Shown here piece after piece: positions 1 to 64,000 of a stretch of DNA of 64,000 nt; the first letter of the stretch is position 1; each line of letters starts with the position of its first letter. The notes below the pieces were generated by a model. It was not told the DNA's origin and did no database searches. It was given only the letters and a program-made list of their open reading frames with translations. Position numbers and translations under genes: made by a program. The stretch spans positions 384,001 to 448,000 of the forward strand of contig CAWEJX010000008.1 in NCBI GenBank assembly GCA_963809485.1, written 5' to 3'. Source of the stretch: an uncultured Acidobacteriota bacterium. GTDB taxonomy: Bacteria; Acidobacteriota; UBA6911.

Positions 1-68
1 TACTGATAAGCACGGTCATCATTTGTTGAACTAACATCCTATGGTACTTCAGAATACAAACTTAAGGA

Positions 69-1034
69 TTAAGCGCAGGCCAGTATCGCTTTCTTTACCA
101 TCCCCGCGGCTACCTGAATCTTCCACTTGTTCAGCGTCAGCGCCCTCGCTCCCGTGACCGCAGCCGTGCCGGCCGCCTGCGCGCTCGCCACATCGATCGT
201 CTTGCCCGCTATGGATTCCTCCGCCTTAGTTGCCCGGTAGGGTTTGTTATATACCGCATTGAGGCATATCCTGGCCGTTCCGCCGCCAATGGCAGCCGCA
301 CAATTCACAATGGGAAAGTCTATCGACGATCTCAGCGCGAACTTTACAAAGGCGCTTTTGACGCCGGAAGCCGGCGCGGGAACCTGAATCTCCTTTACGA
401 TTTCGTCGTTCTCGAGCACCGTGGAACGAGGGATCTTTACCGCCCAGAACTCCTCGGCGTTGATCGTTCTCTTCGATGTCACTATCCTGGCATTTAAGGC
501 GACCAGCGCCGGCGCCGTATCGCTTGGATTCACAGCCATGCAGGCTGAAACACCCCCGAATATCGAGTGGTATCGATTCTCGCCGGCCATGGCGAAGCAC
601 GTTTTGCCGCCTTTCCTGATACAGAAAAACCTGTTGTCGTGGAGCCGGAAATACCAGCAGCGGTTGAGCTGGCAGATGTTGCCGCCGATCGTGCCCATTT
701 CCCGGATGTGCGGCGAAGCGGTTTTGTGGGCCGCCTCCGACAGCGCTGCCCACTTGCTTTTGACGACACTGCTCTTCGCTATATCCTCCAGCCTGGTCAG
801 GGCGCCTATCCGCAGCATGCCCTTTTCTTCTTTGATGTAATCCAGGCTGGGCGTTATGGTCTTGAGGTTTACCAGAATCTGAGGATACATGGTATCCGGG
901 AGTACCTCAAACCTCATGGTTCCCACAAGATCGGTGCCCCCGGCAAGTGCCCAGGCATTGGCTGTACGCAGGGCCGACACCGCCTCTTCCACCGTCTTGG
1001 CATTCATTCGGGTGAATTTCCTTACGGTCTTCAT
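69..1034 (-). CDS. Xanthine dehydrogenase-family FAD-binding subunit (PaoB/HcrB-like, with extra [4Fe-4S] motif)
   Basis: AGGTDL and GTIGGN FAD motifs; Cys insert CQLNRCWYFR..C..C..C as in PaoB/HcrB; last gene of a Mo-enzyme trio. Confidence 0.9.
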   Translation of the reverse strand: MKTVRKFTRMNAKTVEEAVSALRTANAWALAGGTDLVGTMRFEVLPDTMYPQILVNLKTITPSLDYIKEEKGMLRIGALTRLEDIAKSSVVKSKWAALSEAAHKTASPHIREMGTIGGNICQLNRCWYFRLHDNRFFCIRKGGKTCFAMAGENRYHSIFGGVSACMAVNPSDTAPALVALNARIVTSKRTINAEEFWAVKIPRSTVLENDEIVKEIQVPAPASGVKSAFVKFALRSSIDFPIVNCAAAIGGGTARICLNAVYNKPYRATKAEESIAGKTIDVASAQAAGTAAVTGARALTLNKWKIQVAAGMVKKAILACA

Positions 1035-1048
1035 TTTTGTCTAAGCTC

Positions 1049-3395
1049 CTATCCTTTGCCCAGCGCTTTTAGGATCCTGTCCGGGGTGATCGGTTCAATG
1101 TCCACATACTTGCCTATGGCGTTGTATACGGCCGTAGGTATGATCGTGTGGTTGCACGCGCCGCCGTCTTCCCCAATGCCGCAGCTCCCATAAGGGGCAT
1201 ACGCCAGACCCGTTTCCACATAGGCGCACTCAATCGACGCGACGTCATTCATCACATTCACCGGGTACCCTATCAGGTTGTCGTTCAGTACCACTCCTGT
1301 TTTTGGATCGTGATACACCGTCTCTTTGCTGGATCTCCCGAGCCCCATATAAGCGCCGCCGTACTGCTGGCCGTTAAACGCGTCCGGGTTTATTACTTTG
1401 CCTCCGTCATTGACGCTAACCTGTTTTTTTATTTCTATCCCTCCCGTATCGGGGTCTACCTCTATTTCCAAGAAATGCGCTTGCCGGACCATGCTGTACT
1501 CATGTCCCACACCGCCACGCCCTGTGTGACCGGGAGTATAGTCCCATACATACAAGTCATAGGTGGATGCGGCCGCCACTTGCGCCAGTGTCTTTTTATT
1601 TTCCGGGTTCGCCTTTTCAAAAACCACGCTGTCCTTGATGTCCAGTTCTTCAACCTTTTTATTCGGGAAAAATGCAGGCATTTCCCGTGACAGATTTCCC
1701 AATGTCCTGCGCCGGGACGGTGGCACAACTACTTTTTCAAGGATCAACTGCTTCATCTTCCGCGCGGCTCTTGCCGCTGCCAGATTACTTCCGCTCATCC
1801 CCTGGGATCCGCCCCCCGGCTCCGATACAAGACCGTCGCGGCCTTCGAAGGGTCTTATCCGAACGTCTTTATAATTGGCTCCCATTTCATCGGCCACGAC
1901 CTGGCAGTAGGCGGTCTGTCCAACAACGCCTCCATCACATTGCGTTGCCAGGATATTAACCGTTCCATCGGCGTTCACTCTGATGCCTATGCCGGCAGTC
2001 CCCACCGTATGCGCCCACTCGACGGTCGAGACATAGCCCATCCCGTGATAATTCCCATTGGGCAGAATTTTGGTCCCGGGCAAGTGCCATTTTTTATCCC
2101 ACTCCATAATTTTCTTACCCAGTTCATTCACCTCTTTGAAACTGTCTCTGTCCGTGTTAAATCCCTGCGGCTTCCGGACGTGTTCGTTGGCATACGCCCA
2201 GTCGTGGCCTTCGCAGCCCTCATTGATCTGGGCGATCTTGCTTGGATCCATCCCCAGTTCGCCGGCTACGTGCTCCCATACCTGGGTTACCACTCTGACG
2301 CTCGAGGAACCATGCTTGAAGCACTGAATGGGCGGCTTTGTATGAGCCGCCACATCGCACGTAATGTATATATTGGGAATCCTGGTGCCTTTGTGTATTT
2401 TAACGGTACTGGCTTCTGTGACCCAGGCTTCGTAGCATTTCAGCTGTACGGCCGTGATGCGGCCATCCAGTTTGAATCCCACTTTAAAATAGTAGCGCGA
2501 CCGGGCGTCCTCGTCACAGCCCTCGAAGTGACTGTCATCGTCCAGAACTTTTACCGGGCACCCCGTTCGCCTGGCAGCGATTACAGCCACCTGAGCTGTT
2601 TGGGGGGCCGCGCGCATATTACTCGAACCTCCAAAAAATGCTCCATTATAGGGTAGGTACAGATGGATCTTGTGCACAGGGCTGTATTGTCGCAGAGCAT
2701 CCATCGCGTACAACCAGTTCTGGCCGTGATGCCAAACATCCAGATAGTCTCCCCTGCATTCCGCCACTCCGACATGTGCCTCTACCCCGGCCCACACGTC
2801 CTGATCATCACCCGCTACCCATTCGACTACTTTGTCGGCCTCGGCAAACCCTTTTTCAACATCCCCAAACTTGACAGGAGGCTGCCTCGTCTTATTGTTC
2901 GACTTGGGATTTGTGTCCGGGCGCATTATTGGAGCGCCCGGCTTCAACGCTTCCTCAGGGTCCAGGATCACCGGCAGCTCTTCCATCTCGAGTTCTATCA
3001 GTCGCAATGCCCGGTCGACTATCGCCTCGCTTTCGCCTACCACCACAGCTCCCACCATCCCCCGATACCAGTGGTTCGTGTCGGAGACAAGCGGTTTGCC
3101 CTCATACTTAGGCCAGGTTATCCCGGGATCATCATATCGAAGTACCGCTCTTACTCCGGGAAAAGCCTCGGCCTTGCTGGTATCCAGGCGTTTGATCTTA
3201 GCGTGACCGTAGGGGGATCGATAGAAACTTCGCATACAGCATCCCCGGACGGTATATGTCCCTGGTATACACGGCACTTCCGCTCGCTTTTTCATAACCA
3301 TCCAGACGCCGTACGCGGCGTTTCCCGATCACGCCGCCTTCCGGCACCGGCCAAAGCCAAGGATATAAGGGTTCTCCCTCTTTCAGACCGTACAT
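1049..3395 (-). CDS. Xanthine dehydrogenase-family molybdopterin-binding subunit (one +1 frameshift near 3226)
   Basis: N-terminus (RRLDGYEKASGSAVYTRDI..PGMLYAKF) in ORF 3198..3395 with AGGAGG RBS joins YRSPYGHAKI.. of ORF 1049..3301; C-terminal EVDPDTG, GQQYGG, GIGE, PITPDRIL motifs. Confidence 0.88.
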
Positions 3396-3410
3396 TTTCT
3401 CAGCCCTCCT

Positions 3411-4073
3411 CTAGGCGCTCCCAATGACTTCCTTAACGGCTATTATGTGTTGTGTGTATGTGCCGCACCGGCATATGTTGCCCCCCAGCGCGTCCCTTAT
3501 ATCTTCCTCCGTCGGCCTGGGGATACGATCCAGCAACGCCTTGGCGGTTACCACAAATCCCGGCGTGCAGTAGCCGCACTGCATGCAATGGTTCAGAACG
3601 TAAGCCTCGATGAGTTGCGGAGTGTTGATGGCAACACCTTCCGCCGTCTCTATTGCCGCGCCGTCACAATCCGCCGCAAACGTCATGCAGGAAAGCACCG
3701 GCCGCCCGTTCATAATCACCGTGCAGGACCCGCAGGCTCCGTAACCGTTGCACATATCCTTGATGGACAAAAAGCCCAGCTGATCGCGAAGCACATCGCG
3801 CAGCATCCACTCCGGCTCAACCCGAAGCTCATACCTATGCTTGTTCACCGTGAAATTTATCGTTTGGGCAGCTGCCGAGGAGGCCAGTGCGAGGACGCCC
3901 GCCGGAGCGGCTCCGGCCCGTTTCGCTGCCTGGGGACCAGCGGCAACCACATTGGCGCCCGCCCCTGTACCGAGGATGGCTACGGAGCTGACAGCAAATT
4001 CCCGGCGCGATATCGGTCCCAATCCTGTTCTGTCACTTTCCCGGGTTTTCTTTTTTTCTTCCTCTTTCGACAT
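3411..4073 (-). CDS. (2Fe-2S)-binding subunit of XDH-family enzyme with Tat signal (PaoA-like)
   Basis: SRREF twin-arginine motif; C-x4-CGSC and QCGYCTPG..CRC motifs; GGAGGAG RBS before ATG 4073. Confidence 0.9.
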   Translation of the reverse strand: MSKEEEKKKTRESDRTGLGPISRREFAVSSVAILGTGAGANVVAAGPQAAKRAGAAPAGVLALASSAAAQTINFTVNKHRYELRVEPEWMLRDVLRDQLGFLSIKDMCNGYGACGSCTVIMNGRPVLSCMTFAADCDGAAIETAEGVAINTPQLIEAYVLNHCMQCGYCTPGFVVTAKALLDRIPRPTEEDIRDALGGNICRCGTYTQHIIAVKEVIGSA

Positions 4074-4507
4074 TGCACTCCTCCCTTTCCTGCCCTTTTT
4101 GTCTCCCAAAACCGAATCTATCTCGGCGTGCCCGCCTTATGCGTCGTGCCTGCCGGAACTCGATATGTCTATGGGGCAGTCTCCGGTGTACGTGCGAGCA
4201 TTTTATCACTCTGCTATGCTAAATGGTCTCTGCCGCGAAACTGCTTTGCGCTGCGCGAAATGTGGCGCCTCTTGTTTTATTGTTCGACATCCTAAAAATG
4301 AATCCGGGCAACTATTATGCCGTCCTCTTGATGAATTCAGCTTAACCAAGCCCCATTCGGAATCTCGATGAACGGTAATTCCTGGGGAGCCTTTGTTCAA
4401 ATCCCGCAATTGTAATCAACGTCTGACCTTATATCGGCTCGCACTTCCCTCGCACTTTCAAAGATCTCGTCGTTCACAATAGCACGTTTGAAAGCATAGT
4501 TTCCTAA

Positions 4508-4539
4508 TTAGCTGTTTAGGTTTAGCTGTTTAGGTTTAG
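4508..4539. repeat. 14-bp tandem repeat (TTAGCTGTTTAGGT x2.3)
   Basis: Directly visible in the divergent intergenic region. Confidence 0.85.
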
Positions 4540-4541
4540 TT

Positions 4542-4586
4542 TTGTCAAGATAAATGTTGCATTGCATGCAACATTTATCTTGACAA
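4542..4586. promoter_or_regulatory. Perfect 21-bp inverted repeat with TTGACA on both strands (divergent promoter/operator)
   Basis: TTGTCAAGATAAATGTTGCAT-TGC-ATGCAACATTTATCTTGACAA. Confidence 0.7.
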
Positions 4587-4692
4587 TGCAAAAGGCAACC
4601 TGCTAAATGCTTTTCGATCATGCAGGCTTTTTCATTGCGCACGATTTTAAGGTTCTAATTGCTGGAGGCTTATTTTGGGGAGGTTACATCGC

Positions 4693-7600
4693 ATGCGGTC
4701 AATGATCATTGCAGTTTGCTGTTTGCTCGCGGTTGCCGGAGCGGCGTTTGCCCAAGGCGATCGGGGCACCATTACGGGAACCATAACCGATCAGGCAGGC
4801 GCGGTCATACCCACTGCCGCAATTGAAATAAAAAACATCAGTACCGGCGCCGTGTATCAAGCGCAAAGCTCTTCGACGGGCAATTACACAGTCGGCCAAT
4901 TGCCTGCCGGCACGTACCAGATGTCATCTTCGGTGCCCGGATTCAAGCAGTTCGTAAGAACGGGCATCACGGTTTTAGTGGCGCAAACCTTGCGCATCGA
5001 CATTTCACTCCAGGTGGGCGCCATCAGCGAGACTGTCACCGTCAACGCCGATGCTCCCCTGTTGAGGACGGAAAGCGGCGAGTTGGCGCACAATGTCGCC
5101 GGAGATACTCTGAATGAGCTTCCCATTCTGGGATTTACGGGATATTTGCGCGATCCCTTCGCCGTGGCGACTTTGGTCCCGGGCGCGCTTTATGAGTCGA
5201 GCATGGTAAACAACATACGCATGAATGGGGCTCCCTCGAACACGCAGGGGTTCCGGATCGAGGGCCAGGACTCAACCAACGGATTGTTTTCAACGTACAC
5301 GTCGTGGAGCCAACCGTCCGTGGATGCGGTCGAGGAGTTCGCGATTCAGACCAGCAACTTTGCCGCCGAATACGGGCAGGCGGGGGGCGGTTTGTTCAAT
5401 GTAACCATGAAATCCGGCACCAATGCGTTGCACGGAAGCGCGTACGATTATTGGTACAATGAAGCATTCAACGCCAGTTCGCCCTACGGCCAAAAGGACC
5501 GTCAGCGCCGGCACGACTACGGTTTCACGCTGGGAGGTCCCATTTATATTCCCAAAGTGTACAATGGGCGCGACAAGACGTTTTTCTTTTTCAACTTTGA
5601 GCAGTTCCGGGAGAAGAGTGTTGACAACACCACCCTGTTCACGGTTCCCACAATGCGCATGCGCCAGGGAGATTTCAGCGAGGTGTTGACCGATGCAACC
5701 GTGAAAACCGCTGATGGAGTTACTACTATCCACGAAAACCAGCTCTACAGACCCGGGACAGAACGTACGTATGTCGGGCTTGACGGAAAGAGTTACCTGA
5801 TGAGAGATCCGTACCCGGGCAATGTGATTACGGACCCGCTTAACAGCAGTGCGCTGGCAATCCAGGAGCTGATTCCCGAACCTGCGGGCCCCTACAAGGA
5901 CGACTTGACGGGCAACTATGTTGTTCCGTGGGAAAAATACAATTATAGGACCATTCCGAGTGTGAAGATCGACCACAACTTCGGTACCCGCTCAAAGCTT
6001 TCAGGCTATTGGAATCAAGCGCGCTACGACACCAACTCTGTAAACTGCGACAGCCTTTACTTGATCAGTCCCACTACTGCCTGCACGATTTCTACTACCC
6101 GCACCAACATGGTGCGTTTGAACTACAGCTTAACCCTGACGCCGACAGTGCTGCTGTATCTCGGCGCCGGCCTCCAGTTCACGGATTTTTGGAACTCTAC
6201 CCCCTTTCAAAATTTCGATCAGCAAAAGGAACTCGGCATACCGCAGCCGAAGGGGGCTGAGGGCAAAATCTTCCCCAACCTTAGAGGGCTTTCCACGACT
6301 TACGGCGGATTTTATACAAACCCCAGCGGCCAGGGCCCGGGGATCGATCAGCACCGGAATTTGACCAAGCCGACCGCGAATGCCAGCTTAACTTGGGTCA
6401 AAACCAACCACACCTACAAATTCGGCGCGGAATTGCGCCTCGAGGGATATCCGACCGATCTGGTGCACCCCTCCTACGGCCACTATACATTTTCCAACAC
6501 GCAAACCGCGATTCCCGATTCTGCGTACGTCAAAACCCTTTCAGTGGGTTTCCCATACGCGAGTTTCCTGTTGGGACAAATGAGTAGCGTCTCCATTGGA
6601 GCCCCCGCCGATCCCCGCGTAGGAAAGTCGTCATGGGCTTTGTTCGCTCAGGACAGCTGGAAGGTAACCCGCAAATTCACTCTGGATTACGGATTGCGCT
6701 GGGATTACCAGGGCTATTTGAAAGAGACTTACGGCCGGGTTGCCAATTTCTCTCCCACCACTCTGAATCCCAACGTCGGCAATCTGCCGGGGGGCATGAT
6801 TTTTGAAAGAGACGAGGTGAAATTCGCGGACGTTTACGCCTTCGCGTTCGGTCCGAGGTTGGGAGCGGCTTATCAGATCACGCCCAAGACGGTGCTCCGC
6901 GCAGGATGGGGCATCAGCTACGGGCAGACCGCCACCGATAACGGGACAATGGTAACTGCTGGCGGCGCCGCTGTAGGATATTCAGCTCCCTCCTATGGTG
7001 CGGTATGGAGGACGCTGGACCAGGGAGCGCCGGAATCGTCAACGGGAATGTACGTATGGCCCATTGTGGACCCCGGCTATTTAAATACTTCACCCACACC
7101 CGTAACAGCAAGCCCTGCCGCGTTCGATAGAAATGCGGGCCGGCCGCCGAGGCAGATCATGTGGAGCATTAGCCTCCAGCGGGAGATTACCAAGAACCTG
7201 ATGGTGGAAGCCTCATACGTCGGCAACCGCGGCGCCTGGTGGGAGGGCAACGAACTCATCCGCGTGAATTCGATATCGGCGGAGCGGCTTGCCTCCTTTG
7301 GGCTCAGCCTTGACAATTCCAACGATAGATCCCTTTTAGCCGGCACAATGAATTCCGCGGCGGCAAAGAGCCGCATAAATCCGGTCACAAATCTTCCATT
7401 CAGCACTCCGCCTTACACCGGCTTCCCAACCAACCAAACCGTCGCCCAATCGCTGCGGCCGTTCCCGCATTTCGGAACCATCAATTATAGATGGTCGCCG
7501 CTCGGCAGGACCTGGTATGACTCGCTGCAGATCAAAGTGACCAAGCGGTATTCCCACGGGCTTGACCTGACCAGTGTGTTTACCTGGCAGAAAGAACTGG

Positions 7601-8352
7601 TCATGGGGTCGGAATCAACAGGCTCACAAGGAGGAACAACCGGCGGAATCGTAAACAACGTGTTCGACCGCCATGTCAACAAGTACATGTCGAGCTATTC
7701 CCGGCCCATCGTATGGACCACCTCGCTGAGCTACACGTTGCCGAAACTGGATACAAACAAGGCGCTGTCGTGGGCGATTCGCGATTGGAATATCGGCCTT
7801 GTTTTGAATTACACCAGCGGCAGAATGATTCAAGTTCCAGCAGCTTCATCAACCAGCGTGACCTCCCTCTACACCTTCCAAAACACCTTCGCGAATCGGG
7901 TTGAGGGTCAACCGTTGTTTATACGGACTGTGAAAAACGCTGATGGGACCCAATCCACGATGCCCCTCAGCGGCCTCAATGAAAGAAGCGCATTTGACCC
8001 GCTCACGGATTTTGTATTGAATCCGGCGGCCTGGAAAGATCCGATCCCGGGCCAGTACAGCTACTCGCCGGCATTTTATAGCGACTACCGGTACCCGCGT
8101 CAGCCTGAGGAAAAGGTGAGCATAGGGCGGACCTTCCGGCTCAGGGAAGGGATGAGACTGTCTATTCGGGCCGACTTCAATAACATATTAAACCGCATGG
8201 TATTGAGTAACAGCCTCTTAACGAGTACCAGTGCAATAGCCCCCCAGACTTGGTCGAGCTCAGGCAGGACATCCTCCGGCTTTGGACGCTACAACGCGGC
8301 TAACGCCAACTCGCAGCGCAGGGGCTTTATAGTCGCCCGTTTTCAATTTTGA
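4693..8352 (+). CDS. TonB-dependent receptor (Oar-like, carboxypeptidase regulatory-like N-domain)
   Basis: Signal peptide, DRGTITGTITD, plug motif SVDAVEEFAIQTSNFAAEYG, KSGTNALHGS, C-terminal Phe; GGGAGG RBS. Confidence 0.92.
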   Translation: MRSMIIAVCCLLAVAGAAFAQGDRGTITGTITDQAGAVIPTAAIEIKNISTGAVYQAQSSSTGNYTVGQLPAGTYQMSSSVPGFKQFVRTGITVLVAQTLRIDISLQVGAISETVTVNADAPLLRTESGELAHNVAGDTLNELPILGFTGYLRDPFAVATLVPGALYESSMVNNIRMNGAPSNTQGFRIEGQDSTNGLFSTYTSWSQPSVDAVEEFAIQTSNFAAEYGQAGGGLFNVTMKSGTNALHGSAYDYWYNEAFNASSPYGQKDRQRRHDYGFTLGGPIYIPKVYNGRDKTFFFFNFEQFREKSVDNTTLFTVPTMRMRQGDFSEVLTDATVKTADGVTTIHENQLYRPGTERTYVGLDGKSYLMRDPYPGNVITDPLNSSALAIQELIPEPAGPYKDDLTGNYVVPWEKYNYRTIPSVKIDHNFGTRSKLSGYWNQARYDTNSVNCDSLYLISPTTACTISTTRTNMVRLNYSLTLTPTVLLYLGAGLQFTDFWNSTPFQNFDQQKELGIPQPKGAEGKIFPNLRGLSTTYGGFYTNPSGQGPGIDQHRNLTKPTANASLTWVKTNHTYKFGAELRLEGYPTDLVHPSYGHYTFSNTQTAIPDSAYVKTLSVGFPYASFLLGQMSSVSIGAPADPRVGKSSWALFAQDSWKVTRKFTLDYGLRWDYQGYLKETYGRVANFSPTTLNPNVGNLPGGMIFERDEVKFADVYAFAFGPRLGAAYQITPKTVLRAGWGISYGQTATDNGTMVTAGGAAVGYSAPSYGAVWRTLDQGAPESSTGMYVWPIVDPGYLNTSPTPVTASPAAFDRNAGRPPRQIMWSISLQREITKNLMVEASYVGNRGAWWEGNELIRVNSISAERLASFGLSLDNSNDRSLLAGTMNSAAAKSRINPVTNLPFSTPPYTGFPTNQTVAQSLRPFPHFGTINYRWSPLGRTWYDSLQIKVTKRYSHGLDLTSVFTWQKELVMGSESTGSQGGTTGGIVNNVFDRHVNKYMSSYSRPIVWTTSLSYTLPKLDTNKALSWAIRDWNIGLVLNYTSGRMIQVPAASSTSVTSLYTFQNTFANRVEGQPLFIRTVKNADGTQSTMPLSGLNERSAFDPLTDFVLNPAAWKDPIPGQYSYSPAFYSDYRYPRQPEEKVSIGRTFRLREGMRLSIRADFNNILNRMVLSNSLLTSTSAIAPQTWSSSGRTSSGFGRYNAANANSQRRGFIVARFQF

Positions 8353-8386
8353 TCTTCAGTCTGACGAATTGCGCTTCGCCGATCCT

Positions 8387-8428
8387 TTCCAGGCCCTAGC
8401 CGCCGTATTTGTGAGGCAGGGCCTGGAA
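8387..8428 (+). terminator. Stem-loop downstream of TonB receptor
   Basis: TTCCAGGCCCT...AGGGCCTGGAA inverted repeat; no strong U-tract. Confidence 0.4.
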
Positions 8429-8547
8429 CCTCAAATCAATGTCCTGGTCAATTAGAAGATCTCATACAGGGTGAGGAGACAGCTCGGCAGGCTGGCCGGA
8501 CCGCAAAGAAGAATTGGTGGTATTACTCCCTCCCAGCTATACCCGGC

Positions 8548-8606
8548 ACGGAGCTGTCAAACTCCATGAGTCCCCCGGCAGAGCCGGGAGTTTACCAATA
8601 GAATTA
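8548..8606 (+). mobile_element. Short hairpin element resembling an IS200/IS605 end (copy A1)
   Basis: GTCAAACTCC.TGAGTCCCCCGGCAGAGCCGGG.GTTTACC..AATTA; 54/59 identical to 46979..47037. Confidence 0.6.
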
Positions 8607-8665
8607 TCCCGGATTCCGAAGTTGGTAATAAAAAAAGGCAGCGGCCAAGCAGCCGTTTACGCTTT

Positions 8666-9994
8666 TTAATTGCTGGAAGATGTTTGGAACACGCTCCGGA
8701 ACATCAGAACTCCCACGACACACATCGCAACCGGGATAACCAGCATCCCAAGCACTGCGAATGGTGCGACCTGCATTTGGATGATCCATCCGCCTATCAT
8801 CGGACTGAGAATAGCCCCGATGCGCCCAACGCTGGCCGCCCACCCGATGCCTGTCGCGCGAATGAGCGGGGGGTAGTAGATTGCGGAAAGAGCATTGAGA
8901 ACAAACTGGCTTCCGGAAATGCCGCCGCCGACCACGAGAAGCAGCACCCACCAGGATGGGCCGCTCGACGGCAGCAGGGCGAAGAGTCCAAGTGCTACGG
9001 CCGTAATAATGTATGCCGTAAGCATAGCCATCACTGTTTTCCCTTTGTCTACGCACCAGGATAGAATCAGTCCTCCGACCACGCCGCCCGCCTGGATCAT
9101 TACGGCACCTTTAGGCGCCTGCGATGCGGTCCAGCCCTGCGTTGTCAGGAGCGTCGGCAACCAGTTGACCAGCAGATAAAGGACGAACATATTGAAGATG
9201 AAAACCATCCATAGCAGAAGTGTCCCCCTGCGATAGGTCTCGTTCAGCAGTTCTGTAATAGATTGTTTATGGATTTCAGGTCTTTTTGCATAGACTGTCT
9301 GCGGATCGGTTCCCGGTGCCAGCCGGGCGAGGATTTTTGTGATGCGCGGATCGTTCGGCCGGCTCGCCAGCAGGAGTTTGATCGATTCCGGAATGGCGGC
9401 TGCCAGAAGGACACAGAGCAGAAGGGGAATTACACCACCGATGGTGAACATACCTTTCCAGCCGAATCTTTCAATGATGATGGGAGCCACGAATCCCGAG
9501 GTAAAGGCTCCAATGGGCACTCCGGAAAACATCAGTGTCACCAGGGCAGCCCGCCGCTTGTTCGGAAGATAATCCGAAGTCAGCGCCGTTGCGTTTGTCA
9601 GGCTTGCGCCGAGCGCCAGGCCGGTCAGGAATCGCCAGACCAGAAGTTGCGTTGTGTTGCTGGCGAAACTTGTGGCGATGGACGCCAGCCCGAGGAAAGC
9701 CATGGAGGAGATCAGCAATATTCGCCGGCCGAATCGATCGCCCAGCGGAGCCAGAAAGGCTCCCCCGATTGCGATACCAAAAAGTGCCGAAGCAAGCACC
9801 AGGCTGAAATCAGAGGATTTAATGGACCATTGAGCGGAGAGCGCCGGTACAATAAGCGCCATGCTCTGAATGTGGTAGCCGTCGAGCCAGACCACCAGCG
9901 CGCTCAGGATCATTACGGTTATTTGAAGCGAGGACAGGTTTCTTTGATCGATCAGCTGACCGATCTCTATTTTATGGGCGCGATTCGATTCCAC
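8666..9994 (-). CDS. MFS aromatic acid:H+ symporter (AAHS; PcaK/BenK-like)
   Basis: LDGY, GDRFGRR, YPPLIRATGIGWAASVGRIGAILSP motifs; about 12 TM; GTG start with RBS. Confidence 0.88.
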   Translation of the reverse strand: MESNRAHKIEIGQLIDQRNLSSLQITVMILSALVVWLDGYHIQSMALIVPALSAQWSIKSSDFSLVLASALFGIAIGGAFLAPLGDRFGRRILLISSMAFLGLASIATSFASNTTQLLVWRFLTGLALGASLTNATALTSDYLPNKRRAALVTLMFSGVPIGAFTSGFVAPIIIERFGWKGMFTIGGVIPLLLCVLLAAAIPESIKLLLASRPNDPRITKILARLAPGTDPQTVYAKRPEIHKQSITELLNETYRRGTLLLWMVFIFNMFVLYLLVNWLPTLLTTQGWTASQAPKGAVMIQAGGVVGGLILSWCVDKGKTVMAMLTAYIITAVALGLFALLPSSGPSWWVLLLVVGGGISGSQFVLNALSAIYYPPLIRATGIGWAASVGRIGAILSPMIGGWIIQMQVAPFAVLGMLVIPVAMCVVGVLMFRSVFQTSSSN

Positions 9995-10205
9995 AATGGC
10001 ACCTTTCAAATTAGCTTGGGTACACACGCACAGCTCAACCTGAATCGAGGGGATTATACTTTGAACAGCCTGCTTCGCCGCAACAAATCCACAATCGGGG
10101 ACGTCCCTGATTCACTACCGGAATGCTTCTTCCACTCTTTTCTGTCAGCTGTTTTGCCAACGGAACTGGATCATCGATGTACGGACTGGGTTTTTGCCCG
10201 GCGCC

Positions 10206-11417
10206 CTAATCTGCCTTTTTCAGGACTTGTATGGCTTTGACGTCTCCCGTGGGACAACAAACTTCACAGGCGCCGCAGCCATTGCATTTCAGAGGATCTA
10301 CAACGGGATAGGACTCATAGGCCTCTTTATCCCAGGTAACTTTAATGGCATCGAAAGGGCAGGCGTTCACACAAGCATTACAGTCAGAAATACCAAATAG
10401 ACACAGCGCCCTGTCCAAATGAGCCGAGCCGATGACGTATTTGTTTTTCTGTTCCAGATTTAGGGGCTGCAAAGCCGTGCTGGGGCATACCTTCGTGCAG
10501 GCATTGCATTCTTCATTGCAGTAATCCGTTTCATATCGGACCATGGGCGACAGGAATCCCAAAATTCCGGATTGTCCCGTATCGGGATGAATAATTTTGG
10601 ATGGACAGGCCCGCATGCAGTTGCCGCATCGCATGCATAGCCCTGTAAAAACGCGCTCTTGGGTCGCGCCCGGCGGCCTCAATGGTGCATTTTTAGATCT
10701 TGCCTGCCCAATTTTTTGCGCCCACAAACTGAATCCCAAGCCGGCCGCGACAGCAATAAACTTTCTCCTTGTTCCGGGCAACGCAATTCCAGGCGCAATT
10801 GCCTTTTGAGCATCCGTTCTGCTCGGCTTCCTGATATTTCTGAAGAAAGATCCGACACTTTGCAGGAGATCCTGGGTTGCTCCCAACGGGCATATGCGGG
10901 CGCACCATAGGTCTCCCGAAGTCAAGGCGGTTAACAACACGATAACGATGCCAGACAAGGACAATATGGCCGAAAGGACATTTTTTGAGGCGAAAACCGA
11001 AAATGCGTTGTTTAATAATGCCAGCGGATCCATCCACAAGAAAAGCGGATAACCGATGATTGCCCCCGCGATGGTTATTAACACGATGTAATTGCCTAAG
11101 GGAGGACAGCCTCTCCACCACATCTTAATCGGCAATTTCATGCCTGAAACCCCATCAAGGAGCAGGCCGACCGGGCATACATAGCGGCAGAACCATCTTT
11201 TTCGCACCAGCGCTATTGCAGAAAAAACCAGACCCAGGATTGACTGCACCGGGAATGCTCGCCCTGCCAGGATTGTGCATATTGCGATAAACGAGCTTGC
11301 CTGAACAAATACTCTGGCGATGCCAGTCCAGAAAGGGAGCGGAAGCAGCAAAAGAATCGCAAGCAAAAGGCAACCCAATCTTACATACAGGCGCAGCGTA
11401 CGCCTCTCATTTAGCAT
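10206..11417 (-). CDS. Membrane 4Fe-4S polyferredoxin (NapH-like fused to MauM/NapG-like)
   Basis: FCRYVCPVG and WCARICPLG motifs, PLRPPGA, several CxxCxxCxxxCP. Confidence 0.85.
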   Translation of the reverse strand: MLNERRTLRLYVRLGCLLLAILLLLPLPFWTGIARVFVQASSFIAICTILAGRAFPVQSILGLVFSAIALVRKRWFCRYVCPVGLLLDGVSGMKLPIKMWWRGCPPLGNYIVLITIAGAIIGYPLFLWMDPLALLNNAFSVFASKNVLSAILSLSGIVIVLLTALTSGDLWCARICPLGATQDLLQSVGSFFRNIRKPSRTDAQKAIAPGIALPGTRRKFIAVAAGLGFSLWAQKIGQARSKNAPLRPPGATQERVFTGLCMRCGNCMRACPSKIIHPDTGQSGILGFLSPMVRYETDYCNEECNACTKVCPSTALQPLNLEQKNKYVIGSAHLDRALCLFGISDCNACVNACPFDAIKVTWDKEAYESYPVVDPLKCNGCGACEVCCPTGDVKAIQVLKKAD

Positions 11418-11816
11418 CCCGGAAAATCTCCATGTTTGGGAGGTTGATTTTGAATTCAGGCTTTGTCTTTCGAAGCCCGCATTCGTTTTTATAACCGACG
11501 CGGCGACATGGCATGTAAATGGATAGAGTCATAGATCCCAATATTGTCGGATTTTTGCTTAAGAAGAGAACTCCTTTAAATGACCGTCACTCGTTTGTTG
11601 CGGATATATTCCTTTATTGCAAAGAATTGCCTTTTTACAACTCGGCCACTCAGCAGAGCCTTCATTGGGGCGGGGAGGATAGGCGGATGCAAGGCTTGCG
11701 GCCGAGGGCGCTCCGGTGTACCTGGCTGTACGCCGGAGCATCCTCGGTCGCAATACGCAGCAGATGTGCCCGCTGGCGCCGCCGCGGCCAGGGCCCCATG
11801 AATGATCCGGGCCAAT

Positions 11817-13319
11817 TTAGCCGGGCAGAATTGCACCCTGCTTTTTAAGGCTTGCCTGTAACGCCCGGACATTGATTTTTCTCAGATCCACGCCGCTGCT
11901 TATCGCTTGCGCCGCCGCAATCCCCGCTGCCTCTCCAAGGGCGATACAATGCGGTATAAGGTTGAAAAAGTTATTGACAGCGGCATTTGAGGAAAATGCG
12001 CGACAGGCAACAAGCATATTGTTCACCTTTCGAGGTATCAGGCACCGATACGGCATGTAGGTATTAGGATATTTTATCGAATCCTGACCGCGATCGACAT
12101 CCGGGAATATGGCAACGGTGTCATCAAAGGGAACGCTCGTATTCATATCCTTATCCGTAAGCAGGTATTCTCCGACAATTCTTCTGGCACCTCGAGTGCC
12201 GAGCTGCGGGTTGGTCAGCACGATGTAGCTTTTTTCGAAACCGGGAATATTCTTCTTGTAATAGTCGTGGCTTATCAACATCTCTTGCCGGCCTAAAAAC
12301 TCCACCCGCGTTAGTTCCTCAACATCCACCTGGCTGGAATTCGCGTAGCGGGGAAAAACCCAAACCAGATCGTCCTGGTCTTTTAAGTTGCTGGTGATAA
12401 ACCCGGCGTGCCCTCCGCGTTTTCTGATCTCACGCATTTTTTCGGCGAATGCCTTGCCTTGGGCCTTTCTGTAATCCTGATATTTTTTCAGATCGACGCC
12501 TGCTATCCAGTAGGAAAAGGACAGGTTCGAAATCCTCATAGAGGGGTCGATATCACTCTTAAATTCGGCCCCTGAATAGGGCAACAAGTCCCCATCGCCG
12601 GTGGCATCAATGACTACTTTGGCCAGCACCGCCTGCCTGCCTGACTTGCTCTCGAAGATGACGCCTTTTGCCGTATTGCCCTCCATGATAGGCTCCGTGC
12701 CCCATGAATGAAGATACGTCTTAACGCCGGCTTCTTTCATCATTTCCTGCAGGATGCATTTTGATATCTCGGCATCAATGTGCACGGAGTAAATAACCGT
12801 TTTCTCGCGAACGTTAAAAAAAGAACGGCTCTCGTAATAGGCAACCAGCTTGGGGTCCTTTGAGCCCCAATGCTCCTTCTTCGGGTGATCCGCCGCATCC
12901 CTGCGTTTCAGCCGATCTATCCACTCCTGGTTGATGCCGGCTATCTGTTGCTTGCCGCTAAAGTCGCTCAAGTTGGGGATAATGGTCACCAGCCCGCCGG
13001 TGGCCATACCCCCCAGGTGTTCATACCTTTCAATAAGAACCGTATCCGCGCCGCTCCGTGCCGCCGTCAGGGCTGCGCCGATACCGCCTGGTCCGCCGCC
13101 CACAACCACAACATCGGCTGTCCGGCAGACGCGCGTCCGCCGAGCAGCTTCGCTGATTGTCTTGCCCGATGTTTGGGGGGGCGACTTTTTTGACTGGGCG
13201 GACAGCGGCAGCGCCAAACCGCCGGTGCCGACAGCAAAGGCCGCGGCCCCTTTCATAGCCGTATTCTGGAAAAACTTCCTGCGAGTTATTACGGTTTCCA
13301 CTTCTTCTGACAATTTCAT
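11817..13319 (-). CDS. FAD-dependent oxidoreductase (FAD_oxidored family) with Tat signal
   Basis: TRRKFF; VVVVGGGPGG; LGGMATGG; IDATGDGD; PYRCLIP. Confidence 0.88.
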   Translation of the reverse strand: MKLSEEVETVITRRKFFQNTAMKGAAAFAVGTGGLALPLSAQSKKSPPQTSGKTISEAARRTRVCRTADVVVVGGGPGGIGAALTAARSGADTVLIERYEHLGGMATGGLVTIIPNLSDFSGKQQIAGINQEWIDRLKRRDAADHPKKEHWGSKDPKLVAYYESRSFFNVREKTVIYSVHIDAEISKCILQEMMKEAGVKTYLHSWGTEPIMEGNTAKGVIFESKSGRQAVLAKVVIDATGDGDLLPYSGAEFKSDIDPSMRISNLSFSYWIAGVDLKKYQDYRKAQGKAFAEKMREIRKRGGHAGFITSNLKDQDDLVWVFPRYANSSQVDVEELTRVEFLGRQEMLISHDYYKKNIPGFEKSYIVLTNPQLGTRGARRIVGEYLLTDKDMNTSVPFDDTVAIFPDVDRGQDSIKYPNTYMPYRCLIPRKVNNMLVACRAFSSNAAVNNFFNLIPHCIALGEAAGIAAAQAISSGVDLRKINVRALQASLKKQGAILPG

Positions 13320-13830
13320 TGCGGATTCTCCTTCCCCTTGATCATTAGTGCTAAGTGCCATAACAGGATATTGCTAAATATGCCAGTGCTTGGTGTAAAT
13401 GTCTTCCGTAACTATGGTTTTATGAGCCTTTCAATCCTGGGATGCAAGCTGGAAGGCGCGAACCGTTCAGAAAACCGACATAATCGACGGAACCGTGAAC
13501 TGAAGATTGAGAAAAACTTATGCGATCTGGAGGTCTTCACGGCATCCCCTTTGTGCGGAACGCGCCAGGCGATGGAATCAATGCGGCCTCCCGCCGCCAG
13601 ATGCCGGCATCCGCATCTGTCGGCATAAAATCCATGCGTTACAGCGCCATGCTGCTCTCGATCTATTTCAAAATCGTCTATCCGCAAATTGCAGGAGGCT
13701 CAAAGCCGCCAAAAATCCAAGGCGATTCAAACCTCGCTTCCGGAATTGTCAACCCTATGCTTCATCCCGCAGATCTGGAGGATCACTCAATGGAATATCA
13801 GCAGAATGGGAACGCATAGCTCCAGACGTC

Positions 13831-13885
13831 AAACTATCCGACTTATTAATCCATTGTCAAGAATTTTGTCACAGATATGTGACAA
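13831..13885 (-). promoter_or_regulatory. Sigma70-like promoter with adjacent palindromic operator
   Basis: TTGACA (13860-13855), 18 bp, TAGTTT; palindrome TTGTCACA-GATA-TGTGACAA at 13866-13885. Confidence 0.5.
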
Positions 13886-14100
13886 CCAGGTACCGGAGTC
13901 TTGACTTCAGATTCAGGCATGCGGTTGGTTCAAAGCGCTTCCCAAGTCGCAGCAAGTGCATTTTCCCTGCCGACTGCAGACTTCAGCCAAAACGCCAAAC
14001 ACTCGAAATCGGCGATCGCTTGATACGATCCTTTGATGAACCGCGGATTTTCGAAGATCCTCGCGGATAGATCCGTGCAGACTGCGGGGGCGCCTTAGCT

Positions 14101-15837
14101 CTATCTTTGTGAAACTATCGGGAGCTGTAGATAGGAGTCATATTGGGAGCCCGTGTGAATTATATGCGTACCCTTGTTCGTGGCCAGCGCGGTGCCCTTC
14201 AATTTGTTCCCTGCCACCGTCAGTAGCAGTTGCTCACCCGCCCGCCATAACAAACCCGTGGGCAGAATCGCGATATCGACCGGAACAATCTGGCCGGAAG
14301 CAAGGAATTGGTTTCTCCGGAATTTATGAACAGGCTGGAAGTCCGTAGACAGCACGGGATCGAGTTCACGAAGCGAGACCCGCAGCCTGCCGTCGGGCCA
14401 CGGAACCCGGTCTTTGCTGCCGGCTTTCTGCACCGTGACAAAAAGATCCATATCGTTGGCGCCGCCAGCTTCAACCCAAAGGCGCAACTTCGGGTAACCC
14501 ACAATCCTGGTCTCTTCCGCAAACGTGACTGTAAAAACAGCTTGACCGGTTTCAGCGTCGTACTTTGCATAAGACGCATTAGGGACCGGCTTGAGATCGA
14601 GTTTGCCGCTGCGCGCATCAAGGTGGAACTTCCGGTATTCCGTGCCGGCCGGGGGCCAACGGGTCTCAGGGCGGTTGACTTCATCGGCTCCGCCCGGGTT
14701 CATCACCGTCAACCTCACTGTGGGAGTCTTCTCCCAGCCGTTTTGAATGCCTTTCAGATATCGGTCGAAAAAGAGCAGCAGGTCCTTTTGATTTACAGGG
14801 TCGTACTGATCATTCCATTCCCCCTTGTTTTCTATGCGAAGCCACTTCTCTTTTGAAGCGACATCCAGAAAGCCCTGGAGATCCCGGCCGTAGGCGCCAA
14901 CAGAGTAGACAGGTATCCGAATCTTTTTCACGTCGGCAATCTTGTCTTCCCAATAGGGGTGCATCAGGGGGTATTTGACAATCATTTTGTAAGGCGCCTC
15001 CGCGCGGTTTCCCGCCCCCGTCATGCCGCTGGTAATGTATTCGTCGAAACGGGCATCCGGAATGCCTCCCCGGCAGAGGTCCCATCGATACACGTCGTAA
15101 AAATGGGCCCCCCAGGGAGAGATCGCCGCGAGGTGCGGCGGCTGCAGGGCGGCGATATACCATTGTGCAATTCCCAGCCACGAGGTGCCGTTCAGCGCGA
15201 TCTTGCCGCTGCACCAATGCTGGCGTGCCGCCCACTCCACGACCTCGTACCCATCCGCCGCATCCACGCTTCCCCAGTGGTAAATGTCGCCTTGCGATTT
15301 GAAAGCGCCGCGCGTGTCGACGTTAAGGACCGCATAGCCATGGTTGCACCAGAACGCGGGGTCAGGACCTTCAAACCTGGTCAGGCTCGAGACCCAACTG
15401 GCCGGTACGGTCTTATTGAAGTGCGCCACCGGGTCGGCAGGCAATGATTTGCCATAAGGCGCCCAGGCAATCAGGGCCGGCAACCTGGCGGCGGTCTTGG
15501 CCGGACGAAAGATGTCGGCGTAGATCGTTACGCCATCGCGGAGTTTAATGGCGACATCACGATCCCAGATGATGTCGCAAGGGAGGGCCATCGTACCGGG
15601 AAGCAAGACGGTTCCCTTCGCGAGGATTTTGGTCCCCGGACTGAATCCCAGATAGGTCTGATATGAAAACTGGTTGGCCGGTTCGGTTAACGCTCGTGTG
15701 GGCTGAAAAATGACGCCCCATTCCGCCGGATATGCCGATGGGAATGCCTTCTCTTTTTGTTGCGGATATCCGTTTGCCAGCAAAAGGAGACAAAACGCAG
15801 GGATAAGCGTGGCTTGCAGAAAGGCTCTGTCGAGCAT
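14101..15837 (-). CDS. Secreted CocE/NonD-family alpha/beta hydrolase
   Basis: RDGVTIYADIFRP, PYGK, GTSWLG nucleophile elbow, C-terminal PepX-like domain; signal peptide. Confidence 0.88.
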   Translation of the reverse strand: MLDRAFLQATLIPAFCLLLLANGYPQQKEKAFPSAYPAEWGVIFQPTRALTEPANQFSYQTYLGFSPGTKILAKGTVLLPGTMALPCDIIWDRDVAIKLRDGVTIYADIFRPAKTAARLPALIAWAPYGKSLPADPVAHFNKTVPASWVSSLTRFEGPDPAFWCNHGYAVLNVDTRGAFKSQGDIYHWGSVDAADGYEVVEWAARQHWCSGKIALNGTSWLGIAQWYIAALQPPHLAAISPWGAHFYDVYRWDLCRGGIPDARFDEYITSGMTGAGNRAEAPYKMIVKYPLMHPYWEDKIADVKKIRIPVYSVGAYGRDLQGFLDVASKEKWLRIENKGEWNDQYDPVNQKDLLLFFDRYLKGIQNGWEKTPTVRLTVMNPGGADEVNRPETRWPPAGTEYRKFHLDARSGKLDLKPVPNASYAKYDAETGQAVFTVTFAEETRIVGYPKLRLWVEAGGANDMDLFVTVQKAGSKDRVPWPDGRLRVSLRELDPVLSTDFQPVHKFRRNQFLASGQIVPVDIAILPTGLLWRAGEQLLLTVAGNKLKGTALATNKGTHIIHTGSQYDSYLQLPIVSQR

Positions 15838-15973
15838 AATTCCCCCTCCAGGCATTGCTAGTCGCGAGCGGAATCTTGATCGAGCGGGTCTTGAGAGACT
15901 GTCTCAAAACTGCCGGCGAGGATCTCGCCACAGTCGTTTTGAGGCCGATTCTGGAGGCCCGTCCATAAATTAT

Positions 15974-16011
15974 AACGCTGACGTACGCCGATAAACGCTG
16001 ACGTACGCTGA
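15974..16011. repeat. Short REP-like tandem repeat (AACGCTGACGTACGC x2)
   Basis: Direct repeats visible; related motif on the opposite strand at ~46932-46972. Confidence 0.6.
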
Positions 16012-16036
16012 AAAATTATAAATATGTTCTTTCCAG

Positions 16037-17827
16037 CTATTCGGACTTCAAATTTGCCAGCCTCTCGCCAAGCATATAGCCCTCGGTCATTGCCATGCCG
16101 AGGCTTATGCCTGCAATGGGACTCTGATACACCACGATATATCGATTCCCGGCATTATTGCCCGCAGCATAGAGGCCTTGGATGGGCTTGAACTCCTTGT
16201 TGAGCACGCGTCCATCCGCATCGGTGTCGAGGCCGGTGGTCGCACAGAGGCCGGGGCTTATGGCCGAGAGCATTCCGGAACCATCATTCTTACTCACGCT
16301 GCCATAGAACGGTGGATCTTTAAGCGCAGTCACCTTCATAATGCGCGGATCTTTGCCGTAGTCTTCATCAACACCTTTTTCGCACAGTTGATTGTATCGT
16401 TCGATCTCGGCCAGCGCTTTTTTCCTGGCTTCGCCTTTGTAGCAACCCATATATTCGAGAAGCTCCTCGATCGTATTGGCGCAGTACATATTGGCTATCG
16501 ACTTTTCCAACTCCGCATCCGGATTTTGCATTATTGATGCCAAATCTCTTGCCGCAGTCTGCTTTCCAGGGGCGGGGGGACCGGGCTTTAAAGCGGCCAT
16601 CAGCTTGAGTCTTGCCGGATATTTAAGAGTATGGGCAGTATCCACAGCCCCGTGGCGGGGCGGCATCATCTCGATGATTTTTTGATAATTTGCATCGTGT
16701 ATAGTGACGGTAAAGCCCCCCTTCGGCACAGGAATGGTAGTGCCGGCGGCTTCGTCGCAGAAGCGTTCACCGTTGCTGTCGAGCTGCAAATACCACTCCC
16801 CTGCACCCGGATCGCCGGCACCCATGGTGGAACGGGGCCCAATTTCAATGTGCCCCCCTGCCCAGATGCCCAGTTTGATGCTGGATCCGTCGCGGGGGAT
16901 CATCGCCATCATATCCGTCTGCACCAGGTTTACATCGCCTTGCGCCTCAGCGCTGTGGCGAAGCAGATCCAGGATATCGATGACCATCTGTTTGTTGCCG
17001 GCGAAATCGCCGGCGCAGAGAGCAACGGCCTTTGAGGCGTGGAAGCGAAAATACCTGCCGTCGGATGTTTTGGCAATCACGCCAGTCACCGCGCCGGAAC
17101 GATCGACCTCGCATATTTCGGCATGGTGATCGAAAAACCACCTGGCGCCCTCCGCTACGGATTTCCTTTGATGGGTCTTCATCACGTCCGTCCATCTCCA
17201 TACCGGCGTGGGGTCGGTCATTTTTCGGAAGATGGTGGTTCCGTAATAGAATTTCCAGCCGGATACTTCCATGAGAACATTTGGCTTGGGAGGCAAGCTC
17301 ATCAGGTGCGAGTTTTCGGCCATCCATTCCGGGTTCATATCCTTGATGACCCAGTCGAAGATCCTGCCGCTGTTTTTCACGAAATAACTTGCCCTCTTGG
17401 GGCTGTGGCGGATTACGTTGCGGCAGGCCCATTCTCTGAGGAAATCCTGCTCATCGATCTCCGGGGCACCGTGATCACGCGCCCATTGTGAATTGACAGT
17501 TCCGACCTCACCTCCGATATGCCTGTATTTCGCCTCCGACTGAGCTTCGATGACAGCCACGGAAGCGCCGTTCATGGCAGCGACGCGGGCGCAAAGCACA
17601 CCGGCGGTGCCGGCGCCCACAACAACGATATCGAATTTGCCTGCATCGGCAATCAGCTTCTCGTCAATGGGATCCGGCCTGTCCATCCATGATTTAGGCT
17701 TCGTGGTTTGTGTCTGCGAATTGGACTGTCCGGGTGCCAGGACGGCGAAGGCGCCGGTTGCGCCGGCTCCTTTAAGGAAACTGCGCCGATCGAGGTTTGC
17801 TTTAGAGTTCTTATTATTCTCAGGCAT
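16037..17827 (-). CDS. Tat-exported FAD-binding protein (flavocytochrome c/fumarate reductase flavoprotein superfamily)
   Basis: DRRSFLK; VVVGAGTAG; GVDEDYGK; PIQGLYAAGN; GISLGMAMTEG. Confidence 0.85.
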   Translation of the reverse strand: MPENNKNSKANLDRRSFLKGAGATGAFAVLAPGQSNSQTQTTKPKSWMDRPDPIDEKLIADAGKFDIVVVGAGTAGVLCARVAAMNGASVAVIEAQSEAKYRHIGGEVGTVNSQWARDHGAPEIDEQDFLREWACRNVIRHSPKRASYFVKNSGRIFDWVIKDMNPEWMAENSHLMSLPPKPNVLMEVSGWKFYYGTTIFRKMTDPTPVWRWTDVMKTHQRKSVAEGARWFFDHHAEICEVDRSGAVTGVIAKTSDGRYFRFHASKAVALCAGDFAGNKQMVIDILDLLRHSAEAQGDVNLVQTDMMAMIPRDGSSIKLGIWAGGHIEIGPRSTMGAGDPGAGEWYLQLDSNGERFCDEAAGTTIPVPKGGFTVTIHDANYQKIIEMMPPRHGAVDTAHTLKYPARLKLMAALKPGPPAPGKQTAARDLASIMQNPDAELEKSIANMYCANTIEELLEYMGCYKGEARKKALAEIERYNQLCEKGVDEDYGKDPRIMKVTALKDPPFYGSVSKNDGSGMLSAISPGLCATTGLDTDADGRVLNKEFKPIQGLYAAGNNAGNRYIVVYQSPIAGISLGMAMTEGYMLGERLANLKSE

Positions 17828-17881
17828 ACCTTGGTCTCCTTAGATTACTGGCCCCCCTTGACAGAGCACTTCGTTCGCTGG

Positions 17882-18811
17882 CTAATCGGTGTGTACTTGA
17901 TGTTTCGGAACCTTTATCTGCGGTTTCAGGTATTTGCCATAGGCGTTGTACTGCCTGATCTTTTGCTGGGTCTCCGGCATGGCGGTCTGAGGTTCTTCTT
18001 CAGTACGATGCCTCATAATCCATTCCAGATGGTGGCGTTGTTTGGAGGCGGAGAACCGGGGATTTTGAATATCCTCTGCGTTCCAGGCAACTTGATAGGT
18101 ATTCCCGTTGCAGGACACCTGGCCGTGTATCTGGCAGGTGGGGCAGGCGATGTCCGGAAGACCTTTCTCAAGATAAAAGATATTGCAATGGCAAACGGGG
18201 CAGGAAATGGGCGATTCTTCGCCCGCATATCGAACCTTCTCAAAAGGCAGTTTCATGGACATTGTCAGGTTATGCCCGAGTTTCCGGCTTCTATCAATCG
18301 CCCACTGGTTATCCGGTGTCAGAGCAGCACCCAAGTCCGCGCAGTGGTTTATCTGGACCTGGTCCACGATGGTTGAGAAATGCTGAAGGAACAAATGAAC
18401 GGTGGGCAAGCCAAGACTGGTCCAACCGTCATAGCCGGAACCGCCCACCGATATGGCAGCCGACAGTTTTTTGCGATCATGTACATAGGGATTCTTCATG
18501 AAGACGTGGTTCAGTTTATCGCTGACACATATCAGAGCAGCCGAGGTTCTGATATGGTATACCGGAGCAGCCACAATTAGGGCCGTATTCCCCAACATGG
18601 TGTTTTCAAGAATCCAATCGGTGTCATCATGGGGACATTTTGCATTTTTAAAACAGGCGCCGCAGCTCTTGCAGGGCACAATTTTGAGCTCAATGGCCCG
18701 GATTATGTCCGATTCTATGCCATCCTCTTCAGCAGCCATTAACGCTGCCTTTAAAAATGCCTCACAATTTCCATTTTTTCTTCCAAAAGACAGCCCGATT
18801 ATCCTTTCCAT
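17882..18811 (-). CDS. Flavodoxin-fold FMN protein with C-terminal Zn-ribbon (flavone reductase FLR-like)
   Basis: NGN..LKAALM, CKSCGAC..C, APVY, SVGGS..W, CPVCH..CPTC; about 309 aa. Confidence 0.75.
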   Translation of the reverse strand: MERIIGLSFGRKNGNCEAFLKAALMAAEEDGIESDIIRAIELKIVPCKSCGACFKNAKCPHDDTDWILENTMLGNTALIVAAPVYHIRTSAALICVSDKLNHVFMKNPYVHDRKKLSAAISVGGSGYDGWTSLGLPTVHLFLQHFSTIVDQVQINHCADLGAALTPDNQWAIDRSRKLGHNLTMSMKLPFEKVRYAGEESPISCPVCHCNIFYLEKGLPDIACPTCQIHGQVSCNGNTYQVAWNAEDIQNPRFSASKQRHHLEWIMRHRTEEEPQTAMPETQQKIRQYNAYGKYLKPQIKVPKHQVHTD

Positions 18812-18867
18812 TTGGCTCCCCCCTGAATGATTGGGTCTGCAGCCGGAAGCGGATGGATTGAACAAGC

Positions 18868-19518
18868 CTATACCGGCATCTCGGAAACATCCGCTGGAAC
18901 AATAAGGCTCGCCTCCGTTGCTGCAATTACATTTTCTATGCTTACACCAGGCGCCGTCTCCCTGAGGGCCAAGCCCTCCTCGGTTGGCTCAATCACCGCC
19001 ATTTCCGTCACAATCAGGTTGACTCGCCGTACCGAGGTTAAGGGAAGAGTGCAATGCTTCAGTATTTTCGGTTTGCCTCTCGCAGTATGGGACATGGCGA
19101 CAATAACCCGCTTGGCTCCGGTCACCAGATCCATGGCGCCGCCCATTCCCGGCAGCATCTTGCCCGGCACCATCCAGTTCGCCAGCCGACCCTGTGCATC
19201 TACTTCCAGGCCGCCGAGAATGGTCAAATCCAGATGGCCGCCGCGGATCAAGCCGAATGAAAGGCAACTATCAATACTGGCGGCGCCTGGAATGGCACCG
19301 ACGAAGCCACCCCCGGCATCGGTGAGCGACGGCTCTTCCATTCCAACCCCCGGAACCGGCGTCATGCCGATGATGCCGTTTTCGGATTGGAAGTAGACTT
19401 CTATCCCGGGAGGCAAATACCTGGGAACCATTGTAGGCAGTCCGATACCAAGATTCACCAGACTCCCATTCCTCAATTCGCGCGCAACCCGCTTCGCAAT
19501 CAGAGCCTTATCGTCCAT
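18868..19518 (-). CDS. atoA: 3-oxoacid CoA-transferase subunit B
   Basis: VNLGIGLP, QSENG catalytic Glu, GMGGAMDL. Confidence 0.9.
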   Translation of the reverse strand: MDDKALIAKRVARELRNGSLVNLGIGLPTMVPRYLPPGIEVYFQSENGIIGMTPVPGVGMEEPSLTDAGGGFVGAIPGAASIDSCLSFGLIRGGHLDLTILGGLEVDAQGRLANWMVPGKMLPGMGGAMDLVTGAKRVIVAMSHTARGKPKILKHCTLPLTSVRRVNLIVTEMAVIEPTEEGLALRETAPGVSIENVIAATEASLIVPADVSEMPV

Positions 19519-19522
19519 TTTT

Positions 19523-20179
19523 TTAGCCCCTCCCGATGATGTGATGAACGCAGACAAACGGGGTCGCTACCGCATCCGGGGGGATGACCCCGGTCGGGAC
19601 GATGTGTTCCGGCTCGGCGATAACCGTCCTGCCGGCTGTAGCCATAACGACATTGAAATTGCGTGCGGTCAAAGAATATTCGAGGTTGCCTCGATAATCT
19701 GAACGATGAGCAGCAATCAGCGCAAAATCGGCTGTCAACGGCTTTTCCAGCAGGTATTGTTTCCCGTCCACCTCAATCACCTGCTTCCCCTCCGCAACCA
19801 CGGTCCCGATGCCGGTCGGGGTGAGAATGCCGCCAAGCCCGAAACCTCCCGCGCGAATCCGCTCTGCCAGCGTGCCCTGCGGGCAAAGCTCTGCTTCCGT
19901 TTCGCCGGCGATCACTTGCCGCTGGGCTTCGGGATTCAAACCGATGTGAGAGGCGACAAGTTTGCGAATCATCCGGGCCGCCACCAATAGGCCGATCCCG
20001 AAATTCGGCGTGCCGGTATCATTGGCGATGACCGTGAGATCTTTCCGACCCTGGCGAACCATTTCGGCAATCATGCGATGCGGCGACCCAACCCCCATGA
20101 ACCCGCCGATCATGATCGAGGCCCCATCCGGGATCATTTCTACAGCTTCGCTACAGCTAATGAATTTGTCCATCCGCAT
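19523..20179 (-). CDS. atoD: 3-oxoacid CoA-transferase subunit A
   Basis: IMIGGF, ND, PQGTLAERIRAGG, ARNFN. Confidence 0.9.
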   Translation of the reverse strand: MRMDKFISCSEAVEMIPDGASIMIGGFMGVGSPHRMIAEMVRQGRKDLTVIANDTGTPNFGIGLLVAARMIRKLVASHIGLNPEAQRQVIAGETEAELCPQGTLAERIRAGGFGLGGILTPTGIGTVVAEGKQVIEVDGKQYLLEKPLTADFALIAAHRSDYRGNLEYSLTARNFNVVMATAGRTVIAEPEHIVPTGVIPPDAVATPFVCVHHIIGRG

Positions 20180-20188
20180 CGCGCCTCT

Positions 20189-21124
20189 TTAGAACCCGAC
20201 CGCTCCCGCGCCCTTCAGTCCCAGCATTTGTCTCATGTCTTCCGGGGTAGCAATCTCCCGGTCGAATTCGCGCGCCAGACGCACGATTTTTTCGACAAGT
20301 TGTGCGTTGGTGCAGAGCTTCCCTTTGCCGATGAAAATGTTATCCTCGAGCCCAACGCGCACGTGCCCACCCATCATAATTGCCATGGCGGCAAGATTGA
20401 TCTCGGCGGGAAAGCCAACGCCGATAACCGACCACTGGTAATTCTCGCTGCCGAAAAGCCGGTCGGCGGTTTGCTTCATCACGATCAAGTCTTCTATATT
20501 CGCCGCCAGCCCGCCCAGCACTCCCAGAACAAACTGAATCCAAAAGGGAGGTTTCACGATGCCGCTCTTCATCATGAAGCGGAGATTGTACAGGTGACCT
20601 ACGTCATAGGCTTCGAATTCAGGACGCACATTGTTTTCGGCAAAAGTGCTGGCATAGGTCTCCATATCGCCGAATGTATTTCGAAATATGAAATCCTTCG
20701 TCCCTTCGGCATACGACTGTTCCCAATCGTACTTGTAGTCCCCGGCCTTGTATCTCCTCGCCACCGGATGAATGGAAAAATTGATGCTTCCGAGGTTGAA
20801 CGATGCCAATTCGGGGCGATAGCGTGGAATGACGCGCAGCCTGTCCTGAGGCGACATGCCCATGCCTCCCCCGGTTGTAACCCCGACCACGACGTTGCTG
20901 CCGGCCTTGATTCCCTTCAGGATCGGCCCGAAGAGATCGGGATCGGAAAGCGGGCGCCCGTTCACAGGGTCGCGCGCATGCACGTGAACTGCGGCAGCGC
21001 CCGCTTGACCGCATGCGATCGCATCCGCGATGAGGTGCTCCGGCGTGAACGGCAAGTGAGGCGTCTGGGTTGGAATTGTGATTGCGCCCGTTAGTGCGGA
21101 CGTGATGATTAGCTTGTCGGCCAT
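20189..21124 (-). CDS. Beta-keto acid cleavage enzyme (BKACE/DUF849); candidate triacetate lyase
   Basis: ITSALTGA, HVHARDP Zn motif, PELASFNLGS, GHVRVGLEDN. Confidence 0.9.
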   Translation of the reverse strand: MADKLIITSALTGAITIPTQTPHLPFTPEHLIADAIACGQAGAAAVHVHARDPVNGRPLSDPDLFGPILKGIKAGSNVVVGVTTGGGMGMSPQDRLRVIPRYRPELASFNLGSINFSIHPVARRYKAGDYKYDWEQSYAEGTKDFIFRNTFGDMETYASTFAENNVRPEFEAYDVGHLYNLRFMMKSGIVKPPFWIQFVLGVLGGLAANIEDLIVMKQTADRLFGSENYQWSVIGVGFPAEINLAAMAIMMGGHVRVGLEDNIFIGKGKLCTNAQLVEKIVRLAREFDREIATPEDMRQMLGLKGAGAVGF

Positions 21125-21198
21125 GGCTGCTCCTCTAATCTAAGCAATCTGTTTGTCTGCCGAGAAATCTTTCCGGACGGATCTTGGAAGCTGTAAAG

Positions 21199-21582
21199 CT
21201 ATTTTGCGCGCTTTGCGATGAACTCCTCTGCTCCATAGCTGCCCACCTGTCGGGAGCCATGGATCTCATCACCCGAAACTTTGCCCTTGTACTCGGCTCT
21301 GAGCTCTTGGCCCTGCACTTTCAATGTTTCGACAAATGATATTTGATCACCCTTCACAGAACCTTCGGTTATAGCGGATTCACTGGACCCGCCTTGCATC
21401 GACATCACGGCCTTTCCTGTGAGCTTTTCTCCCTCGACCATAAATTCGAAGGTGTAGTTCATCACACCAATCCCGGTCTGTATCGCGGTGGTCCATTTGC
21501 CCGAAATATCGGCGGCAAAGGCCGGAACCAGACAGAGAAGCGCAACAGAGACAAACAGCAGAACTTTTGCCCATTTCATCAT
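21199..21582 (-). CDS. Small secreted beta-rich hypothetical protein (ADISGKW-type)
   Basis: Signal peptide, ADISGKW..LTG..G.V.GD.ISF; RBS AGGAG. Confidence 0.75.
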   Translation of the reverse strand: MMKWAKVLLFVSVALLCLVPAFAADISGKWTTAIQTGIGVMNYTFEFMVEGEKLTGKAVMSMQGGSSESAITEGSVKGDQISFVETLKVQGQELRAEYKGKVSGDEIHGSRQVGSYGAEEFIAKRAK

Positions 21583-21610
21583 AGGGTCTCCTTTTTAAGG
21601 GTAGTGCCAA

Positions 21611-21646
21611 TACCACGATATGGTATTTAAATACCATATCGTGGTA
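21611..21646. promoter_or_regulatory. Perfect 36-bp palindrome made of two TACCA-N5-TGGTA boxes (probable IclR operators)
   Basis: TACCACGATATGGTATTT|AAATACCATATCGTGGTA between divergent operons. Confidence 0.75.
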
Positions 21647-21674
21647 CACTGCGGCAACAACAAAGGAGGCCCTA

Positions 21675-22013
21675 ATGAAAAAGGTGGAATTGCAGGACGC
21701 AAAACCCTATGCCCCACCCAAGCATTTCAACATGACGGCCTTGAGGCTGCATGGAAAGGAGGAGACCGGAACCCAGCAGTACTGGATGGGGCTCTCTCAT
21801 TTTCTTCCCAATGGAGGCGCGGAGATGGACGCGACTCCAACGGAAAAACTTTATTTTGTGCTCGAAGGAGAGGTCACGGTCACCGCTCCGGACAAGCAAA
21901 CATACGTGCTGAAGCCCTGGGACTCCCTTTATGTCGGCCCTAATGAAGCCAGGGCGATCATCAACAATACGAACAAACCGGCAAGCATGCTTGTGATTAT
22001 CACATACACGTAA
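21675..22013 (+). CDS. Cupin domain protein
   Basis: EKLYFVLEGEVTV..DSLYVGPNE; GGAGG RBS. Confidence 0.85.
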   Translation: MKKVELQDAKPYAPPKHFNMTALRLHGKEETGTQQYWMGLSHFLPNGGAEMDATPTEKLYFVLEGEVTVTAPDKQTYVLKPWDSLYVGPNEARAIINNTNKPASMLVIITYT

Positions 22014-22045
22014 TCGGGATGGATCCCGCGAAAGGCGGTGCATCA

Positions 22046-22837
22046 ATGGAATCACGCGTTGATTTGAACTATGTCCGAAACATGTTCAGTCTCGCAGGCA
22101 AAGTGGCGATCGTGACCGGCGGAGCGGGAGCCCTGGGACAGGCGATCGCGCAAGGTTTGGCGGTATATGGAGCTGACGTTATAGTCACCGGCCGCACCTT
22201 GAAGACGCTGGAGCCGGTTGTAAAAGACATCGAGGCTGCCGGCCGAAAAGCCTTGGCTCTGAGCTGCGACGTCGCTGTTGAAAAAGATGTCGAAGCCCTG
22301 ATGAGGGAGACTTTGAAAGCATTCGGTACGGTGGATATCCTGGTCACGGTTGCCGGGATTGCGAAGCGCTTCCCCGCCGAGGAATTTCCGATCGATGACT
22401 GGCAGCAGGTCATGGACATCAATGTCCGAGGGACCTTCCTCTGCTGTAAACACGCAGCGAAAACTTTCAAAGAGAAGAAAAAAGGCAAAATTATCACCAT
22501 CTCATCCGTGCGCGCTTTTGCAGGCCATCCCGGCGGGTATGCCGCCTATGGCACCAGCAAAGGTGCCGTGAATCTCCTGACAAAGCAGCTGGCGACGGAG
22601 TGGGCAAAATACAATATCAATGTTAACTCGATTGCTCCCTGCATCTTCTGGACGCCTCTCACGCAGGAAGTTCTGGAGAACGAGCAGCTATACAAGGTTT
22701 TTATGTCCAGGATTCCCATGGGGAGGGCGGCGCTGACTCAGGATTCTGTTGGTGCAGCCGTTTATCTTGCGTCCCCGGCCTCGGATTTCGTCACCGGGCA
22801 AGTCCTCTATGTGGACGGCGGCACAGTCGCAGGATAG
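22046..22837 (+). CDS. SDR oxidoreductase; candidate phloroglucinol reductase
   Basis: TGGAGALG, YxxxK (YGTSK), VDGG; basic residue after beta2 (TGR) suggests NADP(H). Confidence 0.85.
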   Translation: MESRVDLNYVRNMFSLAGKVAIVTGGAGALGQAIAQGLAVYGADVIVTGRTLKTLEPVVKDIEAAGRKALALSCDVAVEKDVEALMRETLKAFGTVDILVTVAGIAKRFPAEEFPIDDWQQVMDINVRGTFLCCKHAAKTFKEKKKGKIITISSVRAFAGHPGGYAAYGTSKGAVNLLTKQLATEWAKYNINVNSIAPCIFWTPLTQEVLENEQLYKVFMSRIPMGRAALTQDSVGAAVYLASPASDFVTGQVLYVDGGTVAG

Positions 22838-22864
22838 AAACCATTTAAGATTGGAGACCCTGAA

Positions 22865-23665
22865 ATGAGCAACATGAAATTGGTGGACCTCAGTCATCCC
22901 TTTGGCCCTGGCTGTCCCCTGTGGCCATACTTCGAGGACGTCAAGGTTGAGCGAATGCATTATCACGCCAAATCCGGCGTTCTCTCGCAGAAGATCACTA
23001 CCGTGATGCACTGCACGACACACGCCGACTCGCCGGGACACGTGGTCGAGGGGCTCCGATTCACGCATGAATTGCCGTTGGATCTCTACTACGGGACGGG
23101 CGTTGTAGTGGATATTCCGAAAAAAAAATGGGAATTGATTACGGCCGAAGACCTGGAAAAGGCAACGCCCAAGATTGAGAAGGGCGATATCGTCATTGTC
23201 CACACCGGCTGGAATAAATATTGGGGAGACAATAAGGAGTACTTCTGCTACTCCCCCGGTCTGGGACGCGAAGCGGGTGAATGGTTTGTCGCCAAGGGAG
23301 TGAAAGCCGTAGGTGTAGACCAGCAGGCTTTGGATCATCCCCTGCATACAGCGATTGGTCCGCACGGACCCGGTCCCATCATGCCGTCACTCAGTGAAGA
23401 ATACAAACAGATGACAGGACGCGACGTGCTGGCGGATTTCCCCGAATGGGAACCCTGTCACAACCTTCTCCTTAGAAATGGCATTATGGGTTGGGAGAAC
23501 GTAGGCGGCGATATCGCGATGGTTGTCGGGAAACGCGTCACGATCATGGGACTTCCGTTGCGATGGTATATGGGAGACGGATCCATAGTCCGGATGGCGG
23601 CGTTGATCGACGAGAAGGACATCAATCCCGTTCCTCCCAGAGTCTATAAATACGGCGTGGTATAG
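22865..23665 (+). CDS. Cyclase-family metal hydrolase; candidate dihydrophloroglucinol cyclohydrolase
   Basis: VDLSHP, HCTTHADSPGH, VHTGW, GVD, EN, GDGS motifs. Confidence 0.88.
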   Translation: MSNMKLVDLSHPFGPGCPLWPYFEDVKVERMHYHAKSGVLSQKITTVMHCTTHADSPGHVVEGLRFTHELPLDLYYGTGVVVDIPKKKWELITAEDLEKATPKIEKGDIVIVHTGWNKYWGDNKEYFCYSPGLGREAGEWFVAKGVKAVGVDQQALDHPLHTAIGPHGPGPIMPSLSEEYKQMTGRDVLADFPEWEPCHNLLLRNGIMGWENVGGDIAMVVGKRVTIMGLPLRWYMGDGSIVRMAALIDEKDINPVPPRVYKYGVV

Positions 23666-23673
23666 GACAGGAG

Positions 23674-24588
23674 ATGCTGGAATATATGGAAAAAATTGCG
23701 GTGATCGGCGCCGGGCTGATGGGACACGGCATCGCGCAGGTTTTTGCGGTGATTGGGCACGAGGTCGCCATCCACGATCCTTTCCCGGAAGTGCTGGCAC
23801 GAGTTCCCGAGCGGGTGCGTGCAAACCTGGAAAGCCTTGGCCTCGATCAATCCAGTGTCGAGAGAATATCGCTGCACGGCACAATCAAATCCGCGATAGA
23901 AAAAGCCGACATTGTTTTCGAGGCTGCGCCCGAGAACCTTGCAGTGAAGCAGGATCTCTTCGCAAAGTTATCGGCCTCCACACAGGCCGGCTGCATCCTG
24001 GCCAGCAATACCTCGGTCATTCCAATTGGAGAGATCGCTGCCCGTGCTGGAGACCCGGGACGCATCCTGGGCACGCACTGGTGGAATCCTCCGTATTTGA
24101 TACCGCTGGTCGAAGTCGTCCAGGCTCCTCGCACGGAATCGGTCTATATAGAAAAGTGCATCAATCTGCTAAGGCGGGCGGGAAAGATCGCGGTCCACGT
24201 CAAACGCGATGTGCCGGGCTTTGTCGGCAACCGTCTGCAGCACGCGCTTTGGAGAGAAGCCATTTCCATCGTGGAAACCGGAATTTGCGATGCCGAGACG
24301 GTCGATCTCGTGGTGAAAAACAGCTTTGGGATGCGGTTGCCCGTGTTGGGACCTTTGGAGAATGCGGATCTCGTGGGGCTGGACTTGACTCTGGCCATTC
24401 ACGATGTAATCCTTCGCCATTTGGAAGCCTCGCCTGAACCCAGCCCGTTGTTGGCACGCTATGCAGGGCAACATCGACTGGGAATGAAAACGGGTCGAGG
24501 ATTCTACGAATGGACGCCAGAGACGGCGCAGGGTGTCCGTGATCGTCTGATGCGGTACCTGCGAGGGGTGATACAAAAGGAAAAGTAA
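23674..24588 (+). CDS. 3-hydroxyacyl-CoA dehydrogenase family protein
   Basis: GAGLMGHG, ASNTS, HWWNPP..LVE, PGFVGNR, LGMKTGRGFY. Confidence 0.9.
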   Translation: MLEYMEKIAVIGAGLMGHGIAQVFAVIGHEVAIHDPFPEVLARVPERVRANLESLGLDQSSVERISLHGTIKSAIEKADIVFEAAPENLAVKQDLFAKLSASTQAGCILASNTSVIPIGEIAARAGDPGRILGTHWWNPPYLIPLVEVVQAPRTESVYIEKCINLLRRAGKIAVHVKRDVPGFVGNRLQHALWREAISIVETGICDAETVDLVVKNSFGMRLPVLGPLENADLVGLDLTLAIHDVILRHLEASPEPSPLLARYAGQHRLGMKTGRGFYEWTPETAQGVRDRLMRYLRGVIQKEK

Positions 24589-24589
24589 G

Positions 24590-25378
24590 TTGGTGATCAA
24601 GCGTTCGAAAAGAAATCCGGGAATTCGGGAGCGGAACGGGATTCAGGTAGTCGCTCGCGCTGCGGAAATCCTGCGGGCTCTCGAAGGAAGCGATGGCATG
24701 AGTCTCGGCCAGCTTGCCGGACGGGTCGGCTTGCCCAAATCGACGGTGCAACGGATCATCGCTGCGCTTGATTTCGAGAATTTTGTAGTCTCAGTGTTTC
24801 CTGACAAGCGCCTGCGGCTTGGCCCGGGATTGGTCAGGATTGCCCGTTCCATCCGTTTTCCTATCGCCGAAACCGCCCGGCCCTATCTTCGGGAGCTTTC
24901 CGAGAAAACGGGAGAGACCGTCGACCTCGCAGTTCTGGATGGGGATAAGGCAGTTTTTGTGGATCAAATCCCGGGGACGCACCGCCTTCGCGCCGTGTCC
25001 GCCATTGGAGTCTCATTCCCGTTGCATTGCACGGCAAACGGTAAGGCAATGTTGGCCGCGCTTGATGATGAGGGATTAGGCCGGCTGAAAAAGCGCATTC
25101 GTCTGACTGCTTTCACTGAGAACTCCATTCAATCCTGGGAAAAGCTTAAGCGTGAACTTCTCGAAATCCGGGAAACCGGATTCGCCTACGACAGGGAGGA
25201 ACACTCGATCGGGATCTCGGCCGTTGGAACTGCCGTCATCGGCTTTGACGGAGATCTTGCCGCAATCACGATTCCGACACCGACGGTGAGGTTTTTGAAA
25301 AAGGCGCCCGAATTGGCAAAAGCACTTAAGTTTTGCCGTGATAAGGTTGATAGAATTCTGGGCGGGCATCATCGATAG
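24590..25378 (+). CDS. IclR family transcriptional regulator
   Basis: HTH GLPKSTVQR; GETVDL; PLHCTANGKA; GFAYDREEH. Confidence 0.92.
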   Translation: MVIKRSKRNPGIRERNGIQVVARAAEILRALEGSDGMSLGQLAGRVGLPKSTVQRIIAALDFENFVVSVFPDKRLRLGPGLVRIARSIRFPIAETARPYLRELSEKTGETVDLAVLDGDKAVFVDQIPGTHRLRAVSAIGVSFPLHCTANGKAMLAALDDEGLGRLKKRIRLTAFTENSIQSWEKLKRELLEIRETGFAYDREEHSIGISAVGTAVIGFDGDLAAITIPTPTVRFLKKAPELAKALKFCRDKVDRILGGHHR

Positions 25379-25546
25379 AGTAGAAGAGCCGAGGCCCCCC
25401 GGGACCTTTTCAGAATCTTTGCCTTGAAGGCACAAAAACTCCTGTGACCCAATTTTCGAATACCGATCGCGCTTTTACAATTCGTTTCTGTATCAATTTT
25501 GCATCATCGGCAAGCAATCCATGCACGGACGAAGGAGAACTGACGA

Positions 25547-27139
25547 ATGGCAACAGCGCAACAGCAGATAGTTGAATCAGCCGGCGGCCAAAAACGGATC
25601 CTGTGGGGGCTGGTTGCCGTATTCCTGACCTACTTTGCTCACGGCTACTTCATCCAAATCCTGATGCCTGCCTTGCCCAAAATAGCGGCCGACCTGGATG
25701 GGATGCCCTGGTACTCCTGGGGCATCTCGATACCACATCTGGGACAGGCCTTTGCGATGCTTCTGGTGGGCAAACTGTCCGACATGTATGGACGGCGCGC
25801 CCTGTTGCTGGTATCCCTGGCCATCTGCCTGTTGGGTACGGTCTGGAGTGCCCTCAGCGCGACATTCATGATTTTTATTATCGCCCGTACGGTTCTCTGC
25901 ATCGGGCAGGGGGCGTTGGCGCCGCTGGTTTTCTCGGTGCTGGGCGATATGTTCGAGCCGGTGGAGCGAAGCAAATGGGCCGGTCTTCTCAATATCCCGG
26001 CCGGTATCTTCGCTTTTATCGGCCCCACCCTGGGCGGATGGTTTGTGGACAATCTCAGCTGGCGCTATATCTTCTGGTGTGGAGCGCCGCTGCTGATTAT
26101 CTGCCTGGCGGCGGTGCTGTTCGGCCTGACCGGACGGACCCTGCATTCGGCTCCCAAAATAGATTCCCGCGGTGCCCTATCCGCCGCCATCGCTTCATCG
26201 GCCATGATCCTTGCATTTTCATTGGCCGGGACATTGTATCCCTGGCTATCGATCCAGGTGATCGGATTGTTGGTCGGATCCATTGTTTTTTGGGTGCTTT
26301 TCATAAAAACTGAGGCCGGCGCGGAGCAACCGATCCTGGATCTCGAGGTGCTCAAGAACAGGTCGGTTGTCACTGTGTCGTCCGCGTGTGTGCTATCCGC
26401 CATCGGGATGATAGGGATAGGGATTTATTTCCCGCTCATGATGCAGGGCGTTCAAGGCATCAGCGCAACACTGACCGGAAAAATAATAACTCCCGGCGGT
26501 ATTCTCATGGGTTTTCTCGGCGTTCCCGCGGGTTTCATACTCGCGCGCACGAAACGCTATAAATGGATGTATATCCTGGGCTACGGCCTCGCGACGGCTG
26601 CAGCGTGCCTTCTGGTCTTCTTCAATGCAGCGACTCCCGTGTTTGCGGCAGTGGTCGTCAATGTTGTCAGCGGCTTCGGAATAGGAGCCATACCGACTCT
26701 CAATTCGCTTGTTGTTCAATATGCGGTGCCCAGAAGGCTCCTGGGCGTGGCAACCAGTGCTCTGTTCTTCTTCGTGATGATTGGACAGTCGATTGCCCCT
26801 GCAATTCTCGGCTCGGCTATGAATACCCGCTACAACAGTGTGCTAAAGGAGACGCTCCCGGCTGAATTGTCTCAACTGACGACTGAGGCGACCATGACTT
26901 CCCTGGGCAACCCTCGCGTGCTTCTGTCGCAACCGGCAATGGAGGCGCTCCGGAAGACTCTCGATAACAGGCGGGAAGTTATGGATCAAACGGTTTCCGC
27001 CATCCGGACATCTATGGAATCCAGCCTGAGGTTTGTTTTTATCATCGGGTCCGTATGCATGCTGCTCGCATTTCTGACCATATGCACCATTCCGGAAATT
27101 TCCATCGATGCCAAGGTGGAGGAAAAGAAACCTGTTTGA
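25547..27139 (+). CDS. MFS transporter (DHA2-like, 14 TM)
   Basis: GKLSDMYGRR, GPTLGG, WRYIF. Confidence 0.88.
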   Translation: MATAQQQIVESAGGQKRILWGLVAVFLTYFAHGYFIQILMPALPKIAADLDGMPWYSWGISIPHLGQAFAMLLVGKLSDMYGRRALLLVSLAICLLGTVWSALSATFMIFIIARTVLCIGQGALAPLVFSVLGDMFEPVERSKWAGLLNIPAGIFAFIGPTLGGWFVDNLSWRYIFWCGAPLLIICLAAVLFGLTGRTLHSAPKIDSRGALSAAIASSAMILAFSLAGTLYPWLSIQVIGLLVGSIVFWVLFIKTEAGAEQPILDLEVLKNRSVVTVSSACVLSAIGMIGIGIYFPLMMQGVQGISATLTGKIITPGGILMGFLGVPAGFILARTKRYKWMYILGYGLATAAACLLVFFNAATPVFAAVVVNVVSGFGIGAIPTLNSLVVQYAVPRRLLGVATSALFFFVMIGQSIAPAILGSAMNTRYNSVLKETLPAELSQLTTEATMTSLGNPRVLLSQPAMEALRKTLDNRREVMDQTVSAIRTSMESSLRFVFIIGSVCMLLAFLTICTIPEISIDAKVEEKKPV

Positions 27140-27380
27140 GCGACAGCAACCGCGTGGCGATGTGCGTCAGCCCGACGCCGGACACAAGCCCAATGCCGAA
27201 CGCAGAGTTGCTCAGGGGCCTCAATGCCCTATCGAATGGCGTCGGACGCCGGAAGTGGAAGCCCGGTAAACAGAGGTTAATGGATCGGCAACAACAAGGA
27301 CGGTCTGATTGCCAGGCCACCCCGCCTGACGTGCACATTCTTTGTTACAGCGCCCTTAATCCCAAATTCGCATCATTTTT

Positions 27381-28652
27381 CTAAGGCAATTCAACCCCTT
27401 GAGCAATGAGCCTTTTCTGAAGGGCCTTGGTATCAACTTTCCGCAGCGGCACGCTGTTCCTGACAGCCAGAGCGGCGGCTGTCCCCGCGGCCTGACCCAT
27501 CTGGATGCAGTGTGGAATGACGTTGAACATGGTATTGGCAGCTTGATCGGATGAAAAACAGCGTCCGGCAGCGAGAAGTCCATCCAGCTTGACTGGCACA
27601 AGGCAACGGTACGGCATTCCGACGTTCTTGGGCTCGCTGCCTCCGGGCCAGCTAAGCGGAACGCCCTGCGGGAACATCAACACGGTGTCATCGAATTTCT
27701 TGCCAGAACGCGCTTCCTCGCCGGTTAACACATATTCGCCGACCAGACGACGGCTGCCGCGGGTTCCAGTCTGCGATGCACTATCGTATAGATAGCTGCT
27801 TTCGAAGCCGGGCACATTCTTCTTATAGTAGGAATAAACCGGTAGCATTGCCTTACGCACATTAACGTCGACCCAGGTAAGGTCCTCAACGTTGATACAG
27901 CTCTTGCCGGGTATAAAGCTGTTAACCCAGAAAACATCTTTACGCTGGGCGGCTACCGGCACCAAAGGGAATCCGGCTAGTTTGAACGCTTCGTTTCTCA
28001 TTTCTTCCCACTTCCCCGGCTGCGCCGCGCGGAAATCGGCAAATTTATCAAAATCAATTCCCCCGATTCGGAAAACCATGGCCAGATCGGATGATCGGTA
28101 TCTTTTGTCCAGTGAAGCATCAAATTCCGCGCCGGAGAAAGCGAACACATCTCCATCACCGGTGGCATCAATGATAACTTTTCCCAGGATTGCCTGACGC
28201 CCGGACTTACTTTCGAAAATAACGCCTTTGACGGTGTTCTCTTCAACAATTGCCGCCGTGCTCCAGGAATGAAGAAGCTGCTTTACGCCGGCATCGAGAG
28301 CCATATCGTTCAGGATGCACTTCAGGAGCTCGGGGTCGACCATGAGGGCACGTCTTAAAACCCCTGGCTCTTTGGTTTTAGAGAGATCGTGCGCGCCGCC
28401 CACTTCATTCAGCCGGTCCAACCATTCCTGACATTGGCCTGCAGGGTACTGGTTAATCATCAGAACCAAACCACCCGTGGCCATGCCGCCAAGGCAGCCA
28501 TACCTTTCCATCAAAATCGTGTCCGCGCCTTCGCGCGCCGCCGCAATAGCCGCAGTAACACCTGCCGGTCCAGCTCCCACCACGACAACGTCCGCCTCTG
28601 CAAAGACATTCGTTTCCCGCGCAGCTTCGAAAATTGTTTTTAAATTGGCCAT
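27381..28652 (-). CDS. FAD-dependent oxidoreductase (FAD_oxidored), cytoplasmic paralogue of 11817..13319
   Basis: VVVVGAGPAG, LGGMATGG, FESKSGRQA, IDATGDGD, PYRCLVP; no signal. Confidence 0.88.
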   Translation of the reverse strand: MANLKTIFEAARETNVFAEADVVVVGAGPAGVTAAIAAAREGADTILMERYGCLGGMATGGLVLMINQYPAGQCQEWLDRLNEVGGAHDLSKTKEPGVLRRALMVDPELLKCILNDMALDAGVKQLLHSWSTAAIVEENTVKGVIFESKSGRQAILGKVIIDATGDGDVFAFSGAEFDASLDKRYRSSDLAMVFRIGGIDFDKFADFRAAQPGKWEEMRNEAFKLAGFPLVPVAAQRKDVFWVNSFIPGKSCINVEDLTWVDVNVRKAMLPVYSYYKKNVPGFESSYLYDSASQTGTRGSRRLVGEYVLTGEEARSGKKFDDTVLMFPQGVPLSWPGGSEPKNVGMPYRCLVPVKLDGLLAAGRCFSSDQAANTMFNVIPHCIQMGQAAGTAAALAVRNSVPLRKVDTKALQKRLIAQGVELP

Positions 28653-29041
28653 CGGTCTCCTTCCCTTCTGATGAGCTTTCTGACTCTCGGGATATTAGCG
28701 AAGTCAGGCTTGTGGGGATCTGGTTCATCAACCACATCTTCACCCACAGAGCGGAATTTGTATTCGAGTCCCTTTCACAGAATGTAAAAAAAGCCCGTCT
28801 CGCTCAGGATGGCCAAAGTATCATTCGCGAGACTAATCTGTACAATGAATGTTTGCTATCTATCCCGATTTAATTTTTAAATGGATATGGATACCAGGAT
28901 TCCATATTGCCGTCATAGGGTAGGATTGATCGATGAAAGCTGTGCCCTCTAACAAAATCAGAACTCCGGACATACTCCTATGAAAATATGTCGGCCTTTC
29001 TGCGAAACGTTCAACACCGCTTCAGGACGCACCCCGGAACG

Positions 29042-29097
29042 GTAGAGAGTTTTCGAGTCACGCCGCCATAGGCGCCGGTTTACCCTAATGCGAATTA
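29042..29097 (+). mobile_element. Short hairpin element resembling an IS200/IS605 end (copy B1)
   Basis: TTTTCGAGTC-hairpin-GTTTACC..AATTA; similar to the reverse complement of 44881..44933. Confidence 0.5.
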
Positions 29098-29478
29098 GCC
29101 CGGGATTTCGCTGGCTTCCCTGGTCACTTCCAGGATGCAGCGCGTCGTGGCGGCGGGCAGACTATTCGGTTCCACCGCCACGCCGGCTCTTCTGTCCGAA
29201 TTTCGTCAGTGCCTGATTCCCATATCTGCATTCCCATGATTTCCTTCCGTCGTGAGGTCTTCGGTTGCGACCCCGGATTTTCTGGCCTTTCGCGCGGCGA
29301 GCGATTATATTCTTAACTCGTTTCTTTCGCGAAACACCCCTAATGGTGCGGACGGGCATCCAGGCTCTTCCGATGCTGCCGTGAATGCCCGTCGGATGGC
29401 TTCGGAGAGCCGTCTGCACAAGCCTGTAGACGTCCGCTCCGCGCACTTTGTTGCGATCGCAAATCGAGGGAACTGCTT

Positions 29479-30849
29479 ATGGCAGAACGGTTGAACAAAT
29501 TGATTCTGTACACCTACGGGGTCGCGGAGTTCAGCTTCAACCTGATGATCAGCATGGAGGTTTATATTTTCACGGCGTTCCTCACCGACTACGCGCAGTT
29601 CCCCCTTATCCTTGCCGGACAGATCCTGACACTCACCAGCTCCGTGGACATCGTGTGTGCCCTTGTGGGCGGCCTGATCCTTCAGAAAGTGACCCTGAAA
29701 CACTTCGGGAAATACCGCGCCTGGTTTCTGGTCGGTCCTCCCCTCGTCGCCCCGTTTTTCATCCTTCAGTTCACGAAAATCGGCGCCGATTGGACGGCGG
29801 CCGCGATTGTCATGACCGGCTTCATTGTGAGCCACCTGCTGTTCAACGTCGTGGTATCGGCCAACGGCGCAATGCTGGGACGGCTGAGCCAACGGCCGGA
29901 CGAAAGGACCATACTGTCCTCCAGCAGGGCCCAGGGCATGTCCGCGTCGGGGCTTGTCTTTTCCGCCACCGCAATGCCCATGATTCTCTTTTTCGGCGGC
30001 CTCACGAATAAAGTGGCCGGAGTCACGATAACCGCGGCGATCTATACAATCACGATGATTCTGGGCCACTGGTACATATTCAAAATCACCGCAGGCAGAG
30101 ATCCCTACGACGAAGTCTTCGTGGACGCCAACGCCAAAAAATCCAGCCAATCCGTGAAGGAAATTGTCGCTCTCGTGTTCCAAAACCATCCCCTGCTGGT
30201 TTTGATTCTGGCGCAGGTTTTCAGCAGCACCGGCTTTTTTGTCCTGACCGCCCTCGCCATCTATTTTTTCACCTATGTCGCCGGCAGGCCAACCTTCCTT
30301 TCTCTTTTTATTCTTGCCATCAGCATCGCGCGTTTGGCCGGCACGTTTGCCGCACCGTGGATCGGTATCCGTCTGGGAAAACGCAAATCCTATTGCGTGT
30401 TCCTGGCGCTGGGGGCCGTCGGATTCGCGGCCGCGTGGCTTTTCGAAGCATCCCCATGGAAATTCACGCTGATTTGTTGCGTTTCGGTCATGCTGGCTTC
30501 CGTTGCCGCCTCCATGAGCTCCGCGCTATTCGCGGACGCTGCGGTCTATGGAGAGTGGAAAACCGGCAGAAACATCCGCGCTTTCACGATGGCGCTGATG
30601 AACTTTCCGATCAAGGTGGGCGTGCTCATCCGCAGCGCGGTCGTGAGCGCAGGCCTGATGGCGATAGGGTTCGTGGCGAACGCGACTCCGACGCCGCGCG
30701 TGGTCGACGGTATCCGCTCCATGATGACGCTCACGCCCGCCGCTGGCTACGCCATTGCCGCCCTCATCTTTTATTTCGGCTACAAAATGGAGGAATCGCA
30801 CGTCCTGCGGATGCAGGATGAAATCGCCGAAAGAAAAGCCATTACCTAA
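29479..30849 (+). CDS. MFS glycoside-pentoside-hexuronide (GPH) symporter
   Basis: GKYRAW, ERT.L...R, ADAAVYGEWKTG. Confidence 0.85.
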   Translation: MAERLNKLILYTYGVAEFSFNLMISMEVYIFTAFLTDYAQFPLILAGQILTLTSSVDIVCALVGGLILQKVTLKHFGKYRAWFLVGPPLVAPFFILQFTKIGADWTAAAIVMTGFIVSHLLFNVVVSANGAMLGRLSQRPDERTILSSSRAQGMSASGLVFSATAMPMILFFGGLTNKVAGVTITAAIYTITMILGHWYIFKITAGRDPYDEVFVDANAKKSSQSVKEIVALVFQNHPLLVLILAQVFSSTGFFVLTALAIYFFTYVAGRPTFLSLFILAISIARLAGTFAAPWIGIRLGKRKSYCVFLALGAVGFAAAWLFEASPWKFTLICCVSVMLASVAASMSSALFADAAVYGEWKTGRNIRAFTMALMNFPIKVGVLIRSAVVSAGLMAIGFVANATPTPRVVDGIRSMMTLTPAAGYAIAALIFYFGYKMEESHVLRMQDEIAERKAIT

Positions 30850-31097
30850 AACTGCTTATTCCTGGATCCCGGCCGCGAGCTGCCGCTTTCTTTAGGGATC
30901 CTCCGGCCCAGCCCGCAGGTTTTGAGGTCGCCGGCCACTCCGAGGACGGTGATCGCACCCAGTAAGGTCTTTGCAGCATCAATGTTGCGGCCGCGAATTG
31001 CGGAATTTTGAATGGCAAAATCTGAATTCCGATTGGATAGACCGATTATTCGCGAGTTCTTTACTTTGCTGCAAGATAAATGAGGCGGTGGCGAACA

Positions 31098-31159
31098 ACC
31101 AGCGTCGCTTCGCTCCGATGGGTGGACAACTCTAGTGGACAACTTCACCGGAATACGCA
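31098..31159 (-). mobile_element. IS21-family terminal repeat remnant
   Basis: Minus strand TGCGTATTCCGGTGAAGTTGTCCAC..GTTGTCCAC..CGGAGCGAAGCGACGCTGG; no istA/istB. Confidence 0.6.
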
Positions 31160-31361
31160 ATCAGATAGATGAATTGAAGCCTGAAAACCGGAAACCTCCT
31201 ACCTCAGCTGCGGCCTAAAAGCACTTCCTTTTCTTGAAGCAACAATCTTGTGAGAATGTTCCGGTAATCTCTGCGACTATGCCGAAGATGTAGCTCGCTT
31301 ACCGGTTACGCTTAATCAAAAGTAATGTCACTCATGAATTCGTACTTAAGAACGTGCGTTG

Positions 31362-31784
31362 TCAAATCCGGAAAATCTGCCCCGTTGCTTTCCGTTTGAA
31401 ATGTACTCTCTGCTGCAACGGGAAATTGAATTTAATCGCCCCGGCACTCAGCTGAGGACACTCGTTCACACAACACCCGCAATACCAGCATTCGTCAGGA
31501 TGAAGGGTAATTGGGGGCTTTCCTTTTACGGGATTAGGTATATATACGTCCACCTGGCACACATCTACGCACGTGTTGCAGCCGATACATGCCTTTGGGT
31601 CTCGAATAACAGGTCTATTGGGCGTCGTCACATTAGGCATAACATATATCTTTTTCCCTTGAGCCCCCTTGAGAATGCCGCCGGCCCCCTCGAGAGAAAC
31701 GGCAGCGCTGGCAGCTCCAGCGACCGCACTTGCTTTGAGGAAATCTCTGCGTTTAATTGTCCGGCTTTTCTTTTGTTTCTTCAT
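31362..31784 (-). CDS. 2x[4Fe-4S] ferredoxin (AprB-like) with Tat signal
   Basis: KRRDFLK; CIGCNTCVDVC; PDECWYCGCCVNECP. Confidence 0.85.
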   Translation of the reverse strand: MKKQKKSRTIKRRDFLKASAVAGAASAAVSLEGAGGILKGAQGKKIYVMPNVTTPNRPVIRDPKACIGCNTCVDVCQVDVYIPNPVKGKPPITLHPDECWYCGCCVNECPQLSAGAIKFNFPLQQRVHFKRKATGQIFRI

Positions 31785-31896
31785 GTCCTTTCTCCCATTT
31801 TATCTATCTGCCGTTCTATATTTTGCTTGCGTTCACCAACATGCGAAAAACGATTGACTGTCAATGATCGAGCTCGCCGGTTCGGGTTCGCCGAGG

Positions 31897-33741
31897 CTAT
31901 CCCTTGTAGGTGCCGACATAACCCTTGTTATGGTCTTCGTAATTTCCCTTGAGATTGCCCCAGTAATCCAAGGGCAGTTCCCCCACCTTCAATTTGCCAT
32001 TTTCCATTTTTAGAGTAATCCACTTGTTCCACTCGGGCGGGTCCATTTGAGGGTAATCTATCCTTTGGAAGTTTAAATGCCTGCTGCTTGCCTTCCGAGC
32101 CAGAGATGCATGGAGAATAATTTGCGAAAAGGAGAGTAGGCTTAGATCCTCCAGACTGCGTATCAGCTTGTGTGGATCCAGTGCATAGAGCTTAGGTACC
32201 CAGTTTTTCTCAATATCCTGAAGTGCATCCAGCCCCATTGAGAGGAGCTTTTCATTTTTGAATTCGCTGCAGAAGTACTGCATATTCCGGGATATTCCGG
32301 CGTGCAGTTCTTTCCATTCTATGCCTTGGCTTTTCTTAATCGGGGCATAGACGCGAGCTTTCTCAAGCGCGATTTGGTCCTTTGATACGACCGGTTCATG
32401 CGATTTCAAGACATATTCGGCCGCTTTTCTGCCGGCATACCTGCCCGTGGCTTCAGCATAGCTATGGTCGGCAGGACCAAACATCTGTTCCCCGGCAGCG
32501 AACAATCCATCCAGTGTAGTCATCAAATCCCAGTCGACGACAACCCCACCCCGAGTATTCATACTGTCGGGAGATCGGAAATGAGCGGGGGACGTTCCCT
32601 CTAGCAATGTATAACTCGGGAACAGGTCCGTAGCCGGGTCATAGCCGGCTTCCAGGAACTTTCTTCGAATGGCTTTTGTGGTCGACTCCTCCACGTACAT
32701 CAAGTCCCAGTTTATCTTTCGCCAACCCTCCGATAGGGAAGGCATATCACCCCAGAAAGGCAGCGCCAATTCCCCCTTGAGCACGGCCTCGCGGAGATTC
32801 GCCCTTTGCGGGAGCGGTTTGCCGTTGTCGTCGATTTGCGAGAGATGCTCGTAGCTGGCATCGATTCCCGCATACCATTTGTGTTTATAACCGGTGCCCA
32901 GACTCAGAAGCCCGGACTTCTCCATCTGAGTAACCGCAGCGCCGGCTCTAAACGCCATCACGGTGCCGTCGCCTGCATTGTTGCGGGACCTGAATGTGGT
33001 GATGCCTGCCAGCTCGGTGTTGAAAACCCAAATGGATCCTATTCCCGCTGTTGCGAGCACAATCGCTTTGGCTTTAAATATCATGAATTCGCCAGTTCGA
33101 GTATTCACTCCCGTGGCGCCTACCACCTTAGCCCCCTGGACGCCCTTTTCGTTGAGCAGGCTGGTGCCCATGACCCTATCGTAGATTTTGACACCTAAAC
33201 GCTCGCACTCCTTTTTCAGTACCGGTTTAAGCGTAGATCCCCAAAAGCGCAGACATGCGTTGGTCTGTGAATACCTTTCGGCTATTATCATCTTGGTTTT
33301 GTCATCCCTGCCCGGGCAACCTACGTACTCATCCTCCGTGTCTCTGATCTTGCCGCCCATCGGCTCCAACTCCAGGAATGCATCATAGCTTTCACGACAC
33401 TGGATATAGCGGCCAATTCCGCAGCAGTATCCGCCGTACTCGTCAATGATTTCCTGGCACCTCTGTTCGGGGGTCATTTTAGCCAGAGGAAAGGTCATTG
33501 CTTCCTCCCAGTGGTCGCCGCCCGGCCCACCAGCGCCGCTCCGCACCGTTGCCGCCTTTTCGACCATCGCAACTCTGACGCCTTTCTTCCGGGCTGCGCT
33601 TATGGCAGCTCTGCATCCGGCAATACCGCCGCCGATCACCAGGACATCGGTTTCGACGGTTTGTTCCTGCTCATATCGTATCGGATACGGCCATTCGGGC
33701 GCGCACCCCTCTTGTTCAATCAGCTCATGCCATGAGGTCAT
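31897..33741 (-). CDS. AprA-like/succinate-fumarate reductase flavoprotein family protein
   Basis: VIGGGIAG, RSGA, KAIVLATAG, GDG..MA.RAGA, GLFAAGE, R.DYP. Confidence 0.85.
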   Translation of the reverse strand: MTSWHELIEQEGCAPEWPYPIRYEQEQTVETDVLVIGGGIAGCRAAISAARKKGVRVAMVEKAATVRSGAGGPGGDHWEEAMTFPLAKMTPEQRCQEIIDEYGGYCCGIGRYIQCRESYDAFLELEPMGGKIRDTEDEYVGCPGRDDKTKMIIAERYSQTNACLRFWGSTLKPVLKKECERLGVKIYDRVMGTSLLNEKGVQGAKVVGATGVNTRTGEFMIFKAKAIVLATAGIGSIWVFNTELAGITTFRSRNNAGDGTVMAFRAGAAVTQMEKSGLLSLGTGYKHKWYAGIDASYEHLSQIDDNGKPLPQRANLREAVLKGELALPFWGDMPSLSEGWRKINWDLMYVEESTTKAIRRKFLEAGYDPATDLFPSYTLLEGTSPAHFRSPDSMNTRGGVVVDWDLMTTLDGLFAAGEQMFGPADHSYAEATGRYAGRKAAEYVLKSHEPVVSKDQIALEKARVYAPIKKSQGIEWKELHAGISRNMQYFCSEFKNEKLLSMGLDALQDIEKNWVPKLYALDPHKLIRSLEDLSLLSFSQIILHASLARKASSRHLNFQRIDYPQMDPPEWNKWITLKMENGKLKVGELPLDYWGNLKGNYEDHNKGYVGTYKG

Positions 33742-34152
33742 GTTCTAGCCTCCTTTTAAGCACTTGGGTGCTGGTCATATGACATTTCGATCGTTTGCTG
33801 CTCGATATTTGAAAACCGCCTTTTTGCAGGAGCATTTTCCTTTCAGCAAAGCTCCGAAAACATCCAAGATTCGTCGTTCGGCGGGGCGCTCTCTTGAATA
33901 GCCTGATTCTTGCACTGAATCGTGTTTTCCAGGGGCCATGCCGCGGCGAGAAACGCACTAAAAATTAAGTCGGATGACAATGATGCCATTCCGCGGCCCC
34001 ATACCAGTTCCTGTCGACTGTTCCGTAGCTCCCCGTGATGTGTCAATGTATCCGAAACCGGAAACTGGCTTACCATTCGAATCGACCGTCTGCGTTAGCT
34101 TAGCATTTGTCGACGAGGGATTACTAAGAAATGTCCGGTTAAATATGTTTTG

Positions 34153-34326
34153 AAAATCAGCAACAATTGAACTTCGCGCGATGGTAGGCCTGGCCCGGTT
34201 GTGGCAGAAACAAAACCGTCACTCAGAAGCAAGGCAGCGGTTAGCGGAAGTCTTCGACTCGCTTCACGGAAGGCCACAACACTTCCGATCTAAGGGACGC
34301 TTACGAGCTGCTTCAGCAGTTGTCTT
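34153..34326 (+). pseudogene. C-terminal remnant of a TPR-type ATPase/cyclase regulator
   Basis: ELRAMVGLARLWQKQ..EARQRLAEV then frameshifted FTEGHNTSDLRDAYELL. Confidence 0.6.
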
Positions 34327-34588
34327 GCGGATATATGGACTGATTGTGTGGCCCCGCGCTATTGGACCCCTCCAACGACAAGCACCTCTACATCACGGAG
34401 CCGTCGCAGGATAGATCAGGCTTCTCCGAGATAGCCCAAAAGAAATAGTAGCCTTGGGATGGCTGTGCCTCCGGCGACCCTCGCAAGCAAATTGTATCGG
34501 TTCGGATTTCAGAAGCGGTCAATTTGCAGGTCGATAGGCCGCACGAGCGAGATTTATTCTATCCTCTGGGATAGCGCAACCCGATCCC

Positions 34589-34685
34589 TCCTCTGATAAC
34601 TTCCATTATGTAGCTTTCGGACATCCGCCGTTGCCGATTTATTTATAACAGGTTGATTTCACAATGGGTTGGAGGTTTTGGATAG
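34589..34685 (+). repeat. dif-like site plus 75-bp direct repeat (copy 1)
   Basis: CTGATAA-CTTCCA-TTATGTAGC; 34611..34685 is 70/75 identical to 37156..37230. Confidence 0.75.
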
Positions 34686-34776
34686 AGATTTTAATAAACC
34701 TATGGTGCCATGCAGATCAGCTGCCGGCGGCAAGTTCCAGCGGCAAGCTCAATCCAGATGCGGTCATAATCACCTC

Positions 34777-35436
34777 TTATTTAACGTAAATTATTTTCGA
34801 ACCCTGTTTCTTTATTTTCAGGGAAGCCTGTCTGTTGATAGCCGGGTCGGTAACAATCTGCCATATTCCCCAGAGGGCCGGCAGGAAAGCCTTGAATGTA
34901 CTGACCTCGGCGATGTTGTGTGTTTTCCATCCGCCGCCGGTCGGTTTCTTTCCGCTCGGGTGCGGCGGCAACGGTCCAAGCGGTGCACCGTGGGGAGGCC
35001 CATTGCGGGGAGGCCCGCCGGGAATGCCGTGCATGCAGGAACGCATTTTGCAGCCGCCGGGGATAGCCTCCCATTGGTGGGAAAGCACTACGGACATTTT
35101 CCCGGTACGGGGGTCGGTCGGCCCCGCGGCAGTAAGAAGGTGTTCGTAAGTCCAGAACTTTTTCTGTTCGTCGGTACCAAGGTTGGGGTCCACCCACTCG
35201 ATACGGAGATGCATGACCGGGCCGTAATCGATACTCTCGGTAGCTATCTGCACCGCGCCGATATGCCCGCCCAGCGGCGGTGTAACGTCCCATTTGAATC
35301 CCTTGTGCTCGTCAGGGCACCATAGTTCGTAGCCTTTTTCCATATTTACCCACCACCAATCGATCATTTCTTCGGTCACGCCGGGAACAATATGATCGAC
35401 AACGGCCCAACTTTCAGGAAATTTTTCTTCGCCCAT
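34777..35436 (-). CDS. DAPG hydrolase PhlG / phloretin hydrolase-like protein
   Basis: PGVTEEMIDWWW, Y.LWCPDEH, conserved E, HNIAE (HxxxE). Confidence 0.75.
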   Translation of the reverse strand: MGEEKFPESWAVVDHIVPGVTEEMIDWWWVNMEKGYELWCPDEHKGFKWDVTPPLGGHIGAVQIATESIDYGPVMHLRIEWVDPNLGTDEQKKFWTYEHLLTAAGPTDPRTGKMSVVLSHQWEAIPGGCKMRSCMHGIPGGPPRNGPPHGAPLGPLPPHPSGKKPTGGGWKTHNIAEVSTFKAFLPALWGIWQIVTDPAINRQASLKIKKQGSKIIYVK

Positions 35437-35716
35437 GGGATTGCCTTTTCTCCTTAATGTTTACTTGGTTGTGTACAAGCAAATTATATGTGATATCACT
35501 CTTGTCCAAAACAGGTTTTGTAAATTTGATCAGCAAAAAATCGCAAATGGATAGAAAATGAAAAGTGCACAGCGAGCCCTAACTTGGGTCAGATTGATTT
35601 TGGCTAAAAAGTCGATTTACCAAGGAAATCCGACCGTGCAGAGATTTTCCAGCATCTTCTCCCAATTGCTGCAACTCTTTCCCCGTCTCGAATTCGACCA
35701 AGCAGTGAAAAAGAAT

Positions 35717-35750
35717 AAACTCAGCTGCTTCTAAAGCAAGCTGAGTTTTT
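35717..35750. terminator. Intrinsic terminator-like hairpin downstream of OFA transporter
   Basis: AAACTCAGC..GCTGAGTTTTT. Confidence 0.65.
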
Positions 35751-35776
35751 TAAATTATTTATTTCGCTTAAAAATA

Positions 35777-37051
35777 TTATGCTTTATTTTCTGCTGCGAT
35801 TGCCCTGCTCGCGAATGTCAGCGCGGCGCCTACAACAAGCATGCAGATGATTATCACGAATGTCAGGCCGTTCGATCCTGCTTTGTCAAGGATCATGCCG
35901 TTTACTCTCGGCATAACAAGCCCGCCGACTCCCCACGCAGTGAAGACAATACCGTAATTGAGCCCGTAGCTTTTCAGGCCGAAATAGTCTTTTGTCACTG
36001 CCGGAAAGATCGCTAAATTCGCTCCGTAATTTGCGCCAATGAAAAGAACGATAAGCATGATGAGCATCCATCCGCCGCCGGCCTGCATGTAGTACAGGCA
36101 CGCGATTACGGCAGCCTGGAACAGGAAGCAGATAAAAAGAGTCCACTGGCGCCCGATCTTGTCCGATATCATTCCCGCGATGATGCGGCCTCCGGCGTTC
36201 CCGACTGCGAGAATTGCTACCGCGATAAATGCGAGTTCGCCCAGAGATCTTTTGCCCAGGTCCTGGGCAACGCTGATGAATGTGAGGCCTGCAGAAGCTC
36301 CGATAAAATACATCAGCCAAAGAATATAGAACTGCGTTCCGCTCATCATTTGTTTCCATGTCATTTCAACGTGAGGCTGGCTGCTCCCGCCTGTCTTCGA
36401 GGCAGGAACCGCTGAGAAACCGGCCGGAGGATTTTTCAATAACTGTGATAGTATCGTAACGATTATCAGGAAGCCGATACCGAATGTGATCATTGTGCTC
36501 GATACGCCTTTTTCAACGATCTCTTTGCCTGTGGCCGCGTCGATTGCTCCTGTGGCTTTTGCGAAGAATGACAGCATCCATGTGCCGAGAGGCGCGATAT
36601 ACACTGAAGCGAGGCCGAATCCGGCCACCACAAGCCCCGCGATCATTCCTGTCTTCTGCGGAGGAAACCATTTGACGGCTGGCGGGGTCGCCGAGGCGTA
36701 GCCGAAGCCGATCCCAATTCCCGCGAGTATTCCGAACCCGATGACAAATCCCGCGAGCGATGAGCCTGAAAAGCCGGCAATAATGCAGCCGGCGCCTGTG
36801 AGAATGCCGCCGATCGTGGCAACCCAGCGCGGGCCAATTACATCCTGCAGCTTGCCAGCGGGCACCATGGCGCAAGCGAACACGATACACGCTACAGCGT
36901 AGGGAAGAGCTTTATCAGCGTTGTTCCATCCCCATGACTCGGGAATTCCGCCTTTAATGACGCTCCAAGCGTACAGAATACCGAGCGCCAAATTGATCCC
37001 AAGGCCGGCGAACGTGACAGCCCAGCCTTTGTTCTTTACTGATTCTGACAT
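35777..37051 (-). CDS. OFA-family MFS transporter (oxalate/formate antiporter-like)
   Basis: LGILYAWS, GKLQD.IGPR, KWFPPQKTGMIAGLVVAGFG, DYFG.K.YG.NYG. Confidence 0.9.
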   Translation of the reverse strand: MSESVKNKGWAVTFAGLGINLALGILYAWSVIKGGIPESWGWNNADKALPYAVACIVFACAMVPAGKLQDVIGPRWVATIGGILTGAGCIIAGFSGSSLAGFVIGFGILAGIGIGFGYASATPPAVKWFPPQKTGMIAGLVVAGFGLASVYIAPLGTWMLSFFAKATGAIDAATGKEIVEKGVSSTMITFGIGFLIIVTILSQLLKNPPAGFSAVPASKTGGSSQPHVEMTWKQMMSGTQFYILWLMYFIGASAGLTFISVAQDLGKRSLGELAFIAVAILAVGNAGGRIIAGMISDKIGRQWTLFICFLFQAAVIACLYYMQAGGGWMLIMLIVLFIGANYGANLAIFPAVTKDYFGLKSYGLNYGIVFTAWGVGGLVMPRVNGMILDKAGSNGLTFVIIICMLVVGAALTFASRAIAAENKA

Positions 37052-37134
37052 AATAGGCTCCATATTTTTCTTTTTATAAGATACACGTTTTGCCTGGCAG
37101 GCGTCTATTCCGGTCCCCGGATGTCTTCTACACT

Positions 37135-37230
37135 GTTTCTGATAAAAGGCATTAGTAGCTATCGGACATCCGCCGTTGCCGATTTATTTGTAACAGTTTG
37201 ATTTTACAATAGGTTGGAGGTTTTGGATAG
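37135..37230 (+). repeat. dif-like site plus 75-bp direct repeat (copy 2)
   Basis: GTTTCTGATAA-AAGGCA-TTAGTAGC followed by a match to 34611..34685. Confidence 0.75.
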
Positions 37231-37303
37231 TGCAGGCTCGCCGCCGCCGCTCTTGGCGGGCGGCAGCGGCGAGGCGAGGTGCAAGTCCTCGATCAGTCTC
37301 AGC

Positions 37304-40300
37304 CTAGAAACTGATTCGGGCCACAATTATCCCACTGCGTGGCGAGAGGCCCGTGTTTGTGTTGATGTCGCCAAAGCCGCCTGATGTTTCGCGAGAGCTC
37401 GTCCAACTCTGTGTGGTTTGGGCATTAGTCGCTGTTGGATTGCCATAACTCAGGCGGTTGAATATGTTTTGGAAATCAGCGCGAATATTCAGGGCAACTC
37501 CCTCCTTGATCCGGAAATTCCGTCCGATGCTCATAGCTTCCGTTGGATGGCGCTGGTATCGGTAGTCCCCGAAATAGGCGGGCGAGTACCCGAATTTTCC
37601 CACAGGTGGATCTGTCCAGGCTGCCGGATTCAATACGAAATCCGTATAGGGGTCATAGGAGCTTCTGTCATTCATATCCATAGGGCTCTTGGTGATAGCG
37701 CCGCTAGCGTCTTTACGAGTCCTCAAAAAAAACGGTTGGCCCGGAACCCGATTAGCGAAAGTGTTCCGGAAGAGATACGAGCTGAGCTTGCTTTGCGCGG
37801 CTGGGGATTGAATCGGGAAGCCGCTTGCGATCTCCAGAACGACGCCGAACGTCCAATCGCGGATCGCCCACGACAGCGCCTTGTTTGTTCCCAACTTGGG
37901 CAATGTATAGTTCAGAGACGTAATCCATACAACGGGGCGGGAATACCGCGAAATGTACTTGTTCACCTTACGGTCGAACACGTCGTTTACGGCCGCCAGG
38001 CCCGTGTTAATGAAGTCTTCCCCCCCATCGTCAGTTCTTTCTGCCAGCTAAATGCGCTGGTGAAATCGAGCCCATGGGAAAACCGTTTGGTGGCCTTTAT
38101 CTGCAGCCCGTCATACCAGGTTCTGCCGAGCGGAGCATAGCGATAATCGATCTGTGTGAACTGTGGAAACGGGCGTAAGGATTGAGCGACCGTATTCTTC
38201 AGCGGGAAGCTCCCGTAGGGCGGAGTGCTGTACGTATTTCCCGTTATGGGATCTATTCGGGTTGCTGCCCCTGAGGTTTTGGAATCCATAGCAGATGACA
38301 GCAGCAGCCGATCGGCCGCATTGTTGATGTCGAGGCCGTGGGAAGAAATCATCTGCTCAGTTAACGCATTTACATTTATGAGCGAGTTTCCCTCCCACCA
38401 AGCGCCGCGGTTGCCGACGTAAGAGATTTCTATCGACAGGTTCCGGAATATCTCGTGCTGAATGCTGAGGCTCCACTGGATCTGTCTCGGCGGCCGGCCG
38501 GCGTTGTGATCGATTGCAATCGGAACCGTGCCGGGCACGCCGCGAATCGGATATTGGCCGGCATCCAAACTGGGCCAAGGACCTGCCGCCGGCGCGCCTT
38601 CGCTCAGGAGTCTCGCTGGATCACCGAAGGAGGGCCGCTCATACGGATTTGTCGAGGCGAAGCTCTGCGAGGTTCGGTTCTCGCTGGCTGTTTGCCCGTA
38701 AGAGATGCCGGCGCCAGCGCGGATCACCGTCTTTGGGGTGATCTGATAAGCAATCCCCAGACGCGGGCCGAACGCGTAGTGATAGACCTTCGCAAAGTCG
38801 CAATTGCACTGGCCCGGTCCGGAGCCTTCAAAGATCACGGCCCCCAGCAGGCCTCCTGCAGTAGGGTTCGGAGTGGTAGGCGAGAAATTGGCAACCCGGC
38901 CCCACCTCTCCCGCAAGTAGTCCTGATAATCCCACCGCAATCCATAATCGAGGGTGAATTTGCGCGTCATTTTCCAGCTATCCTGGGCAAATATACCCCA
39001 GGCCGATTTCCCCAGCTTGGGACTGCTGATAACTCCAATGTCGCCGTTGTTGACGAGTCCCAAAAGGAAACTCGCGTACGGGAACCCGATGCGGAGACCT
39101 TGAGTGTTCAATCCTTCAATGGCGAGTCCGGTCTGTTGCTCGTTAAAGACATAGGTGCCATAGGCAGGCGATTCCAAGGTGGCCGGGTATCCCTCGAGGC
39201 GCATTTCGCCGCCAAACTTATAGCTGTGATTGGACCTGATCCACGTGAGGCTGGCATTCGCAGTGGTTCTAAGCATGCGCGTGAGGGACTGCTGAAGGGG
39301 GCCCATCTGCTTCATGCCGCCGCGGCCGGGCACTGTCATATCCAGAATGTAGGGGAAGTATTCGGCGTTCGCTCCCGGAAGGCCAAGTTCTTTTAGTTGG
39401 TCGAAGCCTTTATAGGGATTGGGGTCGCCAAAGCTCATTGTCATGGTGCCAACACCCAAATGAACAAGAGAAGTTGGCGTAAGGTTATGGTCAAAGCCGA
39501 GACGCGCCGTATCCGCACTCACGTCCGTGTTCCTGGTAATCGTAACAGCCGTAGGGATGCCATCGGCAAAGGCATAGGAATTCGGATTCCACGTCTTGGT
39601 TCTCGACCAGAAGAATGTCAGCTTGTCTTTGGAACTTAGGTTGTGATCGATCTTGAACGAGGGAACAGTCCGGTGATTAACGCTTTCCCATGGGTTGATG
39701 TAGTTGGAGCTTAGGTCATTCATGCTGGGGCCCTGTGGCGCTGGAATCAGGGCTTGAATATTGACCGAGACCGGATCGAACCGATCTTTCGGGATCGTAT
39801 TTTCGGGAAACGGATCCCGAACACGCTGGCCGTTTGGAGCGATGCGGTCCGTTTCCGGATCATAAATCGTGCCCTCATATATATCGCGGCCGAGAGGATC
39901 TTTGGTAATGGCTTTCTTTCCGGTCAATGCCTGCTGGAAATTGCCCTCGCGATAGGCGGGCGTGGGAACAGTAAGTTTAGTGGAATTGTAGTTTGTCGTC
40001 TCGCGATACTGCTCCCAATTAAAGAAGAAGAATGTTTTGTTGTGACCGTCGTAAACCTTGGGAACATACACGGGACCGCCCAGGGTGAGACCGTAGTTAT
40101 GTCTGCGCACCTTGTCCTTATTGTTAAGAAAAGGTTTATTGGCGTTAAGCGCCTCATTGCTCCAATAATCATAGGCGCTGCCATGCAACGAGTTGGTGCC
40201 GGACTTCATAGTAACGTTGAAGAAGCCGCCCCCCGATTGTCCATACTCGGCAGAATAGTTGCTCGTCTGGATGGCTACCTCTTCGACCGCATCCAGGCTT

Positions 40301-40917
40301 TGTTGCGCCATTGACGTGCTGTTCAGCAGGATTCCGTTGGCCGCATCCTGGCCTTCTACGCGAATGGACTGAGAGTTGTTGGGAGCTCCATTAACCCGCA
40401 CATATCCTCTGTTCATATATGCCGAACCCGGTATCAACTGCGTCGCGGCATAGGGATCGCGAATTGTCGGCTGGAATCCCAATACTGGAAGAGCGTCTAT
40501 TTTCTCCGTTGTAACAACGTGACTCAAATCGCCGCTTTCTGTCTTCAGCAGCGGAGCGTCGGCATTGACGACGACGGTTTCGGCAATATTACCCACATCG
40601 AGCTTGATGTCGATGCGCAAGGTCTGCGCTACCAACACCGTAATGCCTGTCTGTAAGAATTGTCTGAATCCGGGCACCGAGGCAGATAGCTGGTATTTGC
40701 CTGAAGGCAACTGGGCTATCGTGTAATTGCCCGTTGTCGTGCTCACCGCCTGATACACGGCACCGGTATTGAGGTTTTTAGCTTCAATCGGTGCTTTGGG
40801 GATAATGGCGCCCGCCGAATCGGTGACGGCACCGGTGATCGTACCACGGTCGCTCTGGGCAAATACCGCCCCAGCGGCCAGAAGCACACAACAAACCGCT
40901 GAAATGATGAATCGCAT
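37304..40917 (-). CDS. TonB-dependent receptor, paralogue of 4693..8352 (frameshift in G7 tract at 38020-38026)
   Basis: Collinear similarity to the first receptor; adding one G joins KELTMG to GEDFINTGLAAVNDVFDRKVNKY and the C-terminal Phe. Confidence 0.88.
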
Positions 40918-41387
40918 GAGACATTCCTCCTCGATAGTTGGTTGGCCACAACCGCCACGACCCGGAAACTCCGGAATGAGAAATCTCAAGCACGCATGTC
41001 ATCAACAACAAACCTGTTTCATCCTGTTTATTGCGCGGCCGCGCGGCTCCCAATTTGTCGAGTAGAACCTTGAAATGACTTCTGAATTTACTGGGCTGCG
41101 CTGGCGAGTCTTGCCTCTTGGCCGCTACGGGATCAGACTAACTATGCCATCAATCGCGTATTTGATTTCAGTATACGAGTGGCCCTCGGGGCACACAAGA
41201 GGAAAGTTGCGTCAGAAGCATCCGGCAATTTCAGGGGGCAGACTCAATAGGAGCTGCCGGTATCGTCGGCGCCTCGCCGGCTATTTGCAGTGTGGCTGAC
41301 TTTTTTGAGGATCTAAAGGCTGGTTCGCACGCCCGGATGGTCTGGAATACGAGAAGAAATTGAGACTCGACCTCGGCCTGCGGCACT

Positions 41388-43190
41388 TCAGTTCCTGGTA
41401 AACTCGACATCTGTCTGAGCGGTGGTCGATTGAGAGGTCCCAGTTTCAGAAACTTCAATCAAAAGCTTGTACTTGCCCGGCGCCACGTCGCGAAAAGGAA
41501 TATCGACCGCGACCGTGGCTTCCGAATTCCCGGTCTGTGAAATGCGCCCCTCCAACGGAATGGTGGCTAGCATCAACTCTTCGCCATTCGCGCCGAGCAA
41601 CCTGGCTCTCGCCTCCAGTTTCCAGGTGCCGGAGCCGGTGGGAAGATTGTAGATCTTCAATAAGACGGTCATCGGGAGATTCACCGGCAATTTGTTTTCA
41701 ATGCTGGGCGAAATTTGCATCCCGGAATAAACAAAAGGATCGCTGTCATCCAGCAGTTTCGAATGCAGAGTTCGAATCAAATCAGGAAGTGGCGATAGCT
41801 TATCGACAATCACCAGGCTGCTCGCTGCCAGACCATTCTCAGTGAGGGCAGGCAAAACCAGAGACTGCTCCATCGACCCCACATGACCCTCCTCGTCCGA
41901 CACAGCCAGCTTCAGACGGTACTTCCCAGGGCGCAGCCTGAACTGGTTCTGATAGGCCAAATTTGTCTTGCGGAATTCCGACTCCTGCTCTTTCGCGAAA
42001 GTCAGATTCAGAGGCTCACTAAAACGGGCGGCAACGGTACCATCTTCGCCATATGCGGCACCCATGATGTTCAGGACGCAGCGGTATTGCTCTTGAGTTT
42101 TTCTGAGCTTCAGTTTTTCCGTACGGATTTTTGTCGAGATTATCACCTTTGCCGACTTGGGCGAGACATAAAAGTAACTGGCGCGAAATGTTATTGGGAT
42201 CTCTCCGTTTGAAACATTGGAACTCATGGCATTCAGGAGAGATTTTTCCTGCCGGGAATTTGCCAGACTGTCGAGCGGGCGCCGGTCCCTATAAAAGTTT
42301 TGGTAGCGCAGCCTGACATTCCTCACATCTGTCTTGACCTCTAGTTTGTGATAGGCTCCGTCCCGTTTCGGATTGCCGGATTGAAAGCCCAGCACATAAT
42401 AGTGGCCCAGCTGTTTGACCCATTTCCCAAGCTCCCGTTCAAAATCGTGTCGGGGCTCGGCAAAATAAAACCAAATATTGTCCCTGATCCATGCATTTGT
42501 GCCACCAGTGTAACCAGTGTAAACGAGGACACATTTCTGACCTCTGAGGTGTCCTAGCGTGGATGCCAATTTGTCCAGACTGGCCCCGATTCTAGGGGTG
42601 GAAAGCCTCCGTGGCATCTCCGGCAAAGCGTTTTTCTCCGGCAAAGCGTTTTCCGGGGCGTTCAATCGCCCCGACGGCCACCCTGCAGGATTTTCATACA
42701 TAGGATTGGTATTGGCTACCGAAACTGCCGACTGGCCGGCTGCGGCCATAACCTTTTCCCGATCGTTGGTGAAATTCTGAAGAACTCTTGAAGCGGACAT
42801 GCCAAAAGAAGCCACAGCGAACTGATCCTGCACGCCCATGTGCTCCTTTACGAACTTTACAGCTGAGTCGCGCGCTGGCTTGATCTCATAGGAAAGCAGC
42901 CCACCGTCATCAAAAATGATCAGCACGGTTTTCGCCTGAGCTGTACCGTCGGCAGTATCGGACACCTCCTCGAAATTCGAGATCTCCTGTTCTTTGCCAT
43001 CCTCATAGAGCCGGAAGTTGTCCTTCGCAAGATTTCGAATCGGATTGCCTGCCCGGTCGACTACAGTAACTTCAGTTGTTACGAGTTCAACGTCAACACG
43101 CAGTTGGACCGAGCTCCCGGATTGAGCGGCCCAGGAATGAGCGGAGGGAAAAAGTAGTCCGAAAAAGCACAAAACCTGGAAATTGCGCAT
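41388..43190 (-). CDS. Acidobacterial VWA-domain protein
   Basis: RVDVELV..V.VVDR.GNPI..L.K.NF.LYEDGK.Q.I; YYVLGF; PGKY.L. Confidence 0.85.
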   Translation of the reverse strand: MRNFQVLCFFGLLFPSAHSWAAQSGSSVQLRVDVELVTTEVTVVDRAGNPIRNLAKDNFRLYEDGKEQEISNFEEVSDTADGTAQAKTVLIIFDDGGLLSYEIKPARDSAVKFVKEHMGVQDQFAVASFGMSASRVLQNFTNDREKVMAAAGQSAVSVANTNPMYENPAGWPSGRLNAPENALPEKNALPEMPRRLSTPRIGASLDKLASTLGHLRGQKCVLVYTGYTGGTNAWIRDNIWFYFAEPRHDFERELGKWVKQLGHYYVLGFQSGNPKRDGAYHKLEVKTDVRNVRLRYQNFYRDRRPLDSLANSRQEKSLLNAMSSNVSNGEIPITFRASYFYVSPKSAKVIISTKIRTEKLKLRKTQEQYRCVLNIMGAAYGEDGTVAARFSEPLNLTFAKEQESEFRKTNLAYQNQFRLRPGKYRLKLAVSDEEGHVGSMEQSLVLPALTENGLAASSLVIVDKLSPLPDLIRTLHSKLLDDSDPFVYSGMQISPSIENKLPVNLPMTVLLKIYNLPTGSGTWKLEARARLLGANGEELMLATIPLEGRISQTGNSEATVAVDIPFRDVAPGKYKLLIEVSETGTSQSTTAQTDVEFTRN

Positions 43191-43206
43191 AGGACCTCTC
43201 TGCGGG

Positions 43207-44811
43207 CTATGGGACTTCAATCATCCTGGTAAGAGAACCCATCCTGCCTTGGACTCCTTCACGCACCACGGTTTTGATTCTGTATCGGCCGAATGTAAGT
43301 TTGAATGTGACTTTTGTCCTCAACCCATCACTGCGAAGATTCTGATAGCTCTCGTCCGATAATCTGAAATCAATGGATTTCTCCAGCCCGTCGATATAGT
43401 GGCCATTCTCATCGAAAGCGACCACGACCAGATTGATCACATTCCTGTGCCTGGAATCCTCGTTTAGGAAGTGCAGATGGCGGATGTCCGCAGTCGCCAG
43501 AAACGACACATCGTAGTGGGAGTCGTCATCCGGATCACAGTTGTACCCGAGCGCGATCGGGATTTCGTTAAAATTGCCGGGCGTCTGAATTGCTTCCAGA
43601 ATATCTTCCCTTTTCCTGCGCTGAAACGTCAGTTCCTCCTTCGGAGTGAAATAGCCGTTTCGATACGTCAGTTTCAAACCCGGGCGTGAGACCTCGAGCT
43701 TTATATGATGATACCGGTCGTCTGGTTTATGAAGAGCAGTCGCGTAGGTCAGGTAATAGACAGCTTTTGGGATAGCAACCTTCTGTAATCCTCGATGCAG
43801 ATCGTTATCATTATGATAAAAAATCCCGCCTGTCTCGTCAGCCAGCCTGCTCAAAGGCGCAGCTTTCGCATCCGCGCGATCAACGGCTGCACGCAGTGCA
43901 TTTGCCTCCCCTTCTGCAGGATGATCCTTTAGAAGAGTCAGTCCTGATAATGACTGTATTTCGGGAGGTATGAAATACGGGTTATAAAGGCCGCGTGCGT
44001 CGATCGTGTTCAAGACTACTCCCGCTCGCAGTGCTTGGTCGATAACCTCCTGAAGTTCTTGGCGCATCATACCGTCGGGATCCTCCAAATAACCGGCGGA
44101 GAAAAATACGACGTCCTTTGCCGCTTCAAAATGCTTTAGGGATCGAATGTGCCGATCTAATACTTTAAATAGTAAACTGCTCCGGTAATTGTTTTCCTCA
44201 TTTTGCTGAAGGGTCTCCTGAACAGCAGCACTGTCCGGCGTCCCGCTAGAGTTTAAGGTTCCGAGAAGAGCGCGGGTTTGCTCCAGAAGAACCTGTTTAT
44301 CATTTGAAAATGGGTACCGAACACGCCCGGACACTGAAATTATCTCGATCTGATCCTCAGGCCCCATGTCTGTCTCGATGAATTTGGCTATGGCATTTGT
44401 CACACTGAGGAAATGATCATCCGGGATTGAGAGAACATCGTCGATGTATATGGAAATCATGTGCGGACGCCGATTGTTCGTGTCTGGCGACTCCGAACCC
44501 CTGGAGACAGGATTCGAAGGCGTCGCCGAACTTGATAGGACCGGCGCGTAGCATTCCAGAGAGAACGTCTGGATAGCTTGCTGTTTCCCGTCCTCAAAAA
44601 TCTTGAAATCGCGCTGCGTGAGGTCGGTTACCGGATTGCCGTCTTTGTCCGTGACAACGGCGGAAACAACGACGATGTCAACCGGGAGTTTGAATGTGAG
44701 CTCATCCTTGTCCGCAGGCTGTTGCGTGGAGTTAGTACTTTGCGCCCACAGAGAGTGGCATGGGAATAGGAATATAATCAGCGGGATAATCCAAGCTCGA
44801 TTATATTTCAT
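43207..44811 (-). CDS. Acidobacterial VWA-domain protein
   Basis: VVTDKDGNPVTDL..DF.IFEDGKQQ; TIDARGL; LADETGG; YRNGYF. Confidence 0.88.
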   Translation of the reverse strand: MKYNRAWIIPLIIFLFPCHSLWAQSTNSTQQPADKDELTFKLPVDIVVVSAVVTDKDGNPVTDLTQRDFKIFEDGKQQAIQTFSLECYAPVLSSSATPSNPVSRGSESPDTNNRRPHMISIYIDDVLSIPDDHFLSVTNAIAKFIETDMGPEDQIEIISVSGRVRYPFSNDKQVLLEQTRALLGTLNSSGTPDSAAVQETLQQNEENNYRSSLLFKVLDRHIRSLKHFEAAKDVVFFSAGYLEDPDGMMRQELQEVIDQALRAGVVLNTIDARGLYNPYFIPPEIQSLSGLTLLKDHPAEGEANALRAAVDRADAKAAPLSRLADETGGIFYHNDNDLHRGLQKVAIPKAVYYLTYATALHKPDDRYHHIKLEVSRPGLKLTYRNGYFTPKEELTFQRRKREDILEAIQTPGNFNEIPIALGYNCDPDDDSHYDVSFLATADIRHLHFLNEDSRHRNVINLVVVAFDENGHYIDGLEKSIDFRLSDESYQNLRSDGLRTKVTFKLTFGRYRIKTVVREGVQGRMGSLTRMIEVP

Positions 44812-44880
44812 TGTAAGTGCTCGTTGTTTCTATTATACATTAAAAAGTACTTATTCAAGTAGTAGACAATCTCAAAAATC

Positions 44881-44933
44881 TAATTGTTCGGGTAAACCGC
44901 CGCCTCTGGCGGCGAGACTCGAAAAGGCTCTGC
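44881..44933 (-). mobile_element. Short hairpin element resembling an IS200/IS605 end (copy B2)
   Basis: Minus strand GCAGAGCCTTTTCGAGTCTCGCCGCCAGAGGCGGCGGTTTACCCGAACAATTA. Confidence 0.5.
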
Positions 44934-45146
44934 AATGCGGGATGCGTCGCATAGGGACGCTATGAATTTTGTGTGTCTAAATATTTTATCCGCCTCGGAC
45001 GCCAGCGCACGGCTGCCGTTAATTGTCTTCATTCACGGAGTCGGGAATACGCGCGGCGCCGCCTCGGAAAATCAGTATGACGGGGCTACCTGGTGCTCTG
45101 GCCGTACGGCTCTGGAGAGCCGGCGCCACAAAACCGCACCGACGGA

Positions 45147-46371
45147 TCATTTGAACAACAGGGGGGCCATGTCGGCCAGCGAGTATCGCCAGACCCTCCA
45201 CTCATGGTCGCCCGGGAAGCCCTTGAACACAAGGTTGATGCCTTTGCTGCGCAAATTCCCGGCCATCTTCTGCTGGAACGGCATCCGCGGGTCTTCCGTG
45301 CCGCAGGCGAAATATAGGACCTTGAGCTTCCTGTTTGTGGCTGCCGGATCCTTGAGGAAACCCGGAGAGACCTTCTCGAATGTCGAACTCAGGATAGGCG
45401 CCTGCCGCGACTCCTCCGAAGATGCCCGCACTGAACTCTCCGACATTGGCGAACATGTCCAGCCGCTTCAACCCGACATTGATCGCAATGCCGCCTCCCA
45501 TCGAGAGACCGGTGATCGCGCGGTTCTCCCTTCCGGGCAGCGTACGATAGGCCTTCTCGACAAACGGGATGATGTCACCAACGATCTCCTGCTCGGCCCT
45601 GTCATAATTTATTCCGCCGGCGGGCGGGAGCCCGCCCGCCCCGGGGACGGCCGTGCTGGCGCGCACGCCGCCGAAATCCAGCGCGGCAATGTCATTCCAG
45701 TTTGCATTCGGCATGATGATGATCATCGGCTTCGCCCTGCGTTGTGCGATCAGGTTGTCCAGGATCACATTCGCGGCGCCCATCTCCCGCCACTGATCTT
45801 CATCGCTGCTGCCGCCGTGGATCAGGTACAACACCGGGTATCTGGCGGCAGATGTTTCGTACCCTGGGGGCAGGTAGACCGCCATGCGCCTGTCGGTTTT
45901 CAGTCCGGTGGAGGCATACCACACGTCTGCGACTGTGCCGTGCGGAACCCTGGACACTTTAATGAACTCGGATTCGGGGCCGGAAACCAGAAGCAGGTTC
46001 TGGTAACGAGTAATGTCCCTGGCTACCTGGCTGTTGAGCGGGTCGAGCGCCGTGACGCCGTCCACTGTAAAGGTGTACACCCAGCTCTCCGGCTTAAGCG
46101 GCTCCGTCGTGACGCTCCAATTTCCCGATGCGTCCTTAATCATCTTCATGCCGCGCCCGCCGGGCCAATTCCCGTTTAGAAGGACCTCGCCGGCATTCGG
46201 TGCGTGCAACCGGAAAGTAACCCGGCCGTCGGGAGCTATTTCGACCGAACGCATCCCGGCTTCCTGACCTCCTCTTCCGCCACGCTTGGCCTGCAGCGCC
46301 CCGGTTGGCGGTTGGGCTATGGCACTCGCCGTAAAAACGGCAAACCACAGTATCGTCTGAGCCAGTTTCAT
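45147..46371 (-). CDS. Secreted CE1-type esterase with CBM48-like N-domain (+1 frameshift near 45379)
   Basis: VTFRLHAPNA, YLPPGY, YPVLYLIHG, GLSMGG; C-terminus with CGTED and GDHEWRVWR in shifted frame. Confidence 0.85.
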
Positions 46372-46635
46372 AGGAACCTCCACTGCCGCGAAACATCGAG
46401 CCTCGTCGCGCGCATTCCTTCCATTTCGCATGAATTCCTTTGACAGATCAGCAGCAAATCAAATACTGCAGGCCAAAAGAAGTTGGATAAACAAATAAAT
46501 AGCATATTATTCGTCGTGTAGTGAAGACCTATGCGTTTGCAGTCATGTGCCTTTCATCGACAATGGCTGCATGTTCTTGCGAATGATCGCGCGCAATTCT
46601 GCGAACTCGCCCAAGCCCCGCATCCGCGAACCGAA

Positions 46636-46692
46636 GTCAGGCACCTCCGGCAAAGCCGGAGGCTTGAAAGATTTGAACCGCTCAAAGCGGTT
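46636..46692 (-). mobile_element. Double hairpin resembling an IS200-type right end
   Basis: CCTCCGGCAAAGCCGGAGG and AACCGCTCAAAGCGGTT; no transposase. Confidence 0.5.
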
Positions 46693-46730
46693 GGAGGAGT
46701 TATGCCGGTCTTGAACGCCGACTTACGCGG

Positions 46731-46909
46731 GCAAAAGCCGATGAGGCGCTTCCGATCCCCGCTGGGGCCAGCGCTCCGCGCTGGACAGTTTTCTGCGGCG
46801 GCACTGTGGAAAGCGCCGTGCGGCAAGCAGATGAAGGGTATGAGAAACCGGGCGTTTGCCACAGTGCCGCCGCAGAAAACTCCATCGGAAGCGCCTCATC
46901 GGCTTTTGC
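46731..46909. repeat. Nested inverted-repeat element (26-bp and 23-bp perfect arms)
   Basis: 46731-46756/46884-46909 and 46787-46809/46859-46881 are exact reverse complements. Confidence 0.85.
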
Positions 46910-46978
46910 TCGCCGACCCTCGCCGAACAAATCGGCGTTTGTCAGCGCTTTTATCAGCGTTTCTCAGCGTTTCAAAAT

Positions 46979-47037
46979 ACGGAGCGGTCAAACTCCTTGA
47001 GTCCCCCGGCAGAGCCGGGGGTTTACCAATGTAATTA
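46979..47037 (+). mobile_element. Short hairpin element resembling an IS200/IS605 end (copy A2)
   Basis: 54/59 identical to 8548..8606. Confidence 0.6.
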
Positions 47038-47958
47038 GTGGGATTTCTTTGCCTGCGGCTTATCAAGTATGTAATTGGCTTCGACTGAAAACAGCCGGAA
47101 ATCGGAATATTTGTGCTGGTTTTTGCACATAAAAGCCGGGAAGCTCCATGTGATTGTTACTTCTTTGGGCAGCCAGAACGACTGCGACATCTTTTCAAAG
47201 TGCGTTTCTTGATAGTAAATATCGGTGGTTTGGTTCATTAAGGCGCTGTTGGGAACGAGCATATGGGTTTTCATGCGGGTAATCTGGCGACTTTCCGAAT
47301 CCAGCCACACGAATCCCTGCACCAGATGCACCAGAAACTGCATCTCGGCGCCGGAAACTTTATTAACAAAACCGGTCAGATAGTCTCCCGCTTCCGGTTT
47401 CTGAGCAAAGGCCAATACATAGGCGCCTTTTTTGTCGCGTCCGAGACAACGGAAAACAGAGCCCTTCTGATGATCAGGGTGAAGGTAGACGCACGTGTAG
47501 GCATATCCTTTGCTGATGCAAAACCTCGGATCGTTTTGGACAGGACGGCCGTTCTTGTCCACCCGGTCCTCTGTCCAGGGAAATCCCGCCTGGCGGGGCA
47601 ATATGAGATAGTAAAACTCTCGATGCGATTCCTTGGTCGAAGCTGATTTTTTCCGAGCGGTGATTCGACAATGCACCTTTTCTTTACATGAGATATTAGC
47701 CAAATTGCGAAAGAAAATTTCAATGTTTTCGCCGGCATTCTTCAAAAGCAAATCGAGGCTTCCCTGATCCGCGTTGAATCGTAGAGTTGAAAGCTCCGAA
47801 TAGCGTCGCTTCAGTTCCTCGGCGGTCATTTCAACTACTGTTTTAGAGGTTTTGGGTTGGATGCTTTCAATCGTAACGAGCTGAGATGCGCCCGTATTCA
47901 TCATCCATGCGCCCCATAGACATCCGGACATGAGAAATCGGATAGCTCCGCTTTTCAT
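47035..47958 (-). CDS. Exported hypothetical protein (type often found beside Acidobacterial VWA genes)
   Basis: RBS GGAAGGA; QG.VWLD.ES.QI.R; FWLP.EV; N.H.YSDFRLF.V. Confidence 0.7.
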   Translation of the reverse strand: MKSGAIRFLMSGCLWGAWMMNTGASQLVTIESIQPKTSKTVVEMTAEELKRRYSELSTLRFNADQGSLDLLLKNAGENIEIFFRNLANISCKEKVHCRITARKKSASTKESHREFYYLILPRQAGFPWTEDRVDKNGRPVQNDPRFCISKGYAYTCVYLHPDHQKGSVFRCLGRDKKGAYVLAFAQKPEAGDYLTGFVNKVSGAEMQFLVHLVQGFVWLDSESRQITRMKTHMLVPNSALMNQTTDIYYQETHFEKMSQSFWLPKEVTITWSFPAFMCKNQHKYSDFRLFSVEANYILDKPQAKKSH

Positions 47959-48001
47959 ACCCGCATCCTTCCCCGGATTGCTCTCAGATTCATAGAAAAT
48001 A

Positions 48002-48283
48002 TTATTCCTCTGAGTTCTCTTCATCCTCCGTCGCAGGTTCAGGGGGGCGATCCTGAACGGTGAAATCGATGGCTTGAACAGCGGCGCGCCTGTTTTTATC
48101 AGGCTTCCTGTCCCGTATCACGAACTGCATTACATAATCTCCGGGCGCCATATCTTCATCAAGGGTCAGCCTTTTCACTATCGGGACCATGCCGAAATCA
48201 TCCGCCGGCGGAATGGGGACGGCCTCGATTTCGCTTCGAAAGCACTCCTGCGCGTCCTTCAGCAAAGGTATCTGCGATTCTAA
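48002..48283 (-). pseudogene. C-terminal remnant of a VWA-family protein
   Basis: PGDYVMQFVIRD..AVQAIDFTV resembles VWA C-termini; 5' part missing. Confidence 0.55.
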
Positions 48284-48291
48284 TTGAGAGC

Positions 48292-48305
48292 GATAGGAAG
48301 TTCAA
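48292..48305 (-). mobile_element. IS91/ISCR oriIS-like motif
   Basis: Minus strand TTGAACTTCCTATC at the truncation point of the VWA remnant. Confidence 0.4.
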
Positions 48306-48379
48306 TCTCCCGCTCCGGCCACGGCATAAAAGCCTTCTGGAAGGATAGGGAAAAATTGCTTGGGGGATCAGCCTCTCGG

Positions 48380-48625
48380 TCAGATATCGACATCCTCGAT
48401 GCGGATGCCGCGCCCGGCCTTGAGACTGGATCGCGCTGCCTCAATTCGGGCAAGAAATCCGGGATCATGCTCCAGCCGGTAGTCGAACCAGTCGTCTTCA
48501 GACTCGAAACCGATCAGAATTCCGGCCGGCCGGCCATGCCTCGTGATCACGACCTCCTCCTTTTCCGCAATTCGCAGAAACTTTGAGAGATCGTCTTTAA
48601 CTACAGAAAGTGCAGCCTTCTTCAT
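48380..48625 (-). CDS. Phd/YefM family antitoxin
   Basis: K..LS..L..AE.EEVVITRHGRPAG.L. Confidence 0.88.
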   Translation of the reverse strand: MKKAALSVVKDDLSKFLRIAEKEEVVITRHGRPAGILIGFESEDDWFDYRLEHDPGFLARIEAARSSLKAGRGIRIEDVDI

Positions 48626-48915
48626 AAGGGTTCACCCGCCTGCTTCAACCACGCTTCGGCCCGGGATTTCGCGATGATGGCGAGCACCTCGACTGAGGAA
48701 CGCGTGACGTCATAGTAAACGCGTATTTCGCCGACGCGAAGGCGATACTGCGGTCTGGAAAATCCGCGGAGACGCTTGATGCGGCTCCGGCCGGTTTTCA
48801 TGGGCCCATGACGCAAATGCCTTTCGATGGCATCCTTGACCTCCGCCCGATAGTGGGCGTCAAGATGCTTCAGGTCATCGGCCGCCTCGGGAGCGAAAAT
48901 TATCGCATATCGCAT
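48622..48915 (-). CDS. RelE/ParE family toxin
   Basis: IKRLRG..PQYRLRVGEIRVYY; 4-bp overlap with antitoxin. Confidence 0.88.
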   Translation of the reverse strand: MRYAIIFAPEAADDLKHLDAHYRAEVKDAIERHLRHGPMKTGRSRIKRLRGFSRPQYRLRVGEIRVYYDVTRSSVEVLAIIAKSRAEAWLKQAGEPL

Positions 48916-48954
48916 TCTGGCCAGATTATAGCCATATTTTATCGGCAGATCAAG

Positions 48955-49172
48955 CAATCAAAAAGGCCTGGTCGGATCGTTGCTCACCTGTCGGGGGCGG
49001 AAAGGGCCAACCGCATACAAAAAGTCGCGGTGGAGAAATCCAGATTAGGCATTCCCCTCATTTTCGGACTGGACGTGATTCACGGCTTCCGGACCATCTT
49101 CCCCATCTCCCTGGCGGAAGCCGCCAGCTGGGACCCGGAGCTGGTGGAAAAGTCGGCCCACATCGCCGCGGA
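48955..49172 (+). pseudogene. Internal fragment of a GH3 beta-glucosidase (BglX-like)
   Basis: SRLGIPLIFGLDVIHGFRTIFPISLAEAASWDP; both ends missing. Confidence 0.8.
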
Positions 49173-49381
49173 GTGGTCCGCGCAATTGCTCGTCTCCGCG
49201 GATGAACGTCCGTGCGCTGCCGCCAGCCATTATGGACTGAATGTGGAGGCATTGCCTGCCGGTTAGAAGGTTCCGGCGGCGAGACCGTTTTTATCTCATC
49301 GCGAACAGCCTGCTTCTCCCGCGCCCCGCCTCAAAAACTGAATTGTTCCTGAAATCTCCGGTTTGTTGACGGCAGTACCTG

Positions 49382-49409
49382 TTGACAACGAATTCACTTT
49401 ATGTATAAC
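49382..49409 (+). promoter_or_regulatory. Sigma70-like promoter of the AbrB-PIN operon
   Basis: TTGACA-16 bp-TATAAC. Confidence 0.6.
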
Positions 49410-49435
49410 TATTATTAAAAAGGGAGAATTATAGA

Positions 49436-49684
49436 ATGGCTGTTCTACAAATGTCTCAAAAGGGACAAATTCTCATTCCGAGGAAACTTCGTGAGAGGGC
49501 AGGCCTCAAGCCCGGAGCTCTGGTGCAGGTGATCGAGGAACCGAACCGGCTCGTTCTCAAGGCGGTGCCTTCCGACCCGATTGCGGCGGCCACGGGATTT
49601 CTGGGAATAAAATCATCTCTGACGCGAGACCTGTTGCGGGAACACAGGGAGGAAGCCCGGCGTGAACGAAAGAATCGTTCTTGA
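49436..49684 (+). CDS. AbrB/MazE/SpoVT family antitoxin
   Basis: SQKGQILIP..LRE..GLKPG. Confidence 0.88.
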   Translation: MAVLQMSQKGQILIPRKLRERAGLKPGALVQVIEEPNRLVLKAVPSDPIAAATGFLGIKSSLTRDLLREHREEARRERKNRS

Positions 49685-50066
49685 TAGTTTTGCGTTGATC
49701 AGCCTTTTCAACAAAGAACCGGGCTGGCCGATAGTCCAGGAGTGCCTTTACGAGCTTCAAGCAAAGGGCGGCAGAGCCCTGCTCTGCTGGATCAATTGGG
49801 GCGAGGTTTATTACGTGATCGCGCGCAGGGCGGGGCGGGCCAAAGCCGTGGAGACGATGCATCTGCTCGAGCAGCTTCCTGTCGAACTTGAGAACGTGGA
49901 CCCGGAACTGGTACGGAGCGCGGCGGAGGTTAAATGCGATTATGCCGTATCCTACGCCGACGCGTTTTGCGTGGCCACAGCTTTGCGCCACCAGGGAGTC
50001 ATTTTGACGAGCGATCCTGAATTTGCCGCGGTCTCCGAACGGGTCCAGATCCGCTGGCTGCGTTAG
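49662..50066 (+). CDS. vapC: PIN-domain VapC family toxin
   Basis: VLDS, INWGEV, SYADAF, ILTSDPEF. Confidence 0.88.
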   Translation: MNERIVLDSFALISLFNKEPGWPIVQECLYELQAKGGRALLCWINWGEVYYVIARRAGRAKAVETMHLLEQLPVELENVDPELVRSAAEVKCDYAVSYADAFCVATALRHQGVILTSDPEFAAVSERVQIRWLR

Positions 50067-50091
50067 TGCCCAGTTTCCCGCCACCCAGAAG

Positions 50092-50168
50092 GGGGACAGT
50101 CACCAGTGTCCCCACCCTATACGGCTGGGGAAGGAGCCTCATTGGTGGGGACACTGGTGACTGTCCCC
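50092..50168. repeat. REP-like doublet (25-bp perfect inverted arms)
   Basis: GGGGACAGTCACCAGTGTCCCCACC ... GGTGGGGACACTGGTGACTGTCCCC. Confidence 0.8.
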
Positions 50169-50370
50169 TTTTTTGCACTTCCACTGGCATAGCTTCATGC
50201 GCTCTTTCAGCTGCCGCCGGAAGGAGGCTGTAAATGCCTTGGAAAGGGCTCTGGACGCCTAATGGACTCTATCGGACTTTGTCTCGGATGGGGTTGGCTG
50301 TAAGTTATAGGATTCAGCTCGCCTTCGCTAAAGCTACGGCGAGCAAGCCAGCCGAAGCCATGGCGGAGGC

Positions 50371-50415
50371 TGGAGCGGGAGACGGGGATCGAACCCGCGA
50401 CGTCCAGCTTGGGAA
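50371..50415 (-). tRNA. 3' half of tRNA-Gly(CCC), not a complete gene; probable att site
   Basis: TTCCCAAGCTGGACGTCGCGGGTTCGATCCCCGTCTCCCGCTCCA; D-arm and 5' acceptor strand absent. Confidence 0.85.
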
Positions 50416-50517
50416 ATTGACTCAACATTGACAATAAAGAACATAGGGTCCACGGCGTTGATTCTCGATGATATAAAACGCCTTGTTTTCGCGGGTCCGG
50501 GAAAAAGCGTGTCTTAA

Positions 50518-50684
50518 TGGAGTACAAATGGAGTACGGTGACTTTTAACGTCCCCAAAAGATACCGGCAATCAGCGATTGCCAGCGGAATTTTCTGACTG
50601 ATCGTAAAATGGCAATCATCTAGAGGCGAACGGAGTTTGCCCTGTAATCACCTTGGACTACCGGATGGAGTACATTGGGAGTAC
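50518..50684 (+). repeat. Five (T/G)GGA(G/C)TAC direct repeats, probable integrase arm-type sites
   Basis: Copies at 50518, 50529, 50654, 50666, 50677 with 11-12 bp spacing. Confidence 0.6.
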
Positions 50685-50707
50685 ACATCTGATTCGCGTC
50701 GATCAGC

Positions 50708-51094
50708 TCAGATAAACATTTTGGATATTAGAGAGACGAACTCACGAGCATCAGAAACGCGCCCCTGAGCGGTCTCTCGATCAGCATGCCAGAAGACGTC
50801 GTAGTCCGCCTTTTGCCGCCATTCAAAATCCTCGATGAGCATCTGGTGATATCGCGGCTCCATTTTACCTGTTTTGGCATACTCTCGCCCGAACGCGGCA
50901 ACAACGGCGGAGTGTTTGGATCCGGCAATCACTCCGTCACGAATCAGCAGAGCTTTTGCCGCGTAGAACATCGCATAATAAGCCCGAGATATCGCATCAT
51001 CGAAAAGCTCCTCCGAAACCAGAGCTTCCGAAGCGCTCACGGCGTTGTTTGCCTTCTTTAGCCAATGCTTGCCTTCGTCCCGCTTATCGGCCAC
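50708..51094 (-). CDS. HEPN domain protein (UPF0332-like)
   Basis: AISRAYYAMFYAAKALL, KHS.V, RQKADY. Confidence 0.88.
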   Translation of the reverse strand: MADKRDEGKHWLKKANNAVSASEALVSEELFDDAISRAYYAMFYAAKALLIRDGVIAGSKHSAVVAAFGREYAKTGKMEPRYHQMLIEDFEWRQKADYDVFWHADRETAQGRVSDAREFVSLISKMFI

Positions 51095-51420
51095 AGCGAT
51101 TTGCCCTCGCGCAGGATATTCCCCAGGTAGCTGGATCCTGCTTCACTTAACAGCAGATAGTGTTCATGGTCGATGATATTCAGAGAAATCAGCGGCTGGA
51201 ATTCGCGATCCCACATCAGTTGGTATGCAATACGATGAATCTTTTCACTCTCGCTTCGGCTCGAATCTCGTACCACGACCAGTACGTCCAGATCGGAATC
51301 CGGCTCTTCATCTCCTCTGGCTCGAGAACCATAAAGGATGACCTGTTCCAGATTACGCCCCAAAGCCATTCCGAGTTTATCTCGGAGTAGTTGAAGCAGG
51401 TCTTCGATATCCTGTTTCAT
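51058..51420 (-). CDS. Minimal nucleotidyltransferase (MNT)
   Basis: LYGSRARGD..DSDLDVLV. Confidence 0.9.
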   Translation of the reverse strand: MKQDIEDLLQLLRDKLGMALGRNLEQVILYGSRARGDEEPDSDLDVLVVVRDSSRSESEKIHRIAYQLMWDREFQPLISLNIIDHEHYLLLSEAGSSYLGNILREGKSLWPISGTKASIG

Positions 51421-51527
51421 CGTTTTGCTCCAAATTTACAGGCATTGTAACATGCTGAAGCTCTAACCCTGATAGTGATATTATGCCGTCAATTCAGCTT
51501 CGAAACCGAATGTGAGCCGGCCGGCGC

Positions 51528-52538
51528 TCAGAACTTGGCAGTAAAATTCAAGCCAATCGCATTGCCCTGGAAACGGTCCACGGCGGAAAACTCATGAAAC
51601 CAATGGAAGTTTACTATTATCATCCGCTTCACGGAAGTCACCCCTGCCTGTACCCCTGCCGCATGCACGCGGTCATGCACAGGGGGATTTCCGACATCCG
51701 CGCCGCTGTCATCCGAAATCTGAAAGCTGCTGTAGCCGGCGGGACCGACTTCAAGCAGGACCGTTTTGTCCTTCTTCAGCGGGAGATACTGGCTTACGCC
51801 CCAATTCCATGTGAGGTCCTGACCCGGTGTCAGATCGAAGCCCCTTTTCTTCCGGTGGATCTCCCAGGTTAATGCGTTCTCGACAGCCATCCGCCGATCG
51901 GCCCAGGGGTACAAGTAAAGCGCTCCCTGGTTCTGGTTTGTCCAGAAGCCCAGCCCGATATTGTCGGCTGCTTCGGCCTTGACAGGACCGACTACCGGCA
52001 GGGTCACGGTCGTGGTCTTGTATTTTCCGGAGGGAATATAAAATCCATAGCCATAGGAAACGTCATATCTCTTCCCGGTCCAGCCCAGCCAGAGCGGTTG
52101 TACAAAGATATCCCCGATATTAAACTGGCCGGTGCTGGCACTTCGGCCGACTCCGCTCACACTGGAGAGCTCTCCGTTGATACTGTTGTTTGAAAATGTA
52201 GGGGAAAAATACGCGCCATAATGCCCCCCAAGCGTTTTCCTGTTGGCCACCCAGATGAAGGCGGGAGCCAGAGCATAGGCAGAAATGTCCACATCAATTC
52301 CTATCGCTCGGCCTCCGATTGTAACGGAACTGATCATGTTGCCGTTTGCGTCATTGACGCGGGTTGTCCCATAGCCGTAGTTGTAGATCACCCCGTAGAA
52401 GCCTGGAGCGGGAACGGCCAAATCGCGAATACTGGGAACGCCGGCAACAAAATGGCCGATTTCACTGGCGGATGCCGTCACTGCTGTAACCGCGACAATA
52501 AGGATCATGGATCCCAGCGCGAGTATCTTGCGTTTCAT
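51528..52538 (-). CDS. SphA/COG4313-type outer-membrane channel
   Basis: Signal peptide, GDIFVQPLWLGW, P.G.Y, NIGLGFWT, C-terminal Phe. Confidence 0.8.
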   Translation of the reverse strand: MKRKILALGSMILIVAVTAVTASASEIGHFVAGVPSIRDLAVPAPGFYGVIYNYGYGTTRVNDANGNMISSVTIGGRAIGIDVDISAYALAPAFIWVANRKTLGGHYGAYFSPTFSNNSINGELSSVSGVGRSASTGQFNIGDIFVQPLWLGWTGKRYDVSYGYGFYIPSGKYKTTTVTLPVVGPVKAEAADNIGLGFWTNQNQGALYLYPWADRRMAVENALTWEIHRKKRGFDLTPGQDLTWNWGVSQYLPLKKDKTVLLEVGPAGYSSFQISDDSGADVGNPPVHDRVHAAGVQAGVTSVKRMIIVNFHWFHEFSAVDRFQGNAIGLNFTAKF

Positions 52539-52864
52539 AGAGACTCCGTCTGATTTGAGTACGTGCAGCTGTTGTTGTGCAATACATGTCCTCGCCGGTA
52601 ACCGATGATTTGTAACAGGCAGCAAGTCTGACCTGGAACGGGACTGGATCCTCTTACCCGTGGTGCGCGGCCCGCAGGAACCTGCCCAACGATCGGCAAA
52701 TGCCCTCGTCATCATCCATGAACTGCAACCTGGATGCTCCGGGCCGCTGCTCACAGGTAAAAATAGCCGCCGGCGCGCTGGGCTGACTACTGCCCTTTGG
52801 GGCAGGTGGCATTGGGAAGGGGTTAGTGATCAGTTATCGGGTCTTCCCGAGGTTTTTCCACTAC

Positions 52865-53695
52865 TTACTTGCTGAGGCGGAGTATGCAGGCTGCGGCATT
52901 GAAGCGCACCGTCTCGTTCTCGTCGCTCAGCCGCGGCACGACGGCCTTGAGAAGCGCAGCATCGCCGCGCCGCCCGATGGCATCGATCGCGGCCGCCCGC
53001 ACCATCCACTTCTCGTCGCCCGCAGCCTTGGCCAGGGCCGCAGCGGACTTCGGATCGGGATCGCGCGCGAGCCTCAGCGCTGCCGCGGCCCGGACGGGGC
53101 TCTCGTCATCCTTGCTTATTGCTTTGAACGCGCCGTAGCCAATGCCCGCGAAGGGTATAAAACTGATCCCCTGCTCGAAGCCGAGCTTCGCAAGTGCCTT
53201 GGGGTCTTTCAGCATTTTCATCTGGGAGTCGACCAGACCTGTCCCGCTTTTCATCTCACGCGTGAGAGCCGCAAAATAGATTTCATAGGCGGCAGCGTCG
53301 TTCAGCTTGTAGAGGGAGCCGGCAGCTGCAAACACCACTTCCGCTGTGCCGGCGTGCAGAGCTTGCTTCAGCGCCGGAATTGCATTCTTCGAACCGACTT
53401 CACCCAGGCAACCGGCAGCTGCGGCCCGCACTTCGGGCTTTTCATCTCCAAGAGCGGCGAGCGCCATCTTTTCTGCCGTCGGGTTCCGCGAAATCAGGCC
53501 CATGGCCTGCATGGCCCGGACCCGCGATTCGGCAGACTTGTTCGCAGCGCCGGCCTTTAGTACTTCCCATGCTTTGTCGCTCGATCCCTGAGAATAGACT
53601 GGGACCATCATAGCCAGGGAAAACTGCAGCGCTAAGACCATCGCCCCTGCTGCGGCACGGGATCTTACTCGTGAATTCTGATCTTTGAATCTCAT
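52865..53695 (-). CDS. Exported HEAT-repeat protein
   Basis: Repeated D....VR.AAA.AL. Confidence 0.85.
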   Translation of the reverse strand: MRFKDQNSRVRSRAAAGAMVLALQFSLAMMVPVYSQGSSDKAWEVLKAGAANKSAESRVRAMQAMGLISRNPTAEKMALAALGDEKPEVRAAAAGCLGEVGSKNAIPALKQALHAGTAEVVFAAAGSLYKLNDAAAYEIYFAALTREMKSGTGLVDSQMKMLKDPKALAKLGFEQGISFIPFAGIGYGAFKAISKDDESPVRAAAALRLARDPDPKSAAALAKAAGDEKWMVRAAAIDAIGRRGDAALLKAVVPRLSDENETVRFNAAACILRLSK

Positions 53696-54086
53696 AAAGC
53701 TCCTTTTCTCTGCGGTTTCTTTCGGCAGGATCCTACACTCTGACAGCGATGAGATGCACGAGGCGGGCCTCCTGGTTTAAAAGGAAAGGTTGATCACGCC
53801 TCCCACGGTATTCATGACTTCAGCCTTCTCCTGCTCCCTTTTACTTCCCATGACACTTTTTGAACCTCACTCCGCTCCCACTCCGTGCGCTCCGACCTCC
53901 ACTCCGCGTTTGGGGATAAAACTCAACCGAGCTGTAGGCACTTATTCATCCGCATGTAACTCGCTCCTATGTTATGTTAACTGGGAACGGTTCTCCCGAT
54001 GATTCAAACACCCGCAAAAGCCTGCAATATTATTACGAGACTAGGTTTGCCGGCCCCGTCGTCGAGGCTTTGACTGGGCGTGGTTT

Positions 54087-56061
54087 TCATGTTCGGCCCA
54101 CCTTGATCGCCCGGACCTCCGCGGCGCGGCCATCTACCGGGATCACGGGCGGTTCGCCCTTATCCTTGACCGGCAAGTTGCGCAGGTGATCCATGATCGC
54201 CTGCCACTCCTTGATCTCGCGGCCGGCCTCTTTCCCTGTTCCGTGGTCGACACTGGCCGAATCCGTCGTCCCAGGCGGCGGCAGCAGGTAGGGCGTGCCG
54301 CCGCGTGGATCCTCAAGCGCCTCTACTTTCGACGTGAGCGGCTTCCCCTTCTTGTTCTTGGGCACCAGGGCCAGTTTCCCCTTGGTGTACTTAGGGATGG
54401 CCACGATGATCGGGGCGACCATCAACGGACAGGTCAGGCTGTACAAGCGCTCGTCCTTGCCACTGATGTCGATGGCCTTGTAACCGCGATCCAGGTCGCC
54501 CAATTCGATCGCCGTCACCGCGTCAAACTTCGGGCGCGACGGGTCGTAGCGAAATCTCACGCCGGATGTGCGCGGAAAATATTCGCCGGGGTGCGCGGGG
54601 CTGTCCACGAGAAAGAACTCGAGCAAATTCTTCAGGTCCTGTCCGGTGAAATAACCGGTCACAAGCGAGCTGCCAGGCGTCGGGTCAACCACCCCGGAGC
54701 CGAGTGGCGCTACGGCGAATACATCGTAGACGGTCTGCACCCCCGTCTTTCCGCGCGAAAGACCGGCGCGCATCATGCCATTGGCGGTAAACCCGATGTC
54801 GGCCTTCGTCGCTCCGCGAAACGAGTCGGTGACAAGGTTGGCCAGGAGTGTTCCGGCGGCGATGTCCGTGTACGTATTGGGCAAATCGCGCGGCGCGATG
54901 GCCAGAGGTTGGTCGATGCGATAGCCCCGCGACGCGAACGCGGCTGCGGTGACTGACTTCTTTAGCACTTCGATCTCGGCAGCAACGGCCCGGTCGCCGG
55001 CGATGGTGTCGTCGATCGAATGGAGCCGGTACGAATCCACCGTCAGTTTGTCGCCGTCCACCGTGATGACCAGTTCACCGAGATTGCGACTCTCCTTCCC
55101 GGTTTGGACGACGGGCGCGTGGCCATTGACGATGATCGCGTCTTGGCAGCTCGGTGTGGCTGTGGCCGCCGATCACCACGTCGATACCCGGAACGTCCTT
55201 GGCCAGACGCACGTCCTCGCCGTCGGTGTAGCGCCCTCCATCCCCTTTCACCACGCCGCCGTGACTGAGCGCGATGACCAGGTTCACCTTCTCCTTCTCG
55301 CGCAGGATCTTCACCATCTCCCTGGCGGACTCGGTGGGGTCGGCGAAGGTAGTGGCTCCGCCGCTGGTGTAGATCATGGCCTCCTTGCCCAGCGTTCCGA
55401 AGACTCCGAACCGGATGCCGCCGCGCTCAATCACCACGTAACGGCGAATAACCCCCTCTTTAGCCAAGCGCTGGAGGTCGGCCAACGTCGTGTCGCTACC
55501 GGTGAAACTGGCATTCGTGGCGAGCACCGCCGGGATGCGGCCGGCCTTGACGGCCATGCCGATGGACTTGCCCAGGCCGGCCGGCCCGAGATCGAATTCA
55601 TGATTGCCGAAGGTCGTGGCGTCATATCCCATCAAGCCCATCATGTGCAGCTCGCCACCGGTCTCGCGCGTCGCGGCGCTGAACGCTGTGCCCATACTGT
55701 AGTCGCCCGCGTCGAGCACTAACACCGGACCTTGGCCTTTGCGCGCCTCCTTCCGCTTCGCGATCAAGCCGGCCAGGCGCGCATATCCGCCCATGGTCGT
55801 GTCGTCGTTGAGCGTGAACGGCGTGTAATCCGAAGCCGGACCCATGCCGATGAAGCTCGCGTGCATGTCGTTGGTGTGCAGGATGGTGAAGGTCTTCTTC
55901 CCATCCGCTGCCGCGGCCAATTCTCCGGGTAGTATGAACGTCACGCCGACGGCTGCAGCACCCGCCAGGAAGTCGCGCCGGGTGAGCGTCTCGCGGGACA
56001 GGACGGCGATGGTCTCATCCCCGTCTTCTGCCGCGGTCGGCTTACTGTCTGTTGTTTGCAT
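54087..56061 (-). CDS. Tat-exported 5'-nucleotidase/metallophosphoesterase (+1 frameshift near 55146)
   Basis: TRRDFL; HTNDMH, DAGD, GNHEFD, GGHSH; C-domain NGMMR in ORF 54087..55061. Confidence 0.85.
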
Positions 56062-56284
56062 TGCCGTCTCCTTGATTTTTCAGAATCCCGATTATTTTTG
56101 ACCGAAACACATCCGGATAGGACGGGTGCGGCCCGGTGGGTTGAGTCAGTGTTTCATACAGTGCGATTCTTGTCGCCCGCGCCTTTCATTACGCTGTAGA
56201 GCACCTGAATGAAGATTCCGATTGTGACTGGCAGCAATCTCGAACCTGTTTTCAAAGCAGCTTATTCGGACTATAAACCTCATT

Positions 56285-56698
56285 TCAGGTGCGCAGCAGG
56301 GACCAGAGCCCGTAGAGTCCGAGAACCGCAATAAATAGGGCGATGGTAATGCTCAAAGGCCATTGGGATATGGAGACTTGCTCTCCTCGGCGCAATCTGC
56401 GCAATGTCATCCAGTGGGAAAGGGCAGCCAGCGTGGTTGCGACCAGTCCGAGAACAACCAGCGCAACTCCCATGTGGATTGCCGCCTGGTGCAAACGCGT
56501 CGTCTGTTCGCTCTGTGTTGCCTGCCGCACGGCCCGGAAAAACCCAATCATCCCGAAACCAAAGGTGGCGAAGGTTAATGCGGTGCGAATCCAGGCCAAG
56601 GTGGTTCGGTCAAGTGCGAGTGAAACACGGAACTTTGCGAGATTGGTACGTTCACCGGCCAATGCGGTTCTCGGATCATCCTCTGGAATCTCGGCCAT
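56285..56698 (-). CDS. DUF202 (YidH-like) membrane protein
   Basis: LALDRTTLAWIRTAL..FGF. Confidence 0.85.
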   Translation of the reverse strand: MAEIPEDDPRTALAGERTNLAKFRVSLALDRTTLAWIRTALTFATFGFGMIGFFRAVRQATQSEQTTRLHQAAIHMGVALVVLGLVATTLAALSHWMTLRRLRRGEQVSISQWPLSITIALFIAVLGLYGLWSLLRT

Positions 56699-56931
56699 GC
56701 TGTCCCCTCCGTCAGACTGAAGCGCAGATTCTCCGAAGCCAGCGGCTTTACGAATCCTTCATATCGGAACCAAGCCTGTCAAGTTGCCGACGCGCCTTGA
56801 TTGAATGGGCCGGGTGTCCATTTACAGGCCCCCTATCATGCCTCCAAATTGCGGAACGTGACACACACATGACTGGGGTGCCGCATACGTTCCCTTTCGC
56901 GGATTTTGCGGCTGAAGAAGACATCTGCCTT

Positions 56932-58344
56932 CTAACTCCCCTCGTCCAACTGAACGTCGGCTTCGGTTTCCCCCCGCTTGATGGAAGCCAGCAGTGTGGC
57001 GTGGTCCTGCTCTGTTTGATCTCCGTAACTCTCGGCCCACTCCGCCAGAGCTTCATCCAGGACCGTGGATTTACCGCAGTAGCCGGCGATTCGGGCTGAG
57101 TCTCCCGTCCGGGCGTGCGCTCGGGCGAGAATTGCGCCACACAGCCAGGCGTAGAAGTTGAACGAGGCGCCGGTCAGCCACTCGACTGGAATAGATGCTT
57201 TCAGGTTCTTCATCTGTCGCACCATGTAATCTCGCCCGTCCATTTCGGCGTGACCCAGCAATGGATCGGAAGAGGCCTGCAGCGAACGTTGTCCAAACAC
57301 CACCCGCTTCCCCTGGTGGTGAAACTCCTCCGGGAGGGGCGGAAGGTAGGGAGCATGAGCCGCCCGAGCGGACTCCTTCACCTGCAGAAACAGGGGATCG
57401 GCCTCTCCGTTTCCAAACAGCAGGGCAAGGTACGCACGGGTTCCCACCGATCCGACACCCACCACCCGGTGGGCGACATCGACAAGTTGATAGCGGCTTA
57501 GCATAAACCGCCGTTCGCGCGACAGACTGTTTGAATAGCGGTTCAAGCAATCAAGCACCGCTGCCTTGGTGGAATCATTGACCCGCGTCAACACCGGCGG
57601 ATCGTCGCGAAACTTCCAGGACCCGTTCTTCCCGCGCTCGGCGACCTTAGGCAGAAGCGTTCGGTTGTCCGTCTGCAGGGCTTTGGCCAGCGTCTTGGAG
57701 AAAACCGCTCTCGACTTGGGATCGATTTTGGCTAAGGGATTCTCGCGCCCGGGATACGCATGCAGGTACCAGACATCCAGCACACCCATGTTCTGCAGAC
57801 GGTTGGCATTGAATCGATAGCCCTCCACAGCCCGCATCACTCCCGCAGCCCGCTCGCGCCGGTTCAGGCCATTCTGGCGCCCGGAAACATTTACGCTCGC
57901 CACCAGTCGCTTCAGGTCCCATTCCCAGGGACCGGCGACCGCTTCATCAAAATCGTTCAGGTCAAAAACCACTTCCCTTTGCGGCGTGCCGTAGAAACCG
58001 AAGTTGTTCATGTGTGCGTCGCCATCCATTACCACGGGGATTCCGCTGATGGGTGACGTTGAGAGATCCGCCGCCATGACGCACGCCGCGCCCCGCAGGA
58101 ATGTGAACGGCGAAGCCGCCATTCGGCCCAGGCGCAGCGGAACCAGGTGCTTCTGCCTTCCTTTGTTGCTTGCGGCGAGTAGTTTCAGCGGATCAGGCCG
58201 GTTCTTCCCCGGCTTCCACTCCGCATGTGACTCGCGCGGGACCGCCCGGCGAAGCGCCTTGCCATTGGCGCGGCGTTGCTCCCACGAGGCCAGCTTGATC
58301 CCCAAATCGAACTTCGGTAGTGGTTCAATCTTCGCTATTGCCAT
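56932..58344 (-). CDS. DUF2252 family protein
   Basis: SPFTFLRGAA, GDAH.NNFG, DLNDFDE, VVGVGSVG, LARAHARTGD. Confidence 0.9.
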   Translation of the reverse strand: MAIAKIEPLPKFDLGIKLASWEQRRANGKALRRAVPRESHAEWKPGKNRPDPLKLLAASNKGRQKHLVPLRLGRMAASPFTFLRGAACVMAADLSTSPISGIPVVMDGDAHMNNFGFYGTPQREVVFDLNDFDEAVAGPWEWDLKRLVASVNVSGRQNGLNRRERAAGVMRAVEGYRFNANRLQNMGVLDVWYLHAYPGRENPLAKIDPKSRAVFSKTLAKALQTDNRTLLPKVAERGKNGSWKFRDDPPVLTRVNDSTKAAVLDCLNRYSNSLSRERRFMLSRYQLVDVAHRVVGVGSVGTRAYLALLFGNGEADPLFLQVKESARAAHAPYLPPLPEEFHHQGKRVVFGQRSLQASSDPLLGHAEMDGRDYMVRQMKNLKASIPVEWLTGASFNFYAWLCGAILARAHARTGDSARIAGYCGKSTVLDEALAEWAESYGDQTEQDHATLLASIKRGETEADVQLDEGS

Positions 58345-58371
58345 GTTGCCTCCTATAAGTCCACTCTGCCC

Positions 58372-59074
58372 CGCCATTGGCGTAGAAGATCGCTTCTTTC
58401 CCGATCACGCCGAAGAGGCCGAAGCGAATCCCATTTCGTTCGATCACGAGGGAACGGCGGATCACTCCATCACTGGAAAGTCGCTGGAGATCGGCAAGTG
58501 TTGCATCTTGTTTCGCAAAGCTGGTATTTGTGGCAAGCACCGCAGGAACCCGGCCCGCTTTCGCGGCCACGCCGATGGACTGGCCCAGGCCTTCAGGCCC
58601 GTAGTCGAATTCATGGTTGCCGAAGGTGGTGGCGTCGTATCCCATGCGGGACATGAGCTTCAGTTCGCCGCCGATCTCGCGGGTGGCGGCGCGGAACGCG
58701 GTCCCCATGCTGTAGTCGCCCGCGTCAAGCACGAGCACGGGACCCTGACCTTTGCGCGCTTCCTTTCTATTTGCGATCAGTGCGGCCAGACGCGCATACC
58801 CGCCTCGGGTCTTGTCGTCGTTGAGCGTGAATGGCGTGTAATCCCTTGCTGGGCCCATCCCGATGAAGGCCGAGTGCACGTCATTGGTGTGCAGAATTGT
58901 GAAAGTCTTCTTTCCTTCTTGCGCTGCGAACAGGGCTCCGGGCAGGGGCAGCCTCGCGCCGGCTGCCGCTGAGCCGGCAAGGAACTCGCGACGTGAGATT
59001 GCATCGCTTGACACAAGGGTAATGGTCTCCTTCCCGTCCGCTTCTGTCGCCCGGTCATTGTCTCTGTTTTTCAT
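58372..59074 (-). pseudogene. Truncated duplicate of the 5'-nucleotidase N-terminus
   Basis: Near-identical to 55075..56061 up to KEAIFYANGG, then unrelated; no GGHSH or C-domain. Confidence 0.8.
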
Positions 59075-59106
59075 AGTTGTATCCCTTAAGTTGCTGATTG
59101 GTTTGC

Positions 59107-59331
59107 TCACTTCACCCTTTCGACGCCCGGCAATACCCACGAGCGGTCTAAGAAAGGTTTCAGCGGGCTGTTGGCGCGGAAATACATGAACCACATCTTG
59201 CACGGGATCCCCTGTTGAAAGCCCATCTCGCCGACGCGGGTTTGGACGGTTTCCTGGGCGCTGGCAAACGTGGCGCTTACGGCAAATGATAGCGCGGCGG
59301 CGATGAGGTTTTGTGTGCGCGAGGTTTTCAT
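59107..59331 (-). pseudogene. Internally deleted DUF1254/DUF1214-like gene (signal and C-tail only)
   Basis: TVQTRVGEMGF..GIP joined to WFMYFR..SPLKPFLDRSWVLP.VERVK. Confidence 0.6.
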
Positions 59332-59346
59332 GGTTGTGCTCCTTCG

Positions 59347-60537
59347 TCAGACAAGAATCTTGACCAGCCGCGTGACCAGATCCTCAAGCGAAAAGACCGT
59401 CAGCAGCAGCGGCAAAAGGGGCAAGGCCGACGCAACCACAAGCGGCGTCACATCTTTTATTCCAAATGGGACCACGCGCATCTCTTGAACGATTGAGTAA
59501 CTGTTTCCGAGATCAGCCAGCGACTGAATATCGCCGCTGCCCAAAAGCTCTTCGCCCTTCGGTGCGCCTCCGCGAATCCACTTCCCGTCAAACTCCTGCA
59601 CGTAGCGACTGGCCAGCGTGCCGTATTCACCCAAGCCTTTTCTCTTTGCGCGCAAGAGCTGGGGCATGAACATGCCGAGGGGGCAGAGGATCACCAGCAC
59701 AAAGAAAGCCACGAACCCTGCAATTTCCACCTTGAAGGACAGCAGGCTCTTCCCCTCAAACAGAATCTGGGTGGCAATGATTCCGGAGAGCAATGCGCCC
59801 TGGGCAAAGAGGATCGGACTGAAGGCGTAAGCGGTTTTGCCCAGAAAGCCTAGCCCGCCTGCGCGATCTGGGTGTGTGGGAATGAGGTCGAGGTTCAGCC
59901 GCGCGACCTGCCATAGAAACCGAAACCAAATCAAGAGCCGCAAGTACCACCGACCCAAGATGAATTGGAAAAGCGGAACACTGGCAAAGGCGTACCAGTA
60001 GCCGGCGAGTGTAAGATGCAATTGGGTATCCTGCGGCGTCGCGTACCAGGTTGCTGCACCGATGGCAAGCTGGCTCCGCCAGATCCAGTGCCCAAGCGTA
60101 TAGACCAGGACGAGGATCCCCACCTCCAGGCCGGTCGAGTTACGCAGGCGCATGGCGGAGTCGATGGCCGCCTGAAACTTTGGCATCTCTTCGGGGACGA
60201 CAATGCTCCGCTCCACGAACTTTAGCACCGCCGGCCGGATGCGAAGGTGGACGATCAGTTCGGCAGCGACCAGCGCGGGTAGCGCAACCAGGAAGCGAGC
60301 GTGCGCCTCGATGTCGTGCAAAAACGGGATTTTGATGGCACCGCCCAGCGCATGCCCGCCAATCAACGACAAGAGCAATAGCGGGAGCCACGCCAAGAGC
60401 GGTATGAAAAAAATGCGGCGGTGGAGCAACTCCAGTGCGTCTCCGGAGAGATGTGACCTCCGGAACAATTGATACAGAGGACCGCCCAAGACCAGCGAAA
60501 AGTCGGGCGATTCTTGGAGAGGCGTGGTTTTTTTCAT
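59347..60537 (-). CDS. Conserved multi-pass membrane protein
   Basis: DFSLVLGGPL, HPDRAGGLGFL, DIQSLADL; multiple TM segments. Confidence 0.8.
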   Translation of the reverse strand: MKKTTPLQESPDFSLVLGGPLYQLFRRSHLSGDALELLHRRIFFIPLLAWLPLLLLSLIGGHALGGAIKIPFLHDIEAHARFLVALPALVAAELIVHLRIRPAVLKFVERSIVVPEEMPKFQAAIDSAMRLRNSTGLEVGILVLVYTLGHWIWRSQLAIGAATWYATPQDTQLHLTLAGYWYAFASVPLFQFILGRWYLRLLIWFRFLWQVARLNLDLIPTHPDRAGGLGFLGKTAYAFSPILFAQGALLSGIIATQILFEGKSLLSFKVEIAGFVAFFVLVILCPLGMFMPQLLRAKRKGLGEYGTLASRYVQEFDGKWIRGGAPKGEELLGSGDIQSLADLGNSYSIVQEMRVVPFGIKDVTPLVVASALPLLPLLLTVFSLEDLVTRLVKILV

Positions 60538-60638
60538 AGTGCACAATCCTCAAAACTCACGTTCCGGCGGCGGCAGGTTGCCTTGCGCGGTAATCTTCCC
60601 CGATAACTGCCATGTCCATCCAGTGGTCGATTGGTTTT

Positions 60639-60673
60639 CCGGGCCGCACCCGGTTGGAACAGGTGCGGCCCGG
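60639..60673 (-). terminator. Hairpin terminator after arylsulfatase
   Basis: CCGGGCCGCACC..GGTGCGGCCCGG. Confidence 0.55.
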
Positions 60674-60693
60674 TGAATTGACTCAGAGCCGCG

Positions 60694-62337
60694 TTAGTGC
60701 GCCTTCGACAACTCTTCGATCTGCTTCTGCATCTTCGACAGGTTGAATGACCCTGCCGTCGCGCTGGGCGGATAATCGATCATGGTCTTGAGGAACTTGC
60801 CGGCCATCTCGGTGAGCGGCACAATGACGAACGGACGGTCGAGGAACCAGTCGTTGTAGGTATTCGAGTTGTGCTGGGACTTCTCGAACGGATCGCGACG
60901 CAGGTTGAAGAGCAGCGGGATGCGCAGCTCAACAAACGGCTCGCGCCAGACACCGAAGGCTTCACCCCGGTTTTCCAGCCACACGAGCTTCCAGTCCTGA
61001 TAACGCGCCGCGACGAGTTCGCCGTCGTCGTTCACATACCAGAACTCATTGCGGGGCGACTCCTTCACCTTGCCGCTGAGGTAGTCGAGCTGGTTGTAGC
61101 CGTCGATGTAGTTGCGATAATGGCGGCCGTTGATGTCGGCGCCCTTGAGGAGTTGCTCCTTGATGTCAGGATTCCCGGCCGCTGCGGCAAACGTCGGAAG
61201 CCAGTCCTCGTGCGAAACGATTCCGTTCAAGGTCGTTCCGGCGGGGAAATGCCCGGGCCAGCGGACGAAGCAAGGCACGCGGTACGCGCCTTCCCAGTTC
61301 GAGTTTTTCTCGCCGCGGAACGGCGTGGTGCCGGCATCCGGCCAGGTGTTGTAGTGCGGACCGTTGTCCGTGGAATACTGGACGATGGTGTCGTTGGCGA
61401 GGCCGAGGTCATCGATGAGCTTGAGCAATTCACCCACGTGCATGTCGTGTTCGACCATGCCGTCGCTGTATTCATCCTGTCCGGAAATGCCGCGATGTTC
61501 CGCCTTCACGTGCGTGCGGAAGTGCATGCGGGTGCCGTTCCACCAGACAAAGAACGGCGTGCCAGCCTTGACCGAGCGTTGGATGAAGTCCTTGGCCGCA
61601 GCGATGGCTTCGTCGTCAACCGTCTCCATGCGCTTCTTGGTGAGCGGGCCGGTGTTCTCGATTTTCTGTCCGCCCTTGCCATCCGCCCAGGTATGGAGCA
61701 CGCCGCGGGGACCATACTTCTTGCGGAACTCCGGGTTCTTGGGGTAATCCAAATTCTCCGGCTCTTCTTCGGAGTTGAGATGGTAGAGGCTGCCGAGGAA
61801 CTCGTCGAAGCCGTGCATGGTGGGCAGATGCTCGTCCAGGTCGCCCTGATGGTTCTTGCCGAACTGGCCGGTGGCATAGCCCTGGCTCTTAAGGACCGTG
61901 GCCATTGTCACGTCCACTTTTTTCCAGCCTTCCTTCGCGCCCGGGAGACCGACTTTGGTCATGCCGTTGCGGACGGGGACTGAGCCACTGATGAAGGCGG
62001 AGCGCCCGGCCGTGCAGCTCTGCTGCGCGTAGTAGTCGGTGAAGGCCACGCCTTCCTTGGCGATGCGATCAATGTTCGGCGTCTTGTAGCCCATCATGCC
62101 ACGGCTGTTGTGGCTGATGTTCCAAGTGCCGATGTCGTCGCCCCAGATGACGAGGATATTGGGTTTCTTGCTTTGCCCCGCTCTAGCTGCTGTGGAGGCT
62201 TGGTTCGCTGCCTGTGCGCACAACGGCATAGCCGCAAGCGCGATTCCGCCTGCGATGCCCAGCGTTGTCAGGAACCGCTTCGTGCCGCTGCCTTCCCCGA
62301 GGATGCTCCTCATGGGGAGTTCATTTGCTGCTCTCAT
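60694..62337 (-). CDS. Arylsulfatase (Cys-type, formylglycine-dependent)
   Basis: KPNILVIWGDD, CTAGR, GKNH.G, TDNG, NLRRDPFE; AGGAGG RBS. Confidence 0.93.
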   Translation of the reverse strand: MRAANELPMRSILGEGSGTKRFLTTLGIAGGIALAAMPLCAQAANQASTAARAGQSKKPNILVIWGDDIGTWNISHNSRGMMGYKTPNIDRIAKEGVAFTDYYAQQSCTAGRSAFISGSVPVRNGMTKVGLPGAKEGWKKVDVTMATVLKSQGYATGQFGKNHQGDLDEHLPTMHGFDEFLGSLYHLNSEEEPENLDYPKNPEFRKKYGPRGVLHTWADGKGGQKIENTGPLTKKRMETVDDEAIAAAKDFIQRSVKAGTPFFVWWNGTRMHFRTHVKAEHRGISGQDEYSDGMVEHDMHVGELLKLIDDLGLANDTIVQYSTDNGPHYNTWPDAGTTPFRGEKNSNWEGAYRVPCFVRWPGHFPAGTTLNGIVSHEDWLPTFAAAAGNPDIKEQLLKGADINGRHYRNYIDGYNQLDYLSGKVKESPRNEFWYVNDDGELVAARYQDWKLVWLENRGEAFGVWREPFVELRIPLLFNLRRDPFEKSQHNSNTYNDWFLDRPFVIVPLTEMAGKFLKTMIDYPPSATAGSFNLSKMQKQIEELSKAH

Positions 62338-62435
62338 TATCTTCCTCCTGCGTGTTGGGTTGACTGCTTTCCGTTCTCGTTGTCGCTTTTCTTTGCTTCT
62401 GTGATATTCCGTTGATGTCCTTTACCGCGGAATTT

Positions 62436-63710
62436 TTAGACGCCCACCGCTCTCTCTTTCTGCACGCGGCGCAGAATCTCCGGCATGTCCTTCTGGATAT
62501 GGGCATAAAACCTTTTCAAGCCCGGGCACAGATAGTTCAACCCCGCCTCCCCATCCGGCGTGCGCACCAGCCGGTTCTTCGGGCATTCTCCCCAGCAGAG
62601 CTTAAGATGCTCACACTGGCGGCAATGCTGCGGCAGCGCGTTGCGCTTGGCAAAGCCGAATTGTTTCTGCAGCTCGGAGTAGGCCATCGTTCCCCAATGC
62701 GTCTTGGAGATGTTTCCGACCCTATACTCGGGATAGACGTAGTGGTCGCACGCAAACACGTCGCCGTTGTGTTCGATCACCATGCCTTTGCCGCAGAATT
62801 CACCAGTAATGCACCGCTGCGACGGTTCGCCCAACGATTGTGCGACCGCGGTCTCGAAGAGATCCACGTGCACCTTGCCGAAATGGCCCCGCCGGTACCA
62901 GTCGTCCCAGACCTTGCACAGGAACGCGCCCCAGTCATCCGGGTCCACCGACCAGTCGGTCACGACTGAGTCCGGCGCTCCCGGCCTGGCCTGCGGCGTG
63001 CCGACGACCGGCATGCTTGCCGCGTCCCACCGCTGCGGCGCTACATCGCGAAAGACTTTCGGTTCGACGCACGAGATCAGCTGCACCCGGTGTACGCCCA
63101 ACTCGCGAATCAGGAACCGGTACACGTCGAGCGGATATTTGGCATTCTCGCGGTTGACCACGCACAGCGCGTTGAACGGCACGCCGTGCTTGTGCAGCAG
63201 ACGGGCCGCAGCCATGACTTTGTCATGGGTCGGCTCGCCGCCCTTGGTGACCCGGTAATGGTCATGCAACCGCTTCGGGCCGTCGCAGCTCAGGCCTACG
63301 AGGAAATTGTGCTGCTTGAGGAAGGCTGCCCACTCGGCATTGACCAGAACGCCGTTGGTCTGCAGATCATTCTCAACACGCTGGTGAGGCTTCTTGTAGC
63401 GGGCCTCCAGCTTCACGACTTTGCTGAAGAAGTCAAGGCCAAGCAGTGTCGGCTCGCCACCCTGCCAGGAGAACACCACCTCGTCACCCGTCTGTGCCTC
63501 GATGTATTGGCGGATGTGGCGCTCCAGCATTTCATCCGACATCCGCGGCGCACCCGGCTGATCGAGCAGCCGCTCCTTGTGGAGGTAATAGCAGTACGTG
63601 CAGTTGAGGTTGCACAGTGAGCCAACAGGCTTGACCATCGCGTGAAAACGATGCTTCATGCCGGCTGGCTGCGGCAGAAGGGTCACTTTGGGCTCAGCGA
63701 GGTTGTTCAT
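62436..63710 (-). CDS. Anaerobic sulfatase maturase (radical SAM/SPASM)
   Basis: KPVGSLCNLNCTYC, WQGGEPT, QTNG, CDHYV, CWGECPK. Confidence 0.93.
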   Translation of the reverse strand: MNNLAEPKVTLLPQPAGMKHRFHAMVKPVGSLCNLNCTYCYYLHKERLLDQPGAPRMSDEMLERHIRQYIEAQTGDEVVFSWQGGEPTLLGLDFFSKVVKLEARYKKPHQRVENDLQTNGVLVNAEWAAFLKQHNFLVGLSCDGPKRLHDHYRVTKGGEPTHDKVMAAARLLHKHGVPFNALCVVNRENAKYPLDVYRFLIRELGVHRVQLISCVEPKVFRDVAPQRWDAASMPVVGTPQARPGAPDSVVTDWSVDPDDWGAFLCKVWDDWYRRGHFGKVHVDLFETAVAQSLGEPSQRCITGEFCGKGMVIEHNGDVFACDHYVYPEYRVGNISKTHWGTMAYSELQKQFGFAKRNALPQHCRQCEHLKLCWGECPKNRLVRTPDGEAGLNYLCPGLKRFYAHIQKDMPEILRRVQKERAVGV

Positions 63711-64000
63711 GGCTGCAGCCTTATGAAATAAACATCAAATGTCTGTTTTATGGCTGCCTGGAAGTAGATGCCCGCGAGGCTGTCATTCGCCGGGTCGTAG
63801 GTCAGGTTATAGGTCGAACCGGGGTAGTTCACGTCGCGCAGTTCGATGAAGACACTGACCGTCCCGCCACCCTGCCAGGCCTCTGCTTTCGCCACATTGA
63901 TGGGCCGGGGGTTGAAATAGGCCGCGTTCATCCTACCGTCAGGCTCAACACTTCGGATCTCGATGATGTACCCGCCGTCAGGTCTCTGCCATCGGCCTGT
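63707..64000 (-). CDS. Hypothetical protein, 5'-partial at window edge
   Basis: Open frame to edge: GRWQRPDGGYIIEI..AAYFNPRPINV..LRDVNYPGSTY; 4-bp overlap with anSME. Confidence 0.75.
   Translation of the reverse strand, partial: TGRWQRPDGGYIIEIRSVEPDGRMNAAYFNPRPINVAKAEAWQGGGTVSVFIELRDVNYPGSTYNLTYDPANDSLAGIYFQAAIKQTFDVYFIRLQP

Follow-up and report, generated by a model that had tools for sequence, protein, structure and literature searches.

The window, as we call the whole 64,000-nt stretch of DNA analysed here, carries at 18868–25378 a gene cluster that is very likely (probability about 0.85) a divergent, IclR-controlled regulon for the use of phloroglucinol (PG) as a carbon source by a reductive, O2-independent route. 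PG is 1,3,5-trihydroxybenzene, a ring of plant polyphenols. This reading rests on gene content, family membership, diagnostic residues, conserved synteny, a conserved operator and phyletic co-occurrence; the activities of all the enzymes, the effector and the co-transcription are inferred from these. In the predicted pathway, an SDR would reduce PG to dihydrophloroglucinol with NADPH, and a cyclase-family metal hydrolase would open the ring by retro-Claisen hydrolysis, giving (S)-3-hydroxy-5-oxohexanoate. A 3HCDH-family enzyme would oxidise it, as the free acid, to triacetate (3,5-dioxohexanoate), which BKACE would condense with acetyl-CoA to acetoacetate and acetoacetyl-CoA. The CoA-transferase CtfAB would then turn acetoacetate into acetoacetyl-CoA, and thiolases encoded elsewhere in the genome (5 matches) would lead to acetyl-CoA. 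The proposal in the first-pass annotation of a PG-degradation gene set, with the CoA-transferase handling acetoacetate, is upheld by motifs, trees, synteny and a published cblaster list, but membership of the clostridial sub-clades did not hold.

Organization of the gene cluster

All genes named in the first-pass annotation, and their divergent layout, were recovered in this region. The plus strand carries, in order, a single-domain cupin of 112 aa (21675..22013; PF07883), the SDR (22019..22837), predicted to be an NADPH-dependent phloroglucinol reductase, the cyclase (22865..23665; PF04199), a predicted dihydrophloroglucinol cyclohydrolase, a dehydrogenase of the 3-hydroxyacyl-CoA-dehydrogenase family (23674..24588; PF02737, PF00725), predicted to act on (S)-3-hydroxy-5-oxohexanoate (TfD), and an IclR-family regulator (24590..25378; PF09339, PF01614) that starts one base past the dehydrogenase stop. 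Relatives of the SDR begin at its second Met, at about 22046. The divergent minus-strand unit opens with a small, probably secreted protein of 127 aa (21199..21582), located between the divergent promoter and the gene for a long-class BKACE (20189..21124; PF05853, 330.6 bits) that is predicted to cleave triacetate (3,5-dioxohexanoate). Next are the CoA-transferase subunits A (CtfA; 19523..20179; TIGR02429, 224.4 bits, cut-off 128.5; PF01144, 218.8 bits) and B (CtfB, 3-oxoacid/acetoacetate type; 18868..19557; TIGR02428, 293 bits, cut-off 243.55). The true start of CtfB is probably the ATG at 19518, 5 nt past the ctfA stop, and its residues 58–61 form an S-E-N-G motif. The 127-aa ORF, overlooked in the first pass, has a signal-peptide-like N-terminal segment and no match in the Pfam or NCBIfam profiles.

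For comparison, 80 loci from other species (L-numbers below) were fetched with the cyclase, many of them clipped by contig ends. The grouping of the genes is not due to chance, because ORFs of the same families recur near the cyclase in these loci: cupin in 63, SDR in 67, dehydrogenase in 53 and BKACE in 37. The six nearest loci (cyclase identity 95–98%) are from Acidobacteriota MAGs, and two proteins of the window score above the threshold of TIGR03436 (acidobact_VWFA), in agreement with the assignment to a probable acidobacterium made earlier. Counterparts at the same position were found for IclR in sister loci (76–86% identity) and for the 127-aa ORF in five acidobacterial loci (L007–L010 and L012; 70–85%), while CtfB is 77–87% identical to its counterparts in L008–L012.

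Several neighbouring genes are less clearly connected. Directly downstream of ctfB, after a 2-nt gap, lies a gene for an FMN_red-like Cys-rich protein (17882..18865, minus strand), followed by one for a TAT-signal FAD_binding_2 flavoprotein (16037..17827, minus strand); both are possibly co-transcribed with ctfB. The FMN_red-like protein has an 81% identical relative in a PG locus of the Chloroflexia (L080), where it also precedes an FAD_binding_2 protein, but the two flavoproteins share a mere 24% identity. On the other side, a DHA2-type MFS transporter (25547..27139, plus strand; PF07690) possibly belongs to the cluster; its counterpart occurs in L007 only (83% identity), 4 kb further off. 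Three DAPG_hydrolase-family genes are present in the genome, one of them inside the window, and could possibly provide an upstream supply of PG.

The divergent intergenic region is 92 bp long and holds a perfect 36-bp palindrome (21611..21646), made up of two 15-bp TACCAC-N3-GTGGTA-like sites with centres 21 bp apart. Both sites are kept in six acidobacterial intergenic regions while their flanks vary, and similar sites stand upstream of clusters with an IclR 49–52% identical to that of the window (L019, L072, L078). The palindrome is the predicted IclR operator, to which the regulator would bind between the two units until released in the presence of its effector.

Distribution and host

The cluster is patchily distributed, occurring in one of 401 genomes sampled across the Acidobacteriota and in 10 of 51 genomes of the family, all from one genus. 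The cyclase is present in these ten family genomes, as is a BKACE of >90% identity, and the cupin accompanies it in nine, while being absent from all 41 cyclase-free genomes of the family. The cluster was probably gained horizontally by one sub-lineage of a single acidobacterial genus able to respire O2. Anaerobic ring cleavage, as first annotated, describes the chemistry, which needs no O2, but is not a label for the organism, because the genome encodes heme-copper oxidases (two COX1-family genes) and cytochrome bd. Facultative aerobes are also among the published carriers of the cluster (PMC10470551).

Predicted reductase, dehydrogenase and BKACE

In the SDR tree, one clade (SH-aLRT 99) unites the window protein with 59 of 60 locus SDRs and excludes nine paralogues of the same genome; inside it, the window protein belongs to a group of 13 rows that includes Rubrivivax (SH-aLRT 99). 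The grouping with clostridial enzymes that was expected from the first annotation did not hold: the SDR belongs to the PG-locus clade but lies in a group sister to the 5g4k-type reductases, not inside them. We take 5g4k to be a Clostridium sp. phloroglucinol reductase, for which the sole support in this analysis is its near-identical copy (15/16 residues) of a peptide of CsPGR, the Clostridium scatologenes reductase. The residues S163-x-R165 and Y174-x-x-Y177-x-x-x-K181 are invariant in all 27 aligned SDRs; this signature is common to 5g4k and missing from 1vl8, 4z9y and 4jro. The NADPH motif is T-G-R-T, compared with the published T-R-(S/N) (PMC10470551).

The dehydrogenase retains the catalytic S114, H135 and N186, but lacks the CoA contacts of C. 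butyricum HBD, with a gap opposite Lys56 and Arg221 in place of Asn221. CsTfD is likewise without the CoA-contact residues of HBD (PMC10470551). The best solved relative of the window enzyme is 4om8, which acts on a free acid.

BKACE is a single-copy gene in the genome. Its best NCBIfam model is NF053538 (3,5-dioxohexanoate enzyme), with a score of 396.9 bits that misses the equivalog cut-off of 430, and its best solved relative is 3lot (1e-103). In the BKACE tree it falls in a long class of 25 rows, members of which occur in 24 other PG loci, two of them (L069, L079) passing the NF053538 cut-off. The long class differs from the KCE-like one that the published account of CsTAL suggests (PMC10470551), and the published cblaster row for a sister contig, JAFGTD010000031.1, reports no CsTAL homologue. 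After the T-G-A motif, judged with no direct alignment to CsTAL, the window enzyme lacks both the Glu found in KCE and the Trp reported for CsTAL (PMC10470551).

These proteins could also be read as parts of an unrelated sugar-acid or beta-keto-acid cluster, with a gluconate/ketogluconate-type SDR and a carnitine- or lysine-type dehydrogenase/BKACE pair. Among NCBIfam models, the SDR is best matched by gluconate 5-dehydrogenase or KduD, and among solved structures it scores higher against 1vl8 (Thermotoga 'gluconate 5-dehydrogenase', 198.7 bits) than against 5g4k (162.2 bits); the dehydrogenase reaches 137–158 bits with carnitine dehydrogenase models and BKACE 255.8 bits with the lysine-pathway KCE model. 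All these NCBIfam matches are, however, far under their cut-offs, the 5g4k-type SDR signature is missing from sugar-acid enzymes, and the cyclase, the cupin and their co-occurrence across the 80 loci would be left unaccounted for, making such a cluster highly improbable.

Predicted ring hydrolase and substrate

All 13 aligned cyclase sequences share Trp20 and Tyr22, the residues that tell CsDPGC from isatin hydrolase (PMC10470551), as well as the H49/H53/D55/H59 motif. Across the 80 loci, which span over 10 phyla, cyclase identity is 64–98%, and no other cyclase paralogue of the genome exceeds 26% identity to the cluster enzyme. The same enzyme logic might instead serve a substituted phloroglucinol (methyl- or monoacetyl-) or another cyclic 1,3-dione. 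Such a substrate would fit the sister position of the SDR, the DAPG_hydrolase-like genes in window and genome, the split of the SDRs of such clusters into three deep groups and of their BKACEs into two classes, and the identities of just 38–45% to the characterised enzymes. The latter are values of the sister genome (CsTfD 45.1%, CsDPGC 42.8%, CsPGR 38.4%; PMC10470551), whose proteins are 81–95% identical to those of the window. Against it, the DPGC substrate-recognition residues are invariant, the cyclase is conserved far above expectation for lineage-specific substrates, and among cultured carriers of the same SDR group the nearest one, Rubrivivax gelatinosus, figures among the listed PG degraders. 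A substrate other than PG is unlikely.

The cupin

The cupin is the only unexplained part of the cluster, and a conserved fifth gene of the pathway. It is kept in its 63 loci whatever the type of regulator, and its gene immediately follows that of the cyclase in 35 loci and immediately precedes that of the SDR in 37 of 60. Cupin distances track cyclase distances (rho 0.74), the partial rho is still 0.74 after removal of SDR and dehydrogenase distances, and none of 3000 permutations reached the raw correlation; the cupin co-varies specifically with the ring hydrolase. Residues Y12, H17, Y60, R93 and N97 are invariant, and the predicted model has a pLDDT of 87.3. In C. scatologenes, the homologue CSCA_1081 adjoins CsPGR, and mass spectrometry identified it in gel bands from cells grown on PG (PMC10470551). 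As a hypothesis, the cupin would most likely help ring opening, for example as a hydrolase partner or a dihydrophloroglucinol keto-enol tautomerase. It may, with appreciable but lower likelihood, be a bystander, or a small protein for ligand binding or regulation, outside the chemistry: the canonical metal-binding His cluster was not found in the cupin alignment, the four-enzyme pathway was rebuilt in vitro without it (PMC10470551), and one relative combines a bicupin with S-layer homology domains, a hint of an extracellular binding role. The positional conservation, invariant polar residues, co-variation with the cyclase and detection in PG-grown cells speak against a bystander.

Comparison with known systems

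The cupin matches, over its full length, the model NF050094 of Mycobacterium tuberculosis Rv1717, named as a beta-D-galactosidase (84.6 bits, E 5.4e-24), below the cut-off of 175. Rv1717 presumably lies inside a cluster of the same families, Rv1714–Rv1719; the Rv1717 paper leaves the neighbouring genes unmentioned. The galactosidase assignment does not suit the genomic context of the window cupin. Mycobacteria are known to carry the PG cluster, and a UniRef50 cluster that bears the name of an M. tuberculosis protein comes first in the published DPGC list (PMC10470551).

As summarised in a review, the aldolase-dependent PG route described for Collinsella sp. zg1085 (Li et al., AEM 2024) has its first two steps, reduction and ring hydrolysis, in common with the window pathway, but an aldolase then splits 3-hydroxy-5-oxohexanoate into acetone and malonate semialdehyde, where the window has the dehydrogenase and BKACE branch.

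Rubrivivax gelatinosus, a named PG degrader carrying the cluster (PMC10470551), has a similar order, CtfA-CtfB-cupin-SDR-cyclase-BKACE (L035, L038). Its SDR (63–64% identity) shares the tree group of the window SDR and its cyclase is 71% identical, whereas its cupin is only 45–48% identical and its BKACE (34%) belongs to the short, KCE-like class. No dehydrogenase match at 60% coverage was found within these loci.

The only biochemically characterised set is the PG cluster of C. scatologenes (CsPGR, CsDPGC, CsTfD, CsTAL; Zhou et al., mBio 2023; PMC10470551). The window cluster is not new, because contig JAFGTD010000031.1 of the sister genome (L012; cyclase 95% identical to that of the window) is already listed in the supplement of that study. 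The C. scatologenes cluster has the five enzyme families of the window cluster together with CtfAB, an MFS transporter and a regulator, the local order of cupin (CSCA_1081), reductase (CSCA_1082) and ring hydrolase (CSCA_1083) is the same, and DPGC and TfD both keep their diagnostic residues in the window. The window cluster differs in its long-class BKACE, which is encoded with CtfAB in the divergent unit, in having an IclR protein with a palindromic operator as regulator, and in the lack of a thiolase gene; its host, in contrast to the strict anaerobe C. scatologenes, is an acidobacterium with aerobic oxidases.

Gene content and host of the cluster

The first-pass annotation had placed a cupin, an SDR, a cyclase, a 3-hydroxyacyl-CoA dehydrogenase and an IclR regulator on the forward strand, divergent from a BKACE and the A and B subunits of a CoA-transferase. 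All of these are present in the ORF listing and family scans. The forward-strand unit consists of genes for a 112-aa cupin (21675–22013), the SDR (22019–22837; PF13561, PF00106), the cyclase-family protein (22865–23665; PF04199), a 3HCDH-family dehydrogenase (23674–24588) and the IclR regulator (24590–25378; PF09339, PF01614). The reverse-strand unit carries the BKACE (20189–21124; PF05853), ctfA (19523–20179) and ctfB (18868–19557), and is headed by a 127-aa ORF (21199–21582, reverse strand) that the first reading had overlooked. This ORF has a signal-peptide-like start and no family match; it is kept in five sister loci, and its homologues are confined to acidobacterial sister loci. CtfA scores 224.4 bits against TIGR02429 (cut-off 128.5) and CtfB 293 bits against TIGR02428 (cut-off 243.55), the latter containing an S-E-N-G sequence that we take to be the catalytic Glu motif. 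Thiolase genes are found elsewhere in the genome, outside the cluster.

The acidobacterial host proposed earlier is borne out: among the matches listed, the six nearest loci all come from Acidobacteriota MAGs, with cyclases 95–98% identical to that of the window, and the acidobacterial model TIGR03436 is passed by two window proteins. The phloroglucinol (PG) pathway, as defined in the available text of Zhou et al. (2023; PMC10470551), runs through PGR (an SDR), DPGC (cyclase family, Mn2+), TfD (3HCDH family, with a free acid as substrate) and TAL (a BKACE), after which CtfAB and thiolase act. The same study reports 12,225 co-located hits over many phyla, with facultative aerobes among the carriers. 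Its cblaster file includes contig JAFGTD010000031.1, from an 'Acidobacteria bacterium', with identities of 45.1% to CsTfD, 42.8% to CsDPGC and 38.4% to CsPGR (Cs, Clostridium scatologenes) and with the TAL row absent (PMC10470551). This contig is the sister locus L012, whose cyclase is 95% identical to that of the window; the suggestion that the window encodes PG degradation thus agrees with an entry that is listed but undiscussed in the consulted parts of that publication.

Predicted ring hydrolase and dehydrogenase

The window cyclase matches PF04199 at 129.2 bits, and its identity to the homologues at 80 loci, among the matches listed (477 confirmed relatives), is 64–98%. Residues H49, H53, D55 and H59 are invariant in all 13 aligned cyclases, and are presumably metal ligands, a role known from kynurenine formamidase and isatin hydrolase. 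Equally invariant (13/13) are W20 and Y22; CsDPGC, compared by the published description only, is separated by Trp20/Tyr22 from isatin hydrolase, which has Ile/Leu (PMC10470551). Cyclase paralogues within the same genome are at most 26% identical to the window protein, and one of them lacks W20/Y22. At 71% identity, one of the relatives is the cyclase of Rubrivivax gelatinosus, an organism named as a PG degrader (PMC10470551).

In the dehydrogenase, S114, H135 and N186 align with the catalytic Ser117, His138 and Asn188 of 4kue, the C. butyricum 3-hydroxyacyl-CoA dehydrogenase (HBD). In the same alignment a 4-residue gap stands opposite Lys56 of HBD, and the window protein has Arg221 where HBD has Asn221. 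Loss of these two CoA-contact residues is the pattern published for CsTfD (PMC10470551). The best solved relative, 4om8, is an enzyme that acts on a free acid.

Predicted reductase

The SDR shows the classical fold features, and G34, G37, G40, S163, Y177 and K181 are invariant in 27/27 aligned SDRs. Among solved structures, 5g4k, which we take to be the reductase of a Clostridium sp., ranks only fourth (162.2 bits), after 1vl8 (198.7 bits), 4z9y and 4jro, so that the window SDR is not closer to the characterised reductase than to other SDRs; its top NCBIfam and PDB matches are sugar-acid dehydrogenases, all under cut-offs. 5g4k itself matches a CsPGR mass-spectrometry peptide at 15 of 16 residues, and it is the best solved relative of the SDR of locus L070 (243 vs 186 bits). 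The motifs S-x-R and Y-x-x-Y-x-x-x-K, again invariant in all 27 aligned SDRs, are common to 5g4k and missing from the three higher-scoring structures. At the position of the NADPH-specifying motif of PGR, T-R-(S/N) (PMC10470551), the window SDR reads T57-G-R59-T60 and 5g4k T-G-R-N; the Thr and Arg are kept, while the third position is Thr rather than Ser or Asn.

In a tree of 70 rows, from which seven SDR ORFs outside 230–320 aa had been left out beforehand, the window SDR falls into a single clade with 59 of the 60 locus SDRs (SH-aLRT 99), apart from nine paralogues from the window's own genome. The clade holds three groups: a Dehalococcoidia-type group; a second with the window, Rubrivivax, Neomoorella and Paenibacillaceae; and a third, containing L070, which is sister to that of the window (SH-aLRT 97 for the pair). 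The expected affinity with the clostridial enzymes therefore holds in part, in that the SDR belongs to the hydrolase-linked clade and carries the 5g4k-type signature, but it does not fall within the clostridial sub-clade. We conclude from motifs and tree that it probably works like a phloroglucinol reductase, yet from outside that sub-clade.

BKACE and the composition of the cluster

The BKACE scores 330.6 bits against PF05853 and has the TIM barrel feature of the family. H47-x-H49 and E260, presumably Zn ligands, are present and are kept in solved relatives of its class (the long class described below). It stays just below the cut-off of the NF053538 equivalog for the 3,5-dioxohexanoate enzyme (396.9 vs 430 bits), a name that we read as the same reaction as TAL, leaning on the BKACE survey of Bastard et al. 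The shortfall is shared by 7 of 9 other long-class BKACEs scanned from PG loci (389–424 bits), with L069 and L079 passing, in a scan that covered 16 of 37 BKACE ORFs. After the T-G-A motif the window BKACE continues with Ile-Thr; CsTAL has Trp in place of Glu14 of KCE, the lysine-pathway BKACE, and the consulted cblaster output contains no TAL hit for the sister contig (PMC10470551). Together these features make it less likely that the window BKACE is an ortholog of CsTAL; the likelihood that it would cleave triacetate is not thereby lowered.

A 37-row tree divides the BKACEs of PG loci into two classes (SH-aLRT 99 on each side). The long class has 25 rows and includes the window, Dehalococcoidia, Syntrophorhabdales and Pseudomonas japonica; the short, KCE-like class has 12, with Rubrivivax, Neomoorella and Actinomycetota. 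The window cluster is thus a mosaic: its SDR groups with lineages that have the short BKACE, while the BKACE it carries belongs to the long class. This BKACE is placed with CtfAB on the strand opposite to the SDR.

Divergent spacer

The 92-bp spacer between the two units contains a perfect 36-bp palindrome (21611–21646), made up of two TACCAC-N3-GTGGTA-like sites. Both sites are kept in six acidobacterial spacers in which the flanking sequence varies, and similar sites occur in other phyla upstream of clusters with a related IclR. The palindrome is a predicted IclR operator, and its conservation makes the IclR regulon testable. In the rest of the genome the half-site (up to 2 mismatches) has 9 copies against about 11 estimated by chance, and for this reason no wider regulon is claimed. 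A site matching the cross-species operator consensus lies at position 1911 of contig C17 of the window's own genome (G000), ~170 bp upstream of an ACAS_N/AMP-binding gene that is acetyl- or acetoacetyl-CoA synthetase-like; the genome-wide number of such sites is as chance predicts.

The two divergent first genes have ribosome-binding regions that together make up a 13-nt inverted repeat (21582–21594 and 21662–21674; 92% complementary), which brackets the predicted operator symmetrically. Scans of 15800–27400 for promoters and terminators gave no excess over shuffled sequences (7 vs 7.9 and 13 vs 13.1).

Distribution and lifestyle

Over the phylum, the cyclase occurs in one of 401 genomes sampled, the window's own. 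Within the family it is found in 10 of 51 genomes, all of one genus (9 of the 29 others of that genus) and mostly of 5.2–6.9 Mb. The cupin accompanies it in nine of the ten, and a BKACE of >90% identity in all ten. This patchy distribution, with the mixed-phylum trees, points to probable horizontal acquisition of the cluster. In one sister genome (G442, locus L011) the cluster is damaged: the stretch between ctfA and the SDR lacks the cupin and the small ORF, together with the first half of the BKACE.

The first-pass annotation described the degradation as anaerobic. The predicted PG route needs no O2, but two COX1-family genes and cytochrome bd are also encoded in the genome, and it does not follow that the host is a strict anaerobe. 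A search of sequencing runs listed no RNA run; the DNA runs, from soil, wetland, bioreactor and sediment metagenomes, had a word share of at most 0.34.

Neighbouring genes

Around the cluster, the window encodes a short DAPG_hydrolase-like protein of 219 aa (34777–35436, reverse strand), flavoproteins of the PF12831 (three) and FAD_binding_2 (two) families, TonB-type receptors and MFS transporters; a fumarate-reductase-like flavoprotein (31897–33741, reverse strand) has a gene separate from that of the short hydrolase. Several of these accessory genes recur by Chloroflexota PG clusters at 66–81% identity. Four loci (L020, L065, L080, L086) have homologues of the short hydrolase (71–78% identical) no more than ~6 kb from the ring hydrolase, and in one of these, the Chloroflexia PG locus L080, the genes for the short hydrolase and the fumarate-reductase-like flavoprotein adjoin. 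On contig C20 of the window's own genome the two are fused in a 749-aa protein (L089:8050–10299), adjoined by full-length DAPG_hydrolase and LysR genes. Flavoprotein and short hydrolase are candidates for a reductase and C-C hydrolase step releasing PG, which might be freed in this way from acyl-phloroglucinol or dihydrochalcone-type compounds.

Behind ctfB (16037–18865, reverse strand; gaps of 2 nt and 54 nt) two genes encode an FMN_red-like protein rich in Cys and an FAD_binding_2 flavoprotein with a TAT signal. The former is 81% identical to its counterpart in L080, where it also precedes an FAD_binding_2 protein. The flavoproteins adjoining the accessory genes common to the window and L080 were considered as orthologs and rejected, at 24–29% identity (24% for the FAD_binding_2 pair). 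Further out, 69–3301 (reverse strand) encodes molybdenum and FAD subunits of the xanthine dehydrogenase family, with 4-hydroxybenzoyl-CoA reductase alpha and XdhA as best NCBIfam names, far under cut-offs, and 10206–13361 a NapH/NapG-like polyferredoxin and a PF12831 flavoprotein. A TonB-dependent-receptor-like gene (CarboxypepD_reg and OMP_b-brl_4; 37304–40989, reverse strand) is broken into ORFs of 1000 and 225 aa, the frame change near its 3' end being either a frameshift or an assembly error.

The cupin

Among the matches listed, 63 of 80 loci have the cupin; it immediately follows the cyclase in 35 loci and immediately precedes the SDR in 37 of 60. The consulted main text of Zhou et al. 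has no mention of a cupin; the supplement does have CSCA_1081, a 113-aa Cupin_2 protein adjoining CsPGR (CSCA_1082) and CsDPGC (CSCA_1083) and detected in gel bands from PG-grown cells (PMC10470551). A search of the available literature found no paper joining cupin, phloroglucinol and cyclohydrolase, and the paper on the Mycobacterium tuberculosis cupin Rv1717 makes no mention of neighbouring genes.

The family is small, with 373 representatives at E ≤1e-10 among 1.84 billion. The cupin is without the usual histidine cluster, and its Y12, H17, Y60, R93 and N97 are invariant. The predicted structure is a plain cupin fold, nearest to TM1459 and cupin-type polyketide cyclases. Eight long hits were scanned for fusions to pathway enzymes and none was found; they comprise tandem bicupins, one tandem cyclase and one S-layer homology plus bicupin protein. 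The last (P0128, 450 aa) has two cupin domains behind three S-layer homology repeats, which suggests a possible cell-surface form of an otherwise cytosolic-looking family.

Over 31 clusters, pairwise cupin distances correlate with cyclase distances (Spearman 0.74; partial 0.74 once SDR and dehydrogenase are removed) and show no such relation to SDR distances (0.18; partial −0.22). Since related sequences are not independent, this co-variation is a lead and not a proof. We propose that the cupin assists ring opening; it could do so either as a subunit or as a keto-enol tautomerase that would supply the slowest enzyme of the route with dihydrophloroglucinol in its diketo form. A joint reading, which we regard as tentative at a probability of about 0.3, makes the cupin a genuine fifth member of the pathway that acts together with the ring hydrolase, and places the window in a larger polyphenol island where the flavoprotein and short hydrolase, a pair not described before, would release PG. 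If the cupin is such a member, it would have escaped notice because the pathway can proceed in vitro in its absence.

Comparison with the described pathway

Of greater use as leads are three by-products of the analysis, namely the conserved predicted operator, the mosaic build of the cluster and the cupin, and the interest of the finding lies mainly there. For the pathway as such, the cluster adds one more lineage, a sub-clade of an acidobacterial genus with genomes of 5–7 Mb, probably able to mineralise the PG ring of flavonoids and tannins without oxygenases, which has a bearing on the 'enzyme latch' view of wet-soil carbon storage. In peat, expression of PG-degradation genes from 57 MAGs in 13 phyla is given in the available text of a recent study (ISME J 2025). 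As the pathway and its wide spread are published, the gain is incremental: the window cluster is a sound case of a PG pathway already described, with a sister genome in the 2023 supplement.
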